DNA from: Ardenticatenales bacterium
GTDB lineage: Bacteria > Chloroflexota > Anaerolineae > Epilineales > Epilineaceae
Direction of reading: 5' to 3'
Length of the DNA stretch: 64,000 nucleotides
Assembly: GCA_020853525.1 (NCBI GenBank)
Contig: JADYYS010000050.1
Span: 18,672 to 82,671, forward strand
The position numbers and the translations under genes are program-made. The number at the start of each line of letters is the position of its first letter. Position 1 is the first letter of the stretch. Of the stretch, positions 1 to 64,000 are shown piece after piece. The notes under the pieces were generated by a model. It was not told the DNA's origin and searched no databases. It was given only the letters and a program-made list of their open reading frames with translations.

Positions 1-1310
1 CAGGTGTAGTTGCCGTACAGGCCGCGCGTATCGTAGCCGGCCAGGAAGTCCGCCACCCGCCCCCGTCCCTCGCGGCCGAGGTGGGCCGGAAAGACGAAGA
101 AGCGATCGAGCACGTCGACCGGCGCCCGCCGCACGGCTTCGGCCACGATGTGCCGGTTCACGGCGCCCGGCACGAGCCGCCGATAGCGCTCGGTCCACAG
201 AAGCACCTTGTGGAAGCTGTAGCCGCCGAACAGCTCGTCCGCCCCCTCGCCGGCGAGCACGACCTTGACATGACGGCGCGTTTCCTGGGCCAGCAGGTAG
301 TAGGCCAGGATCAGCGCGTCACCGATCGGGCGCTCGAGGTGCCAGATCATCTTGGGCAACAGGTCGAAGTGCTCGGGCCGGCAGATGATCTCGGTGTGCT
401 GGGTTCCCAGCCGATCGGCCAACGCCCGCGCTTGGCCGGTCTCGTCGGTTGCCGTCCCGAACCCGAGGGCGAACGTGCGGACGGTCCCGCCCAGCCGCGC
501 CATCTCGGCCACGATCGCGCTCGAGTCGACGCCGCCGCTCAGGTAGGCTCCGACGGGCACGTCGCTGACGAGGTGGCTGCGCACAGCGCGCGTGAAGCCC
601 TCGTCGAATGCCTCGAGGGCCTCGGCATCCGGCACGTACGGGCCCGTCGTCAGCGGCACGTCCCACCACCGCCTGATCTCGAGCCGGCCGTCCTTCAGGC
701 GCAGGTAGTGCGCCGCGGGCAGGACGTGGATGCCCTCGAAGAGCGTGGCCGGGTTCGGGACGTAGCGCAACGCCAGGAACGCGTCGATTCCGGCCGGATC
801 CACGCGGCGGGGTACGTGGGTGCTTTGCAGGATCGCCTTGATCTCGGAGCCGAAAACGAGCCGCCCGTCCTGCCAGTGGTAGTAGAGCGGCTTCATGCCC
901 ACCCGGTCGCGCACGAGCGTCAGCGAATCGTCCCGACGGTCGTGGACCGCGAAGGCGAACATCCCGTGCAGTCGGGGCAGGCACTGGAGGCCGTCGTCTT
1001 CCCAGGCATGGACGATGACCTCGGTGTCGCAGCGCGATGCAAATCGGTGGCCGCGCTCGGTCAGCTCGGCCATCAGGGGTCGGTGGTTGTAGATCTCGCC
1101 GTTGTAGACGACGACGACGGACCCGTCCTCGCTCACCGCCGGCTGTCGGCCGCCGGCCAGATCGATGATCGCCAGGCGGCGCATGCCCAGGTGGACGCTC
1201 CCACCGTCGTGGAAGCCGTCGTCGTCCGGCCCGCGGTGGCGGATGGCATCGCCCATGCGTGCCAGCGCACCCGGTTCATCGAAGCCGGCGAAGCCGAAGA
1301 TGCCGCACAC
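1..1310 (-). CDS. asnB: Asparagine synthase (glutamine-hydrolysing), N-terminal ~436 aa. The gene runs off the left edge of the window, so the C-terminus is missing. GTG start at 1310 gives MCGIFGF..., the class-II amidotransferase N-terminal Cys.
   Basis: Reverse-complement translation reads MCGIFGFAGFDEP...GPDDDGFH...MRRLAIIDL...YNGEIYNH...SGGVDSS(AIVAEMARL). Both the glutamine amidotransferase and PP-loop synthetase motifs are recognisable. It is absent from the ORF track because no stop codon lies inside the window. The + ORF 81..1319 is its antisense artefact. Confidence 0.85.
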   Translation of the reverse strand, partial: MCGIFGFAGFDEPGALARMGDAIRHRGPDDDGFHDGGSVHLGMRRLAIIDLAGGRQPAVSEDGSVVVVYNGEIYNHRPLMAELTERGHRFASRCDTEVIVHAWEDDGLQCLPRLHGMFAFAVHDRRDDSLTLVRDRVGMKPLYYHWQDGRLVFGSEIKAILQSTHVPRRVDPAGIDAFLALRYVPNPATLFEGIHVLPAAHYLRLKDGRLEIRRWWDVPLTTGPYVPDAEALEAFDEGFTRAVRSHLVSDVPVGAYLSGGVDSSAIVAEMARLGGTVRTFALGFGTATDETGQARALADRLGTQHTEIICRPEHFDLLPKMIWHLERPIGDALILAYYLLAQETRRHVKVVLAGEGADELFGGYSFHKVLLWTERYRRLVPGAVNRHIVAEAVRRAPVDVLDRFFVFPAHLGREGRGRVADFLAGYDTRGLYGNYT

Positions 1311-1319
1311 GATGCCTAG

Positions 1320-1470
1320 TACCCCACCACTGCAGATTCTCCGGGTTCCGTAACTCTGGTAGCCATCACGAGCATGTTCAGTGGTGGGGTACTAGTACAG
1401 CACCACTGTAGATTCTTGGGACTCCCCAATCTGGTCGCCGCCCAAGGCATGTTCAGTGGTGGTGTACTAG
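1320..1470. repeat. Two tandem copies of a ~75-bp palindromic repeat unit (A 1320-1395 diverged, B 1396-1470). Each unit is bounded by 13-bp terminal inverted repeats TAC(a/c)(g/c)CACCACTG ... CAGTGG(t/a)GG(g/t)GTA and ends in CTAG.
   Basis: Read directly from the sequence. Copy B carries a nested inner stem CTTGGG/CCCAAG. A third copy at 46161-46235 differs from B at only 2 of 75 positions. Confidence 0.7.
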
Positions 1471-4400
1471 CGCCGAACCAGCGCCCAGGGGATGAACCGC
1501 ACGCTCAGCTCGCTTGCGCCGATGCCCGGCGATCCGCCGCTCCGCAGAGCGAACCACGACCGCGGGTCGTTGCCCCACCCGGCCGGGAACCGTCGCTCGA
1601 GCGAGGCACCGGTCTGGAACAGCGGAATCTGCCATGGAAGTGCGGAGCGCCACGCCACGCCGTCCACCCGCACCCACGGTCCGAGGAGCGGATCGGCGGT
1701 GCGGCCGGCGCGCGGGCGACCGAGCACCACGGCGCCGCTGTCGGCCGCGACCCGCCCGGCCCACGGGCCGAACAGCGGCACGCCGTCAGGGACGGTCGGG
1801 GCGGCGGCATGGTCGAACGGGTCGACAGCCGCGACGACCGCAAACCCGTTCGCGCTCAACCGTGCGCCCGCGGGAAACACGAACCGGACCTCACCGATCA
1901 ACCCCCATGGCCCGGTGCCGGACGCCGGATCGCCGCCGAGATCGATCGGGCGATCGGTGAGGTTGCGCAGCTCGATCCACGCCGAGCGACCCTTGGGGGG
2001 CGCCGCCAGCATCTCGCTGATGATCACCGGTCCGATCGCGGGCGGCGCGTTCGGCGCGCCCGTACCGGTGCGGAACGCGTCGACATCCGCCGGGTCCGCC
2101 ACGCCGAACGTCGGCCCTGCCAGCGCGGCAACGTCAAGGCCGCCCGGATGGCGATGCGGCCCGAACGACGTGCCGCCGTCCGCCGCGCCGCACGTCAGGC
2201 GCTGCACGAAACCCGTCGGACGACCGGCAGCGTCCGCGGACGAGAGATAGACCGGCTCGCCGTCGCTGTCGAGCCCGAACGCGGTTGCGGCAGGCGCGAG
2301 CGCTTTGAAGTCGCGCTCGTAGATCACGCTGAAGCCGCCGGCCGGGATCGCCAACGGCGCCGGGAGGCGGTACTTCTGGAGCGCGCCGCGGTCATCGGAC
2401 AGGTACCAGCCGCCGATGTCGACGGGTGCGGCCGACGGGTTCGCGAGCTCGACGGCGTCCTCGTATGGCGCGTCACCGGCGCACATCACCTCGGAGAGCG
2501 TGATCCGGCCGTCCCACGGCGGGGCGGGGTCGTCGCGTCCGGGAGAGCCGCCGGAGGCGCGGCTGGCGCGCCACGCCAGCGGGTCGGTCGCGTCGATCGG
2601 GTCGGCGCCCGGGTCGACATCGCGCAGCACGAGGGAGAAGCCGTGGCCGTCCGGGCCGAGCGGCCAGAGATCGCCCTCACGATACGTGACGTCGGCCAGC
2701 ATCTCGCCGCGCGCGTCGAGGAGCGTGATCCGTTCGCCGCCGTCGGCGAGGCGCCCGGTGAACAAGGCGTCGGGCGCGAAGCCGTAGCGCGCCGCGAAGG
2801 CGCTGGAGTTGCGCGCCAGGATGAGCGGCCGGGCGGCGGTCAACCGGGTGGCGGCCGGCAGCGTGGCGGTGATGCCGTGGGTGAACGTCGCACCCGACAG
2901 GTCGACCGGTGTCGTGCCGGCACCGTGCGGCACCGCCAGCTCCACGAACTCCTCGTCGTCGCCCGCTACCGGGTGGTAGTGGATCTCGGAGATCGCGACG
3001 CGCGGCCGGCTGTAGGTCGCATCGGCCATGGCGCTCCACCTGCCGTCCGGCGTCCGCTGGCGGGCGCGCAGGCGCGTGTAGCGGTCACCGATCCGAATCG
3101 CCCGGTCGTAGGGCAAGGCGCTCGGCGACGGATTGGTGGTGTTGGGAGTGCGCGGATCCGTGCCGTCCGTTGTGAACCAGATCGTGCCGTCGGTGGCCTG
3201 GTCGGCACAACCTTGGTCCAGGAGACCAACCGACACCATGCTCACGGACTTGCCGTTGCCGCCGGGCGGGGAGAACCGCGGGCTCGCGACGGCCGGGTAG
3301 AGTCCCTCGGCGCACAGTTGGGCCAACACGTCGGCGGTGCGGCTCGGGTAGAGGTCGCGCAGCAGCCGGTCCCGCTCGGGACGCCAATGGTCGTCGCGGT
3401 TCTGGGGGCGGTTCAGCTTGGCGTTGTCCAGCATCGCGAAGCGGACGAAGCGCCAGTTCTCGCTGCGCGTGCGCTCCTGCCATGGCCCATCCCCCCAGCG
3501 CGCGCTCTCGCCGACGATCGCCCGCTCGATCTCGCCCGCGACGGCGACATACCGCGCGGCAGCGGCGGTCGGCGTCAGGGCGCCGGCCTCGAAGAACTGG
3601 CGGCGGACCCGATCGGCGAACAGCAGGCGGTACTCGGCGCTGCCTTCCGAAAGCCATCGGTGGAGCCCGGCCACACCGTCCAGGTCGATGGTTCGGCCGC
3701 AGCGCTGCGGCTTGCCGATGCAGGTGTCGATATCGAGGCGGTCGTTGCACGGTCCGCAGTAGGTCTCGCCCGGGCTCTGCCGCAGGCCGAGGCTGTGCTC
3801 GATGTCCCAGACGAAGAACTGGAACGGGCCGCCGAGCACGCGGTTGCGGGCGGCGATGAAGTTGTTCGTCGGCCAGTCCCAATTGTCGGCGTAGAGCTCG
3901 AGCAGCGTGTAGTCGGCGTGCTGCGGCAAGTCCATGAGCTGGGCGACCCGGCCGTAGGTGGCCCTGTCGATCTCGACGCCGGCCGGGATGGAGTCGCGGA
4001 CCGCCAGCAGTGCCTTCCAGGCCGCATCGTCGCCGTCCCCGAGATCGTACGCATCGCGATCGCGGAGCGTATCGTGCGCACGGATGACGTCCCAGTTGCC
4101 TTCCTTCCCGCCGAGGTGCGCGGCCATGAAGTCGGCGTCGAGCTCCTCCGTCAGGTTGTAGAGGCCCCAATAGAGCCCGTCGAGGTAGAGATGGACCCAC
4201 GTGCCGCGCGCGCCGGCCCAGCCCATGTCCCGCTGCGTGCGCCGGCCCCACTCGTCGTGGACGTACTGGGCCTTGCCCGGGAAGTAGATGAACGTGTCGG
4301 CCTGGCCGCCGCGCAACCTGAGACTGTCGAAGCGGGCCGGCAGGTCCGGCTGGCCGTCGGGGCCGACGAAGACCGGGTAGTCCAGCTGGCTTGGCCCGTA

Positions 4401-5261
4401 CATGCTGCGAAAACGGACGGAGAACGAGTGCTTGAGCGTCGTATCGGGCTTGCGGCTCCAGCCGCCGGCGATCCGCACGCCCGCGTCCACCTGAAAGCCG
4501 GGGCGTCCGTCGGTGCGCAACATCTCGATGGATGCCGGCCGCTCCCACGCCGTGCCGCGCTCGAGCGGGTGGCTGTAGATGCCGCTGTCGGGATCGAACA
4601 GGTGGTCCGGGTCCGTGACGATCGAAACGCTCGGGATGGCCTTCAGGTCATCGATGATCTCTGCCGCATACCGCGGGTCGTCGACGACGCGGCCATCGAC
4701 GGCGTAATCGGCCGGCACGGGTCGACCTTTCTCGGTGCCCTCGGGATAGGCGCCCCAGGTGGCCGGGAAGCCGGGCGCGCTCACCCCTTGGCGGACGCGG
4801 TCGGCCAGGAAGAGAAAGGTGTGCGTCGCCACGGGCGACGGCGTCCAGCCCGACCGGAATGCCGCGGCGCGCACCGTCGTCGTGCGCTCGATGTGCAACG
4901 GGCCGTCGGCGGTCGCACCATGTTCGAGCGACGGCGGGCTGCCGTCCGTCGTGTAACGGACGATCGCGTCGCGAAGGGGGCTGTGGATGGTGAGATCGAA
5001 CGGTGCGTCGAAGTAACCGCGCTCGACCGAGAAGACGACCGGCGGCACGTCGTGGAGATCGTGGTTGCGCCCGGTGTACGGCAGGTAGATCGCGCCGCTG
5101 CCCGCGGCGGCCGCCGTCGACAGGATCGCCGCGCCGGCGGCAGCTGCAACGAGCAGCAGTGCCACCGGGACGGCGCGGATACGGGCGATCGAACGGCGCA
5201 TGGCGATTGGGCGGCCCTTCCTCCACCCTGGCCGGCGGTTCCCCTGCCCGGCCGAGGGCAT
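1467..5261 (-). CDS. Secreted CotH kinase-family protein with a CHB_HEX_C-like domain and at least two lamin-tail (LTD) domains.
   Basis: N-terminal signal-like segment MRRSIARIRAVPVALLLVAAAAG (an alternative start at 5201 is possible). The chitobiase-C-like motif AIVRYTTDGSPPS is present. The CotH core reads YLDGLYWGLYNLTEELDADFMAAHLG...NWDW. The LTD signatures are ISEIHYHP...EFVEL and ISEMLAAP...AWIELRN. Confidence 0.8.
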   Translation of the reverse strand: MPSAGQGNRRPGWRKGRPIAMRRSIARIRAVPVALLLVAAAAGAAILSTAAAAGSGAIYLPYTGRNHDLHDVPPVVFSVERGYFDAPFDLTIHSPLRDAIVRYTTDGSPPSLEHGATADGPLHIERTTTVRAAAFRSGWTPSPVATHTFLFLADRVRQGVSAPGFPATWGAYPEGTEKGRPVPADYAVDGRVVDDPRYAAEIIDDLKAIPSVSIVTDPDHLFDPDSGIYSHPLERGTAWERPASIEMLRTDGRPGFQVDAGVRIAGGWSRKPDTTLKHSFSVRFRSMYGPSQLDYPVFVGPDGQPDLPARFDSLRLRGGQADTFIYFPGKAQYVHDEWGRRTQRDMGWAGARGTWVHLYLDGLYWGLYNLTEELDADFMAAHLGGKEGNWDVIRAHDTLRDRDAYDLGDGDDAAWKALLAVRDSIPAGVEIDRATYGRVAQLMDLPQHADYTLLELYADNWDWPTNNFIAARNRVLGGPFQFFVWDIEHSLGLRQSPGETYCGPCNDRLDIDTCIGKPQRCGRTIDLDGVAGLHRWLSEGSAEYRLLFADRVRRQFFEAGALTPTAAAARYVAVAGEIERAIVGESARWGDGPWQERTRSENWRFVRFAMLDNAKLNRPQNRDDHWRPERDRLLRDLYPSRTADVLAQLCAEGLYPAVASPRFSPPGGNGKSVSMVSVGLLDQGCADQATDGTIWFTTDGTDPRTPNTTNPSPSALPYDRAIRIGDRYTRLRARQRTPDGRWSAMADATYSRPRVAISEIHYHPVAGDDEEFVELAVPHGAGTTPVDLSGATFTHGITATLPAATRLTAARPLILARNSSAFAARYGFAPDALFTGRLADGGERITLLDARGEMLADVTYREGDLWPLGPDGHGFSLVLRDVDPGADPIDATDPLAWRASRASGGSPGRDDPAPPWDGRITLSEVMCAGDAPYEDAVELANPSAAPVDIGGWYLSDDRGALQKYRLPAPLAIPAGGFSVIYERDFKALAPAATAFGLDSDGEPVYLSSADAAGRPTGFVQRLTCGAADGGTSFGPHRHPGGLDVAALAGPTFGVADPADVDAFRTGTGAPNAPPAIGPVIISEMLAAPPKGRSAWIELRNLTDRPIDLGGDPASGTGPWGLIGEVRFVFPAGARLSANGFAVVAAVDPFDHAAAPTVPDGVPLFGPWAGRVAADSGAVVLGRPRAGRTADPLLGPWVRVDGVAWRSALPWQIPLFQTGASLERRFPAGWGNDPRSWFALRSGGSPGIGASELSVRFIPWALVRR

Positions 5262-5359
5262 TGTACCGTATGGCCGGCAGCACGAATCGCGGTGTTAGGG
5301 CAATGACAGCGCACGGCCGACCGGGGTGTCGGCGGATCCCGGAAAACGGGCGTCTCCCT

Positions 5360-5375
5360 CTCGCGACGTCGCGAG
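5360..5375. promoter_or_regulatory. Perfect 16-bp palindrome CTCGCGACGTCGCGAG, overlapping GTCTAGAC, in the divergent CotH / VTC intergenic region. A second inverted repeat GCGCAT-aac-ATGCGC lies at 5397-5411. Candidate operator sites.
   Basis: Seen in the sequence. The position between two divergently transcribed genes is the only argument for regulatory function. Confidence 0.35.
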
Positions 5376-5506
5376 TCTAGACAGCTGGGGCCCGCGGCGC
5401 ATAACATGCGCTTAACATCCCAATCCTTTCGCGGCCGTGCGTCGTATCTACGATCACACCACCGCTTCGCAGCCGCATCCGGCAGCTGCGCCCAGTTGGT
5501 CAGGTC

Positions 5507-6358
5507 ATGGAAGCCCGCCCGGAAGTCAACCGGTTCGACCGACTAGAGATGAAGTACGTGCTCGACGCGCACCAGCGCCGCGCGATCGAGTCCGTCATCC
5601 GCGCGCGCCTGTCGCCTGACCCGTATGGCGATGCCGAGGGCTGCTACCCGATCATCAGCCTTTATCTGGACGACGCCGAGCTGTCGGCCTTCTGGGACCG
5701 CGAGCGCGGCCTCGCCTCGCGCCGCAAGCTGCGGGCGCGGATCTACGGCGGCGCCGGCACCCGCGCGGCCCCGACGTGCTTCGTCGAGATCAAGCACAAG
5801 TACGGCCGGCGCACCGCCAAGCGCCGGATCGCCTTGCCGGTGGCCGACGCGATGGCGCTCGTCGGCGGTGCGCCGCCGCCGGCCGCGTCGACGCGGATGT
5901 CGACCCTGACGGCACGTGAGACGCTCGTCGTGCTCGAAGCGCAGAAGATGGTCCGCGACCTCCGGCTCGCCCCGCGCTGCATCGTGCGCTACGACCGCCA
6001 CGCCTACCTCGGCGCCGCGGACGCGCCCGACCTGCGGATCACGTTCGACCGCAGCGTGCGCGCCCGCGCCCGCGACCTCGTGCTCCGGACGGACGATGAC
6101 GACTTCGACGTCGATCTCCTGCCGGAGGGCGCCTCGGTCCTCGAGATCAAGGTGGATCACGTCGCACCGTGGTGGCTGGCGTCGGCGGTGGCCGCGCTCG
6201 GCCCAACGGGCCACGCGATCAGCAAGTACGCGCTGGCGGCCGAGAAGCTGCTCGTGCCCACATTCCTCGCCGAATCGCGCGCGGCCGAACGGGCCGCGCC
6301 CGCCCCTTCACGCAACGGACGGACGGCCCATGGACATGCTCAACCAGCTCTTCGGTGA
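5507..6358 (+). CDS. VTC-domain protein (polyphosphate-polymerase-like / CYTH-like domain).
   Basis: Motifs EMKYVL, ISLYLDD, RKLRARIY, FVEIKHKYGRRTAKRRIALP and LEIKV match the VTC family pattern. The 3' end overlaps the start of the next ORF by 29 bp, suggesting translational coupling. Confidence 0.75.
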   Translation: MEARPEVNRFDRLEMKYVLDAHQRRAIESVIRARLSPDPYGDAEGCYPIISLYLDDAELSAFWDRERGLASRRKLRARIYGGAGTRAAPTCFVEIKHKYGRRTAKRRIALPVADAMALVGGAPPPAASTRMSTLTARETLVVLEAQKMVRDLRLAPRCIVRYDRHAYLGAADAPDLRITFDRSVRARARDLVLRTDDDDFDVDLLPEGASVLEIKVDHVAPWWLASAVAALGPTGHAISKYALAAEKLLVPTFLAESRAAERAAPAPSRNGRTAHGHAQPALR

Positions 6359-7049
6359 CTTGCTCCTGCCGCCGGCCGCAGGCGACGCGGTCACGCTCGT
6401 GCAGCTGATGACCGCGCTCGGGCTGTGCTGCGTGCTGATGGTCATCATCGGCTTTGTCTACCAGCGGACGCACCGCGGCACCCTCTACACCCAGGACTTC
6501 GTCCACGCGCTCATCGTCATGGGGGTCGTCGTGACCGCGGTCATCATGGGCATCGGCCAGAGCCCGGTGGCGGCGTTCGGCATCTTCGCCGCGTTCTCGA
6601 TCATCCGCTTCCGGCGCGCGCTGCCCCAAACGCGGGACGTCGCCTTCATCTTCCTGGCGATGGCGATCGGCGTGGCGTGCGGTGCGCACCAGTACGCGCT
6701 GGCCGTTCTGACGACGCTGCTCGTCAGCATCATCGTCGTGGCCCTCGCCACCCTCAACATGTTCGCGCCGGTGCGGCCAAGCCACTTGCTGCGGCTGCGG
6801 GTGCCGCCCGAGGTCGACTTCGACGCAGCGTTCGCCGATGTCTTCCACCGCTTCCTCGACCGCATCCACCTCCAGTCCGTCGAGTCGGTCCAGGCCGGGA
6901 TGCTGACCGAGCTGCGCTACGCCGTCCGCCTGCGCGCCGACGCCCGTCCGCACGACCTCGTCCTCGCGCTGCAGCAAGCGAACGGCAACAACCGCGTCAT
7001 CCTCACGACGGCGGTCTTCGACGGGGACGGCGGCGCGGACGACGACTGA
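6330..7049 (+). CDS. DUF4956-family integral membrane protein. This is the usual genomic partner of bacterial VTC-domain proteins.
   Basis: MDMLNQLFGDLL... followed by hydrophobic helices and the conserved segment FSIIRFRRALPQTRDVAFIFLAMAIGVACG. The call is from pattern recognition, not a search. Confidence 0.7.
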   Translation: MDMLNQLFGDLLLPPAAGDAVTLVQLMTALGLCCVLMVIIGFVYQRTHRGTLYTQDFVHALIVMGVVVTAVIMGIGQSPVAAFGIFAAFSIIRFRRALPQTRDVAFIFLAMAIGVACGAHQYALAVLTTLLVSIIVVALATLNMFAPVRPSHLLRLRVPPEVDFDAAFADVFHRFLDRIHLQSVESVQAGMLTELRYAVRLRADARPHDLVLALQQANGNNRVILTTAVFDGDGGADDD

Positions 7050-7058
7050 CGCGGACGA

Positions 7059-7079
7059 CGACTGAAAGGGCACGGTAAC
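7059..7079. terminator. Hairpin GGGCACGG-taacg-CCGTGCCC between convergent genes. Likely a bidirectional terminator.
   Basis: Perfect 8-bp stem seen in the sequence. Confidence 0.45.
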
Positions 7080-7088
7080 GCCGTGCCC

Positions 7089-8162
7089 CTACCCGAGGAT
7101 CCCGTCGTCCGACCGTGATCGCACCTCCCGCAACCACGCGTACATCAGGATCCCCCCCGCCACCGCCACGTTCAGCGACTCCGCCCGCCCGACGATCGGC
7201 AGCCGCACACGCGCCGCCGCGAGGCCGTCGATGTCCGGCGACAGGCCGCGCGCCTCGTTGCCGAGGACGAGCGCGACGCCGGGCACGCCGGCGCTCCCAA
7301 CACCTTCGCTCCCAACGCCCCCGCTCCCCATGCCCCCGCTCCCCGGTCCGAACACGCCGGCCCCCCACAGCTCGCCCCCGTGCGCGTCCGCCCCGACGAC
7401 GCGATACCCCGCCCCGCGGAGCCACGCCGCGAGCGCGTCGGCGTCGCTCGCCCAGCCGAGCGGCAGCGTGAACAGCGAGCCCATGCTGCCCCGCACCGCC
7501 CGCGGGTCGAACGGGTCGACGCACGGCTCGACGAGGATGACGGCGTCGGCGCCGGCGGCGTCGGCGGTGCGGATGAGCGTGCCGAGGTTGCCGGGGTCCT
7601 GCAGGCGATCGAGCACGAGGACGAGGCCGGGCGCGCCCGGACGGGGCACGAGGCCCTCGGCTTGGCGTCGGGCGATGGCGGCGTCGAATGCCGCTGCATC
7701 GCCATCCGCGCGGCTGCCGGCAGGGGGCAACGCCCAGCCGAACGTGGCGAACGTCGCCACGATGCCCTGCAGCTCGTCCCGCTCGCACAGCGACGCCAGC
7801 ACATCGGCCGTCACGGCGTGCATCCGCGCGCCGGCGCCCGCGAGGCGGTCGGGCAGCGCGCGTGCGGCCGGCGGCGTCGACGGGTCGTCGAGCACGGCCG
7901 GGGCGAAGAAGGCATCGAGCGGGCGGTGGCCGGCCTCGAGCGCCATGTGGAGGAGCTGGAGCCCCTCGACCAGGAACCGCTCCTGCGCGCGCCGGTGCTT
8001 GCGCGCCTCGAGCTTGCGCGCCTCGACGACCGCCGGGTTGCGGCGGCTGGTGACGAGGTCGGTCGCCCGAGGATCCTTCGGCCAAGGTTCCCTCGGCAAG
8101 GGTTCCTTCGGCGAGGGATCCTTCGGCCAAGGATCGGTCGACGCGGTGCGCGGCGTGGACAT
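7089..8162 (-). CDS. SpoU/TrmH-family RNA 2'-O-methyltransferase carrying two low-complexity insertions.
   Basis: SPOUT motifs LVLDRLQDPGNLGTLIRTADAAG, VALVLGNEARGL and SLNVAVAGGILMY are present. The N-terminus contains the repeat PWPKDPSPKEPLPREPWPKDP, encoded by 18-bp DNA repeats at ~8040-8150. A Gly-rich insert GPGSGGMGSGGVGSEGVGSAGVPG is encoded at ~7270-7350. Confidence 0.8.
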   Translation of the reverse strand: MSTPRTASTDPWPKDPSPKEPLPREPWPKDPRATDLVTSRRNPAVVEARKLEARKHRRAQERFLVEGLQLLHMALEAGHRPLDAFFAPAVLDDPSTPPAARALPDRLAGAGARMHAVTADVLASLCERDELQGIVATFATFGWALPPAGSRADGDAAAFDAAIARRQAEGLVPRPGAPGLVLVLDRLQDPGNLGTLIRTADAAGADAVILVEPCVDPFDPRAVRGSMGSLFTLPLGWASDADALAAWLRGAGYRVVGADAHGGELWGAGVFGPGSGGMGSGGVGSEGVGSAGVPGVALVLGNEARGLSPDIDGLAAARVRLPIVGRAESLNVAVAGGILMYAWLREVRSRSDDGILG

Positions 8163-8182
8163 CGGGCGGTACTATACCGGCG

Positions 8183-10657
8183 ATGGACGATTCCGGCGGT
8201 CCGCGCGAACCGATCTCGATGGCCGCGATCCGGGCGTCGCTCGCCGCGCTCGCGGATCGGCTCGGCCCCGGCACGGTGTCAACGGCGCCCGACGTCCTCC
8301 TCGGCGTGTCGCACGATGCCGGCCTCGACCGCGCCACCGCCCTTGCCGTCGTCCGACCATCGACGACCGCCGACGTCGCGACCGCCGTGCGCTGGGCGCG
8401 CGGCGTCGGCGCGCACGTCGTCGCCCGCGGCGCCGGCACGGGCTTGTCGGGCGGGGCGGTACCGGTCGCGACTTCGATCGTCCTGGCACTCGACGGCTTG
8501 GACGGGATCGCCGTCGATCCCGTCGACCGTGTCGCCGTGTGCGGCCCCGGCGCCGTCACGGCGGACGTCGATGCCGCGGCCGCGGCGCACGGCCTGATGT
8601 ACCCGCCCGACCCGGCCAGCTGGCGGCAGTGCACCGTCGGAGGCAACGCAGCGACGAACGCGGGCGGGCCGCGCTGCCTGAAGTACGGCGTGACGGCCGG
8701 CTACGTCCAGGGCCTCACGGCCGTCCTGGCCGACGGGCGGACCGTTCGCCTCGGCGGCCTCGCGCTCGACCCGCCCGGCCCCGATCTCATCGGCCTGCTC
8801 GTCGGCAGCGAAGGGACGCTGGCCGTCGTGACCGAGCTCATCCTGCGCCTCATCCCGCGTCCGCCGGCCGTCGGCACGCTCCTCGCCGCCTTCCCGGACG
8901 CAGCCGCCGCCGGCGCCGCGGTCGCCGCCATCGTCGCCCGCGGCCTCGTCCCGGCCGCGCTGGAGCTGATGGACCGGGCGATGCTCGCGATCCTGGCCGC
9001 GGACCGCGATGGCGACGGCGAGGCCGACCTCGACGATCCACTCAACGGCGGCCCGCCCGCCTGGCCGCCCGACGCCGGTGCGGTGCTGATCGCGGAGGTC
9101 GATGGACATCCGGCGAGCATCGCGCCGCAGCTCGCGGCCGTCGGCGCCGCCGCCGAGGCGCACGGCGGCCGCTGCCGCATCGCCACGGACGACGGCGAGC
9201 GCGCCGCGCTGTGGGCCGGACGTCGCCGCGCCGGACTTGCGGTCCTCCGCCCCACCGGCGCCTACCACACCGCCGACGCCGCCGTACCGCCCAGCCGCCT
9301 GCCGGCCGTCATCGACGCCGTCGCCACGATCTGCGCCGCCCGCGGCCGAACGTACGGCCTCGTGGCCCATGCGGGCGACGGCAACCTGCACCCCCTCGTC
9401 CCGTTCGATCCGGCGTCGCCCGCCGATGCGCACGCCGTCGAGGCCTGCGTGGCCGAGATCGCGGCCGCAGCTGTGGCCGCGGGCGGCACGGTCAGCGGCG
9501 AACACGGCGTCGGCCTCACCAAGCGCCGGTTCCTGCCATGGCTGTTCGATTCAGCGACGCTCGAAGCGATGCGCGACGTCAAGCGCGCGCTCGACCCGCT
9601 GGGCACGCTGAACCCCGGCAAGGTGCTGCCGCCGGCCGGCGATCCGGGCGCGGCCTGGCCGCGCGACGACGTGCCGCCGGGGCGATCGCCCGGACCGTTG
9701 CGGACGTCCTCGATCACCGTCGCCCCCGCCGACCTCGTCCTCACCGCCCCGGCAGCCGCCACCCTCGCCGAAGCAGCCGCCGCCGCGCACGCCGCCGGCT
9801 GCCTGCTCCCCCTCGCCTCGCCGTGGCCTGAATCGACGCTCGGCGACGTCATCGGGCGGCGCCTCGAAGCCCCGTGGCGGACGCGCTACGGGGCGATCGG
9901 CGACCACGTATTGCGCATTGCGGCGACGCTGCCCGACGGCCGCGTGATCCGCGCCGGCTGCGCCGTGCGCAAGCACGTCGCCGGCTACGCGCTGCAGCGT
10001 CTGTTCGTCGGAGCGGGCGGGCGGATGGGGCGGATCGAGGCCGTCTCCCTGCGGCTCGTGCCCGCACCGCCGCGCCGCGCGTCGCTCCTCGTCGGCGCGG
10101 ACGACGTCGATGCGGCCGTCGCCCTCGCCCTCGCCGCGCGCGACGTGACGATCGGCGCGAGCGCTGTCCTGGTCGTCGAGGCGCCCGCGCTCGCGTCGCA
10201 CCCCGGCCTTGCCGCCCACGTCGACGGCCGACCGTGGGCGGTCGTCGTGACGAGCGAGGGCGTTGCGGCGGACGTCGACGCCGATGTGGTGCTGGCGCGC
10301 CGGGCGATCGGCGCACCGCGCGGCCGAGTGCGTCGCATCGATCATGCCGCTGACGACCTCGGGGGCGTCGACGTGTGGGCCGCGGCGGTGGCGGACGCGG
10401 CGCCGATCGTGCGGCTCGGGGTGCCGACCCACTGCCTGACGGCAGCGATCACGGCAACGACGGCATCGGGCTTCCCATGCGTCGTCATCGACGTTCTCGG
10501 CGGCCAGATCTTCGTCCGCGGGCACATCGACGGCGCGCTGGACGCAGCGAAGCCGACGCTGGGCAGGATCGCCGCGGCGTACGGCGGGCATGTCCTGGCC
10601 TGCGGTCCGGCCACGGTCCCTCATTGCGTGGCCGGACCTAGCGTCAGTGCGCAGTGA
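8183..10657 (+). CDS. FAD-linked oxidase: a fusion of a GlcD-like subunit and a GlcE-like second FAD/PCMH domain (glycolate/lactate oxidase family).
   Basis: Residues 1-470 read ...ARGAGTGLSGGAVP...GNAATNAGG...GEHGVG...LDPLGTLNPGKV, the GlcD pattern. The C-terminal ~350 aa read LRIAATLPDGRVIRAGCAVRKHVAGYALQRLFVGAGGRMGRIEAVSLRLVP, GlcE-like. Confidence 0.8.
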   Translation: MDDSGGPREPISMAAIRASLAALADRLGPGTVSTAPDVLLGVSHDAGLDRATALAVVRPSTTADVATAVRWARGVGAHVVARGAGTGLSGGAVPVATSIVLALDGLDGIAVDPVDRVAVCGPGAVTADVDAAAAAHGLMYPPDPASWRQCTVGGNAATNAGGPRCLKYGVTAGYVQGLTAVLADGRTVRLGGLALDPPGPDLIGLLVGSEGTLAVVTELILRLIPRPPAVGTLLAAFPDAAAAGAAVAAIVARGLVPAALELMDRAMLAILAADRDGDGEADLDDPLNGGPPAWPPDAGAVLIAEVDGHPASIAPQLAAVGAAAEAHGGRCRIATDDGERAALWAGRRRAGLAVLRPTGAYHTADAAVPPSRLPAVIDAVATICAARGRTYGLVAHAGDGNLHPLVPFDPASPADAHAVEACVAEIAAAAVAAGGTVSGEHGVGLTKRRFLPWLFDSATLEAMRDVKRALDPLGTLNPGKVLPPAGDPGAAWPRDDVPPGRSPGPLRTSSITVAPADLVLTAPAAATLAEAAAAAHAAGCLLPLASPWPESTLGDVIGRRLEAPWRTRYGAIGDHVLRIAATLPDGRVIRAGCAVRKHVAGYALQRLFVGAGGRMGRIEAVSLRLVPAPPRRASLLVGADDVDAAVALALAARDVTIGASAVLVVEAPALASHPGLAAHVDGRPWAVVVTSEGVAADVDADVVLARRAIGAPRGRVRRIDHAADDLGGVDVWAAAVADAAPIVRLGVPTHCLTAAITATTASGFPCVVIDVLGGQIFVRGHIDGALDAAKPTLGRIAAAYGGHVLACGPATVPHCVAGPSVSAQ

Positions 10658-10685
10658 GGTGCGGGCGGGTTGGGGTTTGGGGGGA

Positions 10686-10707
10686 GGGCAGCCACGGGGG
10701 GCTGCCC
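10686..10707. terminator. Hairpin GGGCAGCC-acgggg-GGCTGCCC between convergent genes.
   Basis: Perfect 8-bp stem seen in the sequence. Confidence 0.45.
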
Positions 10708-13700
10708 CTACTCGCGGGATCCGGGGGTTACTGTCAGCGTGACCCGCTGCCCGTCGCGATCCACGATGACCTTGATCGCCTGTCCGATCTTCAGGGCATC
10801 GAGCGACTTCGTGTAATCGTAGATGTTCTCGACCTTCTGGCCGGCCAGCTCGACGATCACGTCGCCGGCCTTGAGGCCGCCCTGCTCCGCCGGGCCGCCC
10901 TCGGCGACGCCTGACAAGAGGACCCCGGCCACGCCGGTGTCGGCGTAGTCCGGGATCGTGCCGAGGTAGACCCGTCGGCCGCCGCCGGACGGGCTCTGCT
11001 CGGGCGCCTTGGCGGCCACGTAGTCCAGCGGCGCGTCGGCGCGGGCGAGGGAGACCGTGATCCCGCTCATCAGGCGGGCGATCTTGGCCAGCGCATCGTA
11101 ATCCAGGCGCTCCGGCGTGTCGCGGGGCGTGTGGTACTCGGAGTGGGCGCCGGTGAAGGCGGCCAGGATCGGGACGCCCTTCAGGTAGAACGAGGTTGCG
11201 TCCGTCGGCAGGAACGTGTCGTCGGACAGCGTGAGCGGCAGTCCGATGGCGACGTTGCGCTGCTCGATCAGGCGGCGCCAGCCCGTGCTCGAGCCGATGC
11301 CCTGCAGGATCACGCCGTCGTGCAGCCGACCGATCATGTCCATGTTCAGATAGGCCGCCGCCGCCGGGTAGATGGACTCCGCCTTGGGATCGTCGCCATA
11401 TGCCTTCACGAAGTGGCTGGAACCGAGGATCCCGAGCTCCTCCCCCGACCACGCCGCGAAGACGATGTCGCGCCGGGCGTCGGCCAGCCGGCCGTCAGCC
11501 GCCTCGTCGGCCAGGAACTGAGCGATCTCGATCAGGCCCGCGACGCCCGAGGCGTTGTCGTCCGCACCGTAGTGGATCTTGCCCTTCTCTTCGGGCTTGG
11601 CCAGCGAGTCGCCGGCACCGCCGCGACCGAGGTGGTCGACGTGCGCGCCGATGATGACGTGCTCCGCACTCGGCGTCCGGCCGACCTGCAGCCGGCCGAC
11701 GACGTTGCGGCCCTTGCCGGTATCGAACGTCAGCGTGAAGTGCGCGCCGATCTGGTGGCCCGGCAGCGCGAAGCCCGCCACCGCCTCGCCGCCGTCGAGC
11801 GCCGCCTGCGCTGAGGCCAGCGTGTGGCCGCTCTTGCCGAACAGCCCCTCCGCCCACGCATCCGTCACGCTGGCCGCCGCGATGCTCGTTCCGGCCACGG
11901 ACGCATCGAAGCGCAGCTCCACAAGCTGCTCCTTGACGTTGCTCGTCGGACCGCTGACGACGAGCAGGCCGACGGCGCCGCGGTCGCGGGCCTCCATCGC
12001 CTTGTAGCGCAGGGACGCGTAGCGGTTCAGATGCTGCCGTCGCTCGGCATCCACATCCTCGGGCAGGTAGCGCAGGACGACGACCCACTTGCCGTTCACG
12101 TCGAGGTCGCCGTAGCTGTCGTAGGCCGCCTGCTCGCCGTCCTTGGGTGCCACGATGCCGTAGCCGGCAAACGCCACGCCCCCGAAGCCGACCGAGCCCG
12201 TCTTCGAGAACGACAGCGGCCGCCAGTCCGTGTCGACGACCCCTTCCTCCTCCGCCCCCCCCTCGGCCTGGCGCACGAGCATGTTGACGCCGTCGATCCG
12301 GACGCCGGACGTGAAGTCGAACGCCTGGAAGTAGCCGTCGTCGCCGGCCGGCGCGAGGCCGAGCGCTTCGAACGCCTCGGCCACGTACTGCGTGGCCCTG
12401 TGCTCGCCGATCGTGCCGGTCTGCCGACCGTCCATCTCGCCGGCGGCGAGGCGCACGACGTGCCGCTTGGCGTCGGCGGCCGTGATGTCGTCCGTCGTCG
12501 CCGCCATGTCCGGCGGCGCGGCCGGTGCGTCGTCGGCGCCCGCACCGGCCGCCTCCGCGCCGGCGGACGACGACGATGCGGCGCGCGGCGGACTCAGCGC
12601 GAGCAGCGCGCGGGCCTTGGCGTCGTTCCAGTCGGCGACGAAAATCTGGTACTCGCCGCCGGCGGTGCCGCGCTTGTTCGACCACGAGATCGTGGCACCG
12701 CCCGGCGAGAAGACCGGCAGGACGTCCGCATCGGGGGTGAACGTCACCCGCACCGGCTCATGCGCCCCGGCGGCATCGACCATGAACAGCTCGAAGTTGT
12801 CGTAGCCCAGTTTGCTCGACGTGAAGACGATGTAGTCGCCGCTCGGGTGGTAGTACGGTGCCCAACTGAGGGCGCCGAACTCCGTGAGCTGCCGTGCGTC
12901 CGTGCCGTCGGCGTTCATCGTCCAGATCTCGGCCATCGTCCCCTCGGCGTTGAACCGCCGCCAGACGATGCGCCGGCCGTCCGGGCTGAAGAACGGGCCG
13001 CCGTCGTAGCCCTTGACGTCGGTCAGGCGCCGGACGTTGCCCCCGTCGGCATCCATCGTGTAGATGTCCATCATGTAGGCGGGGTCCTGGTCGAACAGCT
13101 TCTGGTCCGCCGCATCCATCGGCTCGCTGTACGCCAGGCGGTTCGAGGCGAACACGATCTGCGACCCGTCGGGCGACAGCGCCCCTTCGGCGTCGTAGCC
13201 GCGGGTGCGGGTAAGGTTGCGGTAGTCGTTGCCGCCGATCGTGACGGCGTAGATCTCGTAATCCTCGTCGTAGTCCCAGCTGTAGCGGCGTGTCTCGCCC
13301 GACGCGCGGAAGTCGAGCTCGGCCTGCATGTCCTTGCGGGCGTCCGGGTCCTCGTGGGTCGAGGCGAAGATCGCCTGCTTGCCGTCGGGTGCGAGCCAGC
13401 CGCACGTCGTCTTGCCCCAGCCGGGCGAGACGCGCCGGCTGTCGCCGGTCTCGAGGTCGAGGACATAGATCTGGTAGAACGGGTTGCCGGGCTCGCGCTC
13501 GCTCTGGAAGATCATCCGCTTGCCGTCGGCGTCGTAGTACCCCTCGCCCGACCGCCGACCCTCGAAGACGAGCTGTCGCACGCCCGTGATCAGATCGGCC
13601 TCGACGTGGCTGGTCGTAACGCCGGTGGACGAGACGGCTTGCGTGGCCGTCAGGTCGTCGTGCGCCCCGAGTGCCGTCGACGTCGTCGCCGCGGTGGTGG

Positions 13701-13896
13701 TCACGCCCGAGGCGGCATCGAGCCCGACGGTCGGCGTGCCGACGCCGGCGGGCGGCTCCGCGGTGGGCCGTGCGCCGCCGCAACCGGCCGCGACGAGCAA
13801 CGCAAGGGCGGCGACGCCGCTGCACGCCGCAGTCGCCATGCCGCGGGCGGCAGCAACGCGCGGTGTTGCGATGGGGGTTCGGGTTCGCTCCGACAT
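10708..13896 (-). CDS. Lipoprotein fusing a TolB-like beta-propeller, a PA domain + M28 zinc aminopeptidase, and a PDZ domain.
   Basis: Probable start MSERTR... with lipobox LLVAAGC. PD40-like repeats read YDADGKRMIFQSE, SPDGSQIVFASNR, SPDGRRIVW and SPGGATISW. The M28 motifs are HVDHLG, GADDNASG and SGEELG. The PDZ domain near the C-terminus reads GGLKAGDVIVELAG. Confidence 0.75.
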   Translation of the reverse strand: MSERTRTPIATPRVAAARGMATAACSGVAALALLVAAGCGGARPTAEPPAGVGTPTVGLDAASGVTTTAATTSTALGAHDDLTATQAVSSTGVTTSHVEADLITGVRQLVFEGRRSGEGYYDADGKRMIFQSEREPGNPFYQIYVLDLETGDSRRVSPGWGKTTCGWLAPDGKQAIFASTHEDPDARKDMQAELDFRASGETRRYSWDYDEDYEIYAVTIGGNDYRNLTRTRGYDAEGALSPDGSQIVFASNRLAYSEPMDAADQKLFDQDPAYMMDIYTMDADGGNVRRLTDVKGYDGGPFFSPDGRRIVWRRFNAEGTMAEIWTMNADGTDARQLTEFGALSWAPYYHPSGDYIVFTSSKLGYDNFELFMVDAAGAHEPVRVTFTPDADVLPVFSPGGATISWSNKRGTAGGEYQIFVADWNDAKARALLALSPPRAASSSSAGAEAAGAGADDAPAAPPDMAATTDDITAADAKRHVVRLAAGEMDGRQTGTIGEHRATQYVAEAFEALGLAPAGDDGYFQAFDFTSGVRIDGVNMLVRQAEGGAEEEGVVDTDWRPLSFSKTGSVGFGGVAFAGYGIVAPKDGEQAAYDSYGDLDVNGKWVVVLRYLPEDVDAERRQHLNRYASLRYKAMEARDRGAVGLLVVSGPTSNVKEQLVELRFDASVAGTSIAAASVTDAWAEGLFGKSGHTLASAQAALDGGEAVAGFALPGHQIGAHFTLTFDTGKGRNVVGRLQVGRTPSAEHVIIGAHVDHLGRGGAGDSLAKPEEKGKIHYGADDNASGVAGLIEIAQFLADEAADGRLADARRDIVFAAWSGEELGILGSSHFVKAYGDDPKAESIYPAAAAYLNMDMIGRLHDGVILQGIGSSTGWRRLIEQRNVAIGLPLTLSDDTFLPTDATSFYLKGVPILAAFTGAHSEYHTPRDTPERLDYDALAKIARLMSGITVSLARADAPLDYVAAKAPEQSPSGGGRRVYLGTIPDYADTGVAGVLLSGVAEGGPAEQGGLKAGDVIVELAGQKVENIYDYTKSLDALKIGQAIKVIVDRDGQRVTLTVTPGSRE

Positions 13897-13999
13897 GACG
13901 GGCTCCTTGGGGGCGACACACGGTCCGATGTCGCCTGTGATGCGCCGGGCGCAGGCGCCAACGCGGTGCCGAACCGTGCGCCGGGCACAGCGCCCGCGC

Positions 14000-16864
14000 T
14001 CATCGACCCAGGTCGGCGATCGTTCGATCGAGGGTTTCGTACTCGCTCGCGACGTCCGCCGCGGATAGTGCCTCACCTACCGGCCGCGTGGCCAGCGCGG
14101 CCAACTCGGCCCCGAAGAGCCGGCGGCGTTTCACCGCCTCGACCTCGTGCGCGCGCTGGCCGGGCCGCCCGGTGTCGCCCTCGGCCGGGGCGGGCTGGGT
14201 GGGCTGCCGATCGTGGCTGAGGTCGACCGCCTTCCGCAACGCGCTGCCCGCCGCCTCCGCGTCGCCCACCCGCCAGGCGATGTAGCCGAGCAGGTAGTGG
14301 ACGATGACGGCCTGCTCGTTCAGCCGACCGGCCTGCCGCAGTGCCTGCTCGGCGGCGGCGATGTCCCCGGCCGCCAGCGCCGTCGCACCGAGCTGCATGA
14401 GCGCCCCGCTCTCCTCAGGGTTGATCGCGACGGCGGTCGCGTAGGCCCGTTCGGCGACCGCGAGGTCGAACAGGTCGCCGGCGTCGGGCGATGCGTGGAT
14501 CGCCCCGATCTGCAGGTGGCCCCGCAGGCTCTGCGGGTTGAGGGCCACGAGCGCCTCGAACGGCTCGAGCGCCGCGGCGTAGTCGCCCAGCTCGCTCAGG
14601 CAGCCGCCGAGCCCGAAGAGGGCATCCTCGTGCAGCGGGTCGAGGGCCAGCGCCTCGCGAAACAGCGCGCTGGCCTTGGCGCAATCGTTCTCGCCCTTCA
14701 TCGCAGCCACGGCGGCGCGCTGCAGCTCCCAGAAGCGGACCCGCGCCTGGGGATCGGACGGGCCGAAGTGGACCGGGGTGCCGCCGGCAAGTTGGGGTAC
14801 GGATTCGCCGCTGGCGATGGCGGTGCCGGAATCCACCGACGTCGGGCCACGGTCATATGCAGTGCCGGCCGTGACGCCATCGACGCCGACGACGGCATTG
14901 CCGCCTGCATCCAGCCTGCGAACCTCCGGCCTGCCCTCGGTCAGCTCGATCCGCTGGTCCGCGGCGACCTCGGCCCACGCCTGCACCTCGCCGCCGGGCC
15001 ACCTGACCTCGACCGTGCTCGACCCGCCCGCCGCCCCGAGCCCGAACTGCGCCTCGGGCGCGTGCTGCGAGAGGTAGGACGAGCCGACGCCGACCTCGCG
15101 GACCTGCCGACGATCGCCGGTGGTCACGATGACCTTGGCACCGATGCCGAAGCGGTTGCGCCGGCCGGCGAGTCGAATGCTGAGCCAGTGGTTCCTCGAG
15201 GCGGCAGGATCGGCCGGATCGGTGCGATCGGCTGGTTCGTCGCGACCTTCGCGACCCCCGTCGTTGCGCAGGAGCGTCGGCGGCGCGCCGTGGTTGGCGA
15301 CGACGATGTCGGGGTCGCCGTCGTGGTCGTAGTCGGCCACGGCGGCGCCGCGCGCGACGTGGGTCTCGGCCCAGGCGTCGCCGCTGGCCGCGCCGACGTC
15401 GAAGAAGCCCTCGCCGTCCGGCCCGCGGTTCCAGAACAGCTGGTTGGCCATCGCGACGAGCTGTGTCGGGTCCGCTTCGTCCTGGAACGTGTGGCCGTTG
15501 GCGACGAACAGGTCTAGCCGCCCGTCGCGGTCGTAGTCCAGGAACGCCGTGCCCCAGCCGACGAAATCGAGCGCGATCTGTCCGACGCCGTATTGATCGG
15601 CCATGTCCGTGAAGCGCATGGGCGGCGCGGCCGGCGCGGTCGCGGGTGCGGCGACGTCGGCCGTGCCGGCCGTCGAATCGGCGACCGCGACATCGGCAGG
15701 CGCCGCATCGGCAGCCGGCGGCGCGGGGAGGTTGCCCCGCAGGTTCACGTACAGCGCGTTCTCCTGGGCGATCCAGTGCGTGACGAAGACGTCCTGGTCG
15801 AGGTCGTTGTCCCAGTCGCCGGTCGCCAGGCCCATCGCGCCGCGCGGATCCGACACCCAGGCCTCGTGGCTGATGTCGGCGAACGTGCCGTCACCGTTGT
15901 TGCGGTAGAGCGCGTTGTCCGAGACATCGTTGGCCACGTACAGGTCCAGCCAGCCGTCGTCGTCGAGGTCGCTCCACGTGGCGGACAGGCTCCGGCCGGT
16001 CGGGTTGTCGACGCCGGCCGCCGCCGCGACCTCGGCGAACGTGCCGTCGCCGTTGTTGTGGTAGAGCAGGTTGCGCTCGGGTTCGAACGAGGACGGGTTC
16101 AGCGACACCGGCGTCAAGGCGCCGTACTGGGCCTCTGTTCGCCCGGCGCCGGCCGGGTCCACGACGTACTGCACGTAGCCGCAGACATACGCATCGAGCG
16201 CGCCGTCCCGGTCGTAGTCCGCCCAGCTCACGCCGGTCCAGAAGCCTTCCGGACCGGCGAAGCCGCCGGCCGCGCCGATATCGCGGAACGTCCCGTCCCC
16301 GTCGTTGCGGTACAGCGCGTTCGTACCGAAGCGCGTGACGGACAGGTCGAGGTCGCCGTCGCCGTCGATGTCGGCCCATGCGGCGCCGAGGCCGAGGTCG
16401 GGGGTCGCCAGGCCGGCACGAGCCGTCACGTCGGCGAACGTGCCGTCGCCTTGATTGCGATAAAGATGACCCGTCGCCGTCGACACCGCGCGCTCGGCCA
16501 CCGAGCGGGAGAGCGCGCCGGCGAAGTTCGGCACGTAGAGGTCGTCCCAGCCGTCGCCGTCGAAATCGCCCCACGCGGCGCCGGGGCCCATGTCCTCGGG
16601 CAGCTGGCTGGAGCGCGGCCCGTCGAAGTGGGGGGCGGTGAGGCCGGCCTCGGCCGCGACGTCCGTGAACCGCACGCGCGCCACATCGTCCGGCAGCGTC
16701 CGGCCGAGCGAGTCCGTGATGCCCGCGACGTCCTCGCCGGGTCGATAGGGCTTGTCGTCGCGACGTGCCACCAGGATGCCGGCGACGGCCAGAGCGACGA
16801 ACGTCGCGCTGCCGCCGAACGTGTAGAGGACGCGGCGGGTCCGGCGTGAGATCGGTCGGCGCAT
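14000..16864 (-). CDS. FG-GAP/VCBS-repeat CRTAC1-family protein with an ASPIC/UnbV domain and C-terminal TPR repeats. An N-terminal TM anchor is present.
   Basis: Repeated motifs DFDGDGWDDLYV, DIDGDGDLDL, DYDRDGALD and DYDHDGDPDIVVAN are FG-GAP-like. The UnbV/ASPIC-like segment reads WLSIRLAGRRNRFGIGAKV...VRWPGGEVQAW. TPR-like helices follow. Confidence 0.75.
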   Translation of the reverse strand: MRRPISRRTRRVLYTFGGSATFVALAVAGILVARRDDKPYRPGEDVAGITDSLGRTLPDDVARVRFTDVAAEAGLTAPHFDGPRSSQLPEDMGPGAAWGDFDGDGWDDLYVPNFAGALSRSVAERAVSTATGHLYRNQGDGTFADVTARAGLATPDLGLGAAWADIDGDGDLDLSVTRFGTNALYRNDGDGTFRDIGAAGGFAGPEGFWTGVSWADYDRDGALDAYVCGYVQYVVDPAGAGRTEAQYGALTPVSLNPSSFEPERNLLYHNNGDGTFAEVAAAAGVDNPTGRSLSATWSDLDDDGWLDLYVANDVSDNALYRNNGDGTFADISHEAWVSDPRGAMGLATGDWDNDLDQDVFVTHWIAQENALYVNLRGNLPAPPAADAAPADVAVADSTAGTADVAAPATAPAAPPMRFTDMADQYGVGQIALDFVGWGTAFLDYDRDGRLDLFVANGHTFQDEADPTQLVAMANQLFWNRGPDGEGFFDVGAASGDAWAETHVARGAAVADYDHDGDPDIVVANHGAPPTLLRNDGGREGRDEPADRTDPADPAASRNHWLSIRLAGRRNRFGIGAKVIVTTGDRRQVREVGVGSSYLSQHAPEAQFGLGAAGGSSTVEVRWPGGEVQAWAEVAADQRIELTEGRPEVRRLDAGGNAVVGVDGVTAGTAYDRGPTSVDSGTAIASGESVPQLAGGTPVHFGPSDPQARVRFWELQRAAVAAMKGENDCAKASALFREALALDPLHEDALFGLGGCLSELGDYAAALEPFEALVALNPQSLRGHLQIGAIHASPDAGDLFDLAVAERAYATAVAINPEESGALMQLGATALAAGDIAAAEQALRQAGRLNEQAVIVHYLLGYIAWRVGDAEAAGSALRKAVDLSHDRQPTQPAPAEGDTGRPGQRAHEVEAVKRRRLFGAELAALATRPVGEALSAADVASEYETLDRTIADLGR

Positions 16865-16870
16865 CGTCCG

Positions 16871-18997
16871 CTACCTCGCCGACGTCGTGCGTTCGACGAT
16901 TCTCACGACGGCCTCCGCCGTGTCGATGTCGGTGATCGGCGCCGTGATGCCGGAGTCGACGCCGAACATGTAGTTCAACAGGAACTGGTCGTACTTGCGG
17001 TAGCGCAGCCGGGCCGTGATGTGCAGCGCGCCGGCGGCGGCGGGCGCGGACGGCAGCTCGAAGGCATGATCGCCCGCGTCCGGCGGCTCGGTCAGGACGG
17101 TCGTCGAGGACGGGCAGCCGAAGGTGTACTCGCTCGAGTCCGAGAAGCCGGGGAAGAGCGAGCGCCGGAAGCGAACGCCCGCCATCTCCCAGAGGTTGTG
17201 GCGGTCGATGAGGTTGCCGTACTGGTCGACACCCTCGGCCTTGAAGATGAACGAGCCCTTCTGGATGAAGTTCGCGTCGTCGACGGCGCCGGACTCGAAG
17301 ACCACCTTGCCGGCATCGTCCTTCACGACGACCTCGACCCAGGACTGGATGATGTCGAGCGGGCCGGTCGGGAAGTCGTGCCCGACCTTGCGCGACGTCG
17401 TGACGGCCTTGATCGACAGCGGCTCGCCGGCCACGGCGGTCTGGGGCACCTCGAGGGCCACCGTCACGACCGGACCCGTCTCCCACTTCGCGGCGATCTC
17501 CGGCACCTCGATCTCGCCGCGCAGCCAGTCCGACACGAGGTCGACCTGCTCCTGGCCGCCGGGCAGCTTGAGCATCGTCGGCATCATCTGGTTGGCGCCG
17601 AGGAAGCGGTGGCTGCGGTGCGCGCCGTCGTCGGGCGTTCGGTTGTAGTCCAGCCCATCGCCCGCCGCCGGGTCCGTCGACGCGATGAGCGGCATATGGC
17701 ACTCCCGGCACTCGACGGTCTTCGTCGGATCGCCCGGCTTGTTCCAGTGGCTCTTGCGCCAGTTGTCGTACTGGTTCTGGAGCTGGACCCAGCCGACCTG
17801 GTTCACCTCCTGGTCGATGAACTGCTTGTGGCACGCCGCGCAGTACTCCGGCGTCTTGAACGCGCGCTTGGCCAGCGCGGTGACGTGGGCGCGCGGGTAG
17901 GCGCGGATCAGGAAGTCCCGGGCGAAGCGCGCCGCATCGTTGTCGGGATCGGCCATCTCGAACAGGTAGCGCGGCGGCTGCTCGACGATGTAGTTCGCGT
18001 TGCCCTTGACGTCCGTCTCACGGATCGAGTGGCATGACAGGCACGACACGCCCTCGTCGAAGCCGTGCTTGCCGGTCAGCTGGTCGGTGAAGATGTTCTT
18101 CGTTCCCTCGAACAGCGAGATCGGGTCGTGGCAGCCGGCACAGTAGCGGGTGGACTCCGTCCCGTTCTGGGTGGCCATGACGGCCTGGATCTTCATGAAG
18201 CCCGGGTCCATGGCCGCCCAGCGGTGCGCGCTGACCTCCCACTCCTTCACGATCTGCTCGTGGCAGCCCGACGTCCCGCATGTCTGAGAGCCGGACAGCC
18301 GCCGGGCATCGTATGCTTCGTTCGTGACGGTCCGCGCCAGGCTCGGGGCGAACGGCTTCTCGGGCCCGTACACGTACTGGTAGTCGGACGGAAATGCGTC
18401 TGTCAGCCGCGGCGCCCGATAGGCCAGCCGCACCGCGCCGACGACGCCGAAGCACAGCGCCGCCACCACGGCCCCGCGGACGAGATAGCGCCACTCGGCC
18501 GCGCGGACCGGCTGGCGCGCCACCACCCCGCTCGCGGCGTCATGCCGCACCGCCCGCGCGTCGCGCCACACGATCCACGCGATATGCGGCACGACGAGGG
18601 CGATGACGACGACCGTCGAGACGATGTGCGCCATGTCCCAGGCGTAATCGATCCGACGGCCGAAGAGCGCCTGAACGGTGAGCACGACCCCGGACACCAG
18701 GCACACCGCCGTCGCGATCAGGCCGGCGTAGCCGGTGAGCGTCGTGTGCGACAGGGCGTAGTGACGATACGTCCGCCAGTGCTGGATCTGGTACCACCCG
18801 AAGGGCAGGATGAACAGGACGCCGAACAGCGTGTGCACGGCGACCATCACCTGGTTCGGGACGCTGAACGGCAGGAGGTAGATCGACAGCCCGGTCAGCG
18901 TCTCGAACAGCAGCACCCCGCCGACCGCGATGGCCAGCGGCGAACGCCATGCGGCGACGCGATCGACCCGTGCAGCTCCGGCGACGGCATTCGACAT
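16871..18997 (-). CDS. Membrane-anchored multihaem cytochrome c: an N-terminal 4-TM His-containing (cytochrome-b-like) domain plus five CxxCH motifs.
   Basis: The haem motifs are CGTSGCH, CAGCH, CLSCH, CAACH and CRECH. Probable start MSNAVAG with a strong GGGGGAGG Shine-Dalgarno. TM helices contain conserved His residues. Confidence 0.75.
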   Translation of the reverse strand: MSNAVAGAARVDRVAAWRSPLAIAVGGVLLFETLTGLSIYLLPFSVPNQVMVAVHTLFGVLFILPFGWYQIQHWRTYRHYALSHTTLTGYAGLIATAVCLVSGVVLTVQALFGRRIDYAWDMAHIVSTVVVIALVVPHIAWIVWRDARAVRHDAASGVVARQPVRAAEWRYLVRGAVVAALCFGVVGAVRLAYRAPRLTDAFPSDYQYVYGPEKPFAPSLARTVTNEAYDARRLSGSQTCGTSGCHEQIVKEWEVSAHRWAAMDPGFMKIQAVMATQNGTESTRYCAGCHDPISLFEGTKNIFTDQLTGKHGFDEGVSCLSCHSIRETDVKGNANYIVEQPPRYLFEMADPDNDAARFARDFLIRAYPRAHVTALAKRAFKTPEYCAACHKQFIDQEVNQVGWVQLQNQYDNWRKSHWNKPGDPTKTVECRECHMPLIASTDPAAGDGLDYNRTPDDGAHRSHRFLGANQMMPTMLKLPGGQEQVDLVSDWLRGEIEVPEIAAKWETGPVVTVALEVPQTAVAGEPLSIKAVTTSRKVGHDFPTGPLDIIQSWVEVVVKDDAGKVVFESGAVDDANFIQKGSFIFKAEGVDQYGNLIDRHNLWEMAGVRFRRSLFPGFSDSSEYTFGCPSSTTVLTEPPDAGDHAFELPSAPAAAGALHITARLRYRKYDQFLLNYMFGVDSGITAPITDIDTAEAVVRIVERTTSAR

Positions 18998-19188
18998 GAC
19001 AGCCTCCCCCACCGGCGCGCATCGACTGGGATGCGCGCGATGACCGGTTCGTCCGTTCGTGGGAGGCTGGTCGGCTGACGGCAAGAAAAACAGCAGCCGC
19101 ACCAGGTCCGACGGATCGGACGGTGCTGCTGCTCTTGGTGAAAATCGTAGCCGAGTGAAATTCGGACGTCAAGGGCTGAATTGCGGCC

Positions 19189-19734
19189 TCAACCGTACAG
19201 CATCGCGTAGATGACGACGCCCGTCGCCGAGACGTACAACCAGATCGGCAGCGTCACCTTGGCGATCCGCCGGTGCCGCGTCACGTCCCACGTCCAGCCG
19301 CGGTACAGCGTGACCAGCGCAAGCGGCACGATGAGCGTCGCCAGGACGATGTGGCTCAGCAGGATCGTCAGGTAGAGGCCGCGGTACGGCCCGCCGTACG
19401 GCGTCGGCGCAGCCTTGAAGGTGTGGTAGACGACGTAGGACACGAGGAACGCCGACGAGCACCCGAACGCCGCCAGCATCGCCCGACGGTGGAGCTCGAT
19501 CCGCTTGCGGCGGATCAGGATGTAGCCGACGATCAGGCACGTGCCCGCCAGACCGTTGAACGTGGCGTTGAAGGCCGGCAGTGCGCTTACGTCGAGCCGC
19601 CCGGCGACGCCGTCGGGGCGCGGGCCGAGGATGAGGAACGCCACGGCTCCGACGACGACGGCGGACAGGATGGCGATGACGGTCAGCCAGAAGCGGTCGG
19701 TGCGGCGGGGCGCGGCGTGGGCGGATGTCGACAT
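19189..19734 (-). CDS. DUF420-family membrane protein (a family often found near haem-copper oxidase / SCO genes).
   Basis: MSTSAHAAP... followed by 4 TM helices. YHTFKAAPTPYGG and LTILLSHI are typical of DUF420. GAGGAA Shine-Dalgarno. Confidence 0.65.
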   Translation of the reverse strand: MSTSAHAAPRRTDRFWLTVIAILSAVVVGAVAFLILGPRPDGVAGRLDVSALPAFNATFNGLAGTCLIVGYILIRRKRIELHRRAMLAAFGCSSAFLVSYVVYHTFKAAPTPYGGPYRGLYLTILLSHIVLATLIVPLALVTLYRGWTWDVTRHRRIAKVTLPIWLYVSATGVVIYAMLYG

Positions 19735-19816
19735 CACGTTCCTCAGCTTGCGGGCACGACGATCGGCCGATATGGTAGACGCCTCCCCCCCGAACGCCAC
19801 GCCCAGGACGCCGCGC

Positions 19817-22800
19817 ATGCTCCGCTCACGCCAGGCCGCCCTCGTCGCGCTCGCCCTTACCGCCGTTGCCGTCGGCACGGCGCTGGCCGCCTCCGACCCT
19901 TCGCGCCGCAGCCCCGACGCGCGCGTTCCCGACGCCCGCGCCGTCCATGCCGCTCAAGGCGTCCGCTCGCCCGTCACCGTCACCCTCGACAGCGGCACCG
20001 TCGAGTGGCGCGCGGCACCGTACGCCGAGGTCGGCGCGTTCTGGTATTCCGGCGAGAGCTTCTACTTCAACGCCTTCGGCTCCGCCGACAGCACCGGCCG
20101 CGTCGTTCTGACCTGGTCCGACCCGACGCCCGAGCGCACGGACAACGACCGGCCGTTCGAAGAACTCGATCGGCTGGTCCTTCGCGCCGGCACGGCCGTC
20201 GATGTCGGCGCCGTCTACACGATCACGCTTCCTGCCCTCGACGCCGAGGTCGACGCGCCCGGCGACCGCATCGCCCTGCGCGGCCCGCCCGGCGCCACGC
20301 TGGCCGTCCGCGTCCGCCGCGCCCTCGACCGCGATGTCCTGGCGCTGACCGGAACGGACGTCGTCCGGCGGGACGCCGGCGACGTCGGCGGCGCCCTCGC
20401 CGGCCAGCGCTCCTCGGGCGAGCCCGGGCGCTCGGTCTGGGCCGGCAACGTCACGGCCGGCGGCGACGGCGCGACGGAGGTCCGGCTCGCCGGGACGGTC
20501 GATGTCCAGCCGGGCGACATCGTCGAGGTGCAGCGCGTCTGGGCGGGCGACACGTTCGTGCTGCGCCGCACGGCCTTCCAGCTCGTCACGGGCGACGGCC
20601 TCCGGCAGCCGGTCGCCTACGGGCGGCCCGGCGAGCGTGTGGCCGTGGATGTCCAAAGCGGCGGGCGGCGGCGGGGCTGCGCGACGACGATCGGCCGGGC
20701 GGGTTGGCGCAGCTGGTCCTGCGGCGAACCGATCGCGGCCGGCGACCGGATCACGGTGTCCCACAGCGGCGGGCTTCTCCCGCTCGTCCGCACCACGGCC
20801 ACCGTCCCTCAGCTCGCATTCCGACCGGGTGCCGGTTCGAAACCCGCGGACCTGACCGGCCCGCCGAACGCCCGCCTGCGCTTTGTCGAGGTCGACGCCC
20901 TCGGCGGTCCGTCGGGCTTCGACGTCGTGCTCGACGCCCAGGGGCAGGCGACGCTGCCTGCCGGACGACCCGCGCGCGGCAGCCGCTACGCGTACGCCTG
21001 GCGCGACGTGAGCGGCATCACGTGGGGCCGCGGCGGCTTCGTGCCGCAGATCCGGCTCGTGCTCGGCGAGCCGCGGCTGCGCGGGGTCTGGCCGGCGGAC
21101 CCGGTAACCGTCACCGTCTCCGGGCACGGCGGGGCGGTCATCGGCCGCTGGTCGCGGGCGCGCACCTCGAGCGGCAGCGCACGATCGATCCCGCTCTACG
21201 ACCCGCGGAGCGGGCCGCAGGAGCCGCTGCACCGCCTCGCCCCGGGCGAACGCATCGAGGTTGTCGTGGGCGGCGACGAGCCTGTGGTCTGGACGGTGCC
21301 GGATCTGGCGCTGCAGTTCGATGCCGACCGCAATCAGCTGGCGGGACGGCTACCGCTCGGCACGCGCGGCACGCTGACCGTCCTCGAGGCCATTGACGGC
21401 GACCCCGACCCGCTCCAGCCCTTGGACGACCTCGCCGACAGCCGGTTCGTGCACCGCGCCACGCTGTCGCTCAGCCCGGCAACCGACGGCGCGTTCGCGG
21501 TCCGGGTCTCCGACTTGCGCACACCCGACGGCTTCCGGCTGCCGGCCCACCGGCTCGTCCTGTACGCCGTCACCGCCGAGCGGGCCGACGGCAACGCGGT
21601 GATGGCCGTCGTCGCGCGGCCGTGGCTCCGGATCGACGCGCAGTCGGTCAGCGCCGAGGGCTTTGGGCCGTCGGGTCAGACGGTCGACATCGAGGTGGCG
21701 GATGCGGCCGGCCGGCCCGTCGTGCGCCGCCGAACCGACGATGCCGTCGCGACGGCGATCGATCGGCCGGTGTGGAGCATCCCGCTCGTCGACGCCGTCG
21801 GCGCGCCCACGGCGCTCCGCCCGGGCGACCGCGTGACCGTCACGATCGGCGCCTCGCGAAGCGCGCTGACCGTCCCGCCGACGGCGGCGCACGTCGACCT
21901 CCCGGGTCGGTCGGTTCGCGGCCGGACGGCACCGAACGCGTCGCTCACCATCGCGTTTTTCGGCGAAGCATGGGGCGAGCGCCGCTGGGTCGTCCGCGCC
22001 GGGCCGGACGGCACGTTCGAGACGCCGCTGCCCGCCGGCGTCCCGCTCCGGCACAACGACCGGGGCGAGATCCTCGGCCGCGTCGGACCGCACGTCGTCA
22101 CCGCGCAGATCGTCGTCCCGTCGATGATCGCCGACCTGAGCGTCGGCCGGATCTGGGGTCGAGGCGCCGCCGGGGCGCCCGTGGACGTGACCGTGCTCCG
22201 ACAGGGTCGTGCGGTCGCGTCGGGTCGACGCCTCGTGGACGACGGGCTGACCTTCGACGTCGACCCGCGCGACGCGGGCGGCCGGCACGTCCGCCCGCTG
22301 GCCGGCGACGTCGTCGTCCAACGCGTCGACGGCCGCCCTGCGATGACCCTCACGGTGCCGGCGCTCGCGGCGCGCTGGGTGCAGGCCGACGGTGCGATCG
22401 CCGGGACGTCGCCGCCCGGCAGCGCCGTGGACATCCAACGCCCGGCCGGCTTCGAGCTGACGGGCGCCGGCTGGGACGTCGGCTACGCCGATGTGGCCGC
22501 CACGGGCGCGTTCACCGCCTCGGCGCGCCATCGGTTCGGTCTGACCACCGGCCTGAGCGCGCTCGTGCAGGCCCGCGTGCCGGACGGCGTGATCGCCTGG
22601 CGCTGGGTCGCCACGCCCGTCCTCAACGTTCCGCACGGCGGCGACAGCGTCTGCGGCCAGGCCATGCCGTGGGCCGTCGTGCACGCCACGGCCACGCTCG
22701 GCGACGGCCGTACGGCGGAAGGCAGCGGCGGCGCGGACCCCAACGGCCGCTTCCGCATCCCGCTGCGTCGCGCCGACGGCCGGCCGGTCGTGCTCGCCGC

Positions 22801-23785
22801 GGGCGACGTCGTACGCGCGGTCGTCGACGGCACGGCGCTCGAGGCCACGTTGCCCGCGCTGACGTTCAAGGTCGACCGGGCCGCCCGCCGCGGCACGGGC
22901 AGCGCGCCGCCGGGCGCCATCGTCTCGATCGAGCACCCGGCCGGCAGTTGCGCCTCCCGCGACAGCGCCGATCCCATCGAGCGGACATCGTTTGCCTATG
23001 CCAGCCAGGCCACCGCCGACGGTCGCGGCGCGTACGATGCCTCGTTGCCGCTCTTGCCGCGCGCGCTCGAATCCGCGCGTCCGCCCGCGTTCGAAGCCGC
23101 CCTCCTCGACGCCGCCGGCCATCGCCACTTCCGCCTCAGCCGGGCGCTGCGCATCACGGCCCTCGTCGACACGGATCGCGTCACCGGGGAGGCCGATGCC
23201 GGCCGCAGCGTCGCCGTGACGCTCGCCCGCCCCGGCGGCCTCACCGCCCGCGGCACCGCCGTCGCCGACGCCCTCGGGCGCTTCACGGCGACGCTCGCCG
23301 CCGATGGCGGCGGTGCCGCGGTACGCCTGCAGGCAGGCGACTCCGTCGCGGCCACCGCGGACGGCGAGGCCCGCGGCCTGACCGTCCCGCCGCTGGCCGT
23401 CGACTGGCACCCCGAGCGGGGCCTCGACGGCCGGACGGATGCCGGCGCGACCATCCACGTCCGGTTCATCCTGCCGCGCGGGCTTGTCTCGGCGCAGGCG
23501 ACGGACTTCACGTTTGCGCTGACCGCCGACGCCACGGGCCGGTTCTCGAGCGCCGCCGCCGCAGCGCGCGGCCACTGGACCGCGGCTGACGTCCGGCGGG
23601 TCGAGGTCTGGCGGTCGTTCGAAGAGGACGATCGGGTGATGGTGGCGTTCGACACCGAGCGCGGCCCGGCACCGCCCACGCCGCCGGGCAGGCCGACGCC
23701 TGTCGCGACGGCGCGGCCACCGGACGGCGTGGACGGCGGGCGGGCGCACCTGCCGTGGGCGGGGCGAGAGGCGGACATGCCCTGA
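19817..23785 (+). CDS. Very large (~1320 aa) secreted protein built of repeated ~100-aa beta-sandwich (Ig-like) modules. Function unknown.
   Basis: Signal-like N-terminus MLRSRQAALVALALTAVAVGTALAAS. Recurring module ends TLTVPALAARW, LEATLPALTFKV, GLTVPPLAVDW and ALTVPPTAAHVD. No catalytic motif recognised. The start position is uncertain. Confidence 0.5.
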   Translation: MLRSRQAALVALALTAVAVGTALAASDPSRRSPDARVPDARAVHAAQGVRSPVTVTLDSGTVEWRAAPYAEVGAFWYSGESFYFNAFGSADSTGRVVLTWSDPTPERTDNDRPFEELDRLVLRAGTAVDVGAVYTITLPALDAEVDAPGDRIALRGPPGATLAVRVRRALDRDVLALTGTDVVRRDAGDVGGALAGQRSSGEPGRSVWAGNVTAGGDGATEVRLAGTVDVQPGDIVEVQRVWAGDTFVLRRTAFQLVTGDGLRQPVAYGRPGERVAVDVQSGGRRRGCATTIGRAGWRSWSCGEPIAAGDRITVSHSGGLLPLVRTTATVPQLAFRPGAGSKPADLTGPPNARLRFVEVDALGGPSGFDVVLDAQGQATLPAGRPARGSRYAYAWRDVSGITWGRGGFVPQIRLVLGEPRLRGVWPADPVTVTVSGHGGAVIGRWSRARTSSGSARSIPLYDPRSGPQEPLHRLAPGERIEVVVGGDEPVVWTVPDLALQFDADRNQLAGRLPLGTRGTLTVLEAIDGDPDPLQPLDDLADSRFVHRATLSLSPATDGAFAVRVSDLRTPDGFRLPAHRLVLYAVTAERADGNAVMAVVARPWLRIDAQSVSAEGFGPSGQTVDIEVADAAGRPVVRRRTDDAVATAIDRPVWSIPLVDAVGAPTALRPGDRVTVTIGASRSALTVPPTAAHVDLPGRSVRGRTAPNASLTIAFFGEAWGERRWVVRAGPDGTFETPLPAGVPLRHNDRGEILGRVGPHVVTAQIVVPSMIADLSVGRIWGRGAAGAPVDVTVLRQGRAVASGRRLVDDGLTFDVDPRDAGGRHVRPLAGDVVVQRVDGRPAMTLTVPALAARWVQADGAIAGTSPPGSAVDIQRPAGFELTGAGWDVGYADVAATGAFTASARHRFGLTTGLSALVQARVPDGVIAWRWVATPVLNVPHGGDSVCGQAMPWAVVHATATLGDGRTAEGSGGADPNGRFRIPLRRADGRPVVLAAGDVVRAVVDGTALEATLPALTFKVDRAARRGTGSAPPGAIVSIEHPAGSCASRDSADPIERTSFAYASQATADGRGAYDASLPLLPRALESARPPAFEAALLDAAGHRHFRLSRALRITALVDTDRVTGEADAGRSVAVTLARPGGLTARGTAVADALGRFTATLAADGGGAAVRLQAGDSVAATADGEARGLTVPPLAVDWHPERGLDGRTDAGATIHVRFILPRGLVSAQATDFTFALTADATGRFSSAAAAARGHWTAADVRRVEVWRSFEEDDRVMVAFDTERGPAPPTPPGRPTPVATARPPDGVDGGRAHLPWAGREADMP

Positions 23786-23883
23786 GGCCGCTCGCTCCCC
23801 CGGCAAGTCCCGCCGCCGCTCCGATCGTCACACCGCCCCCCACCCGCTATCGTTACGCCCTCGCCCATTCCGAGGAGCCGACG

Positions 23884-25005
23884 ATGCCCGTACTTCCGCC
23901 CGCCGGCCGCCCCGCCGTGCTCGCGCTCGTCCTTGGCGCCGCACTTTCGGCCGTCGCCTGCACCGATCGCGCGACGCGGACGCCCGCCCCGCCGACCGCC
24001 ACCCCGTCGCCCGTCGCGACCGCGACGCCGATCGCCTCGGCGACGGCCACCGCCACGGCCACGCCGCCGCCGCACGAGCTGTCCATCGAGTTCCTGCGCC
24101 GCAAGGCCCATCCCGGCGGCCCGCTGACCGTCGTGCGCGAGCTCGGGGCGAAGGGGAACTACACCCAGTCCGTCGTCCGCTACCCGTCGGACGGCCTGGC
24201 GATCCAGGCACTGTTGACCGTGCCGCAGGGCGATCCGCCGCCGACGGGCTGGCCGGCCGTCATCTTCAACCACGGCTACATCCCACCGGCGCAGTACCGC
24301 ACGACGGAGCGCTACGTCGCCTATGTCGACGCGTTCGCCCGCAACGGCTACATCGTCCTCAAGAGCGATTACCGCGGCCACGGTGAGAGCGAGGGCGATC
24401 CGTCCGGCGGCTACGGCAACCAGGGATACACGTCCGATGTCCTGAACGGGCTCGCATCGCTCCGCGCCCGGCCCGATGTCGACCCCGACCGGATCGGGAT
24501 GTGGGGTCACTCGATGGGCGGCTGGATCACGCTGCGGAGCATGGTGACGACGGACACCGTCAAGGCCGGTGTGATCTGGGCCGGCGTCGTGGCCAGCTAC
24601 CCTGATCTCCTGACGCGCTGGCGCCGTCCCGGCGCCCCGACGCAGCCGGCCGCGACCACCGCCGGCGGCCTGAGCGCGTCGTCCTCCGCCGGCCGCCGCT
24701 GGCGCACGGACCTCGTCGCGCGCTTCGGCGAGCCGGAGGCGAACCCCGCCGCGTGGGCACCCCTGTCGGCGAACACCTACCTCGCCGACCTGTCCGGCCC
24801 GATCGAACTCCACCACGGCACGGCGGACAGCAGCGTGCCGTTCGGCTTCTCGGAGACGCTCGTCGAAGAGATCGAGGCCGTCGGCGGCAACGTGGCGCTG
24901 TTCACCTACCCGGGCGACGACCACAACATCAGCGCGAACCTGTCGACGGCGCTGGCGCGGTCGGTGGCGTTCTTCGATGCACACGTGAAGGACATCGCGC
25001 CGTAG
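23884..25005 (+). CDS. Alpha/beta-hydrolase lipoprotein (prolyl-oligopeptidase / dienelactone-hydrolase-like).
   Basis: Lipobox ALSAVAC. Nucleophile elbow GMWGHSMGGW. A Thr/Pro/Ala-rich linker follows the lipobox. Confidence 0.7.
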   Translation: MPVLPPAGRPAVLALVLGAALSAVACTDRATRTPAPPTATPSPVATATPIASATATATATPPPHELSIEFLRRKAHPGGPLTVVRELGAKGNYTQSVVRYPSDGLAIQALLTVPQGDPPPTGWPAVIFNHGYIPPAQYRTTERYVAYVDAFARNGYIVLKSDYRGHGESEGDPSGGYGNQGYTSDVLNGLASLRARPDVDPDRIGMWGHSMGGWITLRSMVTTDTVKAGVIWAGVVASYPDLLTRWRRPGAPTQPAATTAGGLSASSSAGRRWRTDLVARFGEPEANPAAWAPLSANTYLADLSGPIELHHGTADSSVPFGFSETLVEEIEAVGGNVALFTYPGDDHNISANLSTALARSVAFFDAHVKDIAP

Positions 25006-25040
25006 TCGCGGACTCCCCCCATCGGCCCCCCCGGCCGACA

Positions 25041-25093
25041 TTGACACATCGATCGTGGTCGATATAATTGCCGCATCGATCGTCATCGATGTG
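25041..25093. promoter_or_regulatory. Consensus sigma70-type promoter TTGACA (25041-25046), 16-nt spacer, TATAAT (25063-25068), embedded in the inverted repeat CACATCGATCG ... CGATCGTCATCGATGTG. Candidate ArsR-family operator, suggesting autoregulation.
   Basis: Seen in the sequence. The promoter hexamers and spacing are perfect, and the palindrome arms flank and overlap them. Confidence 0.5.
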
Positions 25094-25481
25094 TTGTCTG
25101 GAGTCCGCCGTGACCGCAACCCAACCCACCGCCCTCTTGTTCGCCAAGGTCCTCGCCGACGACACGCGGCAGCGGATCATGACGTGCTGCTGCTGCACGT
25201 GGCGCTCGGTCGGTGACATCGTCGAGGCGCTGGGCGGCGACGTGGGGCAGCCGACGGTCTCGCATCACCTGGCGGTGCTGCGGGACGCGGGGCTGGTGCG
25301 GCTGCGGCGGGACGGTCGGCAGACGTTCTACGCGTTGGACCAGGAGCGCGTGGCGAGCTGCTGCGGTCAGGTGCTGACGTCGTTCGCGCCGCAGACCACG
25401 GCCGCGGCGGCGGTCGTCGCGTGCTGCGAGGACTGCGGCCCGGCGTCGACATCGGCGCCGATCGCGTTGGTCACGCCGTGA
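25089..25481 (+). CDS. ArsR/SmtB-family metal-sensing transcriptional repressor, unusually Cys-rich.
   Basis: Winged-HTH LADDTRQRIM...SVGDIVEALGGDVGQPTVSHHLAVLRDAGLV. It has a CCCC cluster (MTCCCCTW) and a C-terminal CC...CC.DC cluster. The start was chosen downstream of the promoter. The ORF-track start at 25068 would overlap the -10 hexamer. Confidence 0.7.
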   Translation: MCCLESAVTATQPTALLFAKVLADDTRQRIMTCCCCTWRSVGDIVEALGGDVGQPTVSHHLAVLRDAGLVRLRRDGRQTFYALDQERVASCCGQVLTSFAPQTTAAAAVVACCEDCGPASTSAPIALVTP

Positions 25482-25500
25482 CCGAGCGGGCGGGTTTTTT
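25470..25500. terminator. GC-rich stem followed by a T7 run (GGGCGGGTTTTTTTGG). Probable intrinsic terminator after the arsR-like gene.
   Basis: Seen in the sequence. U-tracts are rare in this GC-rich DNA. Confidence 0.4.
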
Positions 25501-25613
25501 TGGGCCAATGCATCGATGGCGATCGATTGGTTTGCCGCGGCGAAGACGTCGCCGCGGCAGCGCACCGAGCCGGACCGCGCTGTGCGTCCGGCCAACAGAT
25601 CCATGGAGGATCG

Positions 25614-25779
25614 CATGAACGATGTGACGGGTTCGCAGATCGAGGATCGGATGACGGCCGGTTGTTGCGACGGTGGGTCGGGGTGCTGCGGCGGCGGTTG
25701 TTGCGGCGGCGGCGGCTGCAGCTGCTGCTGCAGCGACGATTGCGGTTGCGATCCGACGGGCGACACCACGCCCCAGTAA
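25614..25779 (+). CDS. 54-aa Cys/Gly-rich peptide, metallothionein-like: MNDVTGSQIEDRMTAGCCDGGSGCCGGGCCGGGGCSCCCSDDCGCDPTGDTTPQ.
   Basis: It has a strong Shine-Dalgarno (GGAGGA, 4 nt before the ATG), 16 Cys in 54 residues, and sits immediately downstream of the ArsR-type sensor. A second ATCGAT-containing palindrome lies upstream of it at 25520-25545. Low-complexity frame artefacts (poly-Ala in the other frames) cannot be excluded. Confidence 0.45.
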
Positions 25780-25800
25780 GCCGGCACGCCGGTCGGTCGG

Positions 25801-26035
25801 GCCCAACAACCGGTCCCCCCCGGCCCGCACGCAAACGATGCCCGGTAGGGGCAGGTCCCCGTGCCTGCCCCGTAGGCCGTCCCATCACGCACCCCATTCC
25901 AAACCCAACAAGACGCGACGCGTGTCGTGTGGGCCGGGGATGGGGCGGGGTGGGGGGCCTACGGGGCAGGCACGGGGACCTGCCCCTACCGGGCATCGTT
26001 TGCGTGTCGGCCGGGGGTGTCGGTTGTTGGGCGCC
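25801..26035. repeat. Giant imperfect palindrome (~235 bp). Arms 25801-25877 and 25955-26035 carry a perfect 51-bp inverted repeat core. The 77-bp centre is itself quasi-palindromic around ACGCGT.
   Basis: Verified by reverse-complementing. 25826-25877 equals the reverse complement of 25955-26005 exactly. Confidence 0.85.
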
Positions 26036-26177
26036 ATTGCATTCATCGATCAAATGTTCTATTCTCCGATGCGTATAATCCCGATCGATCACCTGCTCGA
26101 GCGCCTGTCGCACGACACCCCGTCCGCCCCCACGCCGCCGACCGCCCGGTCGGCATCGCCCGCGCCCGGAGACCGCC

Positions 26178-28442
26178 ATGACGATCGCCCAGCCTTTGCT
26201 CGACCTCGACGGAACGCGCGATGAGGCGAACGGGCCGGCTGCCGATAGCCATCGCGTGGCCGTCGGCCAGACCGTCGACATCGCCGAGACCGCCGCACTG
26301 CCGCCGAATGCAAAGCCTGCGCCGCGCGCGCGCAAGACGGAAGCCGACGCGGCCGACTACGGCGCATCCTCCATCACCGAGCTTGGCTTCCCCGAGGCCA
26401 TCCAGAAGCGGCCCGGGATGTACATCGGCAGCCGCAGCAACCTCGGGCACCTGCTCGTCGAGATCGTCGACAACAGCATCGACGAGGCGATGGGCGGGCA
26501 CTGCTCGCGGATCGACGTCACGCTGAACGCGGACGGCAGCGCGACGGTGATCGACGACGGGCGCGGCGTGCCGACGGCGATCCATCCGGACAGCGGGCTC
26601 TCGGCGCTGGAGATGGCCTTCACGAAGCTCCATACCGGCGGCAAGTTCAACCAGGACAGCTACAGCACGTCCGGCGGGCTGCACGGCGTCGGGATCAAGG
26701 CGACGAACGCGCTGTCGGCGTGGCTCGTCGTCGAGGTCCGACGGGACGGCGTGAAGTATCGGCAGCGGTACGAGCACGGGTACGTGAAGTCGCCGGTCGA
26801 GATCCTCGACCCGAAGAGCGGCAAGGCCGTCGCGGTCGTCGGTTCGGCGGACGCGGCGGCGGCGACGAAGAAGGCGGCCGATCGCAAGCTCGGCACCGGG
26901 ACGACGATCACGTTCCTGCCGTCGAGCGAGTTCCTCGAGGTCACGCGCTTCGACTTCAGCGCGATCGCCCATCGGCTGCGGATCGCGGCCTATCTCATCC
27001 CGGGCCTCACGCTCACCCTCACGGACCTGCGCGGGCCGGAGACGCGCCGCCGCGAGTACCACGAAGAGGGAGGGTTGCCGGGCTACGTCGGCCACCTGAA
27101 CGAGAGCCGCAAGGTCATCCACGCCGCGCCGATTCGGATCCACGGCAACACCGACTCGGGCGTCGCCGTCGACCTGGCGTTCCAGTACCACACGGACGAC
27201 GACGAGGAGATCCTCAGCTTCGTCAACACGATTCCGACACCCGACGGCGGGACGCACGTCTCGGGCTTCCGCGCCGCGTTGACGAAGGCGATCAACGTCT
27301 TCGGCCAGGAGAAGAAGCTGATCAAGGGCGACGACGACATCACCGGCCGCGACACGACCGCAGGATTGACCGTCGCGCTATCCGTCATGATGCCCGAGCC
27401 CGAGTTCACGTCGCAGACGAAGACCCAGCTCGGCACGCGCGACGTCCACGGTCAGGTGCTCAGCTTGGCATACGAGCAACTCCTCGAGATCTTCCGGTCC
27501 GACTCGGCCCTCGGCCGCAAGATGGTCGATCGCTGTCTGGCCGCGTCCCGCGCCCGCGAAGCCGCCGCCAAGGCACGCAGCCTGGTCATGCGCAAGAGCA
27601 TCCTGGAGGCCGTGGACAGCGGCCTGCCCGGCAAGCTGGCGGACGTCGCCAAGAACGCCGACACGGCGCGGACAGTGCTCTACATCGTCGAGGGCGACTC
27701 GGCCGGCGGCAGCTGCAAGCAGGCGCGCAACAACAGGTTTCACGCGATCCTGCCGCTGCGCGGGAAGATCCTGAATACCGAGCGCGCCCGCCTGAACCGC
27801 GCCCTGTCCAACGCCGAGATCAAGTCGATCGTCTCGGCCGTCGGCGGCGGGATCGCGCGCGACTTCCGGGTCGAGGACATGCGCTACGCCGGCATCGCGA
27901 TCTTCGTCGACGCCGACGTGGACGGCCTGCACATCATGACGCTGCTGCTGACGCTCTTCTGGCGCTTCATGCGCCCCATGATCGACGCCGGCCGGCTGTA
28001 CGTGGCCCGCGCGCCGCTCTACCAGGTGAGCAAGGGCAAGCGCAGCGAGTACGCCTACACGGAGTGGGAGCGCGATCAGGTGATCGCCCGCTTCGGCAAG
28101 CAGGGCACGAGCGTGCAGCGCTACAAGGGCCTGGGCGAGATGAACCCGAGCCAGCTGAAGGAAACGGTCTTCAGCCTGCCCGAGACCGAGGGCGGCCCGA
28201 CGCCGTTCGCCAACCGCAACCTCTTCCGCGTGACCGTCGAGGACGCCCACCAGGCGAACCAGATGGTCCAGCTCTGGATGGGCGCGCACGTCGGCCCCCG
28301 CAAAGCGCGCCTGATGGCGATCTGGGACGGCGAAGCGACGTTCGACGAGCTGGCGGAGGACCTCGTCGCCGGGAGCGTCGACGACGTCGAGTTCACCGGG
28401 TTCGCCGGGTTCGCCGAGTCCGGCGACGACGAGGAAGGCTGA
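26178..28442 (+). CDS. gyrB: Type IIA topoisomerase ATPase subunit (GyrB/ParE family) with a ~55-aa non-conserved N-terminal extension.
   Basis: Motifs RPGMYIGS, LVEIVDNSIDEAMGGHC, GGLHGVG, the Toprim element EGDSAGGS, the QTK loop and KGLGEMNP are present. A TATAAT hexamer at 26073 lies upstream. The gyrB/parE distinction is not certain. Confidence 0.8.
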   Translation: MTIAQPLLDLDGTRDEANGPAADSHRVAVGQTVDIAETAALPPNAKPAPRARKTEADAADYGASSITELGFPEAIQKRPGMYIGSRSNLGHLLVEIVDNSIDEAMGGHCSRIDVTLNADGSATVIDDGRGVPTAIHPDSGLSALEMAFTKLHTGGKFNQDSYSTSGGLHGVGIKATNALSAWLVVEVRRDGVKYRQRYEHGYVKSPVEILDPKSGKAVAVVGSADAAAATKKAADRKLGTGTTITFLPSSEFLEVTRFDFSAIAHRLRIAAYLIPGLTLTLTDLRGPETRRREYHEEGGLPGYVGHLNESRKVIHAAPIRIHGNTDSGVAVDLAFQYHTDDDEEILSFVNTIPTPDGGTHVSGFRAALTKAINVFGQEKKLIKGDDDITGRDTTAGLTVALSVMMPEPEFTSQTKTQLGTRDVHGQVLSLAYEQLLEIFRSDSALGRKMVDRCLAASRAREAAAKARSLVMRKSILEAVDSGLPGKLADVAKNADTARTVLYIVEGDSAGGSCKQARNNRFHAILPLRGKILNTERARLNRALSNAEIKSIVSAVGGGIARDFRVEDMRYAGIAIFVDADVDGLHIMTLLLTLFWRFMRPMIDAGRLYVARAPLYQVSKGKRSEYAYTEWERDQVIARFGKQGTSVQRYKGLGEMNPSQLKETVFSLPETEGGPTPFANRNLFRVTVEDAHQANQMVQLWMGAHVGPRKARLMAIWDGEATFDELAEDLVAGSVDDVEFTGFAGFAESGDDEEG

Positions 28443-28445
28443 TCG

Positions 28446-30938
<2,493 letters not shown>

Positions 30939-30977
30939 GGGATGATTGCCGATGCTATCGCCACGCGATATCATTGA

Positions 30978-31259
30978 ATGATCCGCTCGTTCGCGTCGGC
31001 GGAGACGGAGCGCGTGTTCCTTGGTCGCATGTCGCGACGGCTGCCCACTGACATTCAGCGGGTGGCTCGCCGCAAGCTGCTGGTTCTGGATGCCGCCAGC
31101 TCGCTGAACGATCTGTCGGCACCGCCTGGCAACCGTCTCGAGAGGCTGCGAGGCGTTCGGAGCGAGCAGCACAGCATCCGCATCAACGACCAATGGCGCA
31201 TCTGCTTCCGTTGGGAAGACGGTGGCGCGGACAACGTCGAGATCGTCGACTACCACTGA
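30978..31259 (+). CDS. higB: HigB toxin (RelE/ParE superfamily, 'plasmid maintenance system killer').
   Basis: ...DAASSLNDLSAPPGNRLERLRGVRSEQHSIRINDQWRICFRWEDGGADNVEIVDYH is the characteristic HigB C-terminus. The toxin is encoded upstream of its antitoxin. Confidence 0.85.
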   Translation: MIRSFASAETERVFLGRMSRRLPTDIQRVARRKLLVLDAASSLNDLSAPPGNRLERLRGVRSEQHSIRINDQWRICFRWEDGGADNVEIVDYH

Positions 31260-31276
31260 TGAGAGGAGGCGTTGTA

Positions 31277-31593
31277 TGGACGCCGAAGATCGATTGCCGC
31301 CGGTCCATCCTGGCGAGGTCCTGCTCGAGGACTTCTTGAAGCCGCTCGGCCTCTCGCAGTACCGCTTGGCCGCGGAGATCGGCGTGCCTCCATTGCGGAT
31401 CAGCCAGATCGTTCGCGGTCGACGCGCCGTCACCGCCGACACCGCCATTCGCCTGGCACGCTACTTCAGCACAAGCGCGGAATTGTGGTTGCGGTTGCAG
31501 GCCGGCTACGACCTCGAGGTTGCCGAATTGGCCACCGGCGAGCGCATTCGCCGAGAGGTGCGAGTTCGCGGCGGGCAGCCGGTGGAGCATTAG
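31277..31593 (+). CDS. higA: HigA antitoxin (XRE-family HTH).
   Basis: PVHPGEVLLEDFLKPLGLSQYRLAAEIGVPPLRISQIVRGRRAVTADTAIRLARYFSTSAELWLRLQ. Confidence 0.85.
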
Positions 31594-31597
31594 GGCG

Positions 31598-31819
31598 ATG
31601 GACGCGCAGTTCACCGCCGTCTTCCAGCAGGTCCCCGAGGGCTACATCGCCTGGGTCGATGAGCTGCCGGGGGCGAACACCCAGCGCAACACTCTCGAGG
31701 AGGCCCGCGAAAACCTCGCCGAGGCCGTGATGCTCGTGTTGGAGGCCAACCGCATGCTGGCTGAGGAAGACCTGGCCAGCGCTGACGTGATCCGCGAGCT
31801 GTTGCTGCTGACGGCGTGA
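31598..31819 (+). CDS. HicB-like (UPF0150 family) antitoxin-domain protein with no adjacent HicA.
   Basis: MDAQFTAVFQQVPEGYIAWVDELPGANTQRNTLEEARENLAEAVMLVLEAN matches the HicB/UPF0150 pattern. It starts 4 nt after the higA stop. Confidence 0.55.
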   Translation: MDAQFTAVFQQVPEGYIAWVDELPGANTQRNTLEEARENLAEAVMLVLEANRMLAEEDLASADVIRELLLLTA

Positions 31820-31848
31820 CAGTTCAATGACCTGAACCTGGAGGATCG

Positions 31849-33270
31849 ATGCGAGGATTTGTGCAAACGCCTCCAAATGTCGTGGACCAGATGGTGGCCA
31901 TGCTCTTCCGCGACAGGCGACCTTCTCCCAGTGACCGCCTTCTTGATCCCGGCTGCGGCCCAGGCGCCTTCATCGCTGGCGTGCTGCGCTGGTGCGCGCG
32001 TGAAGGTGTGGAGCCACCGCAGATTGTCGGAATCGAACTCGATCCCGCGCATGTAACGTCGGCACGGGAACGATTCCGGAACGATCCGTGCGTGTGCATT
32101 CGAGGGGCCGACTTCTTGGATTGCCAGAATCAGGATCGATACGACTTCATCATCGGGAATCCGCCCTACGTATCAATCCTGCAGCTCTCCGAACAGGAAC
32201 GGGCTTACTACAAGTCGTCGTTTGTAACCGCAACTGGCAGGTTCGACCTCTACATGCTGTTCTTCGAGCAGGCAATCCGCCTCCTCGATGCAAGAGGCAC
32301 TCTCGTGCTCGTAACACCAGAAAAGTATGCGTATGTTGCCTCTGCGGGCCGTCTCCGCCAGAAGTTGGCCGGGCTCCATGTGACCGACTTCGTGCTCCTC
32401 GATGAGAGCGCGTTTGGCTCTCTTACAACATATCCTGCCATAACGCGCGTTCGCCACTCCCCGCCTGGGCCGTGCAGGATCACAACACGTGGGGGTGCTG
32501 AACGGATCGTAAACCTGCCAAGTGACGGCGCTTCATGGCGCTTCCATCTTCGCGATGGACGACCGTCGTTGCTCACGCCCAGCGGTGAGACGCTGCGGGA
32601 GTTCTGCGATCGCATAAGTTGCGGTATCGCGACAGGTGCGGATCGGGTGTTTGTAATGCCGTCAGATCACGTGCCTGCGCGCCTCGAAAAGTTTGCCTGG
32701 CCGACGATCTCGGGTCGTCAACTCACGATGGCTCCAGAACGCATCGCGACGACCTCGTCGATTCTCGTTCCATACGATAGGCAGGGAGATCTCCTGCCGT
32801 TGGCGGAACTGGAAGAGCTGGGAGAATATCTGCGCACACCCGCGATCGCCCTTCGCCTTCGCGCTCGATCCTGCGTCGCGCGTAAGCCCTGGTATTCCTT
32901 TCACGACTCCGTACCCATGCGTGATCTGGTCCGGCCCAAACTCATCTGCAAGGACATTTGTGCCGAGGCATCTTTCTGGATCGATTCCAAGGGAGAGATC
33001 ATACCCGGGCATTCCGCCTACTACCTCGTGCCGCGTGTCGCCGCGCTGCTCGAGCCCATGGCACACTACCTTAATAGCAGCCTAGTTCGTTCTTGGCTGC
33101 GAGATCACAGCCAGCGTGCGGCAAATGGCTTTCTTCGGAATCAGAGTACAATTCTTAAGCAAGTGCCCATTATATCCGAAGTTGCAAGAGATTGGCGACA
33201 ATTATTAGGTGAACACTCTCTCTCGGCTGATGGTGATAGCTTGGCCGTGCACCTGGAGCCGCTGCCGTGA
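31849..33270 (+). CDS. Gamma-class N6-adenine DNA methyltransferase (TaqI / Eco57I-like). Lies in lower-GC DNA.
   Basis: Motif I LLDPGCGPGAFI. Motif IV FIIGNPPYV. MRGFVQTPPNVVDQMV at the start, with a GGAGGA Shine-Dalgarno. Local GC is roughly 50% against ~70% in the flanks. Confidence 0.8.
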   Translation: MRGFVQTPPNVVDQMVAMLFRDRRPSPSDRLLDPGCGPGAFIAGVLRWCAREGVEPPQIVGIELDPAHVTSARERFRNDPCVCIRGADFLDCQNQDRYDFIIGNPPYVSILQLSEQERAYYKSSFVTATGRFDLYMLFFEQAIRLLDARGTLVLVTPEKYAYVASAGRLRQKLAGLHVTDFVLLDESAFGSLTTYPAITRVRHSPPGPCRITTRGGAERIVNLPSDGASWRFHLRDGRPSLLTPSGETLREFCDRISCGIATGADRVFVMPSDHVPARLEKFAWPTISGRQLTMAPERIATTSSILVPYDRQGDLLPLAELEELGEYLRTPAIALRLRARSCVARKPWYSFHDSVPMRDLVRPKLICKDICAEASFWIDSKGEIIPGHSAYYLVPRVAALLEPMAHYLNSSLVRSWLRDHSQRAANGFLRNQSTILKQVPIISEVARDWRQLLGEHSLSADGDSLAVHLEPLP

Positions 33271-34049
33271 CAACGCCGATAGATCAAGTGATTGCAGAAA
33301 TGACAAGGGTGCGCTTTCATAATCATCGGAGCGAAGCGCACTCAGACATCATTAGTCATGGTATCTGGAATCTTCTCTTGGACCGTTGCCCGGCGATTAG
33401 TACGGACTTTGAGCGAGACAAGATCGACTTTTGGACGAATGTGGAGGTGCCGGGACTGACTCACCGTATTGATATGATGGTTTGCGAGGTTGGCCCGCAT
33501 CCAAGCACTCCATCGCTTGAACGCGCAAGAATCTGCTTAGAGAACAAGACCGTCATAACAGCGCATGGCAAGAATCGTCGCAATCGTCACAGTGACCTCT
33601 CCGACTTTTATCGCCTAGTACAGAGCACGACGCCGGAGGCTATCGTCCTTGGAACCGTTTTGATCGGAACGGCGGAGCAATATCTGAATATTCCGGACAG
33701 CGTGCGACCTGCATGCAAGCTGCTAGATATCAACTTTGAAACAGACGTGCTTCCGCGACTCTCTTCTGGCGATGAGTCGCTATGGGATCAATTCCGAACT
33801 CTAGTTGGACAGAATCGATCATCTGATGCTGCAAAGACCGTCGAGCTTATGCGATCACTTCCGACCAGACCGCGAGGGTTTACACACGAGACGGGGTTTG
33901 ATTATCTCTGGATTGTGCCCCTGCGAATTGACAATGTATCCGCGCCCCGCGTCGTCAGGCAAAACGAGTTTGCCATCGACATCGACGGCGAGTTCGAGGA
34001 AATGATCGATACGATTTGTCGTAGATACACTTCCCGCTGGTCACCCTAG
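33267..34049 (+). CDS. Putative restriction endonuclease partner (candidate PD-(D/E)xK: HRIDMMVCEV ... CLENK). No family recognised.
   Basis: Its GTG start overlaps the MTase TGA stop (GTGA). It shares the low GC of the MTase. The only internal argument is the D...E-x-K spacing. Confidence 0.4.
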   Translation: MTTPIDQVIAEMTRVRFHNHRSEAHSDIISHGIWNLLLDRCPAISTDFERDKIDFWTNVEVPGLTHRIDMMVCEVGPHPSTPSLERARICLENKTVITAHGKNRRNRHSDLSDFYRLVQSTTPEAIVLGTVLIGTAEQYLNIPDSVRPACKLLDINFETDVLPRLSSGDESLWDQFRTLVGQNRSSDAAKTVELMRSLPTRPRGFTHETGFDYLWIVPLRIDNVSAPRVVRQNEFAIDIDGEFEEMIDTICRRYTSRWSP

Positions 34050-34246
34050 ATGATGCCCGGAGCTTCGTTGTCGCGAGTACGCGATTGATCCTTGAATGGT
34101 TCCTGTTCTACCGCAAAGCAGCCGCTCTTGCACTAAGATGTGTCTAGCGCGGCGGCGTCGATCGCCATTTCAGCCAACGTCCGCGAAATCGCAAGACTAC
34201 AAGTATGATTGCCGCCGATTCCATATGTGGACGCACCCCAAACCAC

Positions 34247-35047
34247 CTATGGCCCTGCGTCAAACCACGCATGTAATCGCGCCATTCCTTCTGTGGAATC
34301 GGCCCCGGCGTCCGCCTTCTTGGGTGTCATCGGAGTCGGAGTCGGCGTCGGCCACGCCCTTACCGTCGCCGTCGGTGACGCCGGTGGCCGCGACCCCGTC
34401 ATCGTCGCCGTCCCCGCCGGAACGTCAACCGTCGCCGTCGCCCCCACCCCCGGTGTCCCCTCGTCCTCCCACCAGTACGAGCTCATTCCCCCGATGCAGT
34501 CATCGCACGTCGCGGCCGGGAAGAGTTCCATGCTGCGGTTGATCCGGATCGGTCCGCTGCCGGCCCGTCCGGCCCGCAAGACACCGTCGCCGCGCAGCTC
34601 GATGCGCCAGTAACAGATCCAAGGCGGGCCTGCCGGGAAGATGTCCTCGAGGAGCGACCAGTCCTCCGGAAATCGCTCGTCGTGCTCGGCTGCCGTCATG
34701 CGCAGGGCGGCGACGACCTCGGTGTAGAGATCATGATCGCCCAACCGTCCGTGCAATCCCATCATCGCCGACTGGAGCCGCGCGTGCTCCACCGCGTCAA
34801 AGCGGCTCATCCCACCGCGGCACACCGCCAGCGGATGGCCTTTGCTGAGAAGCGGCAAGTAGATGTGCCCAGGCGCCGCGTGCGCCGCATGCGCCGCCGA
34901 ACCGAGGAGCGGCTGCAGTTCGTCAGGTCGAACCAGCACACGCGCCGACGATCTGCCCAAGATCGTGCCCGCGGCCACGCAGATGGCCAGGCATGCGGCA
35001 CCGACGAGCCTCGCCAAGGCACTTGAACGACGGTTGTGGATCACGGG
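34247..35047 (-). CDS. Hypothetical membrane-anchored protein with a Thr/Pro-rich C-terminal tail. No family recognised.
   Basis: Long ORF on the minus strand. The hydrophobic segment ARLVGAACLAICVAAGTILG is the only recognisable feature. The start position is uncertain. Confidence 0.3.
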   Translation of the reverse strand, partial: PVIHNRRSSALARLVGAACLAICVAAGTILGRSSARVLVRPDELQPLLGSAAHAAHAAPGHIYLPLLSKGHPLAVCRGGMSRFDAVEHARLQSAMMGLHGRLGDHDLYTEVVAALRMTAAEHDERFPEDWSLLEDIFPAGPPWICYWRIELRGDGVLRAGRAGSGPIRINRSMELFPAATCDDCIGGMSSYWWEDEGTPGVGATATVDVPAGTATMTGSRPPASPTATVRAWPTPTPTPMTPKKADAGADSTEGMARLHAWFDAGP

Positions 35048-35275
35048 CACCTCGGGGATCGTCGCGGTCAGCATCGCAAGGTGATCCGAGCTGCCGGGAG
35101 TATCGTCCTCGGCGGGCGCGGAAGCAAAGCGATCGATGGGTCGGTGCGCCGGTCTGCACTTCCGGTAGCGAGCCGTCGGCAGCGGCTCCCGACTTCTGAA
35201 TCGTGTATCTTCCACGGCACGGCTCGAAGTCGCATGAGGCTGCCCCTGTGGCAAAGCGTTGACAAGTACGTGTAA

Positions 35276-35902
35276 GTGGCTACGCTTTGCCACATGATCG
35301 TCGCCGACTCCGCCTCCCGGATCCTTCAGCTGGCGCGCCGCCGCGGCTCGATCACGCGCCGCGAAGTCGCCGCGGCCGGAATCCACAGCCAAGCGCTCAG
35401 CCGGTTGGTGATGTCCGGTCGCCTCGAACGCGTGGGGCGGGGCCACTATCGACTGCCCGACACTCCGATGACGGAGCACCACGGCCTGGCGCTTATCGCA
35501 GCCGCCGCCCCTGGGGCGGTGATCTGCCTGCTCTCAGCGCTCAGCTTCCACCGTGTCGGCACCCAGCTCCCTCATGAGGTCTGGATCGCGCTCGATCGCC
35601 GAAGCCGCCGGCCGGCGATTGCGTATCCGCCGCTCCGCGTCGTGCGCTTCGGAGGTGCAGCGCTGACCGATGGAATCGAGACGCATGTAATCGAAGGACA
35701 AGCTGTCCGCGTCTACTGTGTGGCCAAAACGCTCGCGGACACCTTCAAGTATCGCAACAAGGTCGGCCTCGATGTCGCGATCGAAGCGCTGCGCGACGCT
35801 TGGCAATCGCGCCGGGCCACGATGGCCGAGATCAGCCGTTTCGCACGCATCTGCCGCGTGGAGCAGGTGATGCGACCGTACCTCGAGGCATTGGTCGCAT
35901 GA
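35276..35902 (+). CDS. AbiEi-family antitoxin / transcriptional regulator (type IV TA). No cognate AbiEii (DUF1814) toxin follows it.
   Basis: N-terminal wHTH ARRRGSITRREVAAAGIHSQALSRLVMSGRLERVGRGHYRLPD. The C-terminal part reads CLLSALSFH...VYCVAKTLADTF...GLDVAIEALRDAW. Confidence 0.65.
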   Translation: MATLCHMIVADSASRILQLARRRGSITRREVAAAGIHSQALSRLVMSGRLERVGRGHYRLPDTPMTEHHGLALIAAAAPGAVICLLSALSFHRVGTQLPHEVWIALDRRSRRPAIAYPPLRVVRFGGAALTDGIETHVIEGQAVRVYCVAKTLADTFKYRNKVGLDVAIEALRDAWQSRRATMAEISRFARICRVEQVMRPYLEALVA

Positions 35903-35946
35903 CGCCGGCCAGCGGCGGCCTAGCGTCATCGGTGCACACCCCTCAC

Positions 35947-36768
35947 TCAGCCCTCCGTCGCCGGCCCCCCTGGCACAAACGTGTCGCTGACAGCGATCAC
36001 ATGCCGCATAAACGCCAGCGTCTCCACCACGTCCCCCGGATCGGCCGGCGTTCGCGCCCGCCCGCTCGGGTCCGGCCGGTCGGCGACTGCGCGCTGGATG
36101 AGATCGGTCCATCGGGGGTCCAACTGCGCCTGCGCCCACGCAGCCGCCGCCGGCTTCGAGACGACGGTGCCGGTGGCCAAGGTGTGGAGCATCCGGCAGT
36201 AGGTCAGCACCGCGAAGGGCTGGTAGAACCGGTTGCCGATGTGCTCCGGGTGGGCGAACCAGCCGTCGGCGCGGCTGTGCATAATCGCGCGCACCTCGCG
36301 CCGGAGATCGTCGACCGGCACCGGGTCGAGAAGGGTGCGGATGTCCGGCCCGGCCAGCGTGATCCCCCGTTCGCGCAGCTGCCAGCGGACGACGAACGTG
36401 TTGTCGTGTTGGGAGCGCTCGACCACGCGGCTGCCGTTGTCGAAGTACAGTAGCGGGGCGCTGTCGGGTGCGTAGCGTCGCAGCGCGTGCCGGGTGATGT
36501 ACGAACCCTCGAGGTGCTTCGCCCAGTTGGAGTCGAGCGCCCAGAGCCGCGCCTGCATCGCCTCGATATCCGCCACCTGGTCATCCGCGATGTCGCGCTC
36601 GACCACGATCATGTAGTCCACGTCGCTGGCCTCGTCCGGGTCGCCGACCGCGAAGGAGCCGTGCAGGTAGGCGCCGACGAAGTTGCCGGCCAGGAGCGTC
36701 TTGTTGGCGGCGACGAGCTGGACGAGAATGGCGTTGAGGTCGGTGCAGTCCGTCGAATGAATCGGCAT
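35947..36768 (-). CDS. Nucleotidyltransferase-domain + DUF4111 protein (AadA-like aminoglycoside adenylyltransferase family).
   Basis: GAYLHGSFAVGDPDEASDVDYMIVV is the Pol-beta NTase signature. LLDPVP and VLTYCRMLHTLATG align with the AadA C-terminal domain. Confidence 0.75.
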   Translation of the reverse strand: MPIHSTDCTDLNAILVQLVAANKTLLAGNFVGAYLHGSFAVGDPDEASDVDYMIVVERDIADDQVADIEAMQARLWALDSNWAKHLEGSYITRHALRRYAPDSAPLLYFDNGSRVVERSQHDNTFVVRWQLRERGITLAGPDIRTLLDPVPVDDLRREVRAIMHSRADGWFAHPEHIGNRFYQPFAVLTYCRMLHTLATGTVVSKPAAAAWAQAQLDPRWTDLIQRAVADRPDPSGRARTPADPGDVVETLAFMRHVIAVSDTFVPGGPATEG

Positions 36769-36969
36769 GGCCGGGCATTATGGACCCATCCTCCAGTCGG
36801 CGGGACAACCGCCGGTGGTCGCCCGCCGGTGATCCTGCCCTATCATCTGGGCCATCCGTCCGCGACCGCCCCCGACCCCCACCATGGTCGGCTGGCCACT
36901 ACGATCCCCGATGCCGAGCGGTTGAGCGCCGCCCAGCTTCGCCCGCCTGCCCACAGGGACTCCGCACGA

Positions 36970-38040
36970 ATGGACCTCACCACCTACCGCCAGCGCTTCT
37001 TCGCCGATCCCGCCCCCGCGCCCCGCTTCGCCTATCACGGCGTCCACGGCGTGACGCTCTACTTCGCGGACTACGACGCGGCCGTGGCCTACTACACGCG
37101 CGTCCTCGGCCCGCCGGCCTACGTCGAGGGCGATGGCACCCGCGGCTGGCCGCTGGGCGACACCTGGCTCACGCTGCTGAAGGGCGGCGACGGTGCCCCG
37201 CGAAACGTCGAAGTGGCGATCGTCATGGCGTCGGCGGCAGAGGCGGAGCGCCTGCAGGCGGCGTTCATCGCGGCCGGCGGGACGGGCGACGCGCCGCGCG
37301 ACGATCTGATGTACGAGCCCGTTCGCCTGTGCCCGGCGCGCGATCCGTTCGGCACCGACGTCCTCGTCTACAGCCGCACGGCCCGCAGCGTCCGCGGCGC
37401 GGGCACCGCGCGGCGCCCGCGCCGCGGCGTCTTGCGGCGCGCCGGCTTCGCGCTCCTGACCGCCCTCTCCCTCGCCATCGCCGGCTATGCCGTCTGGGCG
37501 TACGGGTTCCGCCCCATCGGCGCGCTCGTCGATCCGCAGATGCGGGCGACGTTCGAGGCGCACCGTATCGGCTTGTACGCCCATGTGTTCGGGGCCGTGT
37601 TCGCGCTCGCGCTCGGGCCGGCGCAGTTCTCGTCGTGGCTGCACGGCCGGTACCTGGCGGTCCACCGCTGGACGGGGCGGCTCTACCTGGGCCTGGGCGT
37701 CCTTGTGGGCGGATCGGCCGGGTTGTACATGGCGTTCCATGCGTTCGGCGGACCTGTCGCCCGCGCCGGCTTCGCCTGCCTAGCCGTGGCGTGGCTGGCC
37801 AGCGGCCTGCTGGCCTACCGGGCGATCCGCGGCGGCGACGAGCCGGCGCATCGGCGCTGGATGATCCGCAACTTCAGCCTGACGTTCGCCGCGGTGACGC
37901 TGCGGTTGTGGCTGCCGGCGGCGATGGCCGCCGGCGTGCCGTTCGCCACCGCCTATCCCGTCATCGCCTGGCTGTGCTGGGCGCCGAATGTGGCGGTGGC
38001 CGAGGCGCTGTGGAACCGGGGGGTGTGGCGGGCGGCGTAG
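36970..38040 (+). CDS. Fusion of a glyoxalase/VOC domain (N-terminal) and a DUF2306 membrane domain.
   Basis: YHGVHGVTLYFADYDAAVAYYTRVLG is a VOC fold. Multiple TM helices follow (LLTALSLAIAGYAVW, LYLGLGVLVGG...). Confidence 0.65.
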   Translation: MDLTTYRQRFFADPAPAPRFAYHGVHGVTLYFADYDAAVAYYTRVLGPPAYVEGDGTRGWPLGDTWLTLLKGGDGAPRNVEVAIVMASAAEAERLQAAFIAAGGTGDAPRDDLMYEPVRLCPARDPFGTDVLVYSRTARSVRGAGTARRPRRGVLRRAGFALLTALSLAIAGYAVWAYGFRPIGALVDPQMRATFEAHRIGLYAHVFGAVFALALGPAQFSSWLHGRYLAVHRWTGRLYLGLGVLVGGSAGLYMAFHAFGGPVARAGFACLAVAWLASGLLAYRAIRGGDEPAHRRWMIRNFSLTFAAVTLRLWLPAAMAAGVPFATAYPVIAWLCWAPNVAVAEALWNRGVWRAA

Positions 38041-38265
38041 ATCGTCGACGGCGGGCCGATGGACGCCCCGGACACCTGGCGCGCGCCGACGCGGCGGCGT
38101 ACCAGGCGCTCGTCCGTACGAAGCCGGACATGGACTCGATGCTCCTGACGGTCGGCAGCGGCGTCGAGCTGAGCCGGAAGCGCCCTGCACGGCCGGCCGC
38201 GTGACGCCGCTGCACCGACCCGCGCCAGTGAGTCCGCACCCCCGTGGACTTCCGTCCGACGACGG

Positions 38266-38295
38266 AGCGCCCCCGCCGTAGCAGGGGCGCTCCAG
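38266..38295. terminator. Hairpin GGAGCGCCCC-cgccgtagca-GGGGCGCTCC (10-bp perfect stem) between convergent genes.
   Basis: Seen in the sequence. Confidence 0.4.
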
Positions 38296-38355
38296 GACAC
38301 GGACGGCCGATCGCCGGAGCGGCCGGCCCCGCGGGCGCCGGCCGCCGCGAAGGCG

Positions 38356-39513
38356 CTACGGCGTCGTGTCCTTGATCGTCAGCCGGATGTCCGCGTAGTC
38401 CTTGTCGTACGTCTTCGTCGAGCCGCTGCCGGCCGCCGGCGGCTGCGGCGTCGCCGTCGGCTGGGTCGCCGTCGTCGGTTGGGATGCGACCGTCGGTTGG
38501 GATGCGACCGTCGGTTGGGATGCGGTCGTCGGCGCCGGCACCGAGGTCGGCTCGCCCGAGGCAAGCGGAGGGAACGGGTTCACGCCGATGTCGTTGCCCT
38601 TCTGCGCATAGTTGCAGACGACGATGTCGTTGCCCCCGGACGAGACGGCCTTGCCGCAGCCGATCCGCGTCGACGTCGACCAGACCACCTGCGTGAAGTG
38701 GCCGCACACCGCGCCCGGCGTGCAGCACACCGTGAGGCCGCCGCTGCAGCTGACGTCCCAGTCCTTGACCTCGCTGCCCCAGTCGTCCACCACCGCGTCC
38801 GGCCCCCAGTGGCCCGCGGTGCCCATCCATAGGTTCTCGCCGTACAGGCGCTCGGAGCGGTGCTCGAACGCGTTCCGGGCCGCCAGGTCGTCGGCCCACG
38901 CCTGGGCGTAGGACGCGATCGCCGGGTCCCACGACACCGCCGCCGTTCCGTAGTTCGCCCGCCAGCGGTTGTGCGCGTTCACATAGGCGGTGACGTCGGC
39001 CGGTCCGAGCCCGGTCGTCGAGCCCGTGTCGGCGACACTGTCGGCGACACTGTCGGACGACATGCTGTCGGACGACATGCTGTCGGACGGCGCGTCGCTC
39101 TGAGCGGGACCCTTGGGGTCTGCGGCGGCCACGAACCCGCCGGGAAGGATCGGCTCCTGGTCGCCGCCGGGCGAGGGCTTGACCGGCCTGCCGATCGCCT
39201 CGGGCTCGACAGGAACGATGGGCTCGACGGGAACGACCGGCTCAACTGGCTCGACGGCGGCGACCGGTGCGACGTACGTCGAGACCTCGACCGCCGAGCC
39301 GGCCAGGTCGCCCGGCGCCCCCTGGCCACAGGCGGTCAGGGCCAGCAACGGGACGATGAGCACGGTGACGGCTGCGATTCGCGCGGATGACCCTGCGTTT
39401 CCTCGCCTTGTTCCTCGATGGATGACGGCGGCCGCATCGGGAGACGACCTGGATGGCCCGGTGCATCGCACGAAGTCGCCAGTTGGACCGGGAAATCGAC
39501 GTTTCCGAACCAT
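38356..39513 (-). CDS. CAP/SCP/PR-1-domain lipoprotein with three tandem-repeat low-complexity linkers.
   Basis: Lipobox LLALTACG. CAP motifs HNRWRANYGTAAVSWD, GHFTQVVW and IGCG. Repeats VEPVEPVVPVEPIVPVEPE, SDSMSSDSMSSDSVADSVAD and ASQPTVASQPTVASQPTTATQPTATPQP, the last encoded by 15-bp DNA repeats at 38440-38530. Confidence 0.7.
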   Translation of the reverse strand: MVRKRRFPGPTGDFVRCTGPSRSSPDAAAVIHRGTRRGNAGSSARIAAVTVLIVPLLALTACGQGAPGDLAGSAVEVSTYVAPVAAVEPVEPVVPVEPIVPVEPEAIGRPVKPSPGGDQEPILPGGFVAAADPKGPAQSDAPSDSMSSDSMSSDSVADSVADTGSTTGLGPADVTAYVNAHNRWRANYGTAAVSWDPAIASYAQAWADDLAARNAFEHRSERLYGENLWMGTAGHWGPDAVVDDWGSEVKDWDVSCSGGLTVCCTPGAVCGHFTQVVWSTSTRIGCGKAVSSGGNDIVVCNYAQKGNDIGVNPFPPLASGEPTSVPAPTTASQPTVASQPTVASQPTTATQPTATPQPPAAGSGSTKTYDKDYADIRLTIKDTTP

Positions 39514-39692
39514 TCCTACACGGGCACCGCCCAAAAAGTCTCCGCTTCGAACGAGGATGTTTCGTCGTCCGGGTCCGTGCGCCCGGCCGCTCTGCATGGT
39601 ACGCTTGCCTTCGAGGTCGCGCCGTGCAGCGCGCCCCACGGCTGCCCGAGTTCTTTCGGCAACCAATGCCAGGCCGCAGGAGCGGCGATCCG

Positions 39693-39986
39693 ATGAACAT
39701 GGCAACCATCACGTTCAGCGGCGAGATCTGGTCCTGGCGCGGCCCCGCCCCGTTCCACTTCGTGACCGTGCCGGAGAAGGAGTGCGAGGACCTCAAGGCG
39801 ATCTCCGGCGCCGTGACGTACGGCTGGGGCATGATTCCGGTCGCTGTTCAGATCGGCGAAACCCGGTGGACGACCTCGCTGTTCCCCAAGGACGGCCGCT
39901 ACCTCGTGCCGCTCAAGGACGCCGTTCGCAAGGCGGAACGACTGGACGCGGGGGACACGGTGACGGTGCGGCTCGACGTCGGTTGA
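39693..39986 (+). CDS. DUF1905-domain protein.
   Basis: MNMATITFSGEIWSWRGPAPFHFVTVP...YGWGMIPVAVQIGETRWTTSLFPKDGRYLVPLKDAVRKAERLDAGDTVTVRLDV. Confidence 0.65.
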   Translation: MNMATITFSGEIWSWRGPAPFHFVTVPEKECEDLKAISGAVTYGWGMIPVAVQIGETRWTTSLFPKDGRYLVPLKDAVRKAERLDAGDTVTVRLDVG

Positions 39987-40044
39987 GCGCGGCGTGAGCG
40001 AAGATTCGCCCAGCGACTCGCGGCGCCGGCCGTCAATCACTCGC

Positions 40045-40523
40045 TCATCGTCGGCCCGCCCCCGCCGGCTTGACGCGCGGCCAGGCGTGCCAGGCGAAGA
40101 GCGCCACCGCCACGGCTTCCGCCAGGCGGCCCAGCGCAACGGCCGGCGCCTGCACCGGCGACGTCGTCCGCATGCCGGCGACGACCACCACGAGGATGCC
40201 GGCGTTCAACAGGGCGTAGGACCACCACACCGCCCGCTGCCGCCCGCGCGTCGATCGGCCGTCGACCTGCAGGCGCGGCAGGATCCAGTAGGCCACGCCC
40301 ATCGCCAGCTGCAACGTCCAGCCGAGCAGAACGATCTCCATGTGCGCCGGTAGGAGCAGCCATGCCAGCGGCAGCATCCCCGTGCCCTTCTGCCAGAGGA
40401 TGAGCGCCCCGAACGTGAACCCGACGCCGAGGTAGAGCAGCGCGGTACGGACGAACCAGACGCTTTGGCGCGGCACGGTCAACGGCTCCGGACGCGCGGC
40501 CACGTGGCGGCGACGAACAGCCA
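40045..40523 (-). CDS. Small 4-TM membrane protein, paralogue of the adjacent upstream ORF.
   Basis: WFVRTALLYLGVGFTFGALILW...LLPAHMEIVLLGWTLQLAMGVAYWILPR is clearly homologous to 40479..40898. The start is uncertain because the two would overlap by 45 bp. Confidence 0.45.
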
Positions 40524-40898
40524 TCCCGCCAGCAGCTGCAGCACGGCCGACAGCGCCAGAAACCAGGCCGCCGCGCCGCCGGGATGCCCGGCGGCCACCG
40601 GCTCGGCGACGACGCGGAGCGCGAGCCCGGCGTTCACGGTAAGCCACGTCAGCCAGCCCAGCCGCTCCCCCCGTTCCGCCCGGGCCGCGTCCGGCTTCGG
40701 GAACATCCAGTGCGCGATGCCGAAGATGAGCTGCGTCACCCAGCCGACCATCAGCACGTGGACGTACACCGGCCGCAGCGCGGTGAGCACGGGCGGCAGG
40801 CGCAGCAGCGGCGACAGCGCGGCCGCGGCGCCGACGATCCCGGCGGCGGCGAGCCAGACGAGGGCGGACTTGAGGTACCAGCGAGTGAGCGTCGGCAT
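40479..40898 (-). CDS. Small 4-TM membrane protein of unknown family.
   Basis: MPTLTRWYLKSALVWLAAAGIVGAAAAL...LRPVYVHVLMVGWVTQLIFGIAHWMFPK. Confidence 0.5.
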   Translation of the reverse strand: MPTLTRWYLKSALVWLAAAGIVGAAAALSPLLRLPPVLTALRPVYVHVLMVGWVTQLIFGIAHWMFPKPDAARAERGERLGWLTWLTVNAGLALRVVAEPVAAGHPGGAAAWFLALSAVLQLLAGWLFVAATWPRVRSR

Positions 40899-41143
40899 CG
40901 GGATGACCGTCGGGTGCGGATCGGCGTGCGGTGATTGTATCGTGCAGGTCGTCACCAGAGAGGATCGACGGTGCCGACCCGGCGACAGAGGGCCGACGAT
41001 GGCTCGCCTCGGCCCGATGGGGTCCGTCCTGTGCGCCGGCCCACCTTGTCCCAACCACTCGTGGACGATTGCCTCTATCATCCGGGACACCCCCGCCATA
41101 CCCTGTGCCCATCGACGGATCGCACGCTACACAGGGAGAAGTC

Positions 41144-41563
41144 ATGAACGCCGTGAAGCGCTTCCGCCTCGCCGCCGCACTGCTCGTCCTCTCAGCCGTC
41201 GGCGGCGTGCTGTCCGCCGTCCGTATCCTCGCCGCCGGCAGCGCCGGCCTGCCGCCCGTGCAGGGTGCCGAGGAGATGGGCGGTCCGCCGTTCTGGGCAG
41301 GGCTCATGTTCTTCGCGCTGGCCGTCGCCGGCCTGTTCGGCGCGTACGGCCTGTGGAAGGGCCAGCGCTGGGGCAAGGTCGTGGCGATCGTGGCATGCAC
41401 CGTCAACGCCGTGTTCGCGGCGGGCGACGTGCTCGGGGCCGTCATGGTCGGCTCGCTGCCCATGGGAGTCCTCATGACGACGAGCGTGCTCGGGCACTTG
41501 CTCGTCATCGGTCTCGTGCTCTGGCGGGAGCGGGCGGCGGCGCCCGCGACGGTGGTTGCTTGA
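41144..41563 (+). CDS. Small 4-TM membrane protein immediately upstream of the sensor kinase.
   Basis: AGGGAGA Shine-Dalgarno. MNAVKRFRLAAALLVLSAVGGVL..., hydrophobic throughout. Confidence 0.55.
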   Translation: MNAVKRFRLAAALLVLSAVGGVLSAVRILAAGSAGLPPVQGAEEMGGPPFWAGLMFFALAVAGLFGAYGLWKGQRWGKVVAIVACTVNAVFAAGDVLGAVMVGSLPMGVLMTTSVLGHLLVIGLVLWRERAAAPATVVA

Positions 41564-41598
41564 GGAGCGACCGGGCCCCGGGCGAGGGAACGAGCGGC

Positions 41599-43047
41599 AT
41601 GTCGGGCGCGCGTCCGTCCGGCGACGGGTCCGACCTGCCGCCCGCGCCGCAGCGATGGGATTCGGACGCCCTGCTGAGCGGCGGGCTCCTCGCCGGCCTT
41701 CTGACGGGCTACGCCGCACTGGTCTACATCGCCGCGCTCATCGCGGGGACGTGGCTCATGGACCAGCCGCAGGACGCGGCCCGGCCGCCGCTGTGGCTCA
41801 ACCTGTCCGCGCTCGCAGCGGTCGCCGCCACGATCCTGCCCGTGGCGCGCTGGCTGCGCGAAGGCGTGCACGACATCGTCTATGCGCAGCACGACGACCC
41901 GTATGCGCTCATCGGGAAGGTGAACGCCGCGCTGCAGCACATGGTCAAGGAGCAGACGACGCTGCCGGCGGTCGTGCGGATGGTCGCCGCCGATCTGCGC
42001 CTGCCGTACGTCGTCATCGAGACCGCCGCGCGCGGTAGGGCGGCGCGCCCGGCGACGAACGCATCGATCGACGTGGCGATCGACGCAACGCGCGCCACAT
42101 CCCCTGCGACGACGCCTGCGACGACGCCTGCCACGGTCGCCGTCGGCCGGCCGCTCGCCGGTGCGCCGCTCCACCGCATTCCGATCACCTACCTCGACCG
42201 CCCGATGGGCACGCTCCTCGCCGGCGCCCGGGCGGCCGGCAGATCGCTCTCCCCGCGCGACCAGTCGCTCCTCGGCGACATCGCCCGACAGCTCGCGATC
42301 GCGCTGTATGCGGCGCAGCTCACGCAAGACGTCCGGGCCTCCCGCGAACGGATCGTGGCCGCGCGTGAAGAGGAGCGGCGGCGGATCCGCAACGACCTGC
42401 ACGACGGCCTCGCGCCGACGCTGTCGTCCCTGCAACTGCAGCTGGGCGCGATCCAGCGGCTCATGCGCGACCAGCCGGACAAGGCAGAGCGCATCGCCGA
42501 CGACCTGCGCACGAGCTTGCAGGGCGCCACGTCCGAGATCCGCCGCCTGGTCCACGACCTGCGGCCGCCGATGCTGGACGCGTTCGGCCTCGTCGGCGCG
42601 GTCAGGCAACTGTACGACGAGGAAGGCGACATTGCCTTCGACGTCCGCGCCCCGGACCCCATGCCCGCCTTGCCGGCAGCGGTCGAGGTGGCGGCCTACC
42701 GCATCGCCGGCGAGGCGATCCACAACGTGATCCGCCACTCCGGCGCCAAGCGCTGCTGGGTGCGCATCGACGTGGGCGGCGACGGATCCGACGGATCCGA
42801 CAGATCCGACGGCACCGACGGCATCGACGGTGTCGGCGACCTCCGGATCGAGGTGCGCGACGACGGCACGGGCTTCCCGGCCGATCGGCCCATCGGCGTC
42901 GGCACGGTATCCATGATGGAGCGCGCGGCGGAGCTGGGCGGTACGCTGGTGCTCGAGAACGTCGCAGGCGCCGGGGCGCGGGTCGTGGCGCGGCTGCCGA
43001 TCGTCCCCTTGCGGCCGGGAACGGAGCGCGAACCGTGGAGCCCCTGA
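41599..43047 (+). CDS. NarL-type sensor histidine kinase (TM + GAF-like sensor + HisKA_3 + HATPase_c) with an Asp/Gly/Ser repeat insertion in the ATPase domain.
   Basis: H-box EERRRIRNDLHDGLAPTLSSL. N-box AAYRIAGEAIHNVIRH. G-box VRDDGTGF. Insert GGDGSDGSDRSDGTDGIDGVGD, encoded by 9-bp repeats at ~42780-42840. Confidence 0.8.
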   Translation: MSGARPSGDGSDLPPAPQRWDSDALLSGGLLAGLLTGYAALVYIAALIAGTWLMDQPQDAARPPLWLNLSALAAVAATILPVARWLREGVHDIVYAQHDDPYALIGKVNAALQHMVKEQTTLPAVVRMVAADLRLPYVVIETAARGRAARPATNASIDVAIDATRATSPATTPATTPATVAVGRPLAGAPLHRIPITYLDRPMGTLLAGARAAGRSLSPRDQSLLGDIARQLAIALYAAQLTQDVRASRERIVAAREEERRRIRNDLHDGLAPTLSSLQLQLGAIQRLMRDQPDKAERIADDLRTSLQGATSEIRRLVHDLRPPMLDAFGLVGAVRQLYDEEGDIAFDVRAPDPMPALPAAVEVAAYRIAGEAIHNVIRHSGAKRCWVRIDVGGDGSDGSDRSDGTDGIDGVGDLRIEVRDDGTGFPADRPIGVGTVSMMERAAELGGTLVLENVAGAGARVVARLPIVPLRPGTEREPWSP

Positions 43048-43697
43048 CCGTCCTGATCGCCGACGACCATCCCCTCTTCCGCACGGGCCTCCGCGCGCTC
43101 CTGACCTCGATGCCGGAGGTTGCGCTGGCCGGCGAGGCGACGAACGGTGAGGAGGTCGTCCGGATGGCCGAGGATCTCCAGCCGGACGTCATCCTGCTCG
43201 ACCTCCAGATGCCCGGCGGCGGCGGGCTGCCCGCCATCCGCAAGATCGTCCACACCAGCCCGCACATCCGGATTCTCGTCGTCACGATGTTCATGGACGA
43301 CGACAGCGTGTTCGCGGCCATGCGCGCCGGCGCGCGCGGCTACGTCCTAAAGGACACGCACGACGAGGACATCCGGCGCGCGATCCTGGCCGTCGGTCGG
43401 GGCGAGGCGATCTTCAGCCCGGCCATCGCCACGCGCATGATGCGCTTCTTCGCCGCACGCCCGGCCGGCCCGAGCGAGGCCTTCCCCGACCTGACGGACA
43501 GCGAGCTCGCCGTCCTCCGCCTGATGGCCGTGGGCGCGAACAACGACGCGATCGCAGCGCAGCTCGGCTTCAGCCCAAAGACTGTGCGGAACTACGCGTC
43601 GAACATCTTCGGCAAGCTCCAGGTGGCGGATCGGGCACATGCGATCGTGAAGGCGCGAGAGGCGGGGATCGGCGGCGACGGGCGGGTGAGCGGCTGA
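43035..43697 (+). CDS. NarL/LuxR-family response regulator. The GTG start overlaps the kinase's 3' end.
   Basis: REC domain LIADDHPLFRTGL...DVILLDLQMPGGGG. LuxR HTH LTDSELAVLRLMAVGANNDAIAAQLGFSPKTVRNYASNIFGKLQV. Confidence 0.85.
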   Translation: MEPLTVLIADDHPLFRTGLRALLTSMPEVALAGEATNGEEVVRMAEDLQPDVILLDLQMPGGGGLPAIRKIVHTSPHIRILVVTMFMDDDSVFAAMRAGARGYVLKDTHDEDIRRAILAVGRGEAIFSPAIATRMMRFFAARPAGPSEAFPDLTDSELAVLRLMAVGANNDAIAAQLGFSPKTVRNYASNIFGKLQVADRAHAIVKAREAGIGGDGRVSG

Positions 43698-43770
43698 GGT
43701 CCGGCTCGGTGCACGGCGGCGTGTCGGCGCGGACTTGTCCTTCTATTGCCACGCCTGTATAGTTCACCAT

Positions 43771-44217
43771 ATGAAGCAACAAACGGGTCCCAACCCACCC
43801 GAGCCGCATGCCCCTTCCGGCGACGCCCTCATGGCGCTGCTGGGCGCCGCGCATCACATCGAGGCCCAGCTCGAGGCGGCGCTCGGCGTCAACGGGCTGT
43901 CGATGGCGAAGTTCGGCGTCCTCGAGGCGTTGTCGCATGCCTCGGAGCCGCTCACGCTGACCGAGGTCGCCGCCAAGATCAGCTGCGTGCGGTCCAACGT
44001 CACCCAGCTGATCGACCGGCTCGAGGCCGACGGCTTGGTGCGGCGAGTGGCCGACGCGACGGACCGGCGCAGCATCCGCGCCGTGCTCACGCCGCTCGGC
44101 ACCAAGCGCTTCGCGCAAGGTGCGGCTGCGTTCGCCCAGGTGCGAAGCGAGCTTGCGGCACGGTTGCCGGAGTCCGAACGCGCAGACTTCCTGAAGGTGC
44201 TTTCGGGCTTGGTGTAA
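43771..44217 (+). CDS. MarR-family transcriptional regulator. Possibly leaderless, since a TATAGT hexamer directly abuts the ATG.
   Basis: LSMAKFGVLEALSHASEPLTLTEVAAKISCVRSNVTQLIDRLEADGLVRRVADATDRRS. Confidence 0.8.
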   Translation: MKQQTGPNPPEPHAPSGDALMALLGAAHHIEAQLEAALGVNGLSMAKFGVLEALSHASEPLTLTEVAAKISCVRSNVTQLIDRLEADGLVRRVADATDRRSIRAVLTPLGTKRFAQGAAAFAQVRSELAARLPESERADFLKVLSGLV

Positions 44218-44244
44218 CGGACGCGTCTTATTTTGGACCAATGC

Positions 44245-44256
44245 TTCATAGATGAA
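44245..44256. promoter_or_regulatory. Inverted repeat TTCATaGATGAA between marR and doxX. Candidate MarR operator.
   Basis: Seen in the sequence. A related TTCACCATATGAAG lies at the marR promoter. Confidence 0.3.
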
Positions 44257-44364
44257 AGGTCTAGCGGTCGAACTATACAGCCGCGAACAGCCCGCCCGTG
44301 CTCGATCCGCCGCCCGTTCTCCCGTGCTTCGTCACCCGCCCTTCTCACACCAAGGAGTCCACGA

Positions 44365-44892
44365 ATGAACACCGTTCTGCTGATCGCCCGCCTCTTCTTC
44401 GGCCTCGGCCTCGCCGTCCACGGCACCCAGAAGCTCTTCGGTTGGTTCGGAGGCCACGGCCTCGCCGGCACCGGCAGCTTCTTCGAGAGCCACCTCGGCT
44501 ACCGTCCCGGGCGCCTGTTCGCCCTCGCCGCCGGCCTCGGCGAGGCGGGCGGCGGTCTGCTCGTCGCCCTCGGCCTGCTCGGGCCGGTCGGCCCGGCGCT
44601 GATGGTCATGGTGATGATCGTCGCCTCCCTCACCGTCCACATGAAGAGCGGCTTCCTGTCCTCCAACAACGGCATCGAGACCCCGATGCTGTACGCGATG
44701 GGCGGGTTCCTCCTCGCCTTCGTCGGCCCCGGCGCGTACGCGCTCGATGCGCTTCTCGGCTGGACGTCTTTGAGCACGGTGACGAACGCCTCGCTTGCCC
44801 TTGCGATCGCCGTCGTGGCCGGCGCGCTGACCTCGGTCGCCCGCACGGCACCCGCGCCCGTGGGCGCGGCGGTAACGGCCACCGGCAGCTAA
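44365..44892 (+). CDS. DoxX-family membrane protein.
   Basis: AAGGAG Shine-Dalgarno. MNTVLLIARLFFGLGLAVHGTQKLFGWFGGHGLAGTGSFF is the typical DoxX start. Confidence 0.75.
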   Translation: MNTVLLIARLFFGLGLAVHGTQKLFGWFGGHGLAGTGSFFESHLGYRPGRLFALAAGLGEAGGGLLVALGLLGPVGPALMVMVMIVASLTVHMKSGFLSSNNGIETPMLYAMGGFLLAFVGPGAYALDALLGWTSLSTVTNASLALAIAVVAGALTSVARTAPAPVGAAVTATGS

Positions 44893-45025
44893 CGCGCCCT
44901 TCGAGACCACCGGAGTGTCGTGCGGCCGGCGACCTGCGCCGCGCCCGGTACATCCGGGGTGGGCGCATGCGATCACCGGGCGATCGGCACCGATTCCGAT
45001 CGCCCGGTGTTATGCTTGGCCTTGT

Positions 45026-45502
45026 ATGACAGACGATCTCCCCACGGATACGGCGATCCTCTCGCGGCGCCGTCTTGGCCGCGCCGGCACCGCCGCGCTC
45101 AGCATCACCTTCACCGTTGCAGCGCTGGCCAGCTGGACCTACTGGCGCTATACGGCACCGGTCGAGGTTCGGCTTTTGAGCGAGGTCGTCGGGGTACCGC
45201 TAGACGTCCGGCCCGAGCCGGCCGTCATCTCGGCCGAGCCGAATCGGATGCAGCGGGTGGTCTTTCACGTGCACAACCCCGGCCCGGACGTACGCAGGCT
45301 GTCCGGCCGCATCGAGCTGGCGCCGGCGGACGCCGAAACGCAGGTGTCGATCTTCGCCATGCAGTGCGGCGACTACACCGAGATCGAGCCCGGCGCGACC
45401 GATACGTTCGCCGTCGTCTTCAACGTCAAGGCCGCCGGTCTGACCGGCACGCGAGCGATCACGCTCCGGCACGTCTTCGCTCCGGCGACGGCGGGACGAT
45501 GA
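45026..45502 (+). CDS. Hypothetical N-terminally anchored protein with a beta-sandwich-like domain. Its stop overlaps the SCO start (ATGA).
   Basis: TM segment AGTAALSITFTVAALASWTYW. No motif recognised. Position in the Cu-chaperone cluster. Confidence 0.4.
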   Translation: MTDDLPTDTAILSRRRLGRAGTAALSITFTVAALASWTYWRYTAPVEVRLLSEVVGVPLDVRPEPAVISAEPNRMQRVVFHVHNPGPDVRRLSGRIELAPADAETQVSIFAMQCGDYTEIEPGATDTFAVVFNVKAAGLTGTRAITLRHVFAPATAGR

Positions 45503-46119
45503 GGATCGAACGGCGGGCGCGATGGAAGGCAGCCCGATTGTCGGCGCTGACCGTCGGCGCGGTGCTTGCCGCGGCCGCGTGCGCTTCGCCTGCCTTCCAC
45601 GGTGTCGAGGCCGATCCGCCGACGGCGGTGGCCGATGTTGGCCTGTCCAACGGCACAGGCCCGGCGTTCCGTCTGTCCGATCGGAAAGGCATGTGGGTCC
45701 TGCTGTTCTTCGGCTACACGAACTGTCCTGACGTCTGCCCGCTGACGCTGTCCCACATCGGGACGGTCCTGCGCGACCTCGGCCCGACGGCGAATCGCGT
45801 GGCCGTCGTGTTCGTGTCCGTCGACCCCGACCGGGACACGCCCGACCGGCTTGCCCAGTACGCGGCTTCGTTCGGCCCCCAGGTGATCGGCGTCACCGGC
45901 GAGCGGGCCGAGATCGATGCCGCCGTGGAGGCATTCGGCGCACGCTACGAACTCCACACGGACGAGGCCGCGACGTCCGCGGCCGGCTACAGCGTCAGCC
46001 ACTCGGGCGACATCTTCGTCATCGACCCCGAGCAGCGCCTGCGGCTGACGATTCCCTTCGGTGTGGCGCCCGACGCTATCCTCTCCGACCTGCGCCGGCT
46101 CATCGGTCCGTCCGGCTGA
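45499..46119 (+). CDS. SCO1/SenC-family thioredoxin-like copper chaperone.
   Basis: WVLLFFGYTNCPDVCP (CxxxC) and ...SHSGDIFVIDP (conserved His). Confidence 0.8.
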   Translation: MRIERRARWKAARLSALTVGAVLAAAACASPAFHGVEADPPTAVADVGLSNGTGPAFRLSDRKGMWVLLFFGYTNCPDVCPLTLSHIGTVLRDLGPTANRVAVVFVSVDPDRDTPDRLAQYAASFGPQVIGVTGERAEIDAAVEAFGARYELHTDEAATSAAGYSVSHSGDIFVIDPEQRLRLTIPFGVAPDAILSDLRRLIGPSG

Positions 46120-46160
46120 TCCGCACACACAGTCGCGCACACCACGTCCGCCCCGGTTCG

Positions 46161-46235
46161 TACAGCACCACTGTAGATTCTTGGGACTCTCCAATCTGGT
46201 CGCCGCCCAAGGCATGTTCAGTGGAGGTGTACTAG
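46161..46235. repeat. Third copy of the 75-bp palindromic repeat unit (2 mismatches against copy B at 1396-1470). Sits between the SCO and PCu(A)C genes.
   Basis: Direct comparison of the sequences. Confidence 0.75.
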
Positions 46236-46272
46236 TGGTTCCAACCCCGTCACCCAAGGAGACCGTGATCCG

Positions 46273-46773
46273 ATGTCGAACCGAACGTTGCTCACCCTCG
46301 GCACCCTGACGATCCTCGCCCTCACTGCGGCAGCCTGCGGCGGTGGGTCCACGGACGCGCCATCGGCGGGCGAGAGCGCCGCCAACGCCACGGCGCCGGT
46401 AGGCGACAGCGCCGGCATCACCACCGCCGATGTCTGGGCGCGCAAGTCACCGATGGCGGCGACGATGGGCGCCGTGTACCTACGGATCGACAATCACGGC
46501 GCCGTGGACGATGCGCTGATCGGCGCCGCCGCGGCGGTCGCCCACACGGTCGAGATCCACGAGACCACGAACGAGGGCGGCGTCATGAGCATGGCCAAAG
46601 TGGACGCCATCCCCGTGCCCGCCGGCGGCTCGGCCGAACTGAAGCCCGGCGGGTACCACGTCATGCTCATCGACGTCACCGCGCCGCTGAAGCTGGGGGA
46701 GCGCTTTCCGGTTACGCTGCAGTTCGAGAAGGCGGGCATGATCACGGTCGAGGCCGAGGTACGGGAGGAGTAG
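46273..46773 (+). CDS. PCu(A)C (DUF461) periplasmic copper chaperone, lipoprotein.
   Basis: Lipobox LTAAACG. H(x)nM motif AHTVEIHETTNEGGVMSM...GGYHVML. Confidence 0.8.
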   Translation: MSNRTLLTLGTLTILALTAAACGGGSTDAPSAGESAANATAPVGDSAGITTADVWARKSPMAATMGAVYLRIDNHGAVDDALIGAAAAVAHTVEIHETTNEGGVMSMAKVDAIPVPAGGSAELKPGGYHVMLIDVTAPLKLGERFPVTLQFEKAGMITVEAEVREE

Positions 46774-46919
46774 TCCGCGCGCTGCCCTTGACCCCCTTGA
46801 CCTCCCTGATGCGCCGGACATACCCCCGTTGCGTACAGACCGCCAGGTCAAGTCCAGGGTGATCCGGCGGTCTGTGCCGACGGACTGGTTGGTCGGAGTG
46901 ACGTTCCTACGTCTCGACC

Positions 46920-47519
46920 CTATGCCTCGCCCGCCTCGGCCGAGAGCGCATCAGCCAACGCGAGATACCGGTCCTGCGATCCGTCGCACGCCTCGGTTTG
47001 CGCAATGTCCTCGAATGCGGCGGCCACCCGCGCCTGGGCAGCAGGATCGATGACTTGTCGAGCCATGGGAAAGAGCACATGGTCCTCCTTGGCGATGTGC
47101 GATCGCAGCAAGGCCACGTAGTCTCTTGCACACCCCACCAGCTCGGCGCGCACGGTCGCATCGCCCGCGTCCATCGCACGGGCAGCCTCCCGCAGCGCAC
47201 GGATCAGCGATCGTCCCTCATCGTGCTCGTGCAGCATGACGGACACCGGGCCGCCGGCCGGAACGCCGGCGGCCGTGATCGCCGGGAACAGGACATGCTC
47301 CTCCTTGAGGTGGTGGCAGCCATCGGCAAATCCCGCCGCGAAGTCGGCACAGTCCGCGAAGAACCGCGCTGGAACCGGTTCGCCGCGATCCATGCGATCC
47401 GCCGCCAGCGCCAGGGCGTCCAGCACCCGTTCGATCACGCGGTGATCCTGCATGAGCCCGTCGGTAATGTCCACGCACCCCTCCTGTCCAAGATTGTTCT
47501 CGACGGCCGATAACCACAT
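46920..47519 (-). CDS. Hemerythrin-like (HHE cation-binding) domain protein. Last gene of the long minus-strand array.
   Basis: Repeated H...E/HHLKEEH and HIAKEDHVLFP pairs. Confidence 0.7.
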   Translation of the reverse strand: MWLSAVENNLGQEGCVDITDGLMQDHRVIERVLDALALAADRMDRGEPVPARFFADCADFAAGFADGCHHLKEEHVLFPAITAAGVPAGGPVSVMLHEHDEGRSLIRALREAARAMDAGDATVRAELVGCARDYVALLRSHIAKEDHVLFPMARQVIDPAAQARVAAAFEDIAQTEACDGSQDRYLALADALSAEAGEA

Positions 47520-47534
47520 GCCCCGGCTGCGTCG

Positions 47535-48587
47535 TTAGTTCTGCCGCCCCGGGGTCAGCGCTCCGTTTGCGCCTGCCCGGGCGGGAACCTGGCGCAGCGC
47601 ATGTTGGAGCGCCCGCTCCGTAAACACACGGGCGACCTGGCGTCGATAGCCGGGCGGCAGATCCACGTTGTCCATTGGACGAATCGCGCGGTGGACGGCG
47701 TCGGCAGCAGCCGACAGCCGTTCCGCGGTTGGCACATGACCGGTCAGTATGACCTCGGCCTCCGCGATCCGCAGCGGCCGCGATGCCACCGCTCCGACGA
47801 CCACCCGTGCGTTCTCGCATTCGTCCTTGGCCATCCGTAGCGCAACGGCCACACCAAGTGACGGGAAATCGAACGATGCCCGCGGGCGCAGCTTCATGTA
47901 GCTGGCACACACGCCCGTCGGCCGCAGCAGCTGCACGTCCACCACGATCTCACCGGCGCTGAGTGTCAGATGCGACAACCCGTCGTCGCGGTAGAGTGCT
48001 TCGGCCGGGATCACGCGTTCCCCACGCGGTCCGGCGATCCGGATCTGAGCATCGAGGGCGATCATCGCCGGCGCAAGATCCGACGACACGGCCGCCCAAC
48101 ATCGGTCATCCCCCGGCGCAACGCGGCAGACGTCGCCGGTGCACTTGAGGCAATCGCCGGCGGCTTCGCGCCACAGCGGTGAGCGGTTCACATACGTGCA
48201 TCGCGTGTCGAGGCAGAGATTCCCGCCCAACGTACCCATCGAGCGCAGTGTCGGCGTGGCGATAAGGCTGGCCGCGTGCCCGATCACCGGGAAGTGCCGC
48301 CGGAGCACTGGCTGCCTTGTCAGCTCGGCAATGGACGTCAGCGCGCCAAGCGTCAACCCGGAGCCGTCGCGTACTGTGGCTTCCGCGGCGGTCCGAATAC
48401 CGGACAGCTCAGGTACACCCGCCAGGGCAACCAAGTAGCGGGGGCTGAGCTGGCCGCGCTTCAGCAGTGGCAGCAAGTCGGTGCCGCCGGCGAGGAGCTG
48501 CGCCTCGGCGCCAAGTTCAGCCAGCAGCCCGACCGCCTCCGACAGGCTGCGCGGCGCGAGATAGCGGAAGGAGGGCAGGTGCAACAC
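47535..48587 (-). CDS. FAD-binding (medium) subunit of a molybdenum hydroxylase, with an inserted Cys-rich loop (candidate [4Fe-4S] site as in 4-hydroxybenzoyl-CoA reductase HcrB).
   Basis: FAD motifs LLAGGTDLLPL and GTLGGNL. Insert LCLDTRCTYVNRSPLWREAAGDCLKCTGDVCRVAPGDDRCW carrying 6 Cys. Four of them are spaced 16/8/9 apart. Confidence 0.8.
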   Translation of the reverse strand: MLHLPSFRYLAPRSLSEAVGLLAELGAEAQLLAGGTDLLPLLKRGQLSPRYLVALAGVPELSGIRTAAEATVRDGSGLTLGALTSIAELTRQPVLRRHFPVIGHAASLIATPTLRSMGTLGGNLCLDTRCTYVNRSPLWREAAGDCLKCTGDVCRVAPGDDRCWAAVSSDLAPAMIALDAQIRIAGPRGERVIPAEALYRDDGLSHLTLSAGEIVVDVQLLRPTGVCASYMKLRPRASFDFPSLGVAVALRMAKDECENARVVVGAVASRPLRIAEAEVILTGHVPTAERLSAAADAVHRAIRPMDNVDLPPGYRRQVARVFTERALQHALRQVPARAGANGALTPGRQN

Positions 48588-48596
48588 GTGAGCGGC

Positions 48597-50993
48597 CTAG
48601 AGCTGAGGCGCGCCGGCCGGCGGCTCGACGACCGTTAGAGGCGGGTACGCGATGTCGGGGAACCGGCGAGGACCGTGACGGGCCGGCTGCCCGCGGGCCT
48701 GGCGATCGAGCGCGCGCAGAACTTTGTCGGGCGTGATCGGCACCTCGTCCACGCGCACCCCAACCGCATCGTAGACCGCATTGGCCACGGCCGGTGGCAC
48801 CGGCAGCAGCGGTCCCTGGCCCACCTCCTTCGCCCCGAACGGACCCTCTCGGTCGTCCGTTTCCACCAACAGGCAGTGCACGATCGGCATGTCCAGGGCA
48901 GTGGGCGTCTTGTAGTCCAGAGCGGTTGGGCCGGCATGCAGCGGACCGCGGAACGACTGCTCCTCCCACAGCGCCTCTCCAAGACCCATGTATACCCCGC
49001 CTTCGATCTGTCCCTCCACCTGCGTCGGGTTGAGCGCCCGACCGCCGTCGTGGGCCAGCCAGACTTCAGACGGCACCACCTGGCCCGTTTCTGCGTCGAC
49101 GTTCACATGCACCACGCACGCCGAGTAGCTGTAGGCAGGGCTCGGGCCCACACCGGCCCCCTTGTAGGGTCCGGCCAGCGGCGGCGGCGCATAGGTGCCG
49201 CTGGCGGCCAGCACGGCCCCGGATGCCTGGGTCAGCTGCAGCGCATCCGGCCACGACATGATCGGTGATCGCTCATCGCGGAGCGCGACTTGGCCGGAGT
49301 GCAGGATCAGACGGTGGGTCGGCAGGTGCAACTCGCGACCCACCGCGCACAGTACTTGTTCGCGCAGATTCTCGGCGGCGCGCAGCGCGGCATTGCCCAT
49401 CATGAACGTGACCCGACTCGAGTAGCTGCCCAGATCCACGGCCGCCAACGCCGTATCGGCCGTATCAAGCTGGATATCGACCAAGTCGAGACCGAGAACC
49501 TCAGCGACGAGGCTGGCCAGCACCGAGTCCGAGCCCTGGCCGATATCGGTGGCGCCGCAGGCCACGTGAACGGTGCCGGTGCGGTCCGCCTGGATGTGGA
49601 CGGTGGTGTGTGGCAGCCCGTTCCAGTAGATCGGCAGGGCGGCACCCGATAGGTAGCAGCTGGCAGCCAACCCAACGCCTTCGCCCCGAGGCAGCCGGCG
49701 GTGCTTGTCCAGAAAGCCCGAGGCATCCGCGACCCGCTCCAAGCACGCGCGGAGACCACAGCTCGTGACCCGCAGGTGGTTCACCGTCACGCTGTCTTCG
49801 GCAACAAGGTTCTTCAGCCGAATCGCCAATGGGTCGAGCCCAAGGTCCTCGGCCAACTTGTCCAGGAGCACCTCCAGCCCGAATCGCGGCTGGGGCGTGC
49901 CGTGACCGCGCTTCGGGCCGCACGGTGGCTTGTTCGTGAACACCCGCGCGCCCTCGAAACGATATGCCGGCAGGCGATAGGTGGCCGGCGGCAGGGCGCC
50001 ACTGTAGTACGTGGACGCTACCCCGTAACTGCCATATGCTCCACCGTCCAACACCGTGCGTACGTGCAGACCGGTGAGCGTGCCGTCGACACGCGCGGCT
50101 GCGCGCAGCTGCACGTGCATCGGGTGTCGGCCGCGGTGGCTGTAGAAGACCTCCTCGCGGGAAAGTCGGCACTTCACCGGCCGGCCGGTGATCATGGCAA
50201 GCCGGGCCGCGGCCACCTCGTGCGGCAGCGCCTCGGTCTTGCCGCCGAAGCCGCCACCGATGACCGAAGCGACCACCCGCACCCGGCGCTCGGGTAGTTG
50301 GAGGGCCTTGGCCAACGCCCGCTGGACGTAGTGCGGGGTTTGGGTGGACGACCATAGCGTCAGCCGCCCGTCCGGGCTGTACTCGGCCACGGCCGCATGC
50401 TCCTCCAGCGCCAGATGGTTGCTGCCGCCATAGAAGAACAGATCCTCGCGCACATGGGCCGCCGCTTCGAACGCAGCCTCCACTGCACCGAACTCCAGCG
50501 CAACGCGCTTGTGGACGTTGTTGGCCTTGCCGTTGGCGTGGATCGGATCACCCGTGGCCGACAAGGCCTCGTCAACCGTCATGCAGGCCGTGAGCACGTC
50601 GTAGTCGACGACGATCAACCCCATGGCGTGGTCGGCCGTCTCCTCATCCTCTGCAGCAATGGCCGCCACCGGATCGCCGACGAAGCGCACCTTGTCCACA
50701 GCGAGACCGTGCTCGTCCTGGCTGACGGGTAGAATGCCGTACGGCACCGGAAGGTCCGCACCGCTGATCACGGCCGTCACCCCAGGCACGGCCAACGCAC
50801 GGGTCGCGTCGATGGCTCGGATGCGCGCGTGCGCATGCGGACTGCGCAGCAGTCGGGCATAGAGGAGATGGGCGAAGGGCAGATCGTCCGCGTAGTTTGC
50901 CCGGCCCGTCACCTTGGGCCAAGCATCCACCTTCGAACGACGGTGGCCGATGATCGTGAAGTCCGGAGTCCGCGTCGAGCCGGTCGAGCTCAT
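48597..50993 (-). CDS. Molybdopterin-binding large subunit of the xanthine-dehydrogenase / CoxL / HcrA family.
   Basis: MSSTGSTRTPDFTIIGHRRSKVDAWPKVTGRANYADD...GGGFGGK...; it lacks the form-I CODH VAYRCSFR motif. Its ATGA start overlaps the small-subunit stop. Confidence 0.85.
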   Translation of the reverse strand: MSSTGSTRTPDFTIIGHRRSKVDAWPKVTGRANYADDLPFAHLLYARLLRSPHAHARIRAIDATRALAVPGVTAVISGADLPVPYGILPVSQDEHGLAVDKVRFVGDPVAAIAAEDEETADHAMGLIVVDYDVLTACMTVDEALSATGDPIHANGKANNVHKRVALEFGAVEAAFEAAAHVREDLFFYGGSNHLALEEHAAVAEYSPDGRLTLWSSTQTPHYVQRALAKALQLPERRVRVVASVIGGGFGGKTEALPHEVAAARLAMITGRPVKCRLSREEVFYSHRGRHPMHVQLRAAARVDGTLTGLHVRTVLDGGAYGSYGVASTYYSGALPPATYRLPAYRFEGARVFTNKPPCGPKRGHGTPQPRFGLEVLLDKLAEDLGLDPLAIRLKNLVAEDSVTVNHLRVTSCGLRACLERVADASGFLDKHRRLPRGEGVGLAASCYLSGAALPIYWNGLPHTTVHIQADRTGTVHVACGATDIGQGSDSVLASLVAEVLGLDLVDIQLDTADTALAAVDLGSYSSRVTFMMGNAALRAAENLREQVLCAVGRELHLPTHRLILHSGQVALRDERSPIMSWPDALQLTQASGAVLAASGTYAPPPLAGPYKGAGVGPSPAYSYSACVVHVNVDAETGQVVPSEVWLAHDGGRALNPTQVEGQIEGGVYMGLGEALWEEQSFRGPLHAGPTALDYKTPTALDMPIVHCLLVETDDREGPFGAKEVGQGPLLPVPPAVANAVYDAVGVRVDEVPITPDKVLRALDRQARGQPARHGPRRFPDIAYPPLTVVEPPAGAPQL

Positions 50994-51559
50994 CCCTGCG
51001 CCCCACTGCGCGGGTGCGATGCGCCACCCGCGACCATACGAGCAGCCTGCCGCACGGCTGCGACGATGCTGGCATAGCCTGTACATCGGCAGAGATTGCC
51101 GGCTAGCGCAGCGCGAACTTCGGCTTCGGTTGGATCGGCATTGTCGGCCAACAAGGCGGCGGCGGTAAGCAGCATTCCGCCGGTACAGTAGCCGCACTGG
51201 GCAGCACCGCGGTCGACGAAGGCCACCTGCAACGGGTGGGGCTCCGCCGTGGTACCCAACCCTTCCACCGTGGTGACGGTACGTCCCTCGACGGAGGCAA
51301 GGAGCGTAAGACATCCCAGCCGCGGCTGACCATCCACCAGCACGGTGCAGGCACCGCACTCACCCAACTCACAGCCATGCTTGGTGCCGGTCAGGCCTAG
51401 GTCCTCGCGCAGCGCCTCGAGCAACGTGCGGTGCGCCGGCGCACGCAGCATGCGCGGCACCCCATTTACGGTCATGTCGACGGTGAGCCACCGATCGCCT
51501 GGAGCAGAGTCGTCGACCTGCAGAGCGGGTGGCACGGTTGCCACGATCGTGGACTTCAT
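50990..51559 (-). CDS. [2Fe-2S]-binding small subunit (CoxS/HcrC-like) of the molybdenum hydroxylase.
   Basis: CELGECGACTV and QCGYCTGGM...CRCTGY. Confidence 0.85.
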   Translation of the reverse strand: MKSTIVATVPPALQVDDSAPGDRWLTVDMTVNGVPRMLRAPAHRTLLEALREDLGLTGTKHGCELGECGACTVLVDGQPRLGCLTLLASVEGRTVTTVEGLGTTAEPHPLQVAFVDRGAAQCGYCTGGMLLTAAALLADNADPTEAEVRAALAGNLCRCTGYASIVAAVRQAARMVAGGASHPRSGAQG

Positions 51560-52677
51560 CCCGCTTCCCCTGACGCTGTCGTCGCCGGCCGGCGCGTGGC
51601 CCGAATCTGCTCGACCACCAAGTCGCCGGCAGCCGTGGTGGCGAGCCCGCTGTCGCTGTCGACGGATGGAATGCGCCGGCTCACCAGACAGCGCTCGATC
51701 GCACCCTCGATGATCGCCGCTCCATCCTTTTCTCCCAGGTAGTCCAGCATCATGCCGACCGCGGCGATCGCACCCAGAGGGCTGGCCACGTTCTGGCCCG
51801 CGATCGTCGGTGCCGAGCCATGAATGGGCTCGAACATCGCGGTGCGGCCCGGGTGGATGTTGCCCGAGGCGGCGATCCCCATGCCGCCCTGCAGCGCCGC
51901 CCCGAGATCCGTGACGATATCGCCGAAGAGATTCGTCGTGACGATCACATCGAACATCTCGGGCGTCTTGACCATGTACATGCAGCAGGCATCCACGTAC
52001 GCGTGATCCGTGTGCACGTCGGGGAATGCCTCAGCCACCTCGGCAAACACCCGCGTCCAGATGGACTGCGGCCGGATGGCATTGGCCTTGTCCACCAACG
52101 TCACCTGCGGTTGTCGGCCGCCCATGCCGCGCGCCCGCGCGCGCTCTCGAGCCAGCTCGAAGGCATAGCGGATCACGCGTTCGGTGCCCTTGTGCGTGTA
52201 GACGCCCGAAACGATCGCCACCTCATCGGCGGTGCCAACCTTCAGGTGGCCACCGATCTGCGCATAGACATCCTCGGTGTTCTCACGGACCACCACGAAG
52301 TCGATATCACCCACGCGCTTGCCCTTCAACGGGCACAGGTGCTCCGCCAGCAATCGGACCGGCCGCAGGTTGACGTACAGGTCCATGCCGAATCGGAGGC
52401 TGAGGATCACCGAGCGCTCCACCAGGCCGGGTTCGACCGCGGGGTGACCGATCGCGCCGAGTAGCACGGCGTCCAGCGTGCGCCACTCGTCCACGATCCG
52501 CTCTGTCACGAGCTCGCCCGTAGCCAGGTAGTGCGCGCCGCTGTATGGATACTCGAACAGCTGGTAATGAAAGCCCGTCACTTCAGCTGCTGCGGCGAGC
52601 GCCTTCAGGCCTTCCCTGGTCACCTCGGGACCGATGCCGTCCCCGGGGATCACGCCGATCCGGTAGCCCGTCCTCAC
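51556..52677 (-). CDS. Isopropylmalate / homoisocitrate / tartrate dehydrogenase family (beta-decarboxylating dehydrogenase).
   Basis: IGVIPGDGIGPEV, NLFGDIVTDLGAAL...GGMGIAASGN. Confidence 0.85.
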   Translation of the reverse strand: MRTGYRIGVIPGDGIGPEVTREGLKALAAAAEVTGFHYQLFEYPYSGAHYLATGELVTERIVDEWRTLDAVLLGAIGHPAVEPGLVERSVILSLRFGMDLYVNLRPVRLLAEHLCPLKGKRVGDIDFVVVRENTEDVYAQIGGHLKVGTADEVAIVSGVYTHKGTERVIRYAFELARERARARGMGGRQPQVTLVDKANAIRPQSIWTRVFAEVAEAFPDVHTDHAYVDACCMYMVKTPEMFDVIVTTNLFGDIVTDLGAALQGGMGIAASGNIHPGRTAMFEPIHGSAPTIAGQNVASPLGAIAAVGMMLDYLGEKDGAAIIEGAIERCLVSRRIPSVDSDSGLATTAAGDLVVEQIRATRRPATTASGEAG

Positions 52678-53885
52678 GGTGCCTCCGGGCCGGCGATGGC
52701 GGCGTGCTTTGCGGCGGCCGGGGCGTGCGCGCCGGCTCCTGCCAGGAGGCCCCGGGCGATGACCAATCGCTGTATCTGAGCCGTACCCTCATAGATCTGC
52801 ATGATCTTGGCGTCGCGCATCCACTTTTCAACAGGGTACTCTCTGGAGTAGCCATAGCCGCCCAGCACTTGAACAGCATCCGTCGTGACGCGCATGGCGA
52901 CGTCGGCCGCAAAGGCCTTCGCCATGCTGCTCTCGGTCGTATGCGACAGGCCTTGATCGGCCAGCCAGGCAGCGCGCCAAGCCAAGAGTCGAGCCGCCTC
53001 GATGCTGGTCGCCATGTCCGCCAGAAGGGTGCCGATCGCCTGAAACTGACCGATGGGTCGCCCAAATTGACGCCGCTCACCCGCGTACTGGCAGGCGAAC
53101 TCAAAGGCGGCGCGAGCGATCCCCACTGCTCCGGCAGCGATCTGGGCACGGGTACGATCCAGCGTGCGCATTGCGATCCGAAAACCGTCCGCCTCCCCGC
53201 CCAATCGATTGGCCGCCGGAACCCGAACGTCCTCGAGGTACAGCGACGCCGTGTGCGATGCGCGGATGCCCAGCTTGCGTTCGCCTCGACCGGCGGTCAG
53301 CCCGGCGCGGTCGCCGTCCACGATGAATGCGGCGATCCCGTCCGCCCCACGGCCGGGTGCAACGGTGGCAAACAGGACATAGGTGTCGGCAATACCGCCA
53401 TTGGTGATGAAGCACTTGCTGCCGTTGAGCACGTATTCCGCGCCATCGCGCCGCGCCGTCGTGGTCAGGGCGGAAGCATCGGAGCCGGCGGCCGGCTCGG
53501 TCAAGGCGAAGGCGCCCAACCGAACTGCGCGCGGGTCGCAGAAGCGCGGTATGTAGCGTTCCTTTTGCTCCGGTGTGCCTGACAGTAGGATGGGCGTTGC
53601 CGCCAGCAGCGTGCCCCCCAGCACCGTGGCCACGCCGGCACAGCCCCAGTACAGCTCCTCGTCGACGACGCAACGGCCGAACACATCCGCCACTCCGCCG
53701 CCGCCATATGCCTCAGGCAGAGCATACGCGGTGAGCCCGACCTCGGCCGCCTGCCGGAGCACCTCCCAGGGCACGGTTTCTTCCTCGTCGAAGCGCGGCG
53801 CCCCCGGACGGATCACCTCGAGCGCAAACCGGTGCGCCAAGCTGCGCAGGGCGCGGTGCTCATCGGATAGGGCGAACCCGATCAT
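52674..53885 (-). CDS. Acyl-CoA dehydrogenase, embedded inside the chain-elongation module.
   Basis: GAFALTEPAAGSDA, YVLNGSKCFITNG, QVLGGYGYSREYPVEKWMRDAKIMQIYEGT. Confidence 0.85.
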   Translation of the reverse strand: MIGFALSDEHRALRSLAHRFALEVIRPGAPRFDEEETVPWEVLRQAAEVGLTAYALPEAYGGGGVADVFGRCVVDEELYWGCAGVATVLGGTLLAATPILLSGTPEQKERYIPRFCDPRAVRLGAFALTEPAAGSDASALTTTARRDGAEYVLNGSKCFITNGGIADTYVLFATVAPGRGADGIAAFIVDGDRAGLTAGRGERKLGIRASHTASLYLEDVRVPAANRLGGEADGFRIAMRTLDRTRAQIAAGAVGIARAAFEFACQYAGERRQFGRPIGQFQAIGTLLADMATSIEAARLLAWRAAWLADQGLSHTTESSMAKAFAADVAMRVTTDAVQVLGGYGYSREYPVEKWMRDAKIMQIYEGTAQIQRLVIARGLLAGAGAHAPAAAKHAAIAGPEAP

Positions 53886-54396
53886 TCGTGCGCCGCCAGG
53901 CGCGCTTGGACATAGCTGTGCAGTCCACCCAGCGCCATGAGCTGAAGCAGAAACTCCGGGAACGGCTCGGCCTGGTATGTCGCGCCGGTCGTCAGGTCGT
54001 GGATCACGCCGCTGGCTGGTTCGATGGCCACGGTGTCGCCGTCGGCGATGGCGGTGGCAGCAGCCGGGCACTCGAAGATGGGCAAGCCCAGATTGATGGC
54101 GTTGCGGAAGAAGATTCGGGCGAACGACACCGCCACGACGCCGGCGACTCCGGATGCCTGCAGCGCGATGGGTGCCACCTCCCGGGAGCTTCCACACCCA
54201 AAGTTGATGCCGGCTACAACGATATCGCCCGGCGCCACGCGACCGGCGAACGACGGATCGGCATCTTCCATGCAGTGCTCGGCGAGGCGGGCCGGATCAG
54301 CGGTGTTGCAGTGTCGCGCCGGAATGATGGCGTCGGTGTCGATATGGTCACCGAACTTCCAAGCCCGGCCCTGCAGTCTACCCAGCGGCTTAGCCA
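53882..54396 (-). CDS. Aconitase-family small subunit (LeuD / homoaconitase small subunit-like).
   Basis: MAKPLGRLQGRAWKFGDHIDTDAIIPARH...GINFGCGSSREVAPIAL. Confidence 0.8.
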
Positions 54397-55712
54397 TGAG
54401 CGACCTCGCCGGCTCCAGACAGTGCCGCGACGCCCCAGTCGTCCGATTCGGCAATACCGAGCTCCGTCGGTGATGAAATGTGGCCGGAGATGGCAGATGC
54501 TGCCGCCACCGCCGGGCTGGCCAGGTAGACCTCACTTTGAATGTGACCCATGCGTCCCCGAAAGTTGCGATTGCTGGTGGACACGCAGCGCTCGCCGGAG
54601 GCCAGCACGCCCATGTGCCCGCCAAGACAGGGTCCGCAGGTCGGAGTGCTGACAACGCACTCCGCCTCGATGAACGTCTCGACGAGCCCCTCCCGAACCG
54701 CCGCCAAGTACACGGCCTGGCTACCAGGGATGATGATCGTGCGCACCCGCGGATGGGTCTTACGCCCCTTCAGCACATGAGCCGCCTGGCGAAGGTCGGC
54801 CAGGTTGCCGTTGGTGCACATGCCGATCACCACCTGATGGATGTCGATGTCGCCCATGCCCGCCGCATCCTGCGTGTTCTCGGGCAGGAACGGAGCGGCC
54901 ACCTGCGGCTCCAAGTCGCTCACATCCCACTCATACACGGCGGCATAATCGGCATCCGGGTCGCTCGTGAACAAGCGGTCGGTACGGCCGCCGGCACGAC
55001 GCACGAACTCAGTGGTCGTGGCGTCCGGTGCGATCAGGCCGGTCTTGGCTCCGGCCTCGATCGCCATGTTGGCCATGGTCAATCGCCCGGCCATGTCCAA
55101 TCCCTCGATCACCTCCCCCGCAAACTCCAGCGCTTGGTACCGCGCGCCGTCCACCCCGATCCGACCGATGGCGTACAAGGCAAGGTCCTTGCCACTGACC
55201 CACGGCCGAAGCCGGCCCCGGAAGATGATCTTGGTCGATGGCGGCACCTTCAGCCATATCTCACCCAATGCCATGGCGGCGGCGGCATCGGTGGATCCAA
55301 CACCGGTGCCGAACGCACCCAACGCACCGTACGTACACGTGTGCGAGTCCGCACCGGCCACAATGTCGCCCGGCGAAACCAGCCCCTGCTCGGGTAGCAG
55401 GACGTGCTGGATACCGACGCGCCCCACGTCGTAGTACCGAATACCGGTGCGCAGGGCGAACTCCCGGCATTCGCGCACGATCTCGGCGGAGTCAATGTCC
55501 TTATTGGGCGTGAAGTGGTCGAAGACAAACACGACCTTGCGAGGGTCGAATATCCGAGCGTTCGCGAAGCGTTCGAACTCACGCAGCGCCACGATACCCG
55601 ATAGCTCGCTTGCCAGCACGAGATCCACCCGCGCGTTGATGAACTCTCCTGGCCGCACCGTTTCGCGGTCGCAATGGGCAGCCAATATCTTCTCGGCAAT
55701 CGTCTGGCCCAC
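54390..55712 (-). CDS. Aconitase-family large subunit (LeuC / homoaconitase large subunit-like, short ~430-aa type).
   Basis: MGQTIAEKILAAHC...GADSHTCTYGALGAFGTGVG...CGPCLG...NRNFRGRMG. Confidence 0.85.
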   Translation of the reverse strand: MGQTIAEKILAAHCDRETVRPGEFINARVDLVLASELSGIVALREFERFANARIFDPRKVVFVFDHFTPNKDIDSAEIVRECREFALRTGIRYYDVGRVGIQHVLLPEQGLVSPGDIVAGADSHTCTYGALGAFGTGVGSTDAAAAMALGEIWLKVPPSTKIIFRGRLRPWVSGKDLALYAIGRIGVDGARYQALEFAGEVIEGLDMAGRLTMANMAIEAGAKTGLIAPDATTTEFVRRAGGRTDRLFTSDPDADYAAVYEWDVSDLEPQVAAPFLPENTQDAAGMGDIDIHQVVIGMCTNGNLADLRQAAHVLKGRKTHPRVRTIIIPGSQAVYLAAVREGLVETFIEAECVVSTPTCGPCLGGHMGVLASGERCVSTSNRNFRGRMGHIQSEVYLASPAVAAASAISGHISSPTELGIAESDDWGVAALSGAGEVAHG

Positions 55713-57032
55713 TTACTCCTCCCACGCGAACGAGAATGCATAGTCGGTAGAAACCACCGTTTCGGCGACACCGTGGCGGCGGCGCATGACCCGGATCATG
55801 CGCATCAACTCATCCTCCTGAAGCAGCGTATCCGAGCGTTTGGCGGCGGTCAGAATCTTCTCGAAGTACGCCTCCTCCAGCTCGATGCCACGGCTTTCGA
55901 GCCAGTACCGGACGTTGTGCTCGCCGCTCATCGGACCGATCTCGATCCCGTGCTCGCGGCCAACCAGGCTGGCGGGTACACCGCAATAGACCCGCTCGGC
56001 CAGCCAAGCGTCGCCAAGCAGATTGGCCTTGGCGACGGCCGCCGCATGAACGCCGGTCGACGTTCGGAAGGCGTCAGCCCCCACCACCGGGTAGTTGAAG
56101 GGAATGGGAACCGCGCAGGCTTCCGAGGCCACATGACAGTACTCCGGTAGGGCCGTCAGGTTCCGGTCGCCGATTCCAAGCAAGCTGAGGTTGGCCAGGA
56201 GGATCTCCATCGGCGTATTCCCCGAGCGCTCGCCAATGCCCAGCGCGCAGGCGTGCACCCGGCTGGCGCCGGCCTGAATGGCCGCCAGTGAATTGGCGAC
56301 ATCAAGCCCGCGATCCCGGTGGCCGTGAAAGTCGATCGATACCGGGGCACCCGTGTCTGCGACGACCTCCCGGACGAACGAGACAAGTGCGTGCACGCCC
56401 TCGGGCATGGCGTGGCCGACCGTATCGGCAACGCACACCGCGTGCGCACCGCACTCGATAGCGGTGGTGTACAGCCGGCGCAACACCTCGGGCGCGGCAC
56501 GGGTGGTATCCTCGGTGACAAACGTGACGGGGAGTCCATGCGTGACCGCAAACGTGACCGCCGACTGCGTGAGCCGGGAGAGCTGATCGAGGTCCCAGCC
56601 CTCTACCACTTGTCGGATCGGGCTGGAACCCAAGAAGATCGCAGCCTCAATCGGTATGCCGGCGGCCTGGCTGGCGTCGACGATCGGCCGGATGTCCGCT
56701 TCCAGGGTGCGGGCTGCCGCCTGCGCCCGGATGCTGAGCCCCTGATTTGCGATCTCGCGCGCCAGTACGATGACATCCCGGTGGAAGCGTTCGCCTGCAC
56801 CTGGCAGCCCAAGGTCGGCGATATCGATGCCCAACTCATCCATGAGGTAGAGCAGGTACACCTTCTCCTGGATCTGGGGCTGGCGTACGGACGGCGATTG
56901 CAGTCCGTCCCGCAACGTCTCATCCGACAGGGCGACGTTGACCGGCCACTGCAGCAGCGTGCCGGTGCCGTTCCAATCATGAATCAGGTCGTGATGTGAT
57001 GGGTGGCTCATCGCTAAACTCCTTGGGGGCAT
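55713..57032 (-). CDS. 2-isopropylmalate / homocitrate / citramalate synthase family enzyme (HMGL-like TIM barrel, short form without the LeuA regulatory domain).
   Basis: LSDETLRDGLQ and HGHRDRGLDVANSLAAIQAGASRVHACALGIGERSGN. The start may be at 57011. Confidence 0.8.
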   Translation of the reverse strand: MPPRSLAMSHPSHHDLIHDWNGTGTLLQWPVNVALSDETLRDGLQSPSVRQPQIQEKVYLLYLMDELGIDIADLGLPGAGERFHRDVIVLAREIANQGLSIRAQAAARTLEADIRPIVDASQAAGIPIEAAIFLGSSPIRQVVEGWDLDQLSRLTQSAVTFAVTHGLPVTFVTEDTTRAAPEVLRRLYTTAIECGAHAVCVADTVGHAMPEGVHALVSFVREVVADTGAPVSIDFHGHRDRGLDVANSLAAIQAGASRVHACALGIGERSGNTPMEILLANLSLLGIGDRNLTALPEYCHVASEACAVPIPFNYPVVGADAFRTSTGVHAAAVAKANLLGDAWLAERVYCGVPASLVGREHGIEIGPMSGEHNVRYWLESRGIELEEAYFEKILTAAKRSDTLLQEDELMRMIRVMRRRHGVAETVVSTDYAFSFAWEE

Positions 57033-57068
57033 GCGCCCTTCGAAACCGGGCCGTGGTCTGGCCGTGGC

Positions 57069-58154
57069 CTACGAGGGCAACGGCGATTGCCCGTGGCCGG
57101 ACCCGGCCACCAGCCGAGCGGGCAGCGCCGCCGACCCTGCTCCTTCGACGAGGAATGCAACGACGATGCCGTATAAGGCAAGATGCCCGAGCAGCTCCGA
57201 TCCGAAGATGGTCGCTGTCGTGGCGAACAGCAGCGTGAGAACGACGGCCAGCGGTCCCACCAACACGCCGAGGGTGAGCGCAACGCCGACTCCGATCTCC
57301 ACCAATCCAGCCCCGAAAACGTATAACTCACGGGTCACCCAAGACCCCAGCACCGTCCGCACTGGCTCGAAAATGACATCGGCATGGTTGTCGACCACAC
57401 CCATCGCCAACTCCGGATGGATCCACTTTTCGTTGAGCCCGTAGTAGATCAGGCTCAGACCGAGCGCGATCCGGATCATGGCGATGGACTGCGAGCCGGT
57501 GAGCCACCGCGGTCGGAGCCAGCCGTCCGTCCACGCGGATCGACCCATGCGGCGAGCGAGCCAGTGCTCCAGATGCCACCGGGGCCGCCCGCGGACGATG
57601 ACGAAGAGTGCCAGCGGAATGTAGATGAGATAGTCGACCAAGTCCGTTGCCGGGAACCACGCGAACGACAGACCGAACAAGCCGATGACACCCCACGCTG
57701 CCGGTCCGACGCCCAGCCCAACCACCAGCATGGTGCCAAGCACGGCCTCAGCTGCCTGCACGGCCGGCGGCACGGACAGCTCCCGTCCCCAGGCTGTACC
57801 GGTCGCCGCCATGGCCAGCAGCGTCGTACCCAACCCAAGCTCCACGGCCACGGGCGTCCAGTCCATGAGCCGGCCGCGGACAGCGGCCGCGGACTGGCCC
57901 ACACCGCGGGTGCGAGCCATCTTGTCGACGACAACTCCGATGGCCAGCAGGAGTATGGCCGTCACGCCGAGCCCAACGTTGACGCGGTTGAGGGTGGTGA
58001 ACAAGGCCGGATCAAACGGGTCAACCGGTGTGTGTGGAACCCACTTGCTGTGGGCCTCGGCAGTCCGCGAACCAGCCACCAGCGCCACCGAGACCGCGCC
58101 CATGACGCCCGCAAGGCGGACGAGGGAGGGACGACACGCAACTCCGGCCTTCAT
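57069..58154 (-). CDS. Polytopic membrane protein of unknown family, between iorB and the synthase.
   Basis: Signal-like N-terminus and at least 8 hydrophobic helices. Its stop overlaps the iorB start. Confidence 0.5.
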   Translation of the reverse strand: MKAGVACRPSLVRLAGVMGAVSVALVAGSRTAEAHSKWVPHTPVDPFDPALFTTLNRVNVGLGVTAILLLAIGVVVDKMARTRGVGQSAAAVRGRLMDWTPVAVELGLGTTLLAMAATGTAWGRELSVPPAVQAAEAVLGTMLVVGLGVGPAAWGVIGLFGLSFAWFPATDLVDYLIYIPLALFVIVRGRPRWHLEHWLARRMGRSAWTDGWLRPRWLTGSQSIAMIRIALGLSLIYYGLNEKWIHPELAMGVVDNHADVIFEPVRTVLGSWVTRELYVFGAGLVEIGVGVALTLGVLVGPLAVVLTLLFATTATIFGSELLGHLALYGIVVAFLVEGAGSAALPARLVAGSGHGQSPLPS

Positions 58155-58825
58155 AAGACACCCCCGCTGTCTGGCTGGGTGGCGGCACGCATCGCCGGTT
58201 CCCGCCCCAGCGATCCTCCAAGTGCGACCCCCAAGGAAAAGGCACGGCGGTTCAACTCCAGGAAGCGCTCAGGCACCAGCTTCGTCAGGAGATCGGACCA
58301 AAGGTCAACCGGAATGGGAAGGTGGGTGGACAGGAGCCCCAGTACCAGCACGTTCGCCACGCGGCCATTTCCTAACTCTCGCTCCGCGAGGTCGGTCGCC
58401 GGCACCTCGATCACACGCAGCCCATGGCTGCGCAGGACGCTCACCGCATCGTGGGGGTAGCGGGACACGGCGTCCGAGCCGGCGGAGACGGGTGGGATCT
58501 CGTGCGCATTGACAACGATCGCCCCGCCAGGTCGCAGGAAGTGTGCGAACCGCACAGCCTCCAACTTCTCCATCCCGACCACCAGGTCAGCCTGGCCAAC
58601 AGGGATGAGGGGCGAGTGCACTTGGGTTCCGAAGCGGACGTGGCTATGGACGCTGCCGCCCCGCTGTGAGACGCCATGCACTTCCGTCTGGGTGGCATCG
58701 TGACCGGCGGCGATCGCCGCGCGTGCGATGACCTCGCTGACCAAGAGCACTCCCTGACCACCGACACCGGAAACCAGCACGCTGGTGATCGTCGGTTCGG
58801 TCGCATTCGGCACGGCAGTCATCGT
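58151..58825 (-). CDS. iorB: Indolepyruvate:ferredoxin oxidoreductase beta subunit.
   Basis: MTAVPNATEPTITSVLVSGVGGQGVLLVSEVIARAA is the pyruvate/ketoisovalerate oxidoreductase gamma-type domain. Confidence 0.8.
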   Translation of the reverse strand, partial: TMTAVPNATEPTITSVLVSGVGGQGVLLVSEVIARAAIAAGHDATQTEVHGVSQRGGSVHSHVRFGTQVHSPLIPVGQADLVVGMEKLEAVRFAHFLRPGGAIVVNAHEIPPVSAGSDAVSRYPHDAVSVLRSHGLRVIEVPATDLAERELGNGRVANVLVLGLLSTHLPIPVDLWSDLLTKLVPERFLELNRRAFSLGVALGGSLGREPAMRAATQPDSGGVL

Positions 58826-60609
58826 TCTCCACCGTCCGCCGGGTCTGGCATGGACGGTACGGCGTGGCCGTTGCCGACGAGCGGCAGGATGGCATCGTAG
58901 CGGCACAATTGCTGACAGACGGTGCAAGTCACACAGGCGGCGGCATCGATCGTCGGCAATCCGTGCGGTCCCGAAGTAATGGCCGGACACTGGATGCGGT
59001 AGCAGGCGTTGCATTCGGTGCACAGGCTCTCGTCCACCACCAGCGGTTCGAGATCGCGGGCGCGCATCTCGGGTAGCAGCTGACAGGGACCGCGAATGAT
59101 CGCCACGGATGGTCCATCATGGGCCAGCGCGGAGAGCACCGCCCGACGAATGGCGGACCGGTCCCATGTATCCACGACCACGACGTCCTTCACTCCAACA
59201 GCCCTGACCAATGCCTCAAGGTCCAGAACTGGGGCATCGACGCCGGCCATGTCGTAGCCGGCGACTGGGTTGGGCTGTTGGCCAGTCATACCGGTCGTAC
59301 CGTTATCCAGGATCAGTAGCGTGATCGGCGTTCGGGTGTAGACAGCATCGATCAGACTGGGAATGCCCGTGTGAAGAAAGGTCGAATCGCCGATGACTGC
59401 CACGCTCCGCTTCACACCGGCACGAAGGAGGCCGATGGCGTTGCCGATACTGGCGCCCATGCAGAACGTCAGGTGTTCGGCCTCGTAGGGCGGCAGCGCC
59501 CCCATCGTGTAACAGCCGATGTCGCCGGCCACGGTCACCCTCAATTGGCCCAGAGCATCGAATACCGTCCGGTGACCACAGCCGACACAGAACATCGGCG
59601 GACGGGAAGGCGCCGGTATGGACGTATTGAGGGCTCGCGCGAACACACGCCCATCGATCGCCTCGGCCAAGCGCTCGGGGCTATACTCGCCACAGATGCC
59701 GAACAGGTCCTTTCCGATGATGTTGGTAGCTCCCGCAGCCCGCAGCTGCTCCTCGATGAACGGGTCGCCCTCCTCGACCACGTACACCGTTTCGTGGTCA
59801 CGACAGAAGGACAGCAGTCCTACCAGCGGTAGCGGGTACGTGAGTCCCAAGTCGAAGTAGTCGGCCTCGGGCAGTACCTCGCGGGCATAGGCACGCGAGA
59901 TGCCGTTGGCGACGACCCCGATTGGTCGGCCGGTCACCGACACCCGATTGAATGGCGTCGTCTCGGCATAGATCGCCAAGCGGCCCAGTCGATCCTCCAG
60001 AAGCGGCCGCAGCTGCCGACCGTAGATGGGAACCGAGAATCGCCTTGGATCGGGGTCGAACGCCACCGGCGGCACCTCGCGGCGCCCGCCCGTCGAGACG
60101 CGCCCCTTGCAGTGTGCGGTACGCGTCGTCGTCCGAACCATCACCGGCGTACCAAACGCCTCGCTCAACTCGAAGGCCTGCCGCATGAACTCGAGGCACT
60201 CCTGCGGCGTACCTGGTTCGACGATGGGCACCCGTGCCATTCGGGCGAGATAGCGGTTGTCTTGCTCGTTTTGGGAGGAGTGCATGCCAGGGTCGTCCGC
60301 TGAGACGACCACGAAACCGCCGTTCGTTCCGGAATAGGGAAAGACCATGAACGGATCGGCTGCCACATTGAGGCCGACGTGCTTCATGGTCACGAGCGCC
60401 CGCCCGCCGGCAACAGCGAAGCCGATGCCCTCCTCGAAGGCCACCTTCTCATTTGTTGACCAATGGGTGTCCACCTCGGGGTAGCCCACCAGGGACTCGA
60501 GTATCTCGGTGCTGGGGGTACCGGGGTAACCGGTCGCGTAGCGCACACCCGCCTCCCACGCTCCACGCGCCAGCGCTTCGTTTCCACTCAAGAAGTCACG
60601 CATGCCCAT
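58819..60609 (-). CDS. iorA: Indolepyruvate:ferredoxin oxidoreductase alpha subunit (TPP + 2x[4Fe-4S]).
   Basis: MGMRDFLSGNEALARGAWEAGVRYATGYPGTPSTEILE, ...GDSTFLHTG..., the ferredoxin motifs CTECNACYRIQCP and CVTCTVCQQLC. Confidence 0.85.
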   Translation of the reverse strand: MGMRDFLSGNEALARGAWEAGVRYATGYPGTPSTEILESLVGYPEVDTHWSTNEKVAFEEGIGFAVAGGRALVTMKHVGLNVAADPFMVFPYSGTNGGFVVVSADDPGMHSSQNEQDNRYLARMARVPIVEPGTPQECLEFMRQAFELSEAFGTPVMVRTTTRTAHCKGRVSTGGRREVPPVAFDPDPRRFSVPIYGRQLRPLLEDRLGRLAIYAETTPFNRVSVTGRPIGVVANGISRAYAREVLPEADYFDLGLTYPLPLVGLLSFCRDHETVYVVEEGDPFIEEQLRAAGATNIIGKDLFGICGEYSPERLAEAIDGRVFARALNTSIPAPSRPPMFCVGCGHRTVFDALGQLRVTVAGDIGCYTMGALPPYEAEHLTFCMGASIGNAIGLLRAGVKRSVAVIGDSTFLHTGIPSLIDAVYTRTPITLLILDNGTTGMTGQQPNPVAGYDMAGVDAPVLDLEALVRAVGVKDVVVVDTWDRSAIRRAVLSALAHDGPSVAIIRGPCQLLPEMRARDLEPLVVDESLCTECNACYRIQCPAITSGPHGLPTIDAAACVTCTVCQQLCRYDAILPLVGNGHAVPSMPDPADGGER

Positions 60610-60692
60610 GAATCAACCCGCGGTTGGAAGTGGAAGGAGGGCAACCGTCCGTTCGTTTCGCAGCTTACAGAACGGAGGGATCGCCAGAGGTA

Positions 60693-61568
60693 TCACTGGC
60701 TCAGCCCCACGACGACACCGGTGTGCTCGGGCGCATCCATCAAGACGCGATCCACGAATGCACTCGCACTGGGGGTCAGCGCCTCGTGATAGCGCTGGAA
60801 GAGCGTGGTGGCACGGTGGCCAAGCCATCCTTCGGGGAGCAGATCGTTGGGTAGGTGAGGGTCAACGTAGGGGAAGGACAGGAAGCTGAGCGTAAGCTGG
60901 AAACGGCGGACGAACGCAGTCGACGCATCGCTGCCGCCGTCGCGGGGCTGGCCACTGCTGTTGCTCTCGAACTCGGATCCGAACTGGCGGATAAACGTCT
61001 CGTAGGCCGCGTTCAGCTGCTGGAGGTCCCAGGCCCGCGCCACGAGCTGATGCGGTTGTCCGAAGCCGTCATGTTGTGCGGTGAACAGGTCCACGTACTG
61101 CTGAGCGCCCACCGATTCGAGCCAGCCATGTAGCTCCCGAGGTGGCTCGTAGGGCGAGATCCAGGTGCCGGCACTGAGGTGCCCAAAGCCAAGCCACGTC
61201 AGGCGCTGACGCAGACGATCCCGCAATTGGTGGGTTCGCTCGGGGATCGTGTATGTCACCAGGTGCCAGCGCCCGTCCCAGGGCTCACGACGGGGTTGAA
61301 AGAGGTGCTGCGCACCCTCGTCCAGAATCCGGATGCCCTTGTCCGTCAGTCGATAGTAGCTGTGACGACCGGATCGGCGCCCGAGAAGCCACCCGCTTCG
61401 CGACATACGCGATAGGGTCGAGCGTACCGCCTGTGCGCTCAGTCCGAGTGGGGCGAGCAGGCTGATGAGGCTGCCGGTCCACACTTCATCCACTCGATGG
61501 CGCAAATGGTCACCGTAGAGCGTGAACACGAGCTGATGGCTCCGCTTGGAGGGCAATCTGCTTATCAT
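60693..61568 (-). CDS. paaX: PaaX-family transcriptional regulator (phenylacetyl-CoA-responsive repressor family).
   Basis: SKRSHQLVFTLYGDHLRHRVDEVWTGSLISLLAPLGLSAQAVRSTLSRMSRSGWL is the PaaX N-terminal wHTH. C-terminal PaaX_C-like region. Confidence 0.8.
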   Translation of the reverse strand: MISRLPSKRSHQLVFTLYGDHLRHRVDEVWTGSLISLLAPLGLSAQAVRSTLSRMSRSGWLLGRRSGRHSYYRLTDKGIRILDEGAQHLFQPRREPWDGRWHLVTYTIPERTHQLRDRLRQRLTWLGFGHLSAGTWISPYEPPRELHGWLESVGAQQYVDLFTAQHDGFGQPHQLVARAWDLQQLNAAYETFIRQFGSEFESNSSGQPRDGGSDASTAFVRRFQLTLSFLSFPYVDPHLPNDLLPEGWLGHRATTLFQRYHEALTPSASAFVDRVLMDAPEHTGVVVGLSQ

Positions 61569-61581
61569 ATGTCACAGCAAG

Positions 61582-61606
61582 ATGTGCCGTGGCAAAAGCG
61601 GCACAT
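61582..61606. promoter_or_regulatory. Inverted repeat ATGTGCCG-N9-CGGCACAT in the paaX upstream region. Candidate operator.
   Basis: Seen in the sequence. Confidence 0.3.
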
Positions 61607-61689
61607 ATTGAGTATGGAGCACGAGATAGACATTGTCAACCTCCCGTTGGCTCGCTCCGGCGCCTCGCTCCTGGCAAGACCACTCTGGC

Positions 61690-62880
61690 CTACTCCACTT
61701 TGAGGACCAGAGCTGCCGCGCTGTCGCCCGCCGAACAGCCGACGAACAGGCCGTACCCGCCGCCGGACATCGCCAGCGTTTCGATGAGTTCGATCACGGA
61801 ACGCAGTCCCGTCGGCGCCTGCGGGTGGCCCCAGACCAGCGAGGAGCCGAAACGGTTCATCGCGGTCAGATCCAGCCCGAGCGCGCGGCTGAGGTAGATG
61901 TCGTTGACAGCAAACGGGTTGTGGGTGGTAACTGCCGTCAGATCCCCGGCCTTGACGTCGGCCTCAGCAAGAGCGCGGACCGCCGCCGGTACGATGGCCT
62001 GGGGCATGTATCCAGGCTTGGCGCGTGCCTCGGCATAACTCACGAGCTGAACGGTGATGCCGTCGTGACTGAGTTCGGCCGCCCGCGACGCAGTGGTTAC
62101 CACGGCGCCTGCATTGCCATCGGCCGGATGCGTTTGACCGCCTGCGGTCACCGTCCCACCCGGCATCACAGGCTTGAGTTGGTTCAGCCCGTCGACGGTC
62201 GTCGGATGAATACCTTCATCGCCCTCGACCGTGATCGACCGCCGACCGTTGCCGGAAACTTCCAGAGGGATCGGCATGTACCGTCGCTGGAAGGCCCTAT
62301 CATCGGCCAGAGAGTCAAGGTATTGCGCATAGCGCAAGAGCACCACCTCGTGCTGCTCCACCGTGGTGATCCCCGCTTCCCTCGCCACGTTCTCTGCGGT
62401 CTGGAGCATCGTCCCGCCGGTCGACGGGTCGAAGCCGAAGTTGTCCCAGACCCAATCCTCCGCCAACGGCCGTGCCCCGGGTCCCGCATTGGGCCACACC
62501 AAGTGCGGGCCATTGCTTGTGCGATCGGCAGCGATCACGAGCACACAGCGATCTGCAGCCGTCTCGACCTCACCGGCGGCCACGGCCAACGCCCGCGCCG
62601 AGGTGGCGCATGCCTGGCTGACCACCGTCCCTGTGACCTCGCCCGCTCCCAAGAGCCCCGTCAGCCACGGTCCGCCGTAGAAACCGTGCGGCGACGGCAC
62701 CGTCGTACCGAGCACCAGTCCATCAAGCACGCTCGCCGGGATGGCGGACTTGGTGAGAGACTGGCTCGCCACTTCGGCTGCAAGCTGGAGCGGATGAAGA
62801 CCGGCAAAGCTGCCCTGCCAGCGGCAGAACGGGGACGACCAGTACGCGCCGTACGGGATGAACACACGGTCGTAACGCAT
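61690..62880 (-). CDS. Thiolase-family protein (acetyl-CoA C-acyltransferase-like).
   Basis: VSQACATSARAL (Cys nucleophile), GHPQAPTG, and GCSAG near the C-terminus. Confidence 0.8.
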   Translation of the reverse strand: MRYDRVFIPYGAYWSSPFCRWQGSFAGLHPLQLAAEVASQSLTKSAIPASVLDGLVLGTTVPSPHGFYGGPWLTGLLGAGEVTGTVVSQACATSARALAVAAGEVETAADRCVLVIAADRTSNGPHLVWPNAGPGARPLAEDWVWDNFGFDPSTGGTMLQTAENVAREAGITTVEQHEVVLLRYAQYLDSLADDRAFQRRYMPIPLEVSGNGRRSITVEGDEGIHPTTVDGLNQLKPVMPGGTVTAGGQTHPADGNAGAVVTTASRAAELSHDGITVQLVSYAEARAKPGYMPQAIVPAAVRALAEADVKAGDLTAVTTHNPFAVNDIYLSRALGLDLTAMNRFGSSLVWGHPQAPTGLRSVIELIETLAMSGGGYGLFVGCSAGDSAAALVLKVE

Positions 62881-62895
62881 CCGTCCGCGCCCGCT

Positions 62896-63657
62896 TCAGA
62901 TCCGCGCGCCAGCGTCCACGACAAGACACTGGCCGGTGATGTAGCTGGCGTCATCGCTGGCCAGGAACGCATGGACCGCGGCAATCTCGTCCGGTTCGGC
63001 CAGCCGTCCGAACGGGATCTTGGCCACTAGGCCGGCCATGACCGGGTCGGGAATCGCCTCGGTCATGCGTGTACGCACGCCGCCCGGCGCCACGGCATTC
63101 ACGTGGATGCCGTGGCGACCCAGCTCGAGCGCCAAGGTGCGGGTGAGCCCGATGATTCCCGCCTTGCTGGCGGAGTAGTTCGCCTGACCGATGTTGCCGA
63201 AGGCCGAGACCGAGGCAGTGTTGACGATCTTGCCGTACCGTTGGCGGATCATGGGCACGGCTGCCGCCTGGCAGCACAGGAATGTACCCTTGAGGTTGAC
63301 CGCCAAGACGTCGTCCCAGTCGGCTTCGCGCATGCGCTGGGGCTCGCCATCCTTGATGCGAACTGTGATGGCATCACGGATGATTCCGGCGTTGTTGACG
63401 AGGATGTCCAGCCGTCCCCAACCCGCCAGCACTCCGTCAACCATCGCCTCCACCTCACTCCGCGAGGTGACATCGCCCGGAGCAAGGCGTGCCTCACCCC
63501 CTGCTTCACGCACCAACGCCACCGTCTCCTCAGCACCAACGGCGTCCAAATCGTTGACCGCGACATGTGCCCCCTCAGCGGCCAACCGTAGTGCCGTGGA
63601 ACGACCGATACCACCGCCACTGCCCGTGATCAACGCCACCCGATTCTCGAGCCTCAC
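62896..63657 (-). CDS. SDR-family oxidoreductase (3-hydroxyacyl-CoA / 3-oxoacyl reductase-like).
   Basis: TGSGGGIGRS, NNAG, and the YSASKAG catalytic motif. Confidence 0.85.
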   Translation of the reverse strand: MRLENRVALITGSGGGIGRSTALRLAAEGAHVAVNDLDAVGAEETVALVREAGGEARLAPGDVTSRSEVEAMVDGVLAGWGRLDILVNNAGIIRDAITVRIKDGEPQRMREADWDDVLAVNLKGTFLCCQAAAVPMIRQRYGKIVNTASVSAFGNIGQANYSASKAGIIGLTRTLALELGRHGIHVNAVAPGGVRTRMTEAIPDPVMAGLVAKIPFGRLAEPDEIAAVHAFLASDDASYITGQCLVVDAGARI

Positions 63658-64000
63658 CCCGACCTCCTCATCATGAGCAGCCAGTGGCCATCCATGACGG
63701 TCTGGTCGTCCTGGTTCACCACGACAGTGTTCACCGTCACCAGACCGCGACGGCCATCCGACGTCTCCTTCATGGCGGTCACCTCCAACTCCAGATGCAC
63801 GGTGTCGGCCAAGTGCACCGGGCCGCGGTAGTGCAGCATCTGCTCCATGAGCGCCAACGTGGTGCCCTCGAACACGCCCAACTGGTTGGCCAGCCCGGTG
63901 GCGATGGCTGCGATCAACATGCCATGTGCTACACGGCCACCAAAGGGGGTGCTTGAGGCAAAGGATTGGTCCGTATGCAATGGGTTGAAGTCCCCGGACA
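63654..64000 (-). CDS. MaoC-like (R)-specific enoyl-CoA hydratase, C-terminal part. The N-terminus lies beyond the right edge of the window.
   Basis: ...FGGRVAHGMLIAAIATGL... is a hot-dog fold. Its stop overlaps the SDR start. Confidence 0.65.
   Translation of the reverse strand, partial: SGDFNPLHTDQSFASSTPFGGRVAHGMLIAAIATGLANQLGVFEGTTLALMEQMLHYRGPVHLADTVHLELEVTAMKETSDGRRGLVTVNTVVVNQDDQTVMDGHWLLMMRRSG

What the first reader, a model, noticed from the sequence alone, without database searches (positions are those of the whole stretch)
1467..7049. Secreted CotH-kinase/LTD protein divergently paired with a translationally coupled VTC-domain + DUF4956 membrane-protein pair
A 1264-aa exported protein combines a CotH atypical-kinase core, a chitobiase-C-like domain and two lamin-tail domains. 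It shares a 245-bp control region with an operon encoding a VTC (polyphosphate-polymerase-like) domain protein and a DUF4956 polytopic membrane protein. The VTC stop lies 29 bp inside the DUF4956 ORF. In eukaryotes, VTC domains synthesise polyphosphate while threading it through a membrane channel. A bacterial VTC + membrane partner placed next to a secreted kinase suggests a coupled system, for example polyP or nucleotide supply for an extracytoplasmic kinase, or modification of envelope polymers. To my knowledge this system has no assigned function.
Basis: partly seen in the sequence, partly recalled or inferred. Interest (0 to 1): 0.75.

Follow-up and report, generated by a model that had tools for sequence, protein, structure and literature searches.

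The report
Bacterial VTC–DUF4956–CotH gene module
A Chloroflexota genome carries a widespread but functionally untested three-gene set: a yeast-like polyphosphate-polymerase domain, its membrane partner and an exported CotH-type kinase; the set is already noted in the literature, and it may make polyphosphate at the membrane for use outside the cell.

Summary
A 1264-aa CotH-family protein with an N-terminal export or anchor segment lies at 1467-5261 (-). It sits 245 bp from a divergent VTC gene (5507-6358, +), whose stop overlaps the DUF4956 start (6330) by 29 nt.

- **VTC:** it keeps all nine residues that bind substrate and metal in yeast Vtc4, including the Lys that separates active Vtc4 from inactive Vtc2/3.
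- **DUF4956:** the model shows five helices plus a C-terminal ACT-like domain, an MgtC-like layout.

VTC and DUF4956 are almost always adjacent (77/78 testable loci). CotH is a frequent but optional third partner: 6/6 Chloroflexota and 26/52 Verrucomicrobiota loci, plus examples in Actinomycetota and Bacillota. The partner CotHs come from very different CotH subfamilies.

The trio is not new. It was described as accessory genes of Gram-positive pel operons and in C. perfringens NELoc-2. No function has been assigned, and single-gene deletions in S. intermedius left Pel and aggregation intact (slightly lower aggregation for the DUF4956 mutant). Here it lies outside any pel context.

My preferred mechanism is a membrane-bound polyphosphate synthase, possibly an exporter, serving an extracytoplasmic kinase. 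This is inferred, not shown.

The parts
1467..5261 (-). CotH-family protein, 1264 aa. Domain order: export/anchor segment, CHB_HEX_C, CotH kinase core, CHB_HEX_C-like, then three LTD-like stretches.
   Evidence: ORF and translation; Pfam matches; GC3 0.89.
5097..5192 (-). N-terminal hydrophobic segment (about residues 24-55) after an Arg-rich stretch. Predicted Sec signal peptide or signal anchor.
   Evidence: Hydropathy above 1.6 only here in the protein. 64/105 CotH homologues have a similar N-terminal segment. No signal-peptide predictor was run.
4815..5021 (-). Chitobiase/hexosaminidase C-terminal-like (CHB_HEX_C_1 / Fn3_assoc) domain, residues 81-149.
   Evidence: Pfam 54-56 bits against cut-offs of 22-23.
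3303..4787 (-). CotH atypical-kinase core, about residues 159-653.
3804..3878 (-). Catalytic loop D462-x4-N467 and metal-binding D486 (WDxE). These align with the NFDGFVHN...WDYD motifs of B. cereus CotH. Their 24-residue spacing compares with the 23 residues between B. subtilis CotH D228 and D251.
   Evidence: Invariant in 27 homologues; alignment to 5jd9; positions checked. D228Q and D251A are inactive in B. subtilis (PMC7821199).
3012..3194 (-). Second, borderline CHB_HEX_C/Fn3_assoc-like module, residues 690-750.
   Evidence: Pfam 24.5 and 21.9 bits against cut-offs of 23 and 22.
2682..3008 (-). Lamin-tail domain 1, residues 752-860.
   Evidence: Pfam LTD 36.4 bits against a cut-off of 34.3.
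2235..2510 (-). Lamin-tail domain 2, residues 918-1009.
   Evidence: Pfam LTD 45.6 bits.
1827..2042 (-). Partial, sub-threshold third LTD-like stretch, residues 1074-1145.
   Evidence: Pfam LTD 28.5 bits, below the 34.3 cut-off, covering profile positions 3-69 of 109.
5262..5506 (.). Divergent 245-bp control region between CotH and VTC.
   Evidence: Sequence.
5378..5407 (+). The only sigma-70-like promoter match in the region (TAGACA-18-TAACAT), reading toward VTC.
   Evidence: 1 found against 0.1 expected. The GTCTAGACA and CATAACAT blocks are conserved in orthologous spacers of L006 and L007.
5397..5418 (+). Tandem 11-nt direct repeat GCGCATAACAT|GCGCTTAACAT. It is either part of the promoter or a box for an OmpR/PhoB-family response regulator.
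   Evidence: The pattern WTHACA-N5-WTHACA occurs once in 64 kb against 0.02 expected. The 23-nt block is conserved in L006; L007 has it with one mismatch.
5507..6358 (+). Stand-alone VTC (Vtc4-like triphosphate-tunnel) domain protein, 283 aa, with no hydrophobic segment.
   Evidence: Pfam VTC 114 bits. Profile against Vtc4 3g3q gives E 1.8e-20. The catalytic residues are conserved: K16, R76, R78, K96, Y162, R164, E213, S239 and K240.
6330..6358 (+). 29-nt overlap of the VTC 3' end with the DUF4956 start, suggesting translational coupling.
   Evidence: The same overlap is present in L001.
6330..7049 (+). DUF4956 membrane protein, 239 aa. Five predicted helices (residues 23-142) plus a C-terminal ACT-like domain (152-227).

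Best explanation
This is a Chloroflexota copy of a widespread, conserved but uncharacterised gene module.

The core is a near-obligate, translationally coupled pair.
- **VTC protein:** a soluble cytoplasmic Vtc4-like triphosphate-tunnel enzyme. It most likely polymerises polyphosphate from ATP.
- **DUF4956:** a small membrane protein with five helices and a cytoplasmic ACT-like domain in an MgtC-like layout. It most likely tethers and regulates the enzyme at the cytoplasmic membrane. By analogy with the eukaryotic VTC complex, it may pass the growing chain across the membrane.

The third gene is divergently transcribed from a shared 245-bp region. It encodes a Sec-exported or membrane-anchored CotH-type kinase with glycan-binding-like and lamin-tail modules. 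This kinase would act on a cell-surface or matrix substrate.

The recurrent pairing suggests that the extracytoplasmic kinase depends on what the pair produces. Exported polyP could serve as phosphoryl donor or as a co-substrate or scaffold in a compartment that has no ATP.

**Shown:** gene structure, family membership, intact catalytic residues and conserved adjacency.
**Inferred:** polyP synthesis, the VTC-DUF4956 complex, export, and any chemical link to CotH.
For: **VTC**
- A profile of 33 homologues hits the yeast Vtc4 catalytic domain at E 1.8e-20 over the full length.
- All nine residues that bind the triphosphate or Mn2+ in Vtc4 (eight of them mutated, each lowering polyP) are conserved and invariant in the bacterial alignment: K200, R264, R266, K281, R361, K458, S457, Y359 and E426 (paper).
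- K458 is the one residue that differs in the inactive Vtc2/Vtc3. Its equivalent here is K240.

**The VTC-DUF4956 pair**
- DUF4956 lies directly downstream of VTC in 77/78 testable loci from a scan of species-representative genomes, often overlapping it.
- The same holds in Nonomuraea, Paenibacillus, Enterococcus and Planococcus.
- DUF4956 is more conserved than VTC: about 50% against 38% identity between Chloroflexota and Verrucomicrobiota.
- It has an invariant FAAFSIIRFRR motif, plus an RTHRG loop with G50 near-invariant. The positive-inside rule places both at the cytoplasmic face.

**CotH**
- An N-terminal export segment is present here and in 64/105 homologues, against 0/113 VTC homologues.

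**The link between CotH and the pair**
- CotH is immediately adjacent in 6/6 Chloroflexota and 26/52 Verrucomicrobiota loci.
- It is also adjacent in Nonomuraea and Planococcus, and separated only by a two-component system in Enterococcus.
- The partner CotHs belong to very different CotH subfamilies, at about 20% identity or undetectable by BLASTP. The link is therefore not just inherited synteny.

**Surface-polymer context elsewhere**
- pel operons.
- A chitin-synthase-like GT2 in Planococcus and C. perfringens NELoc-2.
- GH20 upstream in 18 Verrucomicrobiota loci, mostly labelled Opitutae.
- Cthe_2159 in Paenibacillus.
Against: **No biochemistry exists for any bacterial member.**

**Genetics so far are nearly negative.** In S. 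intermedius, single deletions of the three homologues left Pel production and aggregation intact. Only the DUF4956-type mutant showed a small decrease in aggregation.

**CotH is optional in both directions.**
- Half of the Verrucomicrobiota loci lack it. Their neighbours are unrelated genes such as PBP1a, an M16 peptidase and SucC.
- Three of three closer CotH relatives have no VTC/DUF4956 nearby.

**DUF4956 does not resemble the Vtc1/Vtc4 transmembrane channel domain.**
- Its nearest similarity is to MgtC/YhiD. Those proteins are regulators, not channels.
- That similarity is itself weak: Pfam MgtC 16.5 bits against a cut-off of 31.4, and hhalign probability 7.7%.
- DUF4956 also occurs without VTC in Bacteroidota.

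**Other points.**
- No VTC-DUF4956 fusion is among the 150 best of 18,086 VTC clusters.
- The bacterial proteins carry Glu at the position of Vtc4 T198 (R-x-E-x-K). This recalls the ExExK motif of hydrolytic TTM enzymes.
- No protein-kinase-fold enzyme is known to use polyP as donor (my own knowledge).
- The survey is biased. It rests on one peptide pattern and two phyla, with many closely related MAGs.
Confidence: 0.4

Rival explanations
1. The pair makes cytoplasmic polyP only. The VTC enzyme makes polyP that stays in the cytoplasm. DUF4956 is an MgtC-like membrane regulator or sensor: its ACT domain binds a metabolite and links polyP synthesis to phosphate or energy status. CotH is merely co-regulated as part of an envelope, biofilm or phosphate-stress programme, with no chemical link to polyP.
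For: - The S. intermedius authors reached the same view.
- CotH is absent from half the Verrucomicrobiota loci.
- DUF4956 also occurs without VTC.
- A response-regulator-like direct repeat lies in the shared control region.
- A two-component system is inserted in the Enterococcus cluster.
Against: - This does not explain why very different CotH subfamilies, all apparently exported, are recruited next to the pair in at least four phyla.
- It does not explain why a soluble polymerase needs a dedicated, translationally coupled membrane partner in 77/78 loci.
Confidence: 0.3
2. The VTC-domain protein is not a polymerase. It is a triphosphate-tunnel enzyme with another activity, such as tri- or polyphosphatase, nucleotide cyclase or NTPase. 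Together with DUF4956 it would form a signalling or phosphate-scavenging unit.
For: - The TTM/CYTH superfamily is mostly hydrolytic (established knowledge).
- The bacterial proteins have a near-invariant Glu (E14) in an R-x-E-x-K first strand, where Vtc4 has Thr.
- No SPX domain or Vtc1-type transmembrane domain is present.
Against: - The complete Vtc4 substrate and metal set is invariant, including K458, which is lost in the non-catalytic Vtc2/Vtc3.
- The best PDB hits are Vtc4 chains at E 1e-14 to 1e-20. Vtc2/3 come second, and no CYTH hydrolase appears at E<=0.01.
Confidence: 0.12
3. There is no functional link in this genome. The divergent CotH gene and the VTC-DUF4956 operon are neighbours by inherited synteny only.
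For: - They are on opposite strands.
- The closest CotH relatives outside the Chloroflexota lack VTC neighbours.
- The flanking genes are housekeeping types: asparagine synthase and a SpoU methylase.
Against: - Adjacency holds in all six Chloroflexota loci across 39-72% VTC identity, in both divergent and co-directional orientations.
- It recurs with unrelated CotH subfamilies in other phyla.
Confidence: 0.08

Closest known systems
Eukaryotic VTC complex (Vtc4/Vtc3 or Vtc2/Vtc1), the vacuolar polyphosphate polymerase-translocase
   Same: - The catalytic domain is homologous (Pfam VTC; profile against 3g3q E 1.8e-20).
- All nine triphosphate- and Mn-binding residues are kept, including K458.
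- The enzyme is paired with a membrane component.
   Different: - No SPX domain is present.
- No fused three-helix Vtc1-type transmembrane domain is present.
- The membrane partner is a separate protein of a different family (DUF4956, five helices plus an ACT-like domain).
- Glu replaces Vtc4 T198.
- Coupling of synthesis to translocation is shown for VTC and only inferred here.
cotH / 'PPP' (polyphosphate polymerase) / DUF4956 accessory genes of Gram-positive pel operons (Whitfield et al., bioRxiv 10.1101/768473; S. intermedius SIR_1594/1593/1592, bioRxiv 10.1101/2024.04.20.589940)
   Same: - The same three families sit next to each other.
- CotH is predicted to be secreted.
- The VTC-like protein has its catalytic residues.
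- The membrane protein is described as helices plus ACT and MgtC-like.
- No function has been assigned.
   Different: - No pel genes, and no glycosyltransferase of any kind, were found among the main ORFs scanned up to about 43 kb.
- The arrangement here is divergent rather than co-directional.
- This CotH is far larger (1264 aa), with CHB_HEX_C and LTD modules instead of an FN3 domain.
- The phylum differs (Chloroflexota).
- The preprint reported not finding the trio outside pel operons. The present survey finds many such cases.
C. perfringens NELoc-2 cluster CP4_0460-0468 (PMC2879425) and the Planococcus maritimus plasmid cluster (L090)
   Same: The gene order starts VTC domain, then a roughly 225-aa membrane protein, then CotH. 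In NELoc-2 the membrane protein was annotated 'tubulin/FtsZ'. In Planococcus it is DUF4956.
   Different: In those clusters a roughly 690-aa hypothetical protein, a HEAT-repeat protein and a chitin-synthase-like GT2 follow. None of these is next to the window module.
Bacillus CotH spore-coat Ser kinase (PDB 5jd9/5jda)
   Different: - Sequence identity is only 13%.
- This protein is exported rather than assembled in the mother cell.
- It carries extra carbohydrate-binding-like and lamin-tail modules.
- The organism is unlikely to form spores.
- The substrate is unknown.
MgtC / YhiD / SapB family membrane proteins
   Same: An N-terminal helical membrane domain is followed by a C-terminal ACT-like domain. 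Weak collinear sequence similarity is present.
   Different: - The Pfam MgtC score is below the cut-off.
- hhalign probability is low.
- MgtC acts as a regulator of F1Fo ATPase and PhoR (as cited).
- MgtC is not known to partner a TTM enzyme.

Membership tests
Vtc4-type polyphosphate polymerase (VTC / TTM catalytic domain) | Pfam VTC (PF09359) match above the gathering score | tested here: met
   114.2 bits against a cut-off of 23, covering profile positions 2-233 of 235.
Vtc4-type polyphosphate polymerase (VTC / TTM catalytic domain) | Triphosphate- and Mn-binding residues K200, R264, R266, K281, R361, K458, S457, Y359 and E426 | tested here: met
   The equivalents K16, R76, R78, K96, R164, K240, S239, Y162 and E213 are all present. 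All are invariant in 33 homologues except S239, which is invariant in the 18-sequence A2. The residue list comes from bioRxiv 10.1101/2023.01.27.525886.
Vtc4-type polyphosphate polymerase (VTC / TTM catalytic domain) | Lys at position 458, which separates active Vtc4 from inactive Vtc2/Vtc3 | tested here: met
   K240 is invariant.
Vtc4-type polyphosphate polymerase (VTC / TTM catalytic domain) | Closed beta-barrel tunnel fold | not tested
   No structure was predicted for this protein. The only evidence is a full-length sequence alignment to 3g3q.
Vtc4-type polyphosphate polymerase (VTC / TTM catalytic domain) | ATP-dependent polyP synthesis | not testable with these tools
   This needs an enzyme assay.
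Eukaryotic VTC complex architecture | SPX domain and C-terminal three-helix membrane domain fused to the catalytic domain, with Vtc1-type subunits | tested here: not met
   The protein is a 283-aa single-domain protein without a hydrophobic segment. The 150 best family members are all 226-371 aa.
CotH kinase family | Pfam CotH (PF08757) match above the gathering score | tested here: met
   48.5 bits against a cut-off of 23.8.
CotH kinase family | CotH atypical-kinase fold | tested here: met
CotH kinase family | Catalytic Asp (B. subtilis D228) and metal-binding Asp (D251) | tested here: met
   D462 and D486, with N467, are invariant in 27 homologues and align to the B. cereus motifs. The mutant data come from PMC7821199.
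CotH kinase family | Spore-coat localisation and CotB/CotG substrates | tested here: not met
   The protein has an N-terminal export segment. The context is Chloroflexota. No coat genes were found among the neighbours.
CotH kinase family | Protein kinase activity | not testable with these tools
   This needs an assay. The donor could be ATP or polyP, and the substrate is unknown.
DUF4956 | Pfam PF16316 match above the gathering score | tested here: met
   72.3 bits against a cut-off of 30.6. All 40 aligned homologues match.
MgtC / YhiD / SapB family | Pfam MgtC (PF02308) match above the gathering score | tested here: not met
   16.5 bits against a cut-off of 31.4. Sub-threshold hits occur in 25/40 homologues, best E 0.004.
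MgtC / YhiD / SapB family | Membrane domain followed by a C-terminal ACT-like domain, with detectable profile similarity | tested here: inconclusive
cotH-PPP-DUF4956 accessory cluster of Gram-positive pel loci | The three genes lie next to each other | tested here: met
   Window 1467-7049.
cotH-PPP-DUF4956 accessory cluster of Gram-positive pel loci | Contiguous with pelDEADAFG | tested here: not met
   The neighbours are asparagine synthase, a SpoU methylase, an FAD oxidase, an M28 peptidase and others. No Pel-type or other glycosyltransferase was found among the main ORFs up to about 43 kb.

The most novel reading that the evidence does not exclude
The VTC-domain protein and an oligomer of DUF4956 form a minimal bacterial counterpart of the eukaryotic VTC machine. 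It would synthesise polyphosphate from cytoplasmic ATP and thread it across the cytoplasmic membrane. The exported CotH kinase would then use this extracytoplasmic polyP as its phosphoryl donor, or attach or organise it on a surface polymer or protein. For example, polyP could cross-link cationic exopolysaccharides such as Pel. If so, this would be a third bacterial route to polyP besides PPK1 and PPK2. It would also answer how secreted bacterial kinases are energised where there is no ATP.
Probability: 0.15. Interest if true: 0.9.

Novelty: new member of a known kind. Interest (0 to 1): 0.55.

Why it matters
**A large family with no biochemistry.** Stand-alone bacterial VTC-domain proteins form a very large family. 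A profile search found 12,002 clusters at 50% identity with E<=1e-10, though this library also holds eukaryotic VTC proteins. Only PPK1 and PPK2 are established bacterial polyP synthases.

**What a positive result would change.**
- If the pair makes polyP, and especially if it exports it, that would revise bacterial phosphate and biofilm-matrix biology.
- It would also give a rationale for the many exported CotH kinases.

**What this instance adds.**
- The module exists outside pel operons and outside Gram-positive bacteria.
- VTC-DUF4956 is the invariant core of the module.
- CotH partners of unrelated subfamilies were recruited repeatedly.

This gives experimenters a clean two-gene system to express and assay.

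Tried and rejected
- **NCBIfam and PADLOC:** neither gave a hit for any of the three proteins. There is no curated equivalog and no known defence-system membership.
- **phmmer of the full CotH protein against PDB:** found nothing. A profile was needed.
- **Genome scan with the broad 33-sequence VTC alignment:** The narrower alignment worked, but it restricts the survey to relatives carrying SRRKLR[VLI]R[VLI]Y.
- **Foldseek against afdb50 for DUF4956:** the library was unavailable.
- **Pseudo-multimer prediction:** I tried VTC joined to DUF4956 through a Gly-Ser linker, with 28 paired rows. The key complex prediction could therefore not be run.
- **Rosetta-stone test:** none of the 150 best VTC representatives is long enough to be a VTC-DUF4956 fusion.
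- **Rfam:** nothing in the window.
- **ARAGORN:** the single 'tRNA' at 2508-2609 lies inside the CotH gene with an undetermined anticodon, so I treat it as spurious.
- **Conserved neighbours other than CotH:** PBP1a, an M16 peptidase, SucC and others turned out to be clade-specific synteny.
- **Literature:** searches for functional work on bacterial VTC or DUF4956 returned only genome or transcriptome listings.

Full report
**1. The observation**

The window has about 70% GC and many spurious ORFs. A GC3 filter keeps exactly the three ORFs in question between 1.4 and 7.1 kb.

- **1467-5261 (-), 1264 aa.** It matches Pfam CotH, CHB_HEX_C_1/Fn3_assoc and LTD.
- **5507-6358 (+), 283 aa.** It matches Pfam VTC end to end (114 bits).
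- **6330-7049 (+), 239 aa.** This is the reading frame that starts with MDMLNQ, and it matches DUF4956.

The spacer between the divergent start codons is 245 bp. The VTC stop lies 29 nt inside DUF4956. The 72%-identical orthologue L001 has the same overlap.

Splitting the large protein gives its domain order:

| Residues | Feature | Note |
|---|---|---|
| about 24-55 | Hydrophobic export or anchor segment | Follows an Arg-rich N-terminus |
| 81-149 | CHB_HEX_C | Clear match |
| about 159-653 | CotH core | |
| 690-750 | Second CHB_HEX_C-like module | Borderline |
| 752-860 | LTD 1 | Above cut-off |
| 918-1009 | LTD 2 | Above cut-off |
| 1074-1145 | LTD 3 | Sub-threshold |

**2. What each gene is**

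*VTC.*
- A profile of 33 homologues hits the yeast Vtc4 catalytic domain (3g3q, E 1.8e-20). Vtc2 and Vtc3 score more weakly.
- I converted the printed alignment to native Vtc4 numbering.
- I compared it with the cryo-EM paper that lists the triphosphate- and Mn-binding residues and their mutants (bioRxiv 10.1101/2023.01.27.525886).
- Every one of those residues is present: K200/K16, R264/R76, R266/R78, K281/K96, Y359/Y162, R361/R164, E426/E213, S457/S239 and K458/K240.
- All but S239 are invariant in the 33-sequence bacterial alignment; S239 is invariant in the narrower 18-sequence one.
- K458 is the residue replaced by Ile or Leu in the non-catalytic Vtc2/Vtc3. On sequence grounds the bacterial protein therefore looks like an active Vtc4 and not like a degenerate paralogue.
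- Differences from Vtc4: no SPX domain, no membrane domain, and a near-invariant Glu at the position of Vtc4 T198.
- The family is very large: 18,086 clusters at 50% identity at E<=1e-3 and 12,002 at E<=1e-10, though the library also holds eukaryotic VTC proteins. The 150 best are all single-domain proteins of 226-371 aa.

*CotH.*
- A profile of 27 homologues aligns to B. cereus CotH (5jd9, E 3.6e-5).
- The next matches are other atypical kinases: PI4K-II, CtkA, HipA and Fam20.
- The D-x4-N catalytic loop (D462, N467) and the WD-x-E metal site (D486) are invariant. They align to the NFDGFVHN...WDYD motifs of B. cereus CotH. Their 24-residue spacing compares with the 23 residues between B. subtilis D228 and D251, whose mutation inactivates the kinase (PMC7821199).
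- An N-terminal hydrophobic segment occurs in 64/105 CotH homologues and in 0/113 VTC homologues. This fits an extracytoplasmic kinase and a cytoplasmic VTC enzyme.

*DUF4956.*
- The AF2 model (pLDDT 83) has five helices (residues 23-142), followed by a beta-alpha-beta-beta-alpha-beta domain.
- Sub-threshold Pfam MgtC hits occur in 25/40 homologues.
- hhalign against E. coli YhiD is collinear but weak: E 0.0045, probability 7.7%.
- The family is strongly conserved, at about 50% identity between phyla. It has an invariant FAAFSIIRFRR motif and an RTHRG loop (G50 near-invariant). The positive-inside rule places both at the cytoplasmic face.
- No solved membrane protein matched the helical part convincingly.

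**3. Is the association real?**

*Targeted look-ups.* The full trio is present in a related Anaerolineales MAG, and as a co-directional CotH-VTC-DUF4956 operon in a Chthoniobacteraceae MAG. Another relative has the pair alone.

*Genome scan.* A scan of one genome per species returned 80 loci, all Chloroflexota or Verrucomicrobiota. That restriction reflects the peptide pattern used.
- DUF4956 lies directly downstream of VTC in 77/78 testable loci.
- CotH lies immediately upstream in all six Chloroflexota loci. Five are divergent and one is co-directional.
- CotH lies immediately upstream in 26/52 Verrucomicrobiota loci, always co-directional.
- Where CotH is missing, the neighbours are clade-specific: PBP1a, an M16 peptidase, SucC, and once a phosphate-selective porin.

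*Other phyla.* A tblastn of PLSDB added four more cases.

| Organism | Gene order |
|---|---|
| Nonomuraea (Actinomycetota) | VTC-DUF4956-CotH |
| Planococcus plasmid | VTC-DUF4956-CotH-hypothetical-HEAT-GT2 |
| Enterococcus faecalis plasmid | VTC-DUF4956-response regulator-histidine kinase-CotH |
| Paenibacillus | VTC-DUF4956-Cthe_2159 |

The Planococcus order matches that of C. perfringens NELoc-2.

*Reverse direction.* Three closer relatives of this CotH (34-40% identity) have no VTC or DUF4956 nearby. The CotHs that do sit next to the pair in other phyla are only about 20% identical to this one, or undetectable by BLASTP.

*Conclusion.* VTC-DUF4956 is the near-obligate core. CotH is a frequent, optional partner that has been recruited from different CotH lineages. 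That pattern argues for a functional link rather than plain synteny. It also shows that each side can work without the other being adjacent.

**4. What is already known**

- The trio is described as accessory genes (cotH, 'PPP', DUF4956, often DUF4832) contiguous with pelDEADAFG in streptococci, clostridia and bifidobacteria (bioRxiv 10.1101/768473).
- A 2024 preprint analysed the S. intermedius copies. It noted the secreted CotH, the VTC-like tunnel with catalytic residues and the MgtC-like membrane-plus-ACT protein. It assumed polyP stays cytoplasmic. It found that single deletions did not abolish Pel production or aggregation. It also reported not finding the trio outside pel operons.
- NELoc-2 of C. 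perfringens carries VTC, a membrane protein mis-annotated as tubulin/FtsZ, and CotH.
- PGAP already names the genes 'polyphosphate polymerase domain-containing protein', 'DUF4956 domain-containing protein' and 'CotH kinase family protein'.
- I found no biochemical or genetic assignment of function.

**5. Mechanism**

My best-supported reading has three parts.
- A cytoplasmic Vtc4-like enzyme polymerises polyP.
- It works at the membrane through DUF4956.
- An exported CotH kinase makes use of the product.

The family assignments, the catalytic residues and the adjacency statistics are shown. Everything else is inferred: the enzymatic activity, a physical VTC-DUF4956 complex, translocation of polyP, and use of polyP by CotH.

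The main rival is that DUF4956 is an MgtC-like regulator, polyP stays inside, and CotH is only co-regulated. That rival fits the fold data at least as well. It explains less well the repeated recruitment of exported kinases. The surface-polysaccharide contexts fit an envelope or matrix role under either model: pel operons, a chitin-synthase-like GT2, GH20 upstream of CotH in 18 Verrucomicrobiota loci (mostly labelled Opitutae), and Cthe_2159.

I could not run the one computation that would discriminate, a multimer prediction.

**6. Control region**

- The only sigma-70-like promoter match (TAGACA-18-TAACAT, 5378-5407) points toward VTC.
- It overlaps a tandem 11-nt repeat, GCGCATAACAT|GCGCTTAACAT.
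- The pattern WTHACA-N5-WTHACA occurs once in the whole window, against 0.02 expected.
- The 23-nt block is conserved in L006, and in L007 with one mismatch, in otherwise diverged spacers.
- It may be the promoter itself, or a box for an OmpR/PhoB-type regulator. The resemblance to the B. subtilis PhoP box rests on my own recollection and is only a lead.

**7. Verdict**

The finding is real and correctly described. It is a new member, in a new phylum and outside the pel context, of a gene module that has been noticed but never explained. Its interest lies in the open function of a very large enzyme family, and not in the discovery of the cluster.

Noticed in passing
window 5360-5418; L006 9880-9927; L007 8160-8231: Conserved blocks sit in the otherwise diverged CotH-VTC spacer: GTCTAGACA (three near-copies in L007) and GCGCATAACATGCGCTTAACATC (one mismatch in L007). 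The second is a tandem 11-nt repeat that fits a WTHACA-N5-WTHACA pattern found once in 64 kb against 0.02 expected. A perfect 16-bp palindrome, CTCGCGAC|GTCGCGAG, lies at 5360-5375. This could be the promoter or a response-regulator box.
   Followed up: partly
window 31849-34049: A low-GC island (0.55 against about 0.70) encodes an Eco57I/TaqI-like N6-adenine DNA methylase (31849-33270). A 260-aa ORF with no Pfam match follows it. This looks like a horizontally acquired restriction-modification unit just downstream of a GyrB/GyrA-type topoisomerase pair (26079-30938).
   Followed up: partly
L026 6355-8133 and 17 other Verrucomicrobiota loci (mostly labelled Opitutae): A GH20-like beta-hexosaminidase gene sits directly upstream of CotH on the same strand, giving GH20-CotH-VTC-DUF4956. 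This suggests a link to N-acetylhexosamine polymers. The loci are closely related, so they count as few independent observations.
   Followed up: partly
L025 11186-12388: In a Rubritalea MAG, a phosphate-selective porin (Porin_O_P) gene directly follows DUF4956 on the same strand.
   Followed up: no
L089 7938-10021; L091 7929-9619: On Bacteroidota plasmids (Hymenobacter, Chondrinema), DUF4956 occurs without a detectable VTC gene. It is directly followed by TolC-family or HlyD-family efflux components, which hints at an export-related role for DUF4956.
   Followed up: partly
L094 7223-12353: On an Enterococcus faecalis plasmid, an OmpR-type response regulator and a histidine kinase are inserted between VTC-DUF4956 and CotH. 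In Paenibacillus (L093) a histidine kinase lies nearby upstream (about 0.8 kb, opposite strand), and a Cthe_2159 carbohydrate-binding protein takes the place of CotH.
   Followed up: no
L090 4470-12824: A Planococcus maritimus plasmid carries VTC-DUF4956-CotH-hypothetical(689 aa)-HEAT-GT2 (chitin-synthase-like). This is the same order as C. perfringens NELoc-2 CP4_0463-0468, where the DUF4956-type gene was annotated 'tubulin/FtsZ, GTPase'.
   Followed up: partly
literature against L006-L085, L090, L092-L094: The 2024 S. intermedius preprint states that the CotH/VTC/DUF4956 combination was not found outside pel operons. The loci collected here show it in several phyla, with no pel gene among the neighbours I scanned.
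   Followed up: partly
window 2508-2609: ARAGORN reports a 'tRNA-???' with a four-base anticodon inside the CotH coding region. It is almost certainly a false positive.
   Followed up: no
window 10708-19168: Downstream neighbours on the minus strand encode large exported proteins: an M28 peptidase with PD40 and PDZ domains, an FG-GAP/ASPIC/TPR protein, and a multihaem-cytochrome-like protein. They are not conserved next to the module in other genomes.
   Followed up: no

Follow-up and report, generated by a model that had tools for sequence, protein, structure and literature searches.

A 64-kb stretch of DNA from an Ardenticatenales bacterium (the window in what follows) contains a gene for an ArsR/SmtB repressor, followed by a small unannotated gene for a 54-amino acid peptide rich in cysteine and glycine. 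We propose, as a leaning rather than a conviction, that the two genes form an ArsR-controlled arsenic-response module, in which the ArsR, responding to As(III)/MAs(III), would repress its own gene along with that of an arsenic-binding micropeptide. The features of the locus are given in the table.

Table. Features of the arsR-peptide locus (positions in the window)
Feature	Position	Strand	Remarks
sigma-70-type promoter of arsR	25041..25068	+	-35 TTGACA 25041-25046, 16-nt spacer, -10 TATAAT 25063-25068
Operator O1 (predicted), ATCGATCGTGGTCGAT	25048..25063	.	fills promoter spacer, 1-nt overlap with -10
Operator O2 (predicted), ATCGATCGTCATCGAT	25075..25090	.	27 nt after O1, over expected transcription start
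arsR, ArsR/SmtB repressor, 123 aa	25110..25481	+	GTG start 25110, GGAG at 25100-25103
Hairpin at arsR 3' end + T7	25462..25501	+	T7 25495-25501; terminator-like; T-run abuts -35-like TTGGGC
Operator O3 (predicted), ATCGATGGCGATCGAT	25512..25527	.	upstream of peptide gene; third palindrome copy
10-bp stem-loop in peptide 5' leader, GCCGCGGCGA-agacg-TCGCCGCGGC	25534..25558	+	leader fold z = -4.0
Shine-Dalgarno GGAGG	25605..25609	+	5 nt before ATG; AAGGAGGT before every family member
Small ORF, 54 aa, MNDVTGSQIEDRMTAGCCDGGSGCCGGGCCGGGGCSCCCSDDCGCDPTGDTTPQ	25615..25779	+	ATG 25615, stop 25777-25779

The ArsR-type regulator of the initial annotation is borne out by matches of the gene product to Pfam HTH_5 (4.5e-9, 36.5 bits, cutoff 22) and to NCBIfam NF033788 (70.6 bits, cutoff 55), indicative of a winged helix-turn-helix. 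NCBI calls the product as 130 aa from ATG 25089; the MCC at this longer start is MCY in relatives. Of the cysteine clusters of the sensor, initially described as unusual, only part is invariant. Two vicinal pairs, C28-C29 at the alpha2/alpha3 junction (part of a CCCC stretch) and C84-C85 at the start of alpha5, are invariant in all 85 members of the ArsR subfamily, but the other cysteines of CCCC are not, and the C-terminal CC..C is lineage-specific. The latter, ACCEDC (C105, C106, C109) near the C-terminus, is missing from nearly all 85 members and is therefore probably not the sensor of the subfamily.

Five arsenic-sensing sites of ArsR proteins have been defined experimentally, and the cysteine layout of the window ArsR appears to fit none of them (PMC11868830). 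The R773 type (type 1) has Cys32-x-Cys34-x2-Cys37 in ELCVCDLC of alpha3; in the window ArsR the motif is CCCCTWRSVGDI, which in an alignment to ELCVGDL of SmtB places Ser33 at the Cys32 position, with C28-C29 lying 4-5 residues N-terminal to it. After alpha5, where the AfArsR type (type 2) has its C-terminal Cys95-Cys96-x5-Cys102, the window ArsR carries ACCEDC near its C-terminus. From the GTG start there is no N-terminal CC of the CgArsR type (type 3), in which Cys15-Cys16 combine with Cys55 of the other subunit. The subfamily shares with the As(III)-responsive ArsRs (R773, AfArsR, CgArsR, SpArsR and ArArsR) the winged helix and, by prediction, autoregulation and the control of arsM, arsC and arsP, and vicinal pairs are found in the Cys-only sensory sites of AfArsR (Cys95-96) and CgArsR (Cys15-16) (PMC8470949, PMC11868830). 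It differs from them in having its invariant cysteines as two vicinal pairs, both newly placed, and these may represent a further independently evolved arsenic-sensing site.

The promoter before arsR, initially described as a perfect TTGACA-N16-TATAAT, does score 12/12 and is the sole match between 24500 and 26500 (0.1 in shuffled sequences). Its design, TTGACA-N1-operator-TATAAT, is also found in L001, L004, L084 and L124 (L numbers designate the related loci). The inverted repeat seen to flank and overlap the promoter is real, with 80% complementary arms at 25044-25063 and 25075-25094, and is better read as two 16-bp palindromes, O1 and O2. L084 and L124 have the same O1-O2 spacing of 26-27 nt, and across L161-L170 the half-sites of O1 are retained and its spacer is variable. 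A second ATCGAT palindrome reported before the small ORF also exists, here as O3, although at about 25504-25530 and not at 25520-25545.

The three copies of ATCGA-N6-TCGAT at the locus compare with 0.16 expected. ATCGAT-N4-ATCGAT, with at most one mismatch, has only three matches in the 64 kb, a number reached by none of 100 shuffles. Related loci totalling 279 kb contain 160 occurrences of this motif class versus 0.62 in shuffles, and 125 of the 160 lie within 160 nt 5' or within 130 nt 3' of arsR. The 85 subfamily loci share the motif at the corresponding position, as do most ArsR loci of actinobacteria, and in the related loci it precedes arsR and every downstream gene. Its centre base covaries within a locus, being ATAGA..TCTAT in most and ATCGA..TCGAT in the window, L002, L003 and L081. 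Rfam, run on 24900-26300, gave only sub-threshold miRNA-like noise on the palindromes, and a scan of viral contigs with the palindrome core was without match. With its spacer, -10 and start site all covered by O1 and O2, arsR has a palindromic operator over its own promoter, as in ArsR-family autoregulation, and binding of the repressor there is predicted.

The small ORF translates exactly as initially written, with 12 rather than 16 cysteines (22%), 14 Gly, 7 Asp and no Phe, Tyr, Trp or His, and the strong Shine-Dalgarno sequence noted for it is present. In the NCBI record, in which the ORF is unannotated, the protein accessions go from 215 to 216 across it. Longer starts, namely ATG 25516 (87 aa) and a 93-aa call in relatives, were rejected because in L163 only the part from MND on is conserved, the frame before it showing non-conservative divergence; they also have no Shine-Dalgarno sequence. 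The gene probably has an independent promoter. The best candidate, TTGGGC-17-TCGATT, scores 6/12, and a convincing -35/-10 was not found. A terminator scan gave no call on the hairpin and T7 at the arsR 3' end, and the order hairpin, T7-8, GCC and operator is conserved in all 22 loci having the peptide. In the leader of L163 the stem is retained in shortened form, and at one position both partners have changed, from C:G to T:A.

Pfam and NCBIfam (E<=1-10) gave no matches for the peptide, in its 54-aa or 87-aa form, or for eight Chloroflexota homologues. The same databases gave none for four actinobacterial micro-ORF peptides, and a PDB search with the peptide profile was without match. In a search of 5.8 billion proteins the single peptide found one match and the profile ten, all unnamed or "hypothetical". 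The profile found four among 1.84 billion representatives, and since all four are members of the peptide family there is no tie to any larger protein family. The peptide, initially described as unlike known bacterial metallothioneins, matches neither Metallothio_Pro of Pfam nor another metallothionein model. What is supported is a genuine gene for a Cys-rich peptide, of a type absent from any family database, under the predicted control of an ArsR-type repressor whose promoter carries operators.

In 22 of 84 related loci the gene after arsR encodes a peptide of 16-45 aa ending in ...CCGGGGCC. In every case it is on the + strand, separated from arsR by 0-115 nt and provided with a Shine-Dalgarno sequence, and it occurs nowhere else. 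The members, one of which is the 26-aa MNELNVLNNCVCEECEGGCCGGGGCC, are almost never annotated.

The gene after arsR in this subfamily is usually arsM, for arsenite methyltransferase (NCBIfam NF008823, 308-310 bits, cutoff 263), often with arsP, for an ArsP_1 permease, or arsC, of the LMW-PTP type. L088, L115, L119, L124, L128 and L149 share the order arsR-peptide-(arsP)-arsM, with a separate hairpin, T-run and operator for every gene. Actinobacterial ars clusters contain a further, independent group of CC-rich micro-ORFs, of about 14 examples. In L009 and L036 the peptide gene is divergent from arsR-arsC, with ATCGAT-N4-ATCGAT between, and in Arthrobacter the order is arsC-trxB-peptide-flavoprotein-arsC. 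A literature search for an ars-linked Cys-rich peptide found none. Searched by tblastn in the 64-kb window, ArsM, ArsC, ArsP and a 107-aa protein were not found; L002, L003, L004, L099 and L159 are other loci that have the pair only. The putative link to arsenic at the window locus is thus by homology and family context only. Because the relatives of both regulator and peptide reside in arsM/arsP/arsC clusters, the effector is likely As(III)/MAs(III) rather than Zn, Cd, Cu or Pb.

As(III) binds strongly to vicinal thiols (PMC6205960). In the proposed mechanism ArsR dimers would sit on the three 16-bp operators (ATCGA-N6-TCGAT) when the inducer is absent, those on O1 and O2 covering the arsR promoter from its spacer through the -10 to the start site and that on O3 standing just upstream of the peptide gene, and together they would silence both genes. 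Binding of As(III), perhaps of methylarsenite, to C28-C29 and C84-C85 would then release the repressor from the DNA. That the peptide gene is inducible is suggested by the ArsR operator before it. The induced 54-aa peptide, in which flexible Gly and acidic spacers separate at least six thiol groups that are vicinal or nearly so, would chelate cytoplasmic As(III), either as an encoded buffer comparable to metallothioneins and phytochelatins or as a chaperone handing over to ArsM or exporters encoded elsewhere.

It had initially been considered that the poly-Cys could be a by-product of GCTGC-rich DNA. The genome has indeed 69% G+C and many long spurious ORFs, poly-Ala and poly-Leu/Arg are encoded in the remaining frames here, and NCBI annotates nothing there; that the ORF is merely an open frame in GCTGC/GGC low-complexity DNA is nevertheless hardly credible. 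For 14 members of the family, some from AT-richer genomes, pN/pS is 0.32 (pS 0.60, pN 0.19), and the reading frame is under purifying selection. Close relatives differ by synonymous TGT/TGC and GGN changes and by an in-frame +GAC indel, with every Cys retained. The Shine-Dalgarno sequence, its spacing and the stop position are conserved across the family, the frame before the ATG shows free divergence, unlike the peptide itself, which is retained, and ORFs overlapping the locus on the opposite strand or in alternative frames have no domains. The same selection speaks against a Cys/Gly-codon-rich leader peptide that would sense the supply of cysteine or charged tRNA and attenuate downstream genes: it extends beyond Cys to Gly, Asp/Glu and the N-terminal MNEL motif, and the C-terminal CC-G4-CC is fixed although peptide length and Cys number vary widely. 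The shortness and codon bias of the ORF, the terminator-like hairpin after it in many loci and the structured 5' leader in the window would suit such a role, but the next gene in the family loci has its own T-run and operator past the hairpin, contrary to what an attenuator requires, and in the window and L163 it is an unrelated topoisomerase gene (parE) with its own TATAAT. We regard a leader peptide as very improbable. Equally little is to be said for a RiPP precursor modified by a maturase encoded elsewhere, an option of the initial annotation that is not supported. The short conserved N-terminus followed by a Cys-rich C-terminus does recall a leader and core, but only about nine residues of the N-terminus are conserved, the neighbours are ars genes, hydrolases or a topoisomerase, and no radical-SAM, cyclodehydratase, lanthipeptide or other maturase is encoded beside the 22 Chloroflexota or the about 14 actinobacterial examples.

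Peptides rich in thiols have affinity for Cd, Zn, Cu(I), Hg and Pb as well. The locus could therefore be a generic soft-metal pair, whose sensor answers these metals and whose peptide sequesters them, after the precedent of SmtB/SmtA, the cyanobacterial zinc repressor with its BmtA-type metallothionein, which likewise has an ArsR/SmtB repressor, palindromic operators and a small Cys-rich sequestering protein (PMC7387436). The best PDB relatives of the regulator by sequence are SrnR and SmtB, the window lacks ars genes, and the peptide satisfies the loose operational definition of a metallothionein (low mass, 22% Cys, no aromatics); binding of metal(loid)s in thiolate clusters, as in metallothioneins, is putative. 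Of the SmtB/SmtA-like pair of the initial annotation the regulatory logic remains; the window genes are, however, in tandem with separate operators, not divergent (the divergent arrangement is that of the actinobacterial L009 and L036), and the family is found in the context of arsenic and not of zinc. Where enough DNA is available, the subfamily arsR is mostly followed by arsM, arsP or arsC; members of the peptide's own family lie between arsR and arsM/arsP, and among the neighbours examined no metal-cation pump or P-type ATPase adjoins arsR. The putative sensor ligands are Cys only, in vicinal pairs, and there is no His/Asp/Glu alpha5 site. From BmtA/SmtA, with their Cys9His(1-2) cluster and zinc-finger-like fold, the peptide differs in having no similarity, no Metallothio_Pro match, no His ligands and no signature of that fold, and at 16-55 aa the members of its family are far smaller. 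A soft-metal pair is on this evidence unlikely. Less likely still is a redox role, in which the peptide, as a mini dithiol/disulfide carrier (a thioredoxin substitute or flavoprotein-reductase substrate), would provide arsenate reductase with electrons or repair arsenic-damaged thiols without storing arsenic. In favour of this is the Arthrobacter cluster, where the analogous micro-ORF lies directly between trxB (TIGR01292, 386 bits) and the gene for a FAD-dependent oxidoreductase with a C-terminal ..GCC.. motif, flanked by arsC genes. In the Chloroflexota loci, the window included, no reductase is encoded beside the peptide, twelve cysteines are far above the need of a redox relay, and a disulfide between adjacent cysteines is strained and makes an unusual redox couple.

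The proposed chelating peptide has a partial parallel in ArsD, which is also encoded in ars operons and binds As(III) via vicinal cysteines. R773 ArsD has two vicinal pairs in its C-terminus, Cys112-113 and Cys119-120, which serve to sense metalloids (PMC4562236), and this CC-x5-CC chain end resembles the ...CC-GGGG-CC of the peptides. ArsD differs in being folded, with a thioredoxin-like domain and a length of about 120 aa, and in having a chaperone site (Cys12/13/18) and ArsA as partner; the peptide has no ArsD domain match, and there is no arsA in the window or the related loci. With only the C-terminal CC-x4-5-CC alike, the motif is too short for homology to be demonstrable. In eukaryotes chelation is recognised as a way of detoxifying arsenic (PMC11868830, PMC9917255). 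Like phytochelatins and eukaryotic metallothioneins, which complex As(III), the peptides are short, rich in thiols and contain Gly and acidic residues, and for them As(III) binding is proposed. Phytochelatins are made enzymatically from glutathione, whereas the peptides here are ribosomal, bacterial and under predicted ArsR control.

In current accounts bacteria detoxify arsenite by exporting or transforming it, and chelation is reserved for eukaryotes (PMC11868830). It is a real possibility, although we hold this more tentatively than the module itself, that ArsR-regulated, ribosomally made, CC-rich arsenic-resistance micropeptides of 16-55 aa are an unrecognised class in at least two phyla (Chloroflexota and Actinomycetota), skipped by gene callers and the prokaryotic counterpart of chelation by phytochelatins and metallothioneins, the Chloroflexota version being controlled by a sixth independently evolved ArsR site with two vicinal pairs. 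Arsenic-chelating peptides, hitherto attributed to eukaryotes alone, may then also be a bacterial product. If the peptides bind As(III), they would add to the ars operon a missing part, a buffer or chaperone for ArsM and exporters, would account for the unannotated gap in the annotated Arthrobacter ars cluster where the micro-ORF lies, and could be put to use in biosensing and bioremediation as tiny arsenic-binding tags that can be encoded genetically. The regulator would contribute a new Cys layout to the convergently evolved arsenic sites of ArsR, together with a well-defined 16-bp operator. Conserved micro-ORFs below the thresholds of gene callers can be recovered by synteny.

The gene downstream of the pair, initially termed gyrB-like, is annotated by NCBI as that of topoisomerase IV subunit B (parE). 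The ATCGAT motifs said to flank its TATAAT exist, at 26045 and 26084, as single hexamers and not as full operators. Control of the parE promoter by ArsR was rejected: in L163 the two hexamers are GTCGAT or absent.

Between the hydrolase and topoisomerase IV subunit B (parE) genes, the window (G+C 69%) carries two small plus-strand genes, arsR and the peptide gene (see the table). The product of arsR matches Pfam HTH_5 (4.5e-9) and NCBIfam NF033788 (70.6 bits; cutoff 55). The sigma-70 promoter noticed before it in the initial annotation was confirmed: it matches in 12 of 12 positions and is the sole such site within 2 kb. In the NCBI record the regulator begins at ATG 25089 (130 aa), a codon that lies inside operator O2, has no Shine-Dalgarno sequence before it and gives an N-terminus, MCCLESA, that reads MCYLEPA in relatives. 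GTG 25110, preceded by GGAG at 25100-25103, is more likely the start.

Features of the window and of related loci (L numbers are handles of fetched loci)
Feature	Position	Strand	Remark
1414-aa ORF	19541-23785
S9/alpha-beta-hydrolase gene	23755-25005		upstream neighbour of arsR
arsR promoter, TTGACA-N16-TATAAT	25041-25068
Putative operator O1	25048		occupies promoter spacer
Putative operator O2	25075		27 nt beyond O1, over expected transcription start
arsR, ArsR/SmtB regulator	GTG 25110 to stop 25481	+	123 aa
Putative operator O3	25512		between arsR and peptide gene
Peptide gene	ATG 25615 to stop 25779	+	GGAGG 5 nt upstream of ATG
Palindrome, ~235 nt	25799-26033		arms 25817-25878, 25956-26017
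Topoisomerase IV subunit B gene (NCBI name)	26178-28442		downstream neighbour of peptide gene
Micrococcaceae micro-ORFs	L020, L029, L033, L038, L046, L048, L049, L052 (2691-2762), L054, L059, L067, L077	- (L052)
Micro-ORF, annotated plasmid NZ_CP084562.1	L171 5341-5400
Micro-ORFs ending ..PCCPDCCPPGCC	L009 5780-5902; L036 5738-5893	-; -
FAD-dependent oxidoreductase gene	L052 1221-2606; L171 5474-6877	- (L052)
ArsM with N-terminal Cys pairs	L001 6378-7178; L124 4425-5231; L128 1237-2040; L149 1917-2265
107-114-aa protein gene	L124 2443-2766; L084 338-670; L083 1117-1461; L151 2654-2983; ~13 more loci

The ATCGAT palindromes already noted are real and constitute one 16-bp unit, ATCGAT-N4-ATCGAT (= ATCGA-N6-TCGAT), in three copies; the third had been placed about 15 nt off. 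Three matches are found in the whole 64 kb where 0.16 are expected, a number reached by 0 of 100 shuffles. In 279 kb of related loci the motif AT(A/C)GA-N6-TC(T/G)AT occurs 160 times (0.62 in shuffles), 125 of the sites being immediately 5' or just 3' of arsR. Most loci have the variant ATAGA..TCTAT; ATCGA..TCGAT is found in the window, its close relatives, L002, L003 and L081/82. Each gene of one locus is fronted by the identical variant, and such covariation is expected of a regulator-operator pair. L001, L004, L084 and L124 have this promoter layout too, in which 1 nt separates TTGACA from an operator that overlaps TATAAT and another operator follows at a distance of 26-27 nt. Nearly all the actinobacterial ArsR genes fetched have the class ATyGA-N6-TCrAT in front of them, which places the window's palindromes in a widespread family of ars-type operators. 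A link to the topoisomerase promoter through its ATCGATC motifs was not upheld: neither of the hexamers (26045, 26084) is conserved in L163, relative to which the parE 5' region (26045-26135) has 42 nt extra, ATCGATCACCTGC...CCCCCAC, 3' of the conserved TATAAT (26074-26079).

The near-perfect palindrome that separates the peptide gene from parE has no second copy in the window; its arms are 97% complementary (RNA fold -237 kcal/mol, z = -17.9). L167/L168 have it and L163-L166, syntenic in all else, lack it, which marks it as an insertion; it is possibly MITE-like and may act as a bidirectional terminator.

The peptide gene encodes MNDVTGSQIEDRMTAGCCDGGSGCCGGGCCGGGGCSCCCSDDCGCDPTGDTTPQ, with 12 Cys (not 16, as first counted), 14 Gly and 7 Asp and without an aromatic residue or His. 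NCBI numbers regulator and topoisomerase consecutively (MCC7020215.1, MCC7020216.1), so that the small ORF between them is unannotated. Coding selection acts on the peptide. Among 14 family members pS is 0.60 and pN 0.19 (ratio 0.32), and TGT/TGC and GGC/GGT/GGA interchange at the conserved Cys and Gly columns. In the closest relatives, L161/162 (~96% nucleotide identity), the ORF differs by 5 synonymous and 4 non-synonymous changes and one in-frame GAC insertion, all Cys being retained. In the more distant L163-L166 (GCA_963852785.1 and wastewater metagenomes) synteny, Shine-Dalgarno sequence, a 54-aa peptide and all three operators are kept, the latter with fixed half-sites and free spacers. 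The in-frame sequence 5' of ATG 25615 diverges freely there, which sets the start at 25615 and rules out gene calls of 87-93 aa. Overlapping ORFs on either strand contain no domains, and an Rfam search of the locus gave no match. A GCTGC low-complexity artefact, which the initial annotation had allowed for, is excluded by the selection ratio, the synonymous changes, the in-frame insertion, the retained Cys and the conserved synteny and start.

A genome scan with the window regulator gave as best matches Chloroflexota MAGs (L001-L004, 50-63% identity), and a metagenome scan with the alignment of this set gave 80 further loci (52-67%). C28, C29, C84 and C85 are present in 85 of 85 subfamily proteins, G86 in 84, W31 in 73 and C27 in 62; the C-terminal CCEDC of the window regulator is not conserved. 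Aligned to SmtB, C28-C29 fall where alpha2 meets alpha3 and precede the position of R773 Cys32 (here Ser) by 4-5 residues; C84-C85 occupy the first turns of alpha5. None of the five characterised ArsR arsenic sites has this layout (PMC8470949, PMC11868830); the sensory site is probably new.

The subfamily is coupled family-wide to arsM, arsP and arsC: the commonest gene after arsR encodes an arsenite methyltransferase (NCBIfam NF008823, 308-310 bits, cutoff 263), frequently accompanied by genes for an ArsP_1 permease and an LMW-PTP arsenate reductase. A tiny ORF follows arsR directly at 22 of the 84 loci; among the 65 whose DNA extends at least 200 nt downstream it does so at 20. It is always on the strand of arsR, 0-115 nt from its stop, and is always preceded by AAGGAGGT and, upstream, by a hairpin, 7-8 T in a row, 'GCC' and an operator. 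The products (16-45 aa; consensus MNELxVLNxCxCEECEGGCCGGGGCC) share an invariant C-terminal C-C-GGG(G)-C-C. In the 279 kb, ORFs of this type occur only after arsR. The order arsR, peptide, (arsP), arsM is found in L088, L115, L119, L124, L128 and L149, every unit having its own hairpin, T-run and operator; the minimal arsR-peptide pair is found in the window, L002-L004, L099 and L159.

Re-scanning the more distant ArsR loci of the genome scan revealed in 12 Micrococcaceae loci unannotated micro-ORFs of 17-23 aa, M-x-T-G-CC-G-D-(S)-G-CC-D-D-...-CC (for example MKTGCCSDSGCCDDCPDDMQGCC and MTNGCCGDSGCCDDDQDCC), each with a Shine-Dalgarno sequence ahead and a hairpin behind. They belong to ars clusters, with trxB on one side and a FAD-dependent oxidoreductase gene on the other. 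In L052 and on plasmid NZ_CP084562.1 the space between these two genes is 177 nt long and unannotated, and the micro-ORF is flanked by arsC genes and by genes for a MIP channel, an MFS transporter and ArsR. In two uncultured actinomycete loci (L009, L036) the micro-ORF is divergent from arsR-arsC, an smtB/smtA-like layout, and ATCGAT-N4-ATCGAT operators lie between the two divergent units. None of four actinobacterial peptides of at least 20 residues was found in a collection of 15 billion proteins.

The regulator is of a repressor family, and its putative operators overlap the arsR promoter and precede the peptide gene. As(III), possibly MAs(III), would be the effector, binding to the pairs C28-C29 and C84-C85, and the peptide would bind As(III) via its CC pairs. 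Vicinal thiols bind arsenite strongly (PMC6205960), and R773 ArsD senses metalloids with Cys112-113 and Cys119-120 at its end (PMC4562236); this CC-x5-CC terminus resembles the CC-GGGG-CC of the peptides. The peptide gene would have its own ArsR-controlled promoter: at every locus arsR ends in a hairpin and a T-run that abuts a -35-like hexamer, TTGCCx/TTGGGC. The candidate -10 is weak (6/12 in the window), and because of this the gene may instead be expressed by read-through, the operator serving as roadblock.

Since the window contains no arsM, arsC or arsP, its arsenic assignment rests on orthology and family context; that the pair serves soft metals generically we consider unlikely. A thiol-redox role of the peptide, suggested by the trxB context of the Arthrobacter micro-ORF, appears more improbable still. 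The initial annotation, confirmed in its observations with small corrections, holds partly in its interpretation: metal sensor and new-type thiol peptide stand, now linked to arsenic, and the RiPP-like precursor was not upheld.

The peptide family has no match in Pfam, NCBIfam or the PDB. Among 5.8 billion proteins 10 match it, none of them carrying a name beyond 'hypothetical', and among 1.84 billion representatives 4 do. In full-text literature searches no ars-linked Cys-rich peptide turned up, and a 2025 paper on ArsR types lists As(III) chelation as a eukaryotic strategy (PMC11868830). The family is new; the pairing of a metalloregulator with a thiol-rich sequestering peptide is of an already known type.

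The 1414-aa ORF upstream of the hydrolase gene has no obvious function; its counterparts in relatives, called at 1319-1371 aa, show only a faint Big_6 match. The oxidoreductase beside the Arthrobacter micro-ORF, with a weak ArsO match only, has two vicinal Cys close to the C-terminus (..SGGCCGAPEP.. / ..ESGCCAAPEP..), reminiscent of the CC at the C-terminus of MerA and of the redox tails that large thioredoxin reductases have. ArsM proteins adjoining the subfamily arsR carry an N-terminal NA(A/S)CCGG-x3-CC, resembling the CC-GGGG-CC end of the micropeptides. Directly upstream of arsR, a conserved protein of 107-114 aa (N-terminal C-x-M, central ERLCCPFLEF; no Pfam or NCBIfam match) is encoded behind a TTGACA/TATAAT promoter with double operator and is probably another thiol-based member of the ars regulon.

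Follow-up and report, generated by a model that had tools for sequence, protein, structure and literature searches.

Background

REPINs are defined as inverted REPs that, together with the spacer between them, form a hairpin, and the doublet is their replicating unit (PMC3116915). In the Pseudomonas GI REPINs, for example, the starts of the two conserved 16-mers are separated by 71 bp (PMC3116915). In E. coli, a Y1 transposase recognizes REPs and cleaves them as single-stranded DNA, and clustered inverted REPs have been described as binding sites for several proteins (PMC3333891, PMC3479197, PMC8266576). REPs headed by GTAG have also been reported in Chloroflexi and occur as head-to-head dimers with conserved spacers of 20–100 bp; their GTAG heads supply TAG stop codons, some dimers are nested in longer palindromes (A. 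variabilis GTAG-15 and H. neapolitanus CGTC-1), and the commonest REP position is between co-directional operons (PMC3733652). Among the transposases, those of RAYT group 4 are reported to be common in Caldilineae (PMC5581495). What is known of REPIN biology comes almost entirely from work on Proteobacteria.

Here we analyzed a 235-bp palindrome (25801–26035) in a 64-kb stretch of DNA, hereafter the window, whose proteins have their named homologues in Chloroflexota (Anaerolineae, Ardenticatenales, and Caldilineaceae). We consider it most likely that the palindrome is a REPIN-type element, that is, two GTAG-headed REP hairpins placed head-to-head around a 91-nt spacer and set within a further 35-nt inverted repeat. 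Like the Pseudomonas REPINs (PMC3116915), it consists of inverted REPs and a spacer that form one long hairpin, the doublet recurs, the location is extragenic, presence varies between close relatives, and the family is linked to Y1/HUH transposases. It differs from them in its host, an uncultured Chloroflexota bacterium (Ardenticatenales-like) and not a gammaproteobacterium, and in that its unit is longer (163 bp), lies inside the extra 35-nt inverted repeat that extends the palindrome to 235 bp, and is known here from two loci. With the GTAG superfamily (Di Nocera et al. 2013, PMC3733652) it shares the GTAG at one end of a GC-rich stem-loop, the head-to-head dimer with GTAG outside, and the supply of TAG stops (at 10708 and 7089 in the window), whereas the outer palindrome was found here at one locus only. 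The E. coli REP/BIME elements acted on by TnpA-REP (PMC3333891, PMC3479197, PMC8266576) are likewise imperfect palindromes with a 5′ GTAG, but they have no sequence similarity to the present family, which is known from sequence, and BIME linkers are short and of defined types. The subterminal hairpins of IS200/IS605 elements are also substrates of Y1 HUH transposases and are likewise not accompanied by target-site duplications; here, however, no transposase gene lies between the hairpins, which are identical inverted copies and not distinct left and right ends. Our data document a GTAG-REP/REPIN-like family in uncultured Chloroflexota that occurs widely in environmental metagenomes and has a link to RAYT-like transposases, and whose REP consensus (GTAGGGGCA..CCCCGTG..TGCCCC) was absent from the supplements of PMC3733652 and from a full-text literature search.

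Structure of the palindrome

Repeat search and fold prediction both bore out the giant palindrome described in the initial annotation, with pairing that spans 25801–26035 (235 bp). The repeat search of the window returned inverted arms at 25817–25878 and 25956–26017 (62 nt, 97% complementary, 77 nt apart) and additional outer arms at 25801–25820 and 26013–26032, and a separate exact-match scan gave an exact core of 51 nt (25828–25878 and 25956–26006). The perfect arms had been placed earlier at 25826–25877 and 25955–26005; their exact 51-nt complementarity held, but the coordinates were off by 1–2 nt. The hexamer ACGCGT (25917–25922) lies on the symmetry axis, and the center was partly self-complementary in both the RNA and the DNA folds, in agreement with its description as quasi-palindromic around this hexamer. 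The RNA fold of the palindrome reached −229.5 kcal/mol compared to −132 ± 5 kcal/mol for shuffled sequences (z = −18.3), and the DNA fold reached −131 compared to −66 ± 3 kcal/mol (z = −19.3), with no shuffle as low in either case. One strand is predicted to fold into a single hairpin with a stem of ~100 bp, which matches the ~100-bp RNA hairpin that had been proposed.

No second long inverted repeat of comparable quality was found within the 64-kb window. Outside it, the full palindrome was also recovered from two other assemblies, L129 (JGI) and L130 (ENA), with 97.5% identity and small asymmetric differences. Rfam returned no family at gathering score (only sub-threshold matches to microRNA hairpins, 27.7 bits versus a gathering score of 77), BLASTN of plasmids and phages gave no match, and there was no change of GC skew near 25.9 kb and hence no sign of a replication origin or terminus.

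A REP doublet at the core

The core of the palindrome is a REP doublet (25836–25998, 163 bp) made of CGATGCCCG, a REP, the spacer, an inverted REP, and CGGGCATCG; this REPIN-like unit is what the palindrome has in common with a second locus (see below), and in L129 and L130, too, the perfect arms start at CGATG. The left REP (25845–25871, plus strand, 27 nt) and the right REP (25963–25989, minus strand), an exact inverted copy of the left, each scored 47 bits (E = 7e-9) with R1, a covariance model built from the REP family. Each unit reads GTAG-GGGCAGG-TCCCCGTG-CCTGCCC, in which a GTAG head is followed by a 7–8 bp stem (GGGCAGG/CCTGCCC) closed by the 8-nt loop TCCCCGTG. With GTAG at 25845–25848 and its complement CTAC at 25986–25989, the two inverted units form a head-to-head homodimer with GTAG facing outward on either side of the 91-nt spacer (25872–25962). 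The ends of the spacer (GTAGGCC and GGCCTAC) still pair, its left half is C-rich and its right half G-rich, and its left part (GTCCCATCACGC.CCCCA...AACAAG) is conserved in the second-locus contig L079. A G-quadruplex-type motif (25931–25977, GGGCCGGGGATGGGGCGGGGTGGGGGG...) extends out of this G-rich half of the spacer into the right REP.

Beyond the shared unit, the palindrome is extended by a locus-specific outer left arm (25801–25835) and by an outer right arm (25999–26035), which adjoins a conserved promoter-like block and is identical in L129 and L130. These outer arms pair at ~31 of 35 positions, with a local alignment score of 43 compared to 13.7 ± 2.6 for shuffles. The strain differences of L129 and of a Logan contig (L144) are confined to the left outer arm and are uncompensated, which argues against selection for pairing in the outer arms. 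We had also considered the whole 235 bp as the mobile unit, and dropped this idea because the flanks of the L079 doublet are neither palindromic nor homologous to the outer arms of the window. Possible origins of the outer arms include an older palindrome that served as insertion target, a longer subfamily of the element, and templated extension.

A second copy of the doublet and its absence from relatives

Window positions 25836–25998 matched positions 7377–7541 of contig L079 (JGI Ga0138256_10000716) with 85% identity over 166 alignment columns, including both arms and the spacer (BLASTN). The L079 copy has perfect arms of 43 nt and a spacer of 79 nt, and the same second-locus doublet is carried by L133 (the ENA twin of L079) and by L134. 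It lies in a 243-nt gap between two convergent genes, one for a trans-aconitate-methyltransferase-like protein and the other for a 356-aa protein, so that the doublet, spacer included, recurs as a unit in a different gene context. The second-locus contigs come from JGI 3300012533 and ENA ERZ27275391, samples that also yielded the topoisomerase locus (L129 and L130), where the B subunit is 96% identical to that of the window and where L130 has 96.6% nucleotide identity to the window over 15.5 kb. The shared samples, the matching G+C content (0.706), and the parallel divergence from relatives suggest that both doublet loci belong to one species. Two loci with a doublet of this exact subfamily were seen.

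At both sites, the element is absent from the orthologous position in relatives. Upstream of the topoisomerase operon, the palindrome was found only in assemblies of the same species (L130, with ~96–97% nucleotide identity across the locus they share, and L129, with the 96%-identical B subunit). When we checked for its conservation upstream of the gyrB-like gene in more distant genomes, it was missing from the two relatives whose B subunits are 87% (L131, GCA_964651245.1) and 79% (L132) identical to that of the window. In L131, the hydrolase gene is followed by the ArsR gene, and a gap of 145 nt separates the latter from the topoisomerase gene, with neither the palindrome nor the Cys-rich ORF that precedes it in the window and with no REP found by R1; in L132, where the upstream genes differ, R1 likewise found no REP. 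Because L131 lacks the palindrome together with the Cys-rich ORF, it is conceivable that a single larger insertion or deletion carried the two together at this locus. We also looked for an empty site through homologues of the Cys-rich ORF, which gave one cluster, and both of its short contigs run into the palindrome.

The second site is closer to a clean empty site, whereas the topoisomerase site is confounded by the missing Cys-rich ORF. In L141 and L142, whose methyltransferase is 89% identical, the doublet is absent and the convergent genes lie 9 nt apart; in L141, R1 gave only two weak overlapping matches (16.3 bits, E = 0.13), both on a mini-palindrome. This doublet-less site (L141 6825–6841, and likewise in L142) is a 17-nt perfect mini-palindrome, GTAGGGGCAGCCCCTAC, which is identical to the doublet's outermost 10 + 7 nt and in which TAG and CTA act as stop codons for the two convergent genes. 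It may be the remnant of an excision or deletion, or a preferred target.

The REP family in metagenomes and in the window

A scan of metagenomes with the pattern GTAGGGGCANNNCCCCGTGNNTGCCCC matched at least 120 contigs or loci. Among the matches listed, pairing occurs in 253 of 258 cells at the four stem positions that the pattern does not constrain, compared to 159.5 ± 7 after shuffling. A curated alignment of 52 variants contains 60 both-sided changes with 98% pairing; since this set was selected for pairing, the covariation counts carry more weight than the 98% figure. GTAG is invariant in the family alignment (A3), a result to be read with the requirement for GTAG in the search pattern itself. 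REP neighbors no more than 200 nt apart, again among the matches listed, comprise 71 pairs with GTAG outside, 22 with GTAG inside, and 11 in tandem, so that head-to-head is the main layout compared to tail-to-tail and tandem arrangements. A scan of genome contigs gave eight single matches, and only one of these, in an Acidobacteriota metagenome-assembled genome (L006), proved related: it is a nearly identical 33-nt unit in two abutting inverted copies, the stems of which differ by compensatory paired changes (CAGG/CCTG versus CAAC/GTTG).

Within the 64-kb window, R1 found three strong REP units and one weak unit, all of them extragenic, in that they follow stop codons or overlap a stop codon only. 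Besides the two units of the palindrome, the strong ones include a single REP of the same family (GTAGGGGCAGCCCCCCGTGGCTGCCCT; 10685–10711, minus strand, 46.6 bits, E = 8.5e-9), whose GTAG head provides the TAG stop of an M28/PD40/PDZ peptidase gene (10708–14076, minus strand; Pfam). The weak unit is a GTAG-headed hairpin (GTAGGGGCACGG-CGTTA-CCGTGCCC; 7067–7092, minus strand, 21.1 bits, E = 0.009) whose head likewise forms the TAG stop of a SpoU-type methylase gene (7089–8162, minus strand), and it may be a diverged REP. The single REP at 10685–10711 was also considered as half of a REPIN; this was rejected on the similarity between its flank and the spacer, which is at chance level (17 versus 15.5 ± 2.4).

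Link to RAYT-like transposases

The REP family is linked to RAYT-like transposases: among the loci listed, 13 metagenome loci gave clear RAYT-like tblastn matches, with REP copies in or beside the gene, and two others (L014 and L097) gave only short RAYT-like matches of 44–48 aa. The encoded proteins contain the motifs YDY...YFVT, MPNH(I/V)HGII (the HUH motif), LPDVVHRFKT, and NYYEHI with the catalytic tyrosine. Two representative proteins matched Pfam Y1_Tnp above its cut-off, and their best NCBIfam match was NF047646 (“REP-associated tyrosine transposase”) with 56–71 bits, below the 80-bit cut-off. These genes encode IS200-like Y1 transposases. No target-site duplication flanks the 163-bp unit in the window (GCAAA / TTTGC) or in L079 (GATGG / GGTTG), nor the 235-bp palindrome (GGTCGG / GCCATT), which is in keeping with Y1 transposition and speaks against a MITE of the DDE type. 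In the 64-kb window and in the fetched loci of this species, tblastn found no RAYT gene, and the sole RAYT matches in the window were to the REP-encoded peptide itself. By inference, the doublet would have been mobilized by a RAYT in this particular genome too.

Many of the RAYT-like coding sequences themselves contain in-frame REP copies, from one to about ten of them (L016, L018, L025, L051, L066, L090, L095, L098, L106, and L126). These copies follow the HUH motif MPNHIHGII and precede the LPDVVHRFKT helix; their translations read VGAGPRACP, GQPRGVAPT, or GQARGPAPT, and the reading frame stays open through them to the catalytic NYYEHI. Examples are L098 (aa 159–378) and L126 (aa 46–361), both on the plus strand in frame 0. 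We found no description of in-frame REPs inside RAYT genes in the literature searched, and a literature search for REP-encoded peptides returned nothing relevant. Together with the palindromic extension beyond the mobile unit, they may be of interest to mobile-element specialists.

Gene context

The palindrome lies between two operons on the plus strand. Upstream, an alpha/beta hydrolase gene (23755–25005) is followed by a unit (25068–25779, plus strand) that comprises an ArsR/SmtB-type regulator (25068–25481, plus strand; Pfam HTH_5, NCBIfam NF033788) and an 87-aa Cys-rich ORF (25516–25779, plus strand), and the order of these two is the same in L129, L130, L144, and L145. Downstream, the genes for type IIA topoisomerase subunit B (26178–28442, plus strand; Pfam) and subunit A (28446–30938, plus strand; Pfam, passing NCBIfam NF004044 only) are followed by HigB/HigA, and the palindrome ends 143 nt before the ATG of subunit B. 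Exact-sequence look-ups of the GyrB-like, GyrA-like, and ArsR proteins of the window found none on record.

The initial annotation had read the downstream genes as a gyrB-like/gyrA-like operon. That they encode the B and A subunits of a type IIA topoisomerase was confirmed, and it is their identity as gyrase that is uncertain: both subunits score below the NCBIfam gyrB and gyrA equivalog cut-offs, and their relatives carry the names “type IIA topoisomerase” or “topoisomerase IV”, which therefore makes the premise of a classical gyrase promoter uncertain. Instead of the main gyrase, these genes may specify an enzyme that is topoisomerase IV-like or an atypical type IIA topoisomerase. The A subunit has no GyrA-box at the start of its C-terminal domain, and the only similar motif, QGRGGQG, is found at residue 754, near the C-terminus.

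Between the palindrome and the B subunit gene lies the promoter-like block (26033–26087, plus strand), with TTGCAT, 17 nt, and TATTCT, followed by GCGTATAATCCCG; it was read by eye and is below the threshold of the promoter scan. The block is kept in L131 as GCC(A/C)TTG(C/A)AT...CAAATGTTCTAT(T/G)CT...GCGTATAATCCCG (alignment A1, columns ~599–650).

Origin of the palindrome and alternative explanations

We favor the REPIN-type reading with an incidental position because the element matches the REPIN definition and the head-to-head GTAG dimers already described, and has no target-site duplication. The initial annotation had mentioned the remnant of a mobile element only as a fallback, and this was essentially right, as the palindrome is built of members of a dispersed REP family that has a link to RAYT-like transposases. 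It had put forward a supercoiling-sensing or insulating role instead. In the form considered here, a supercoiling-sensing cruciform or a gyrase-binding element, whether evolved as such or in secondary use, would regulate or insulate the type IIA topoisomerase operon. E. coli BIMEs bind DNA gyrase, the palindrome ends ~40 nt upstream of the conserved TATAAT and adjoins the conserved promoter-like block, and its 51-nt perfect arms, with the very stable DNA fold that is predicted for them, would make the extrusion of a cruciform physically plausible. However, the palindrome is absent from the 79% relative and also from the 87% relative, in which the promoter-like block is kept, the same 163-bp unit lies between unrelated convergent genes with no promoter nearby, strain differences affect one arm only and are uncompensated, and the operon is not clearly that of a gyrase, its only GyrA-box-like motif being misplaced. 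We therefore regard such a role as very unlikely. Equally improbable is a later co-option, in which the inserted REP doublet and its 35-nt outer arms, located ~15 nt before the operon's putative −35 element, would couple its expression or insulation to supercoiling through a cruciform or topoisomerase binding. In a related reading, the outer arms could stem from template-switch extension of the palindrome, and if this is true, larger palindromes would grow from REPINs as their seeds. Evolution in situ of a terminator or RNA-stabilizing 3′ hairpin serving the ArsR/Cys-rich operon is somewhat easier to envisage, as the palindrome begins 22 nt past the stop of the Cys-rich ORF, has an RNA fold of −229.5 kcal/mol, and sits between two co-directional operons, the commonest REP position (PMC3733652), but we still consider it unlikely: no U-tract follows the hairpin (3′ flank GCCATTGCATTC), a scan of 24900–26400 found no terminator-like site on the plus strand, a stem of ~100 bp is far above terminator size, and arms that are copies of a dispersed family, in a unit that recurs elsewhere, did not evolve in place. 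What stands of the earlier proposal of a terminator for the upstream metal locus is that the palindrome may work as one, as a side effect of REPIN insertion.

Two further readings concern what kind of sequence the palindrome is. Its size (163–235 bp) and long inverted ends are MITE-like in the general sense (PMC3733652, PMC3184786), but we hold it highly improbable that it is a classical MITE, that is, an insertion sequence of the DDE type that has terminal inverted repeats and an internal deletion: neither the unit nor the palindrome has a direct target-site duplication, in the window or in L079, the arms hold GTAG-headed hairpins typical of Y1 transposase substrates, and the REP family co-occurs with Y1_Tnp genes and not with DDE transposases. 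Long inverted repeats also often break or mis-join short-read assemblies, and Logan contigs do stop within copies of the element: the left arm of the palindrome is present in L144, which breaks off within the left REP, L135 stops in the left REP of the doublet at the second locus, and L145 stops just inside the palindrome, ~20 nt into its outer left arm. That the palindrome is an artefact of assembly or amplification (a chimeric inverted junction) is nonetheless exceedingly improbable, given that two further independent assemblies hold the full element with its non-palindromic center and asymmetric point differences and that unique flanks on both sides are collinear with relatives. From the breaks in these three contigs, it appears that elements of this kind fragment assemblies and so are under-counted in metagenome-assembled genomes.

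Returning to the REPIN-type reading, the element would be non-autonomous, with the doublet as the copied unit. Mechanistically, the substrate would be the REP hairpin in single-stranded form, with GTAG at its 5′ end, which a Y1/HUH RAYT supplied in trans would cut and rejoin. The element would have been inserted, or have been retained, in the gap that separates the ArsR/Cys-rich operon from the topoisomerase operon, and it is probably by coincidence that it lies upstream of the gyrB-like gene. Most plausibly, it would act there only as a passive 3′-end hairpin of the upstream transcript that blocks read-through or stabilizes the mRNA. A striking palindrome is thus explained as a mobile REP doublet, and its interpretation as a gyrase regulator loses its appeal.

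Other features near the palindrome

At its C-terminus, the Cys-rich ORF has a tail rich in Cys and Gly (CCDGGSGCCGGGCCGGGGCSCCCSDDCGCD), and its product may be metallothionein-like; the ORF matched no Pfam or NCBIfam family and had one homologous cluster among 5.8 billion protein clusters. Just before the ArsR gene, a perfect sigma-70 consensus (TTGACA, 16 nt, TATAAT; 25041–25068) is overlapped by a 20-nt inverted repeat (25044–25063 and 25075–25094) that looks like an autoregulated operator. Given this promoter and operator (25041–25094), the annotated TTG start of the ArsR gene at 25068 is probably too far upstream. Beyond the topoisomerase operon, an island of low G+C content (31711–34338; 52–58% versus ~69%) is absent from the 96.6%-identical L130. 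It contains a gene for an Eco57I/TaqI-type N6 DNA methylase (31849–33270) and an unannotated 260-aa ORF (33267–34049), and is probably a restriction-modification insertion beside the HigBA pair.
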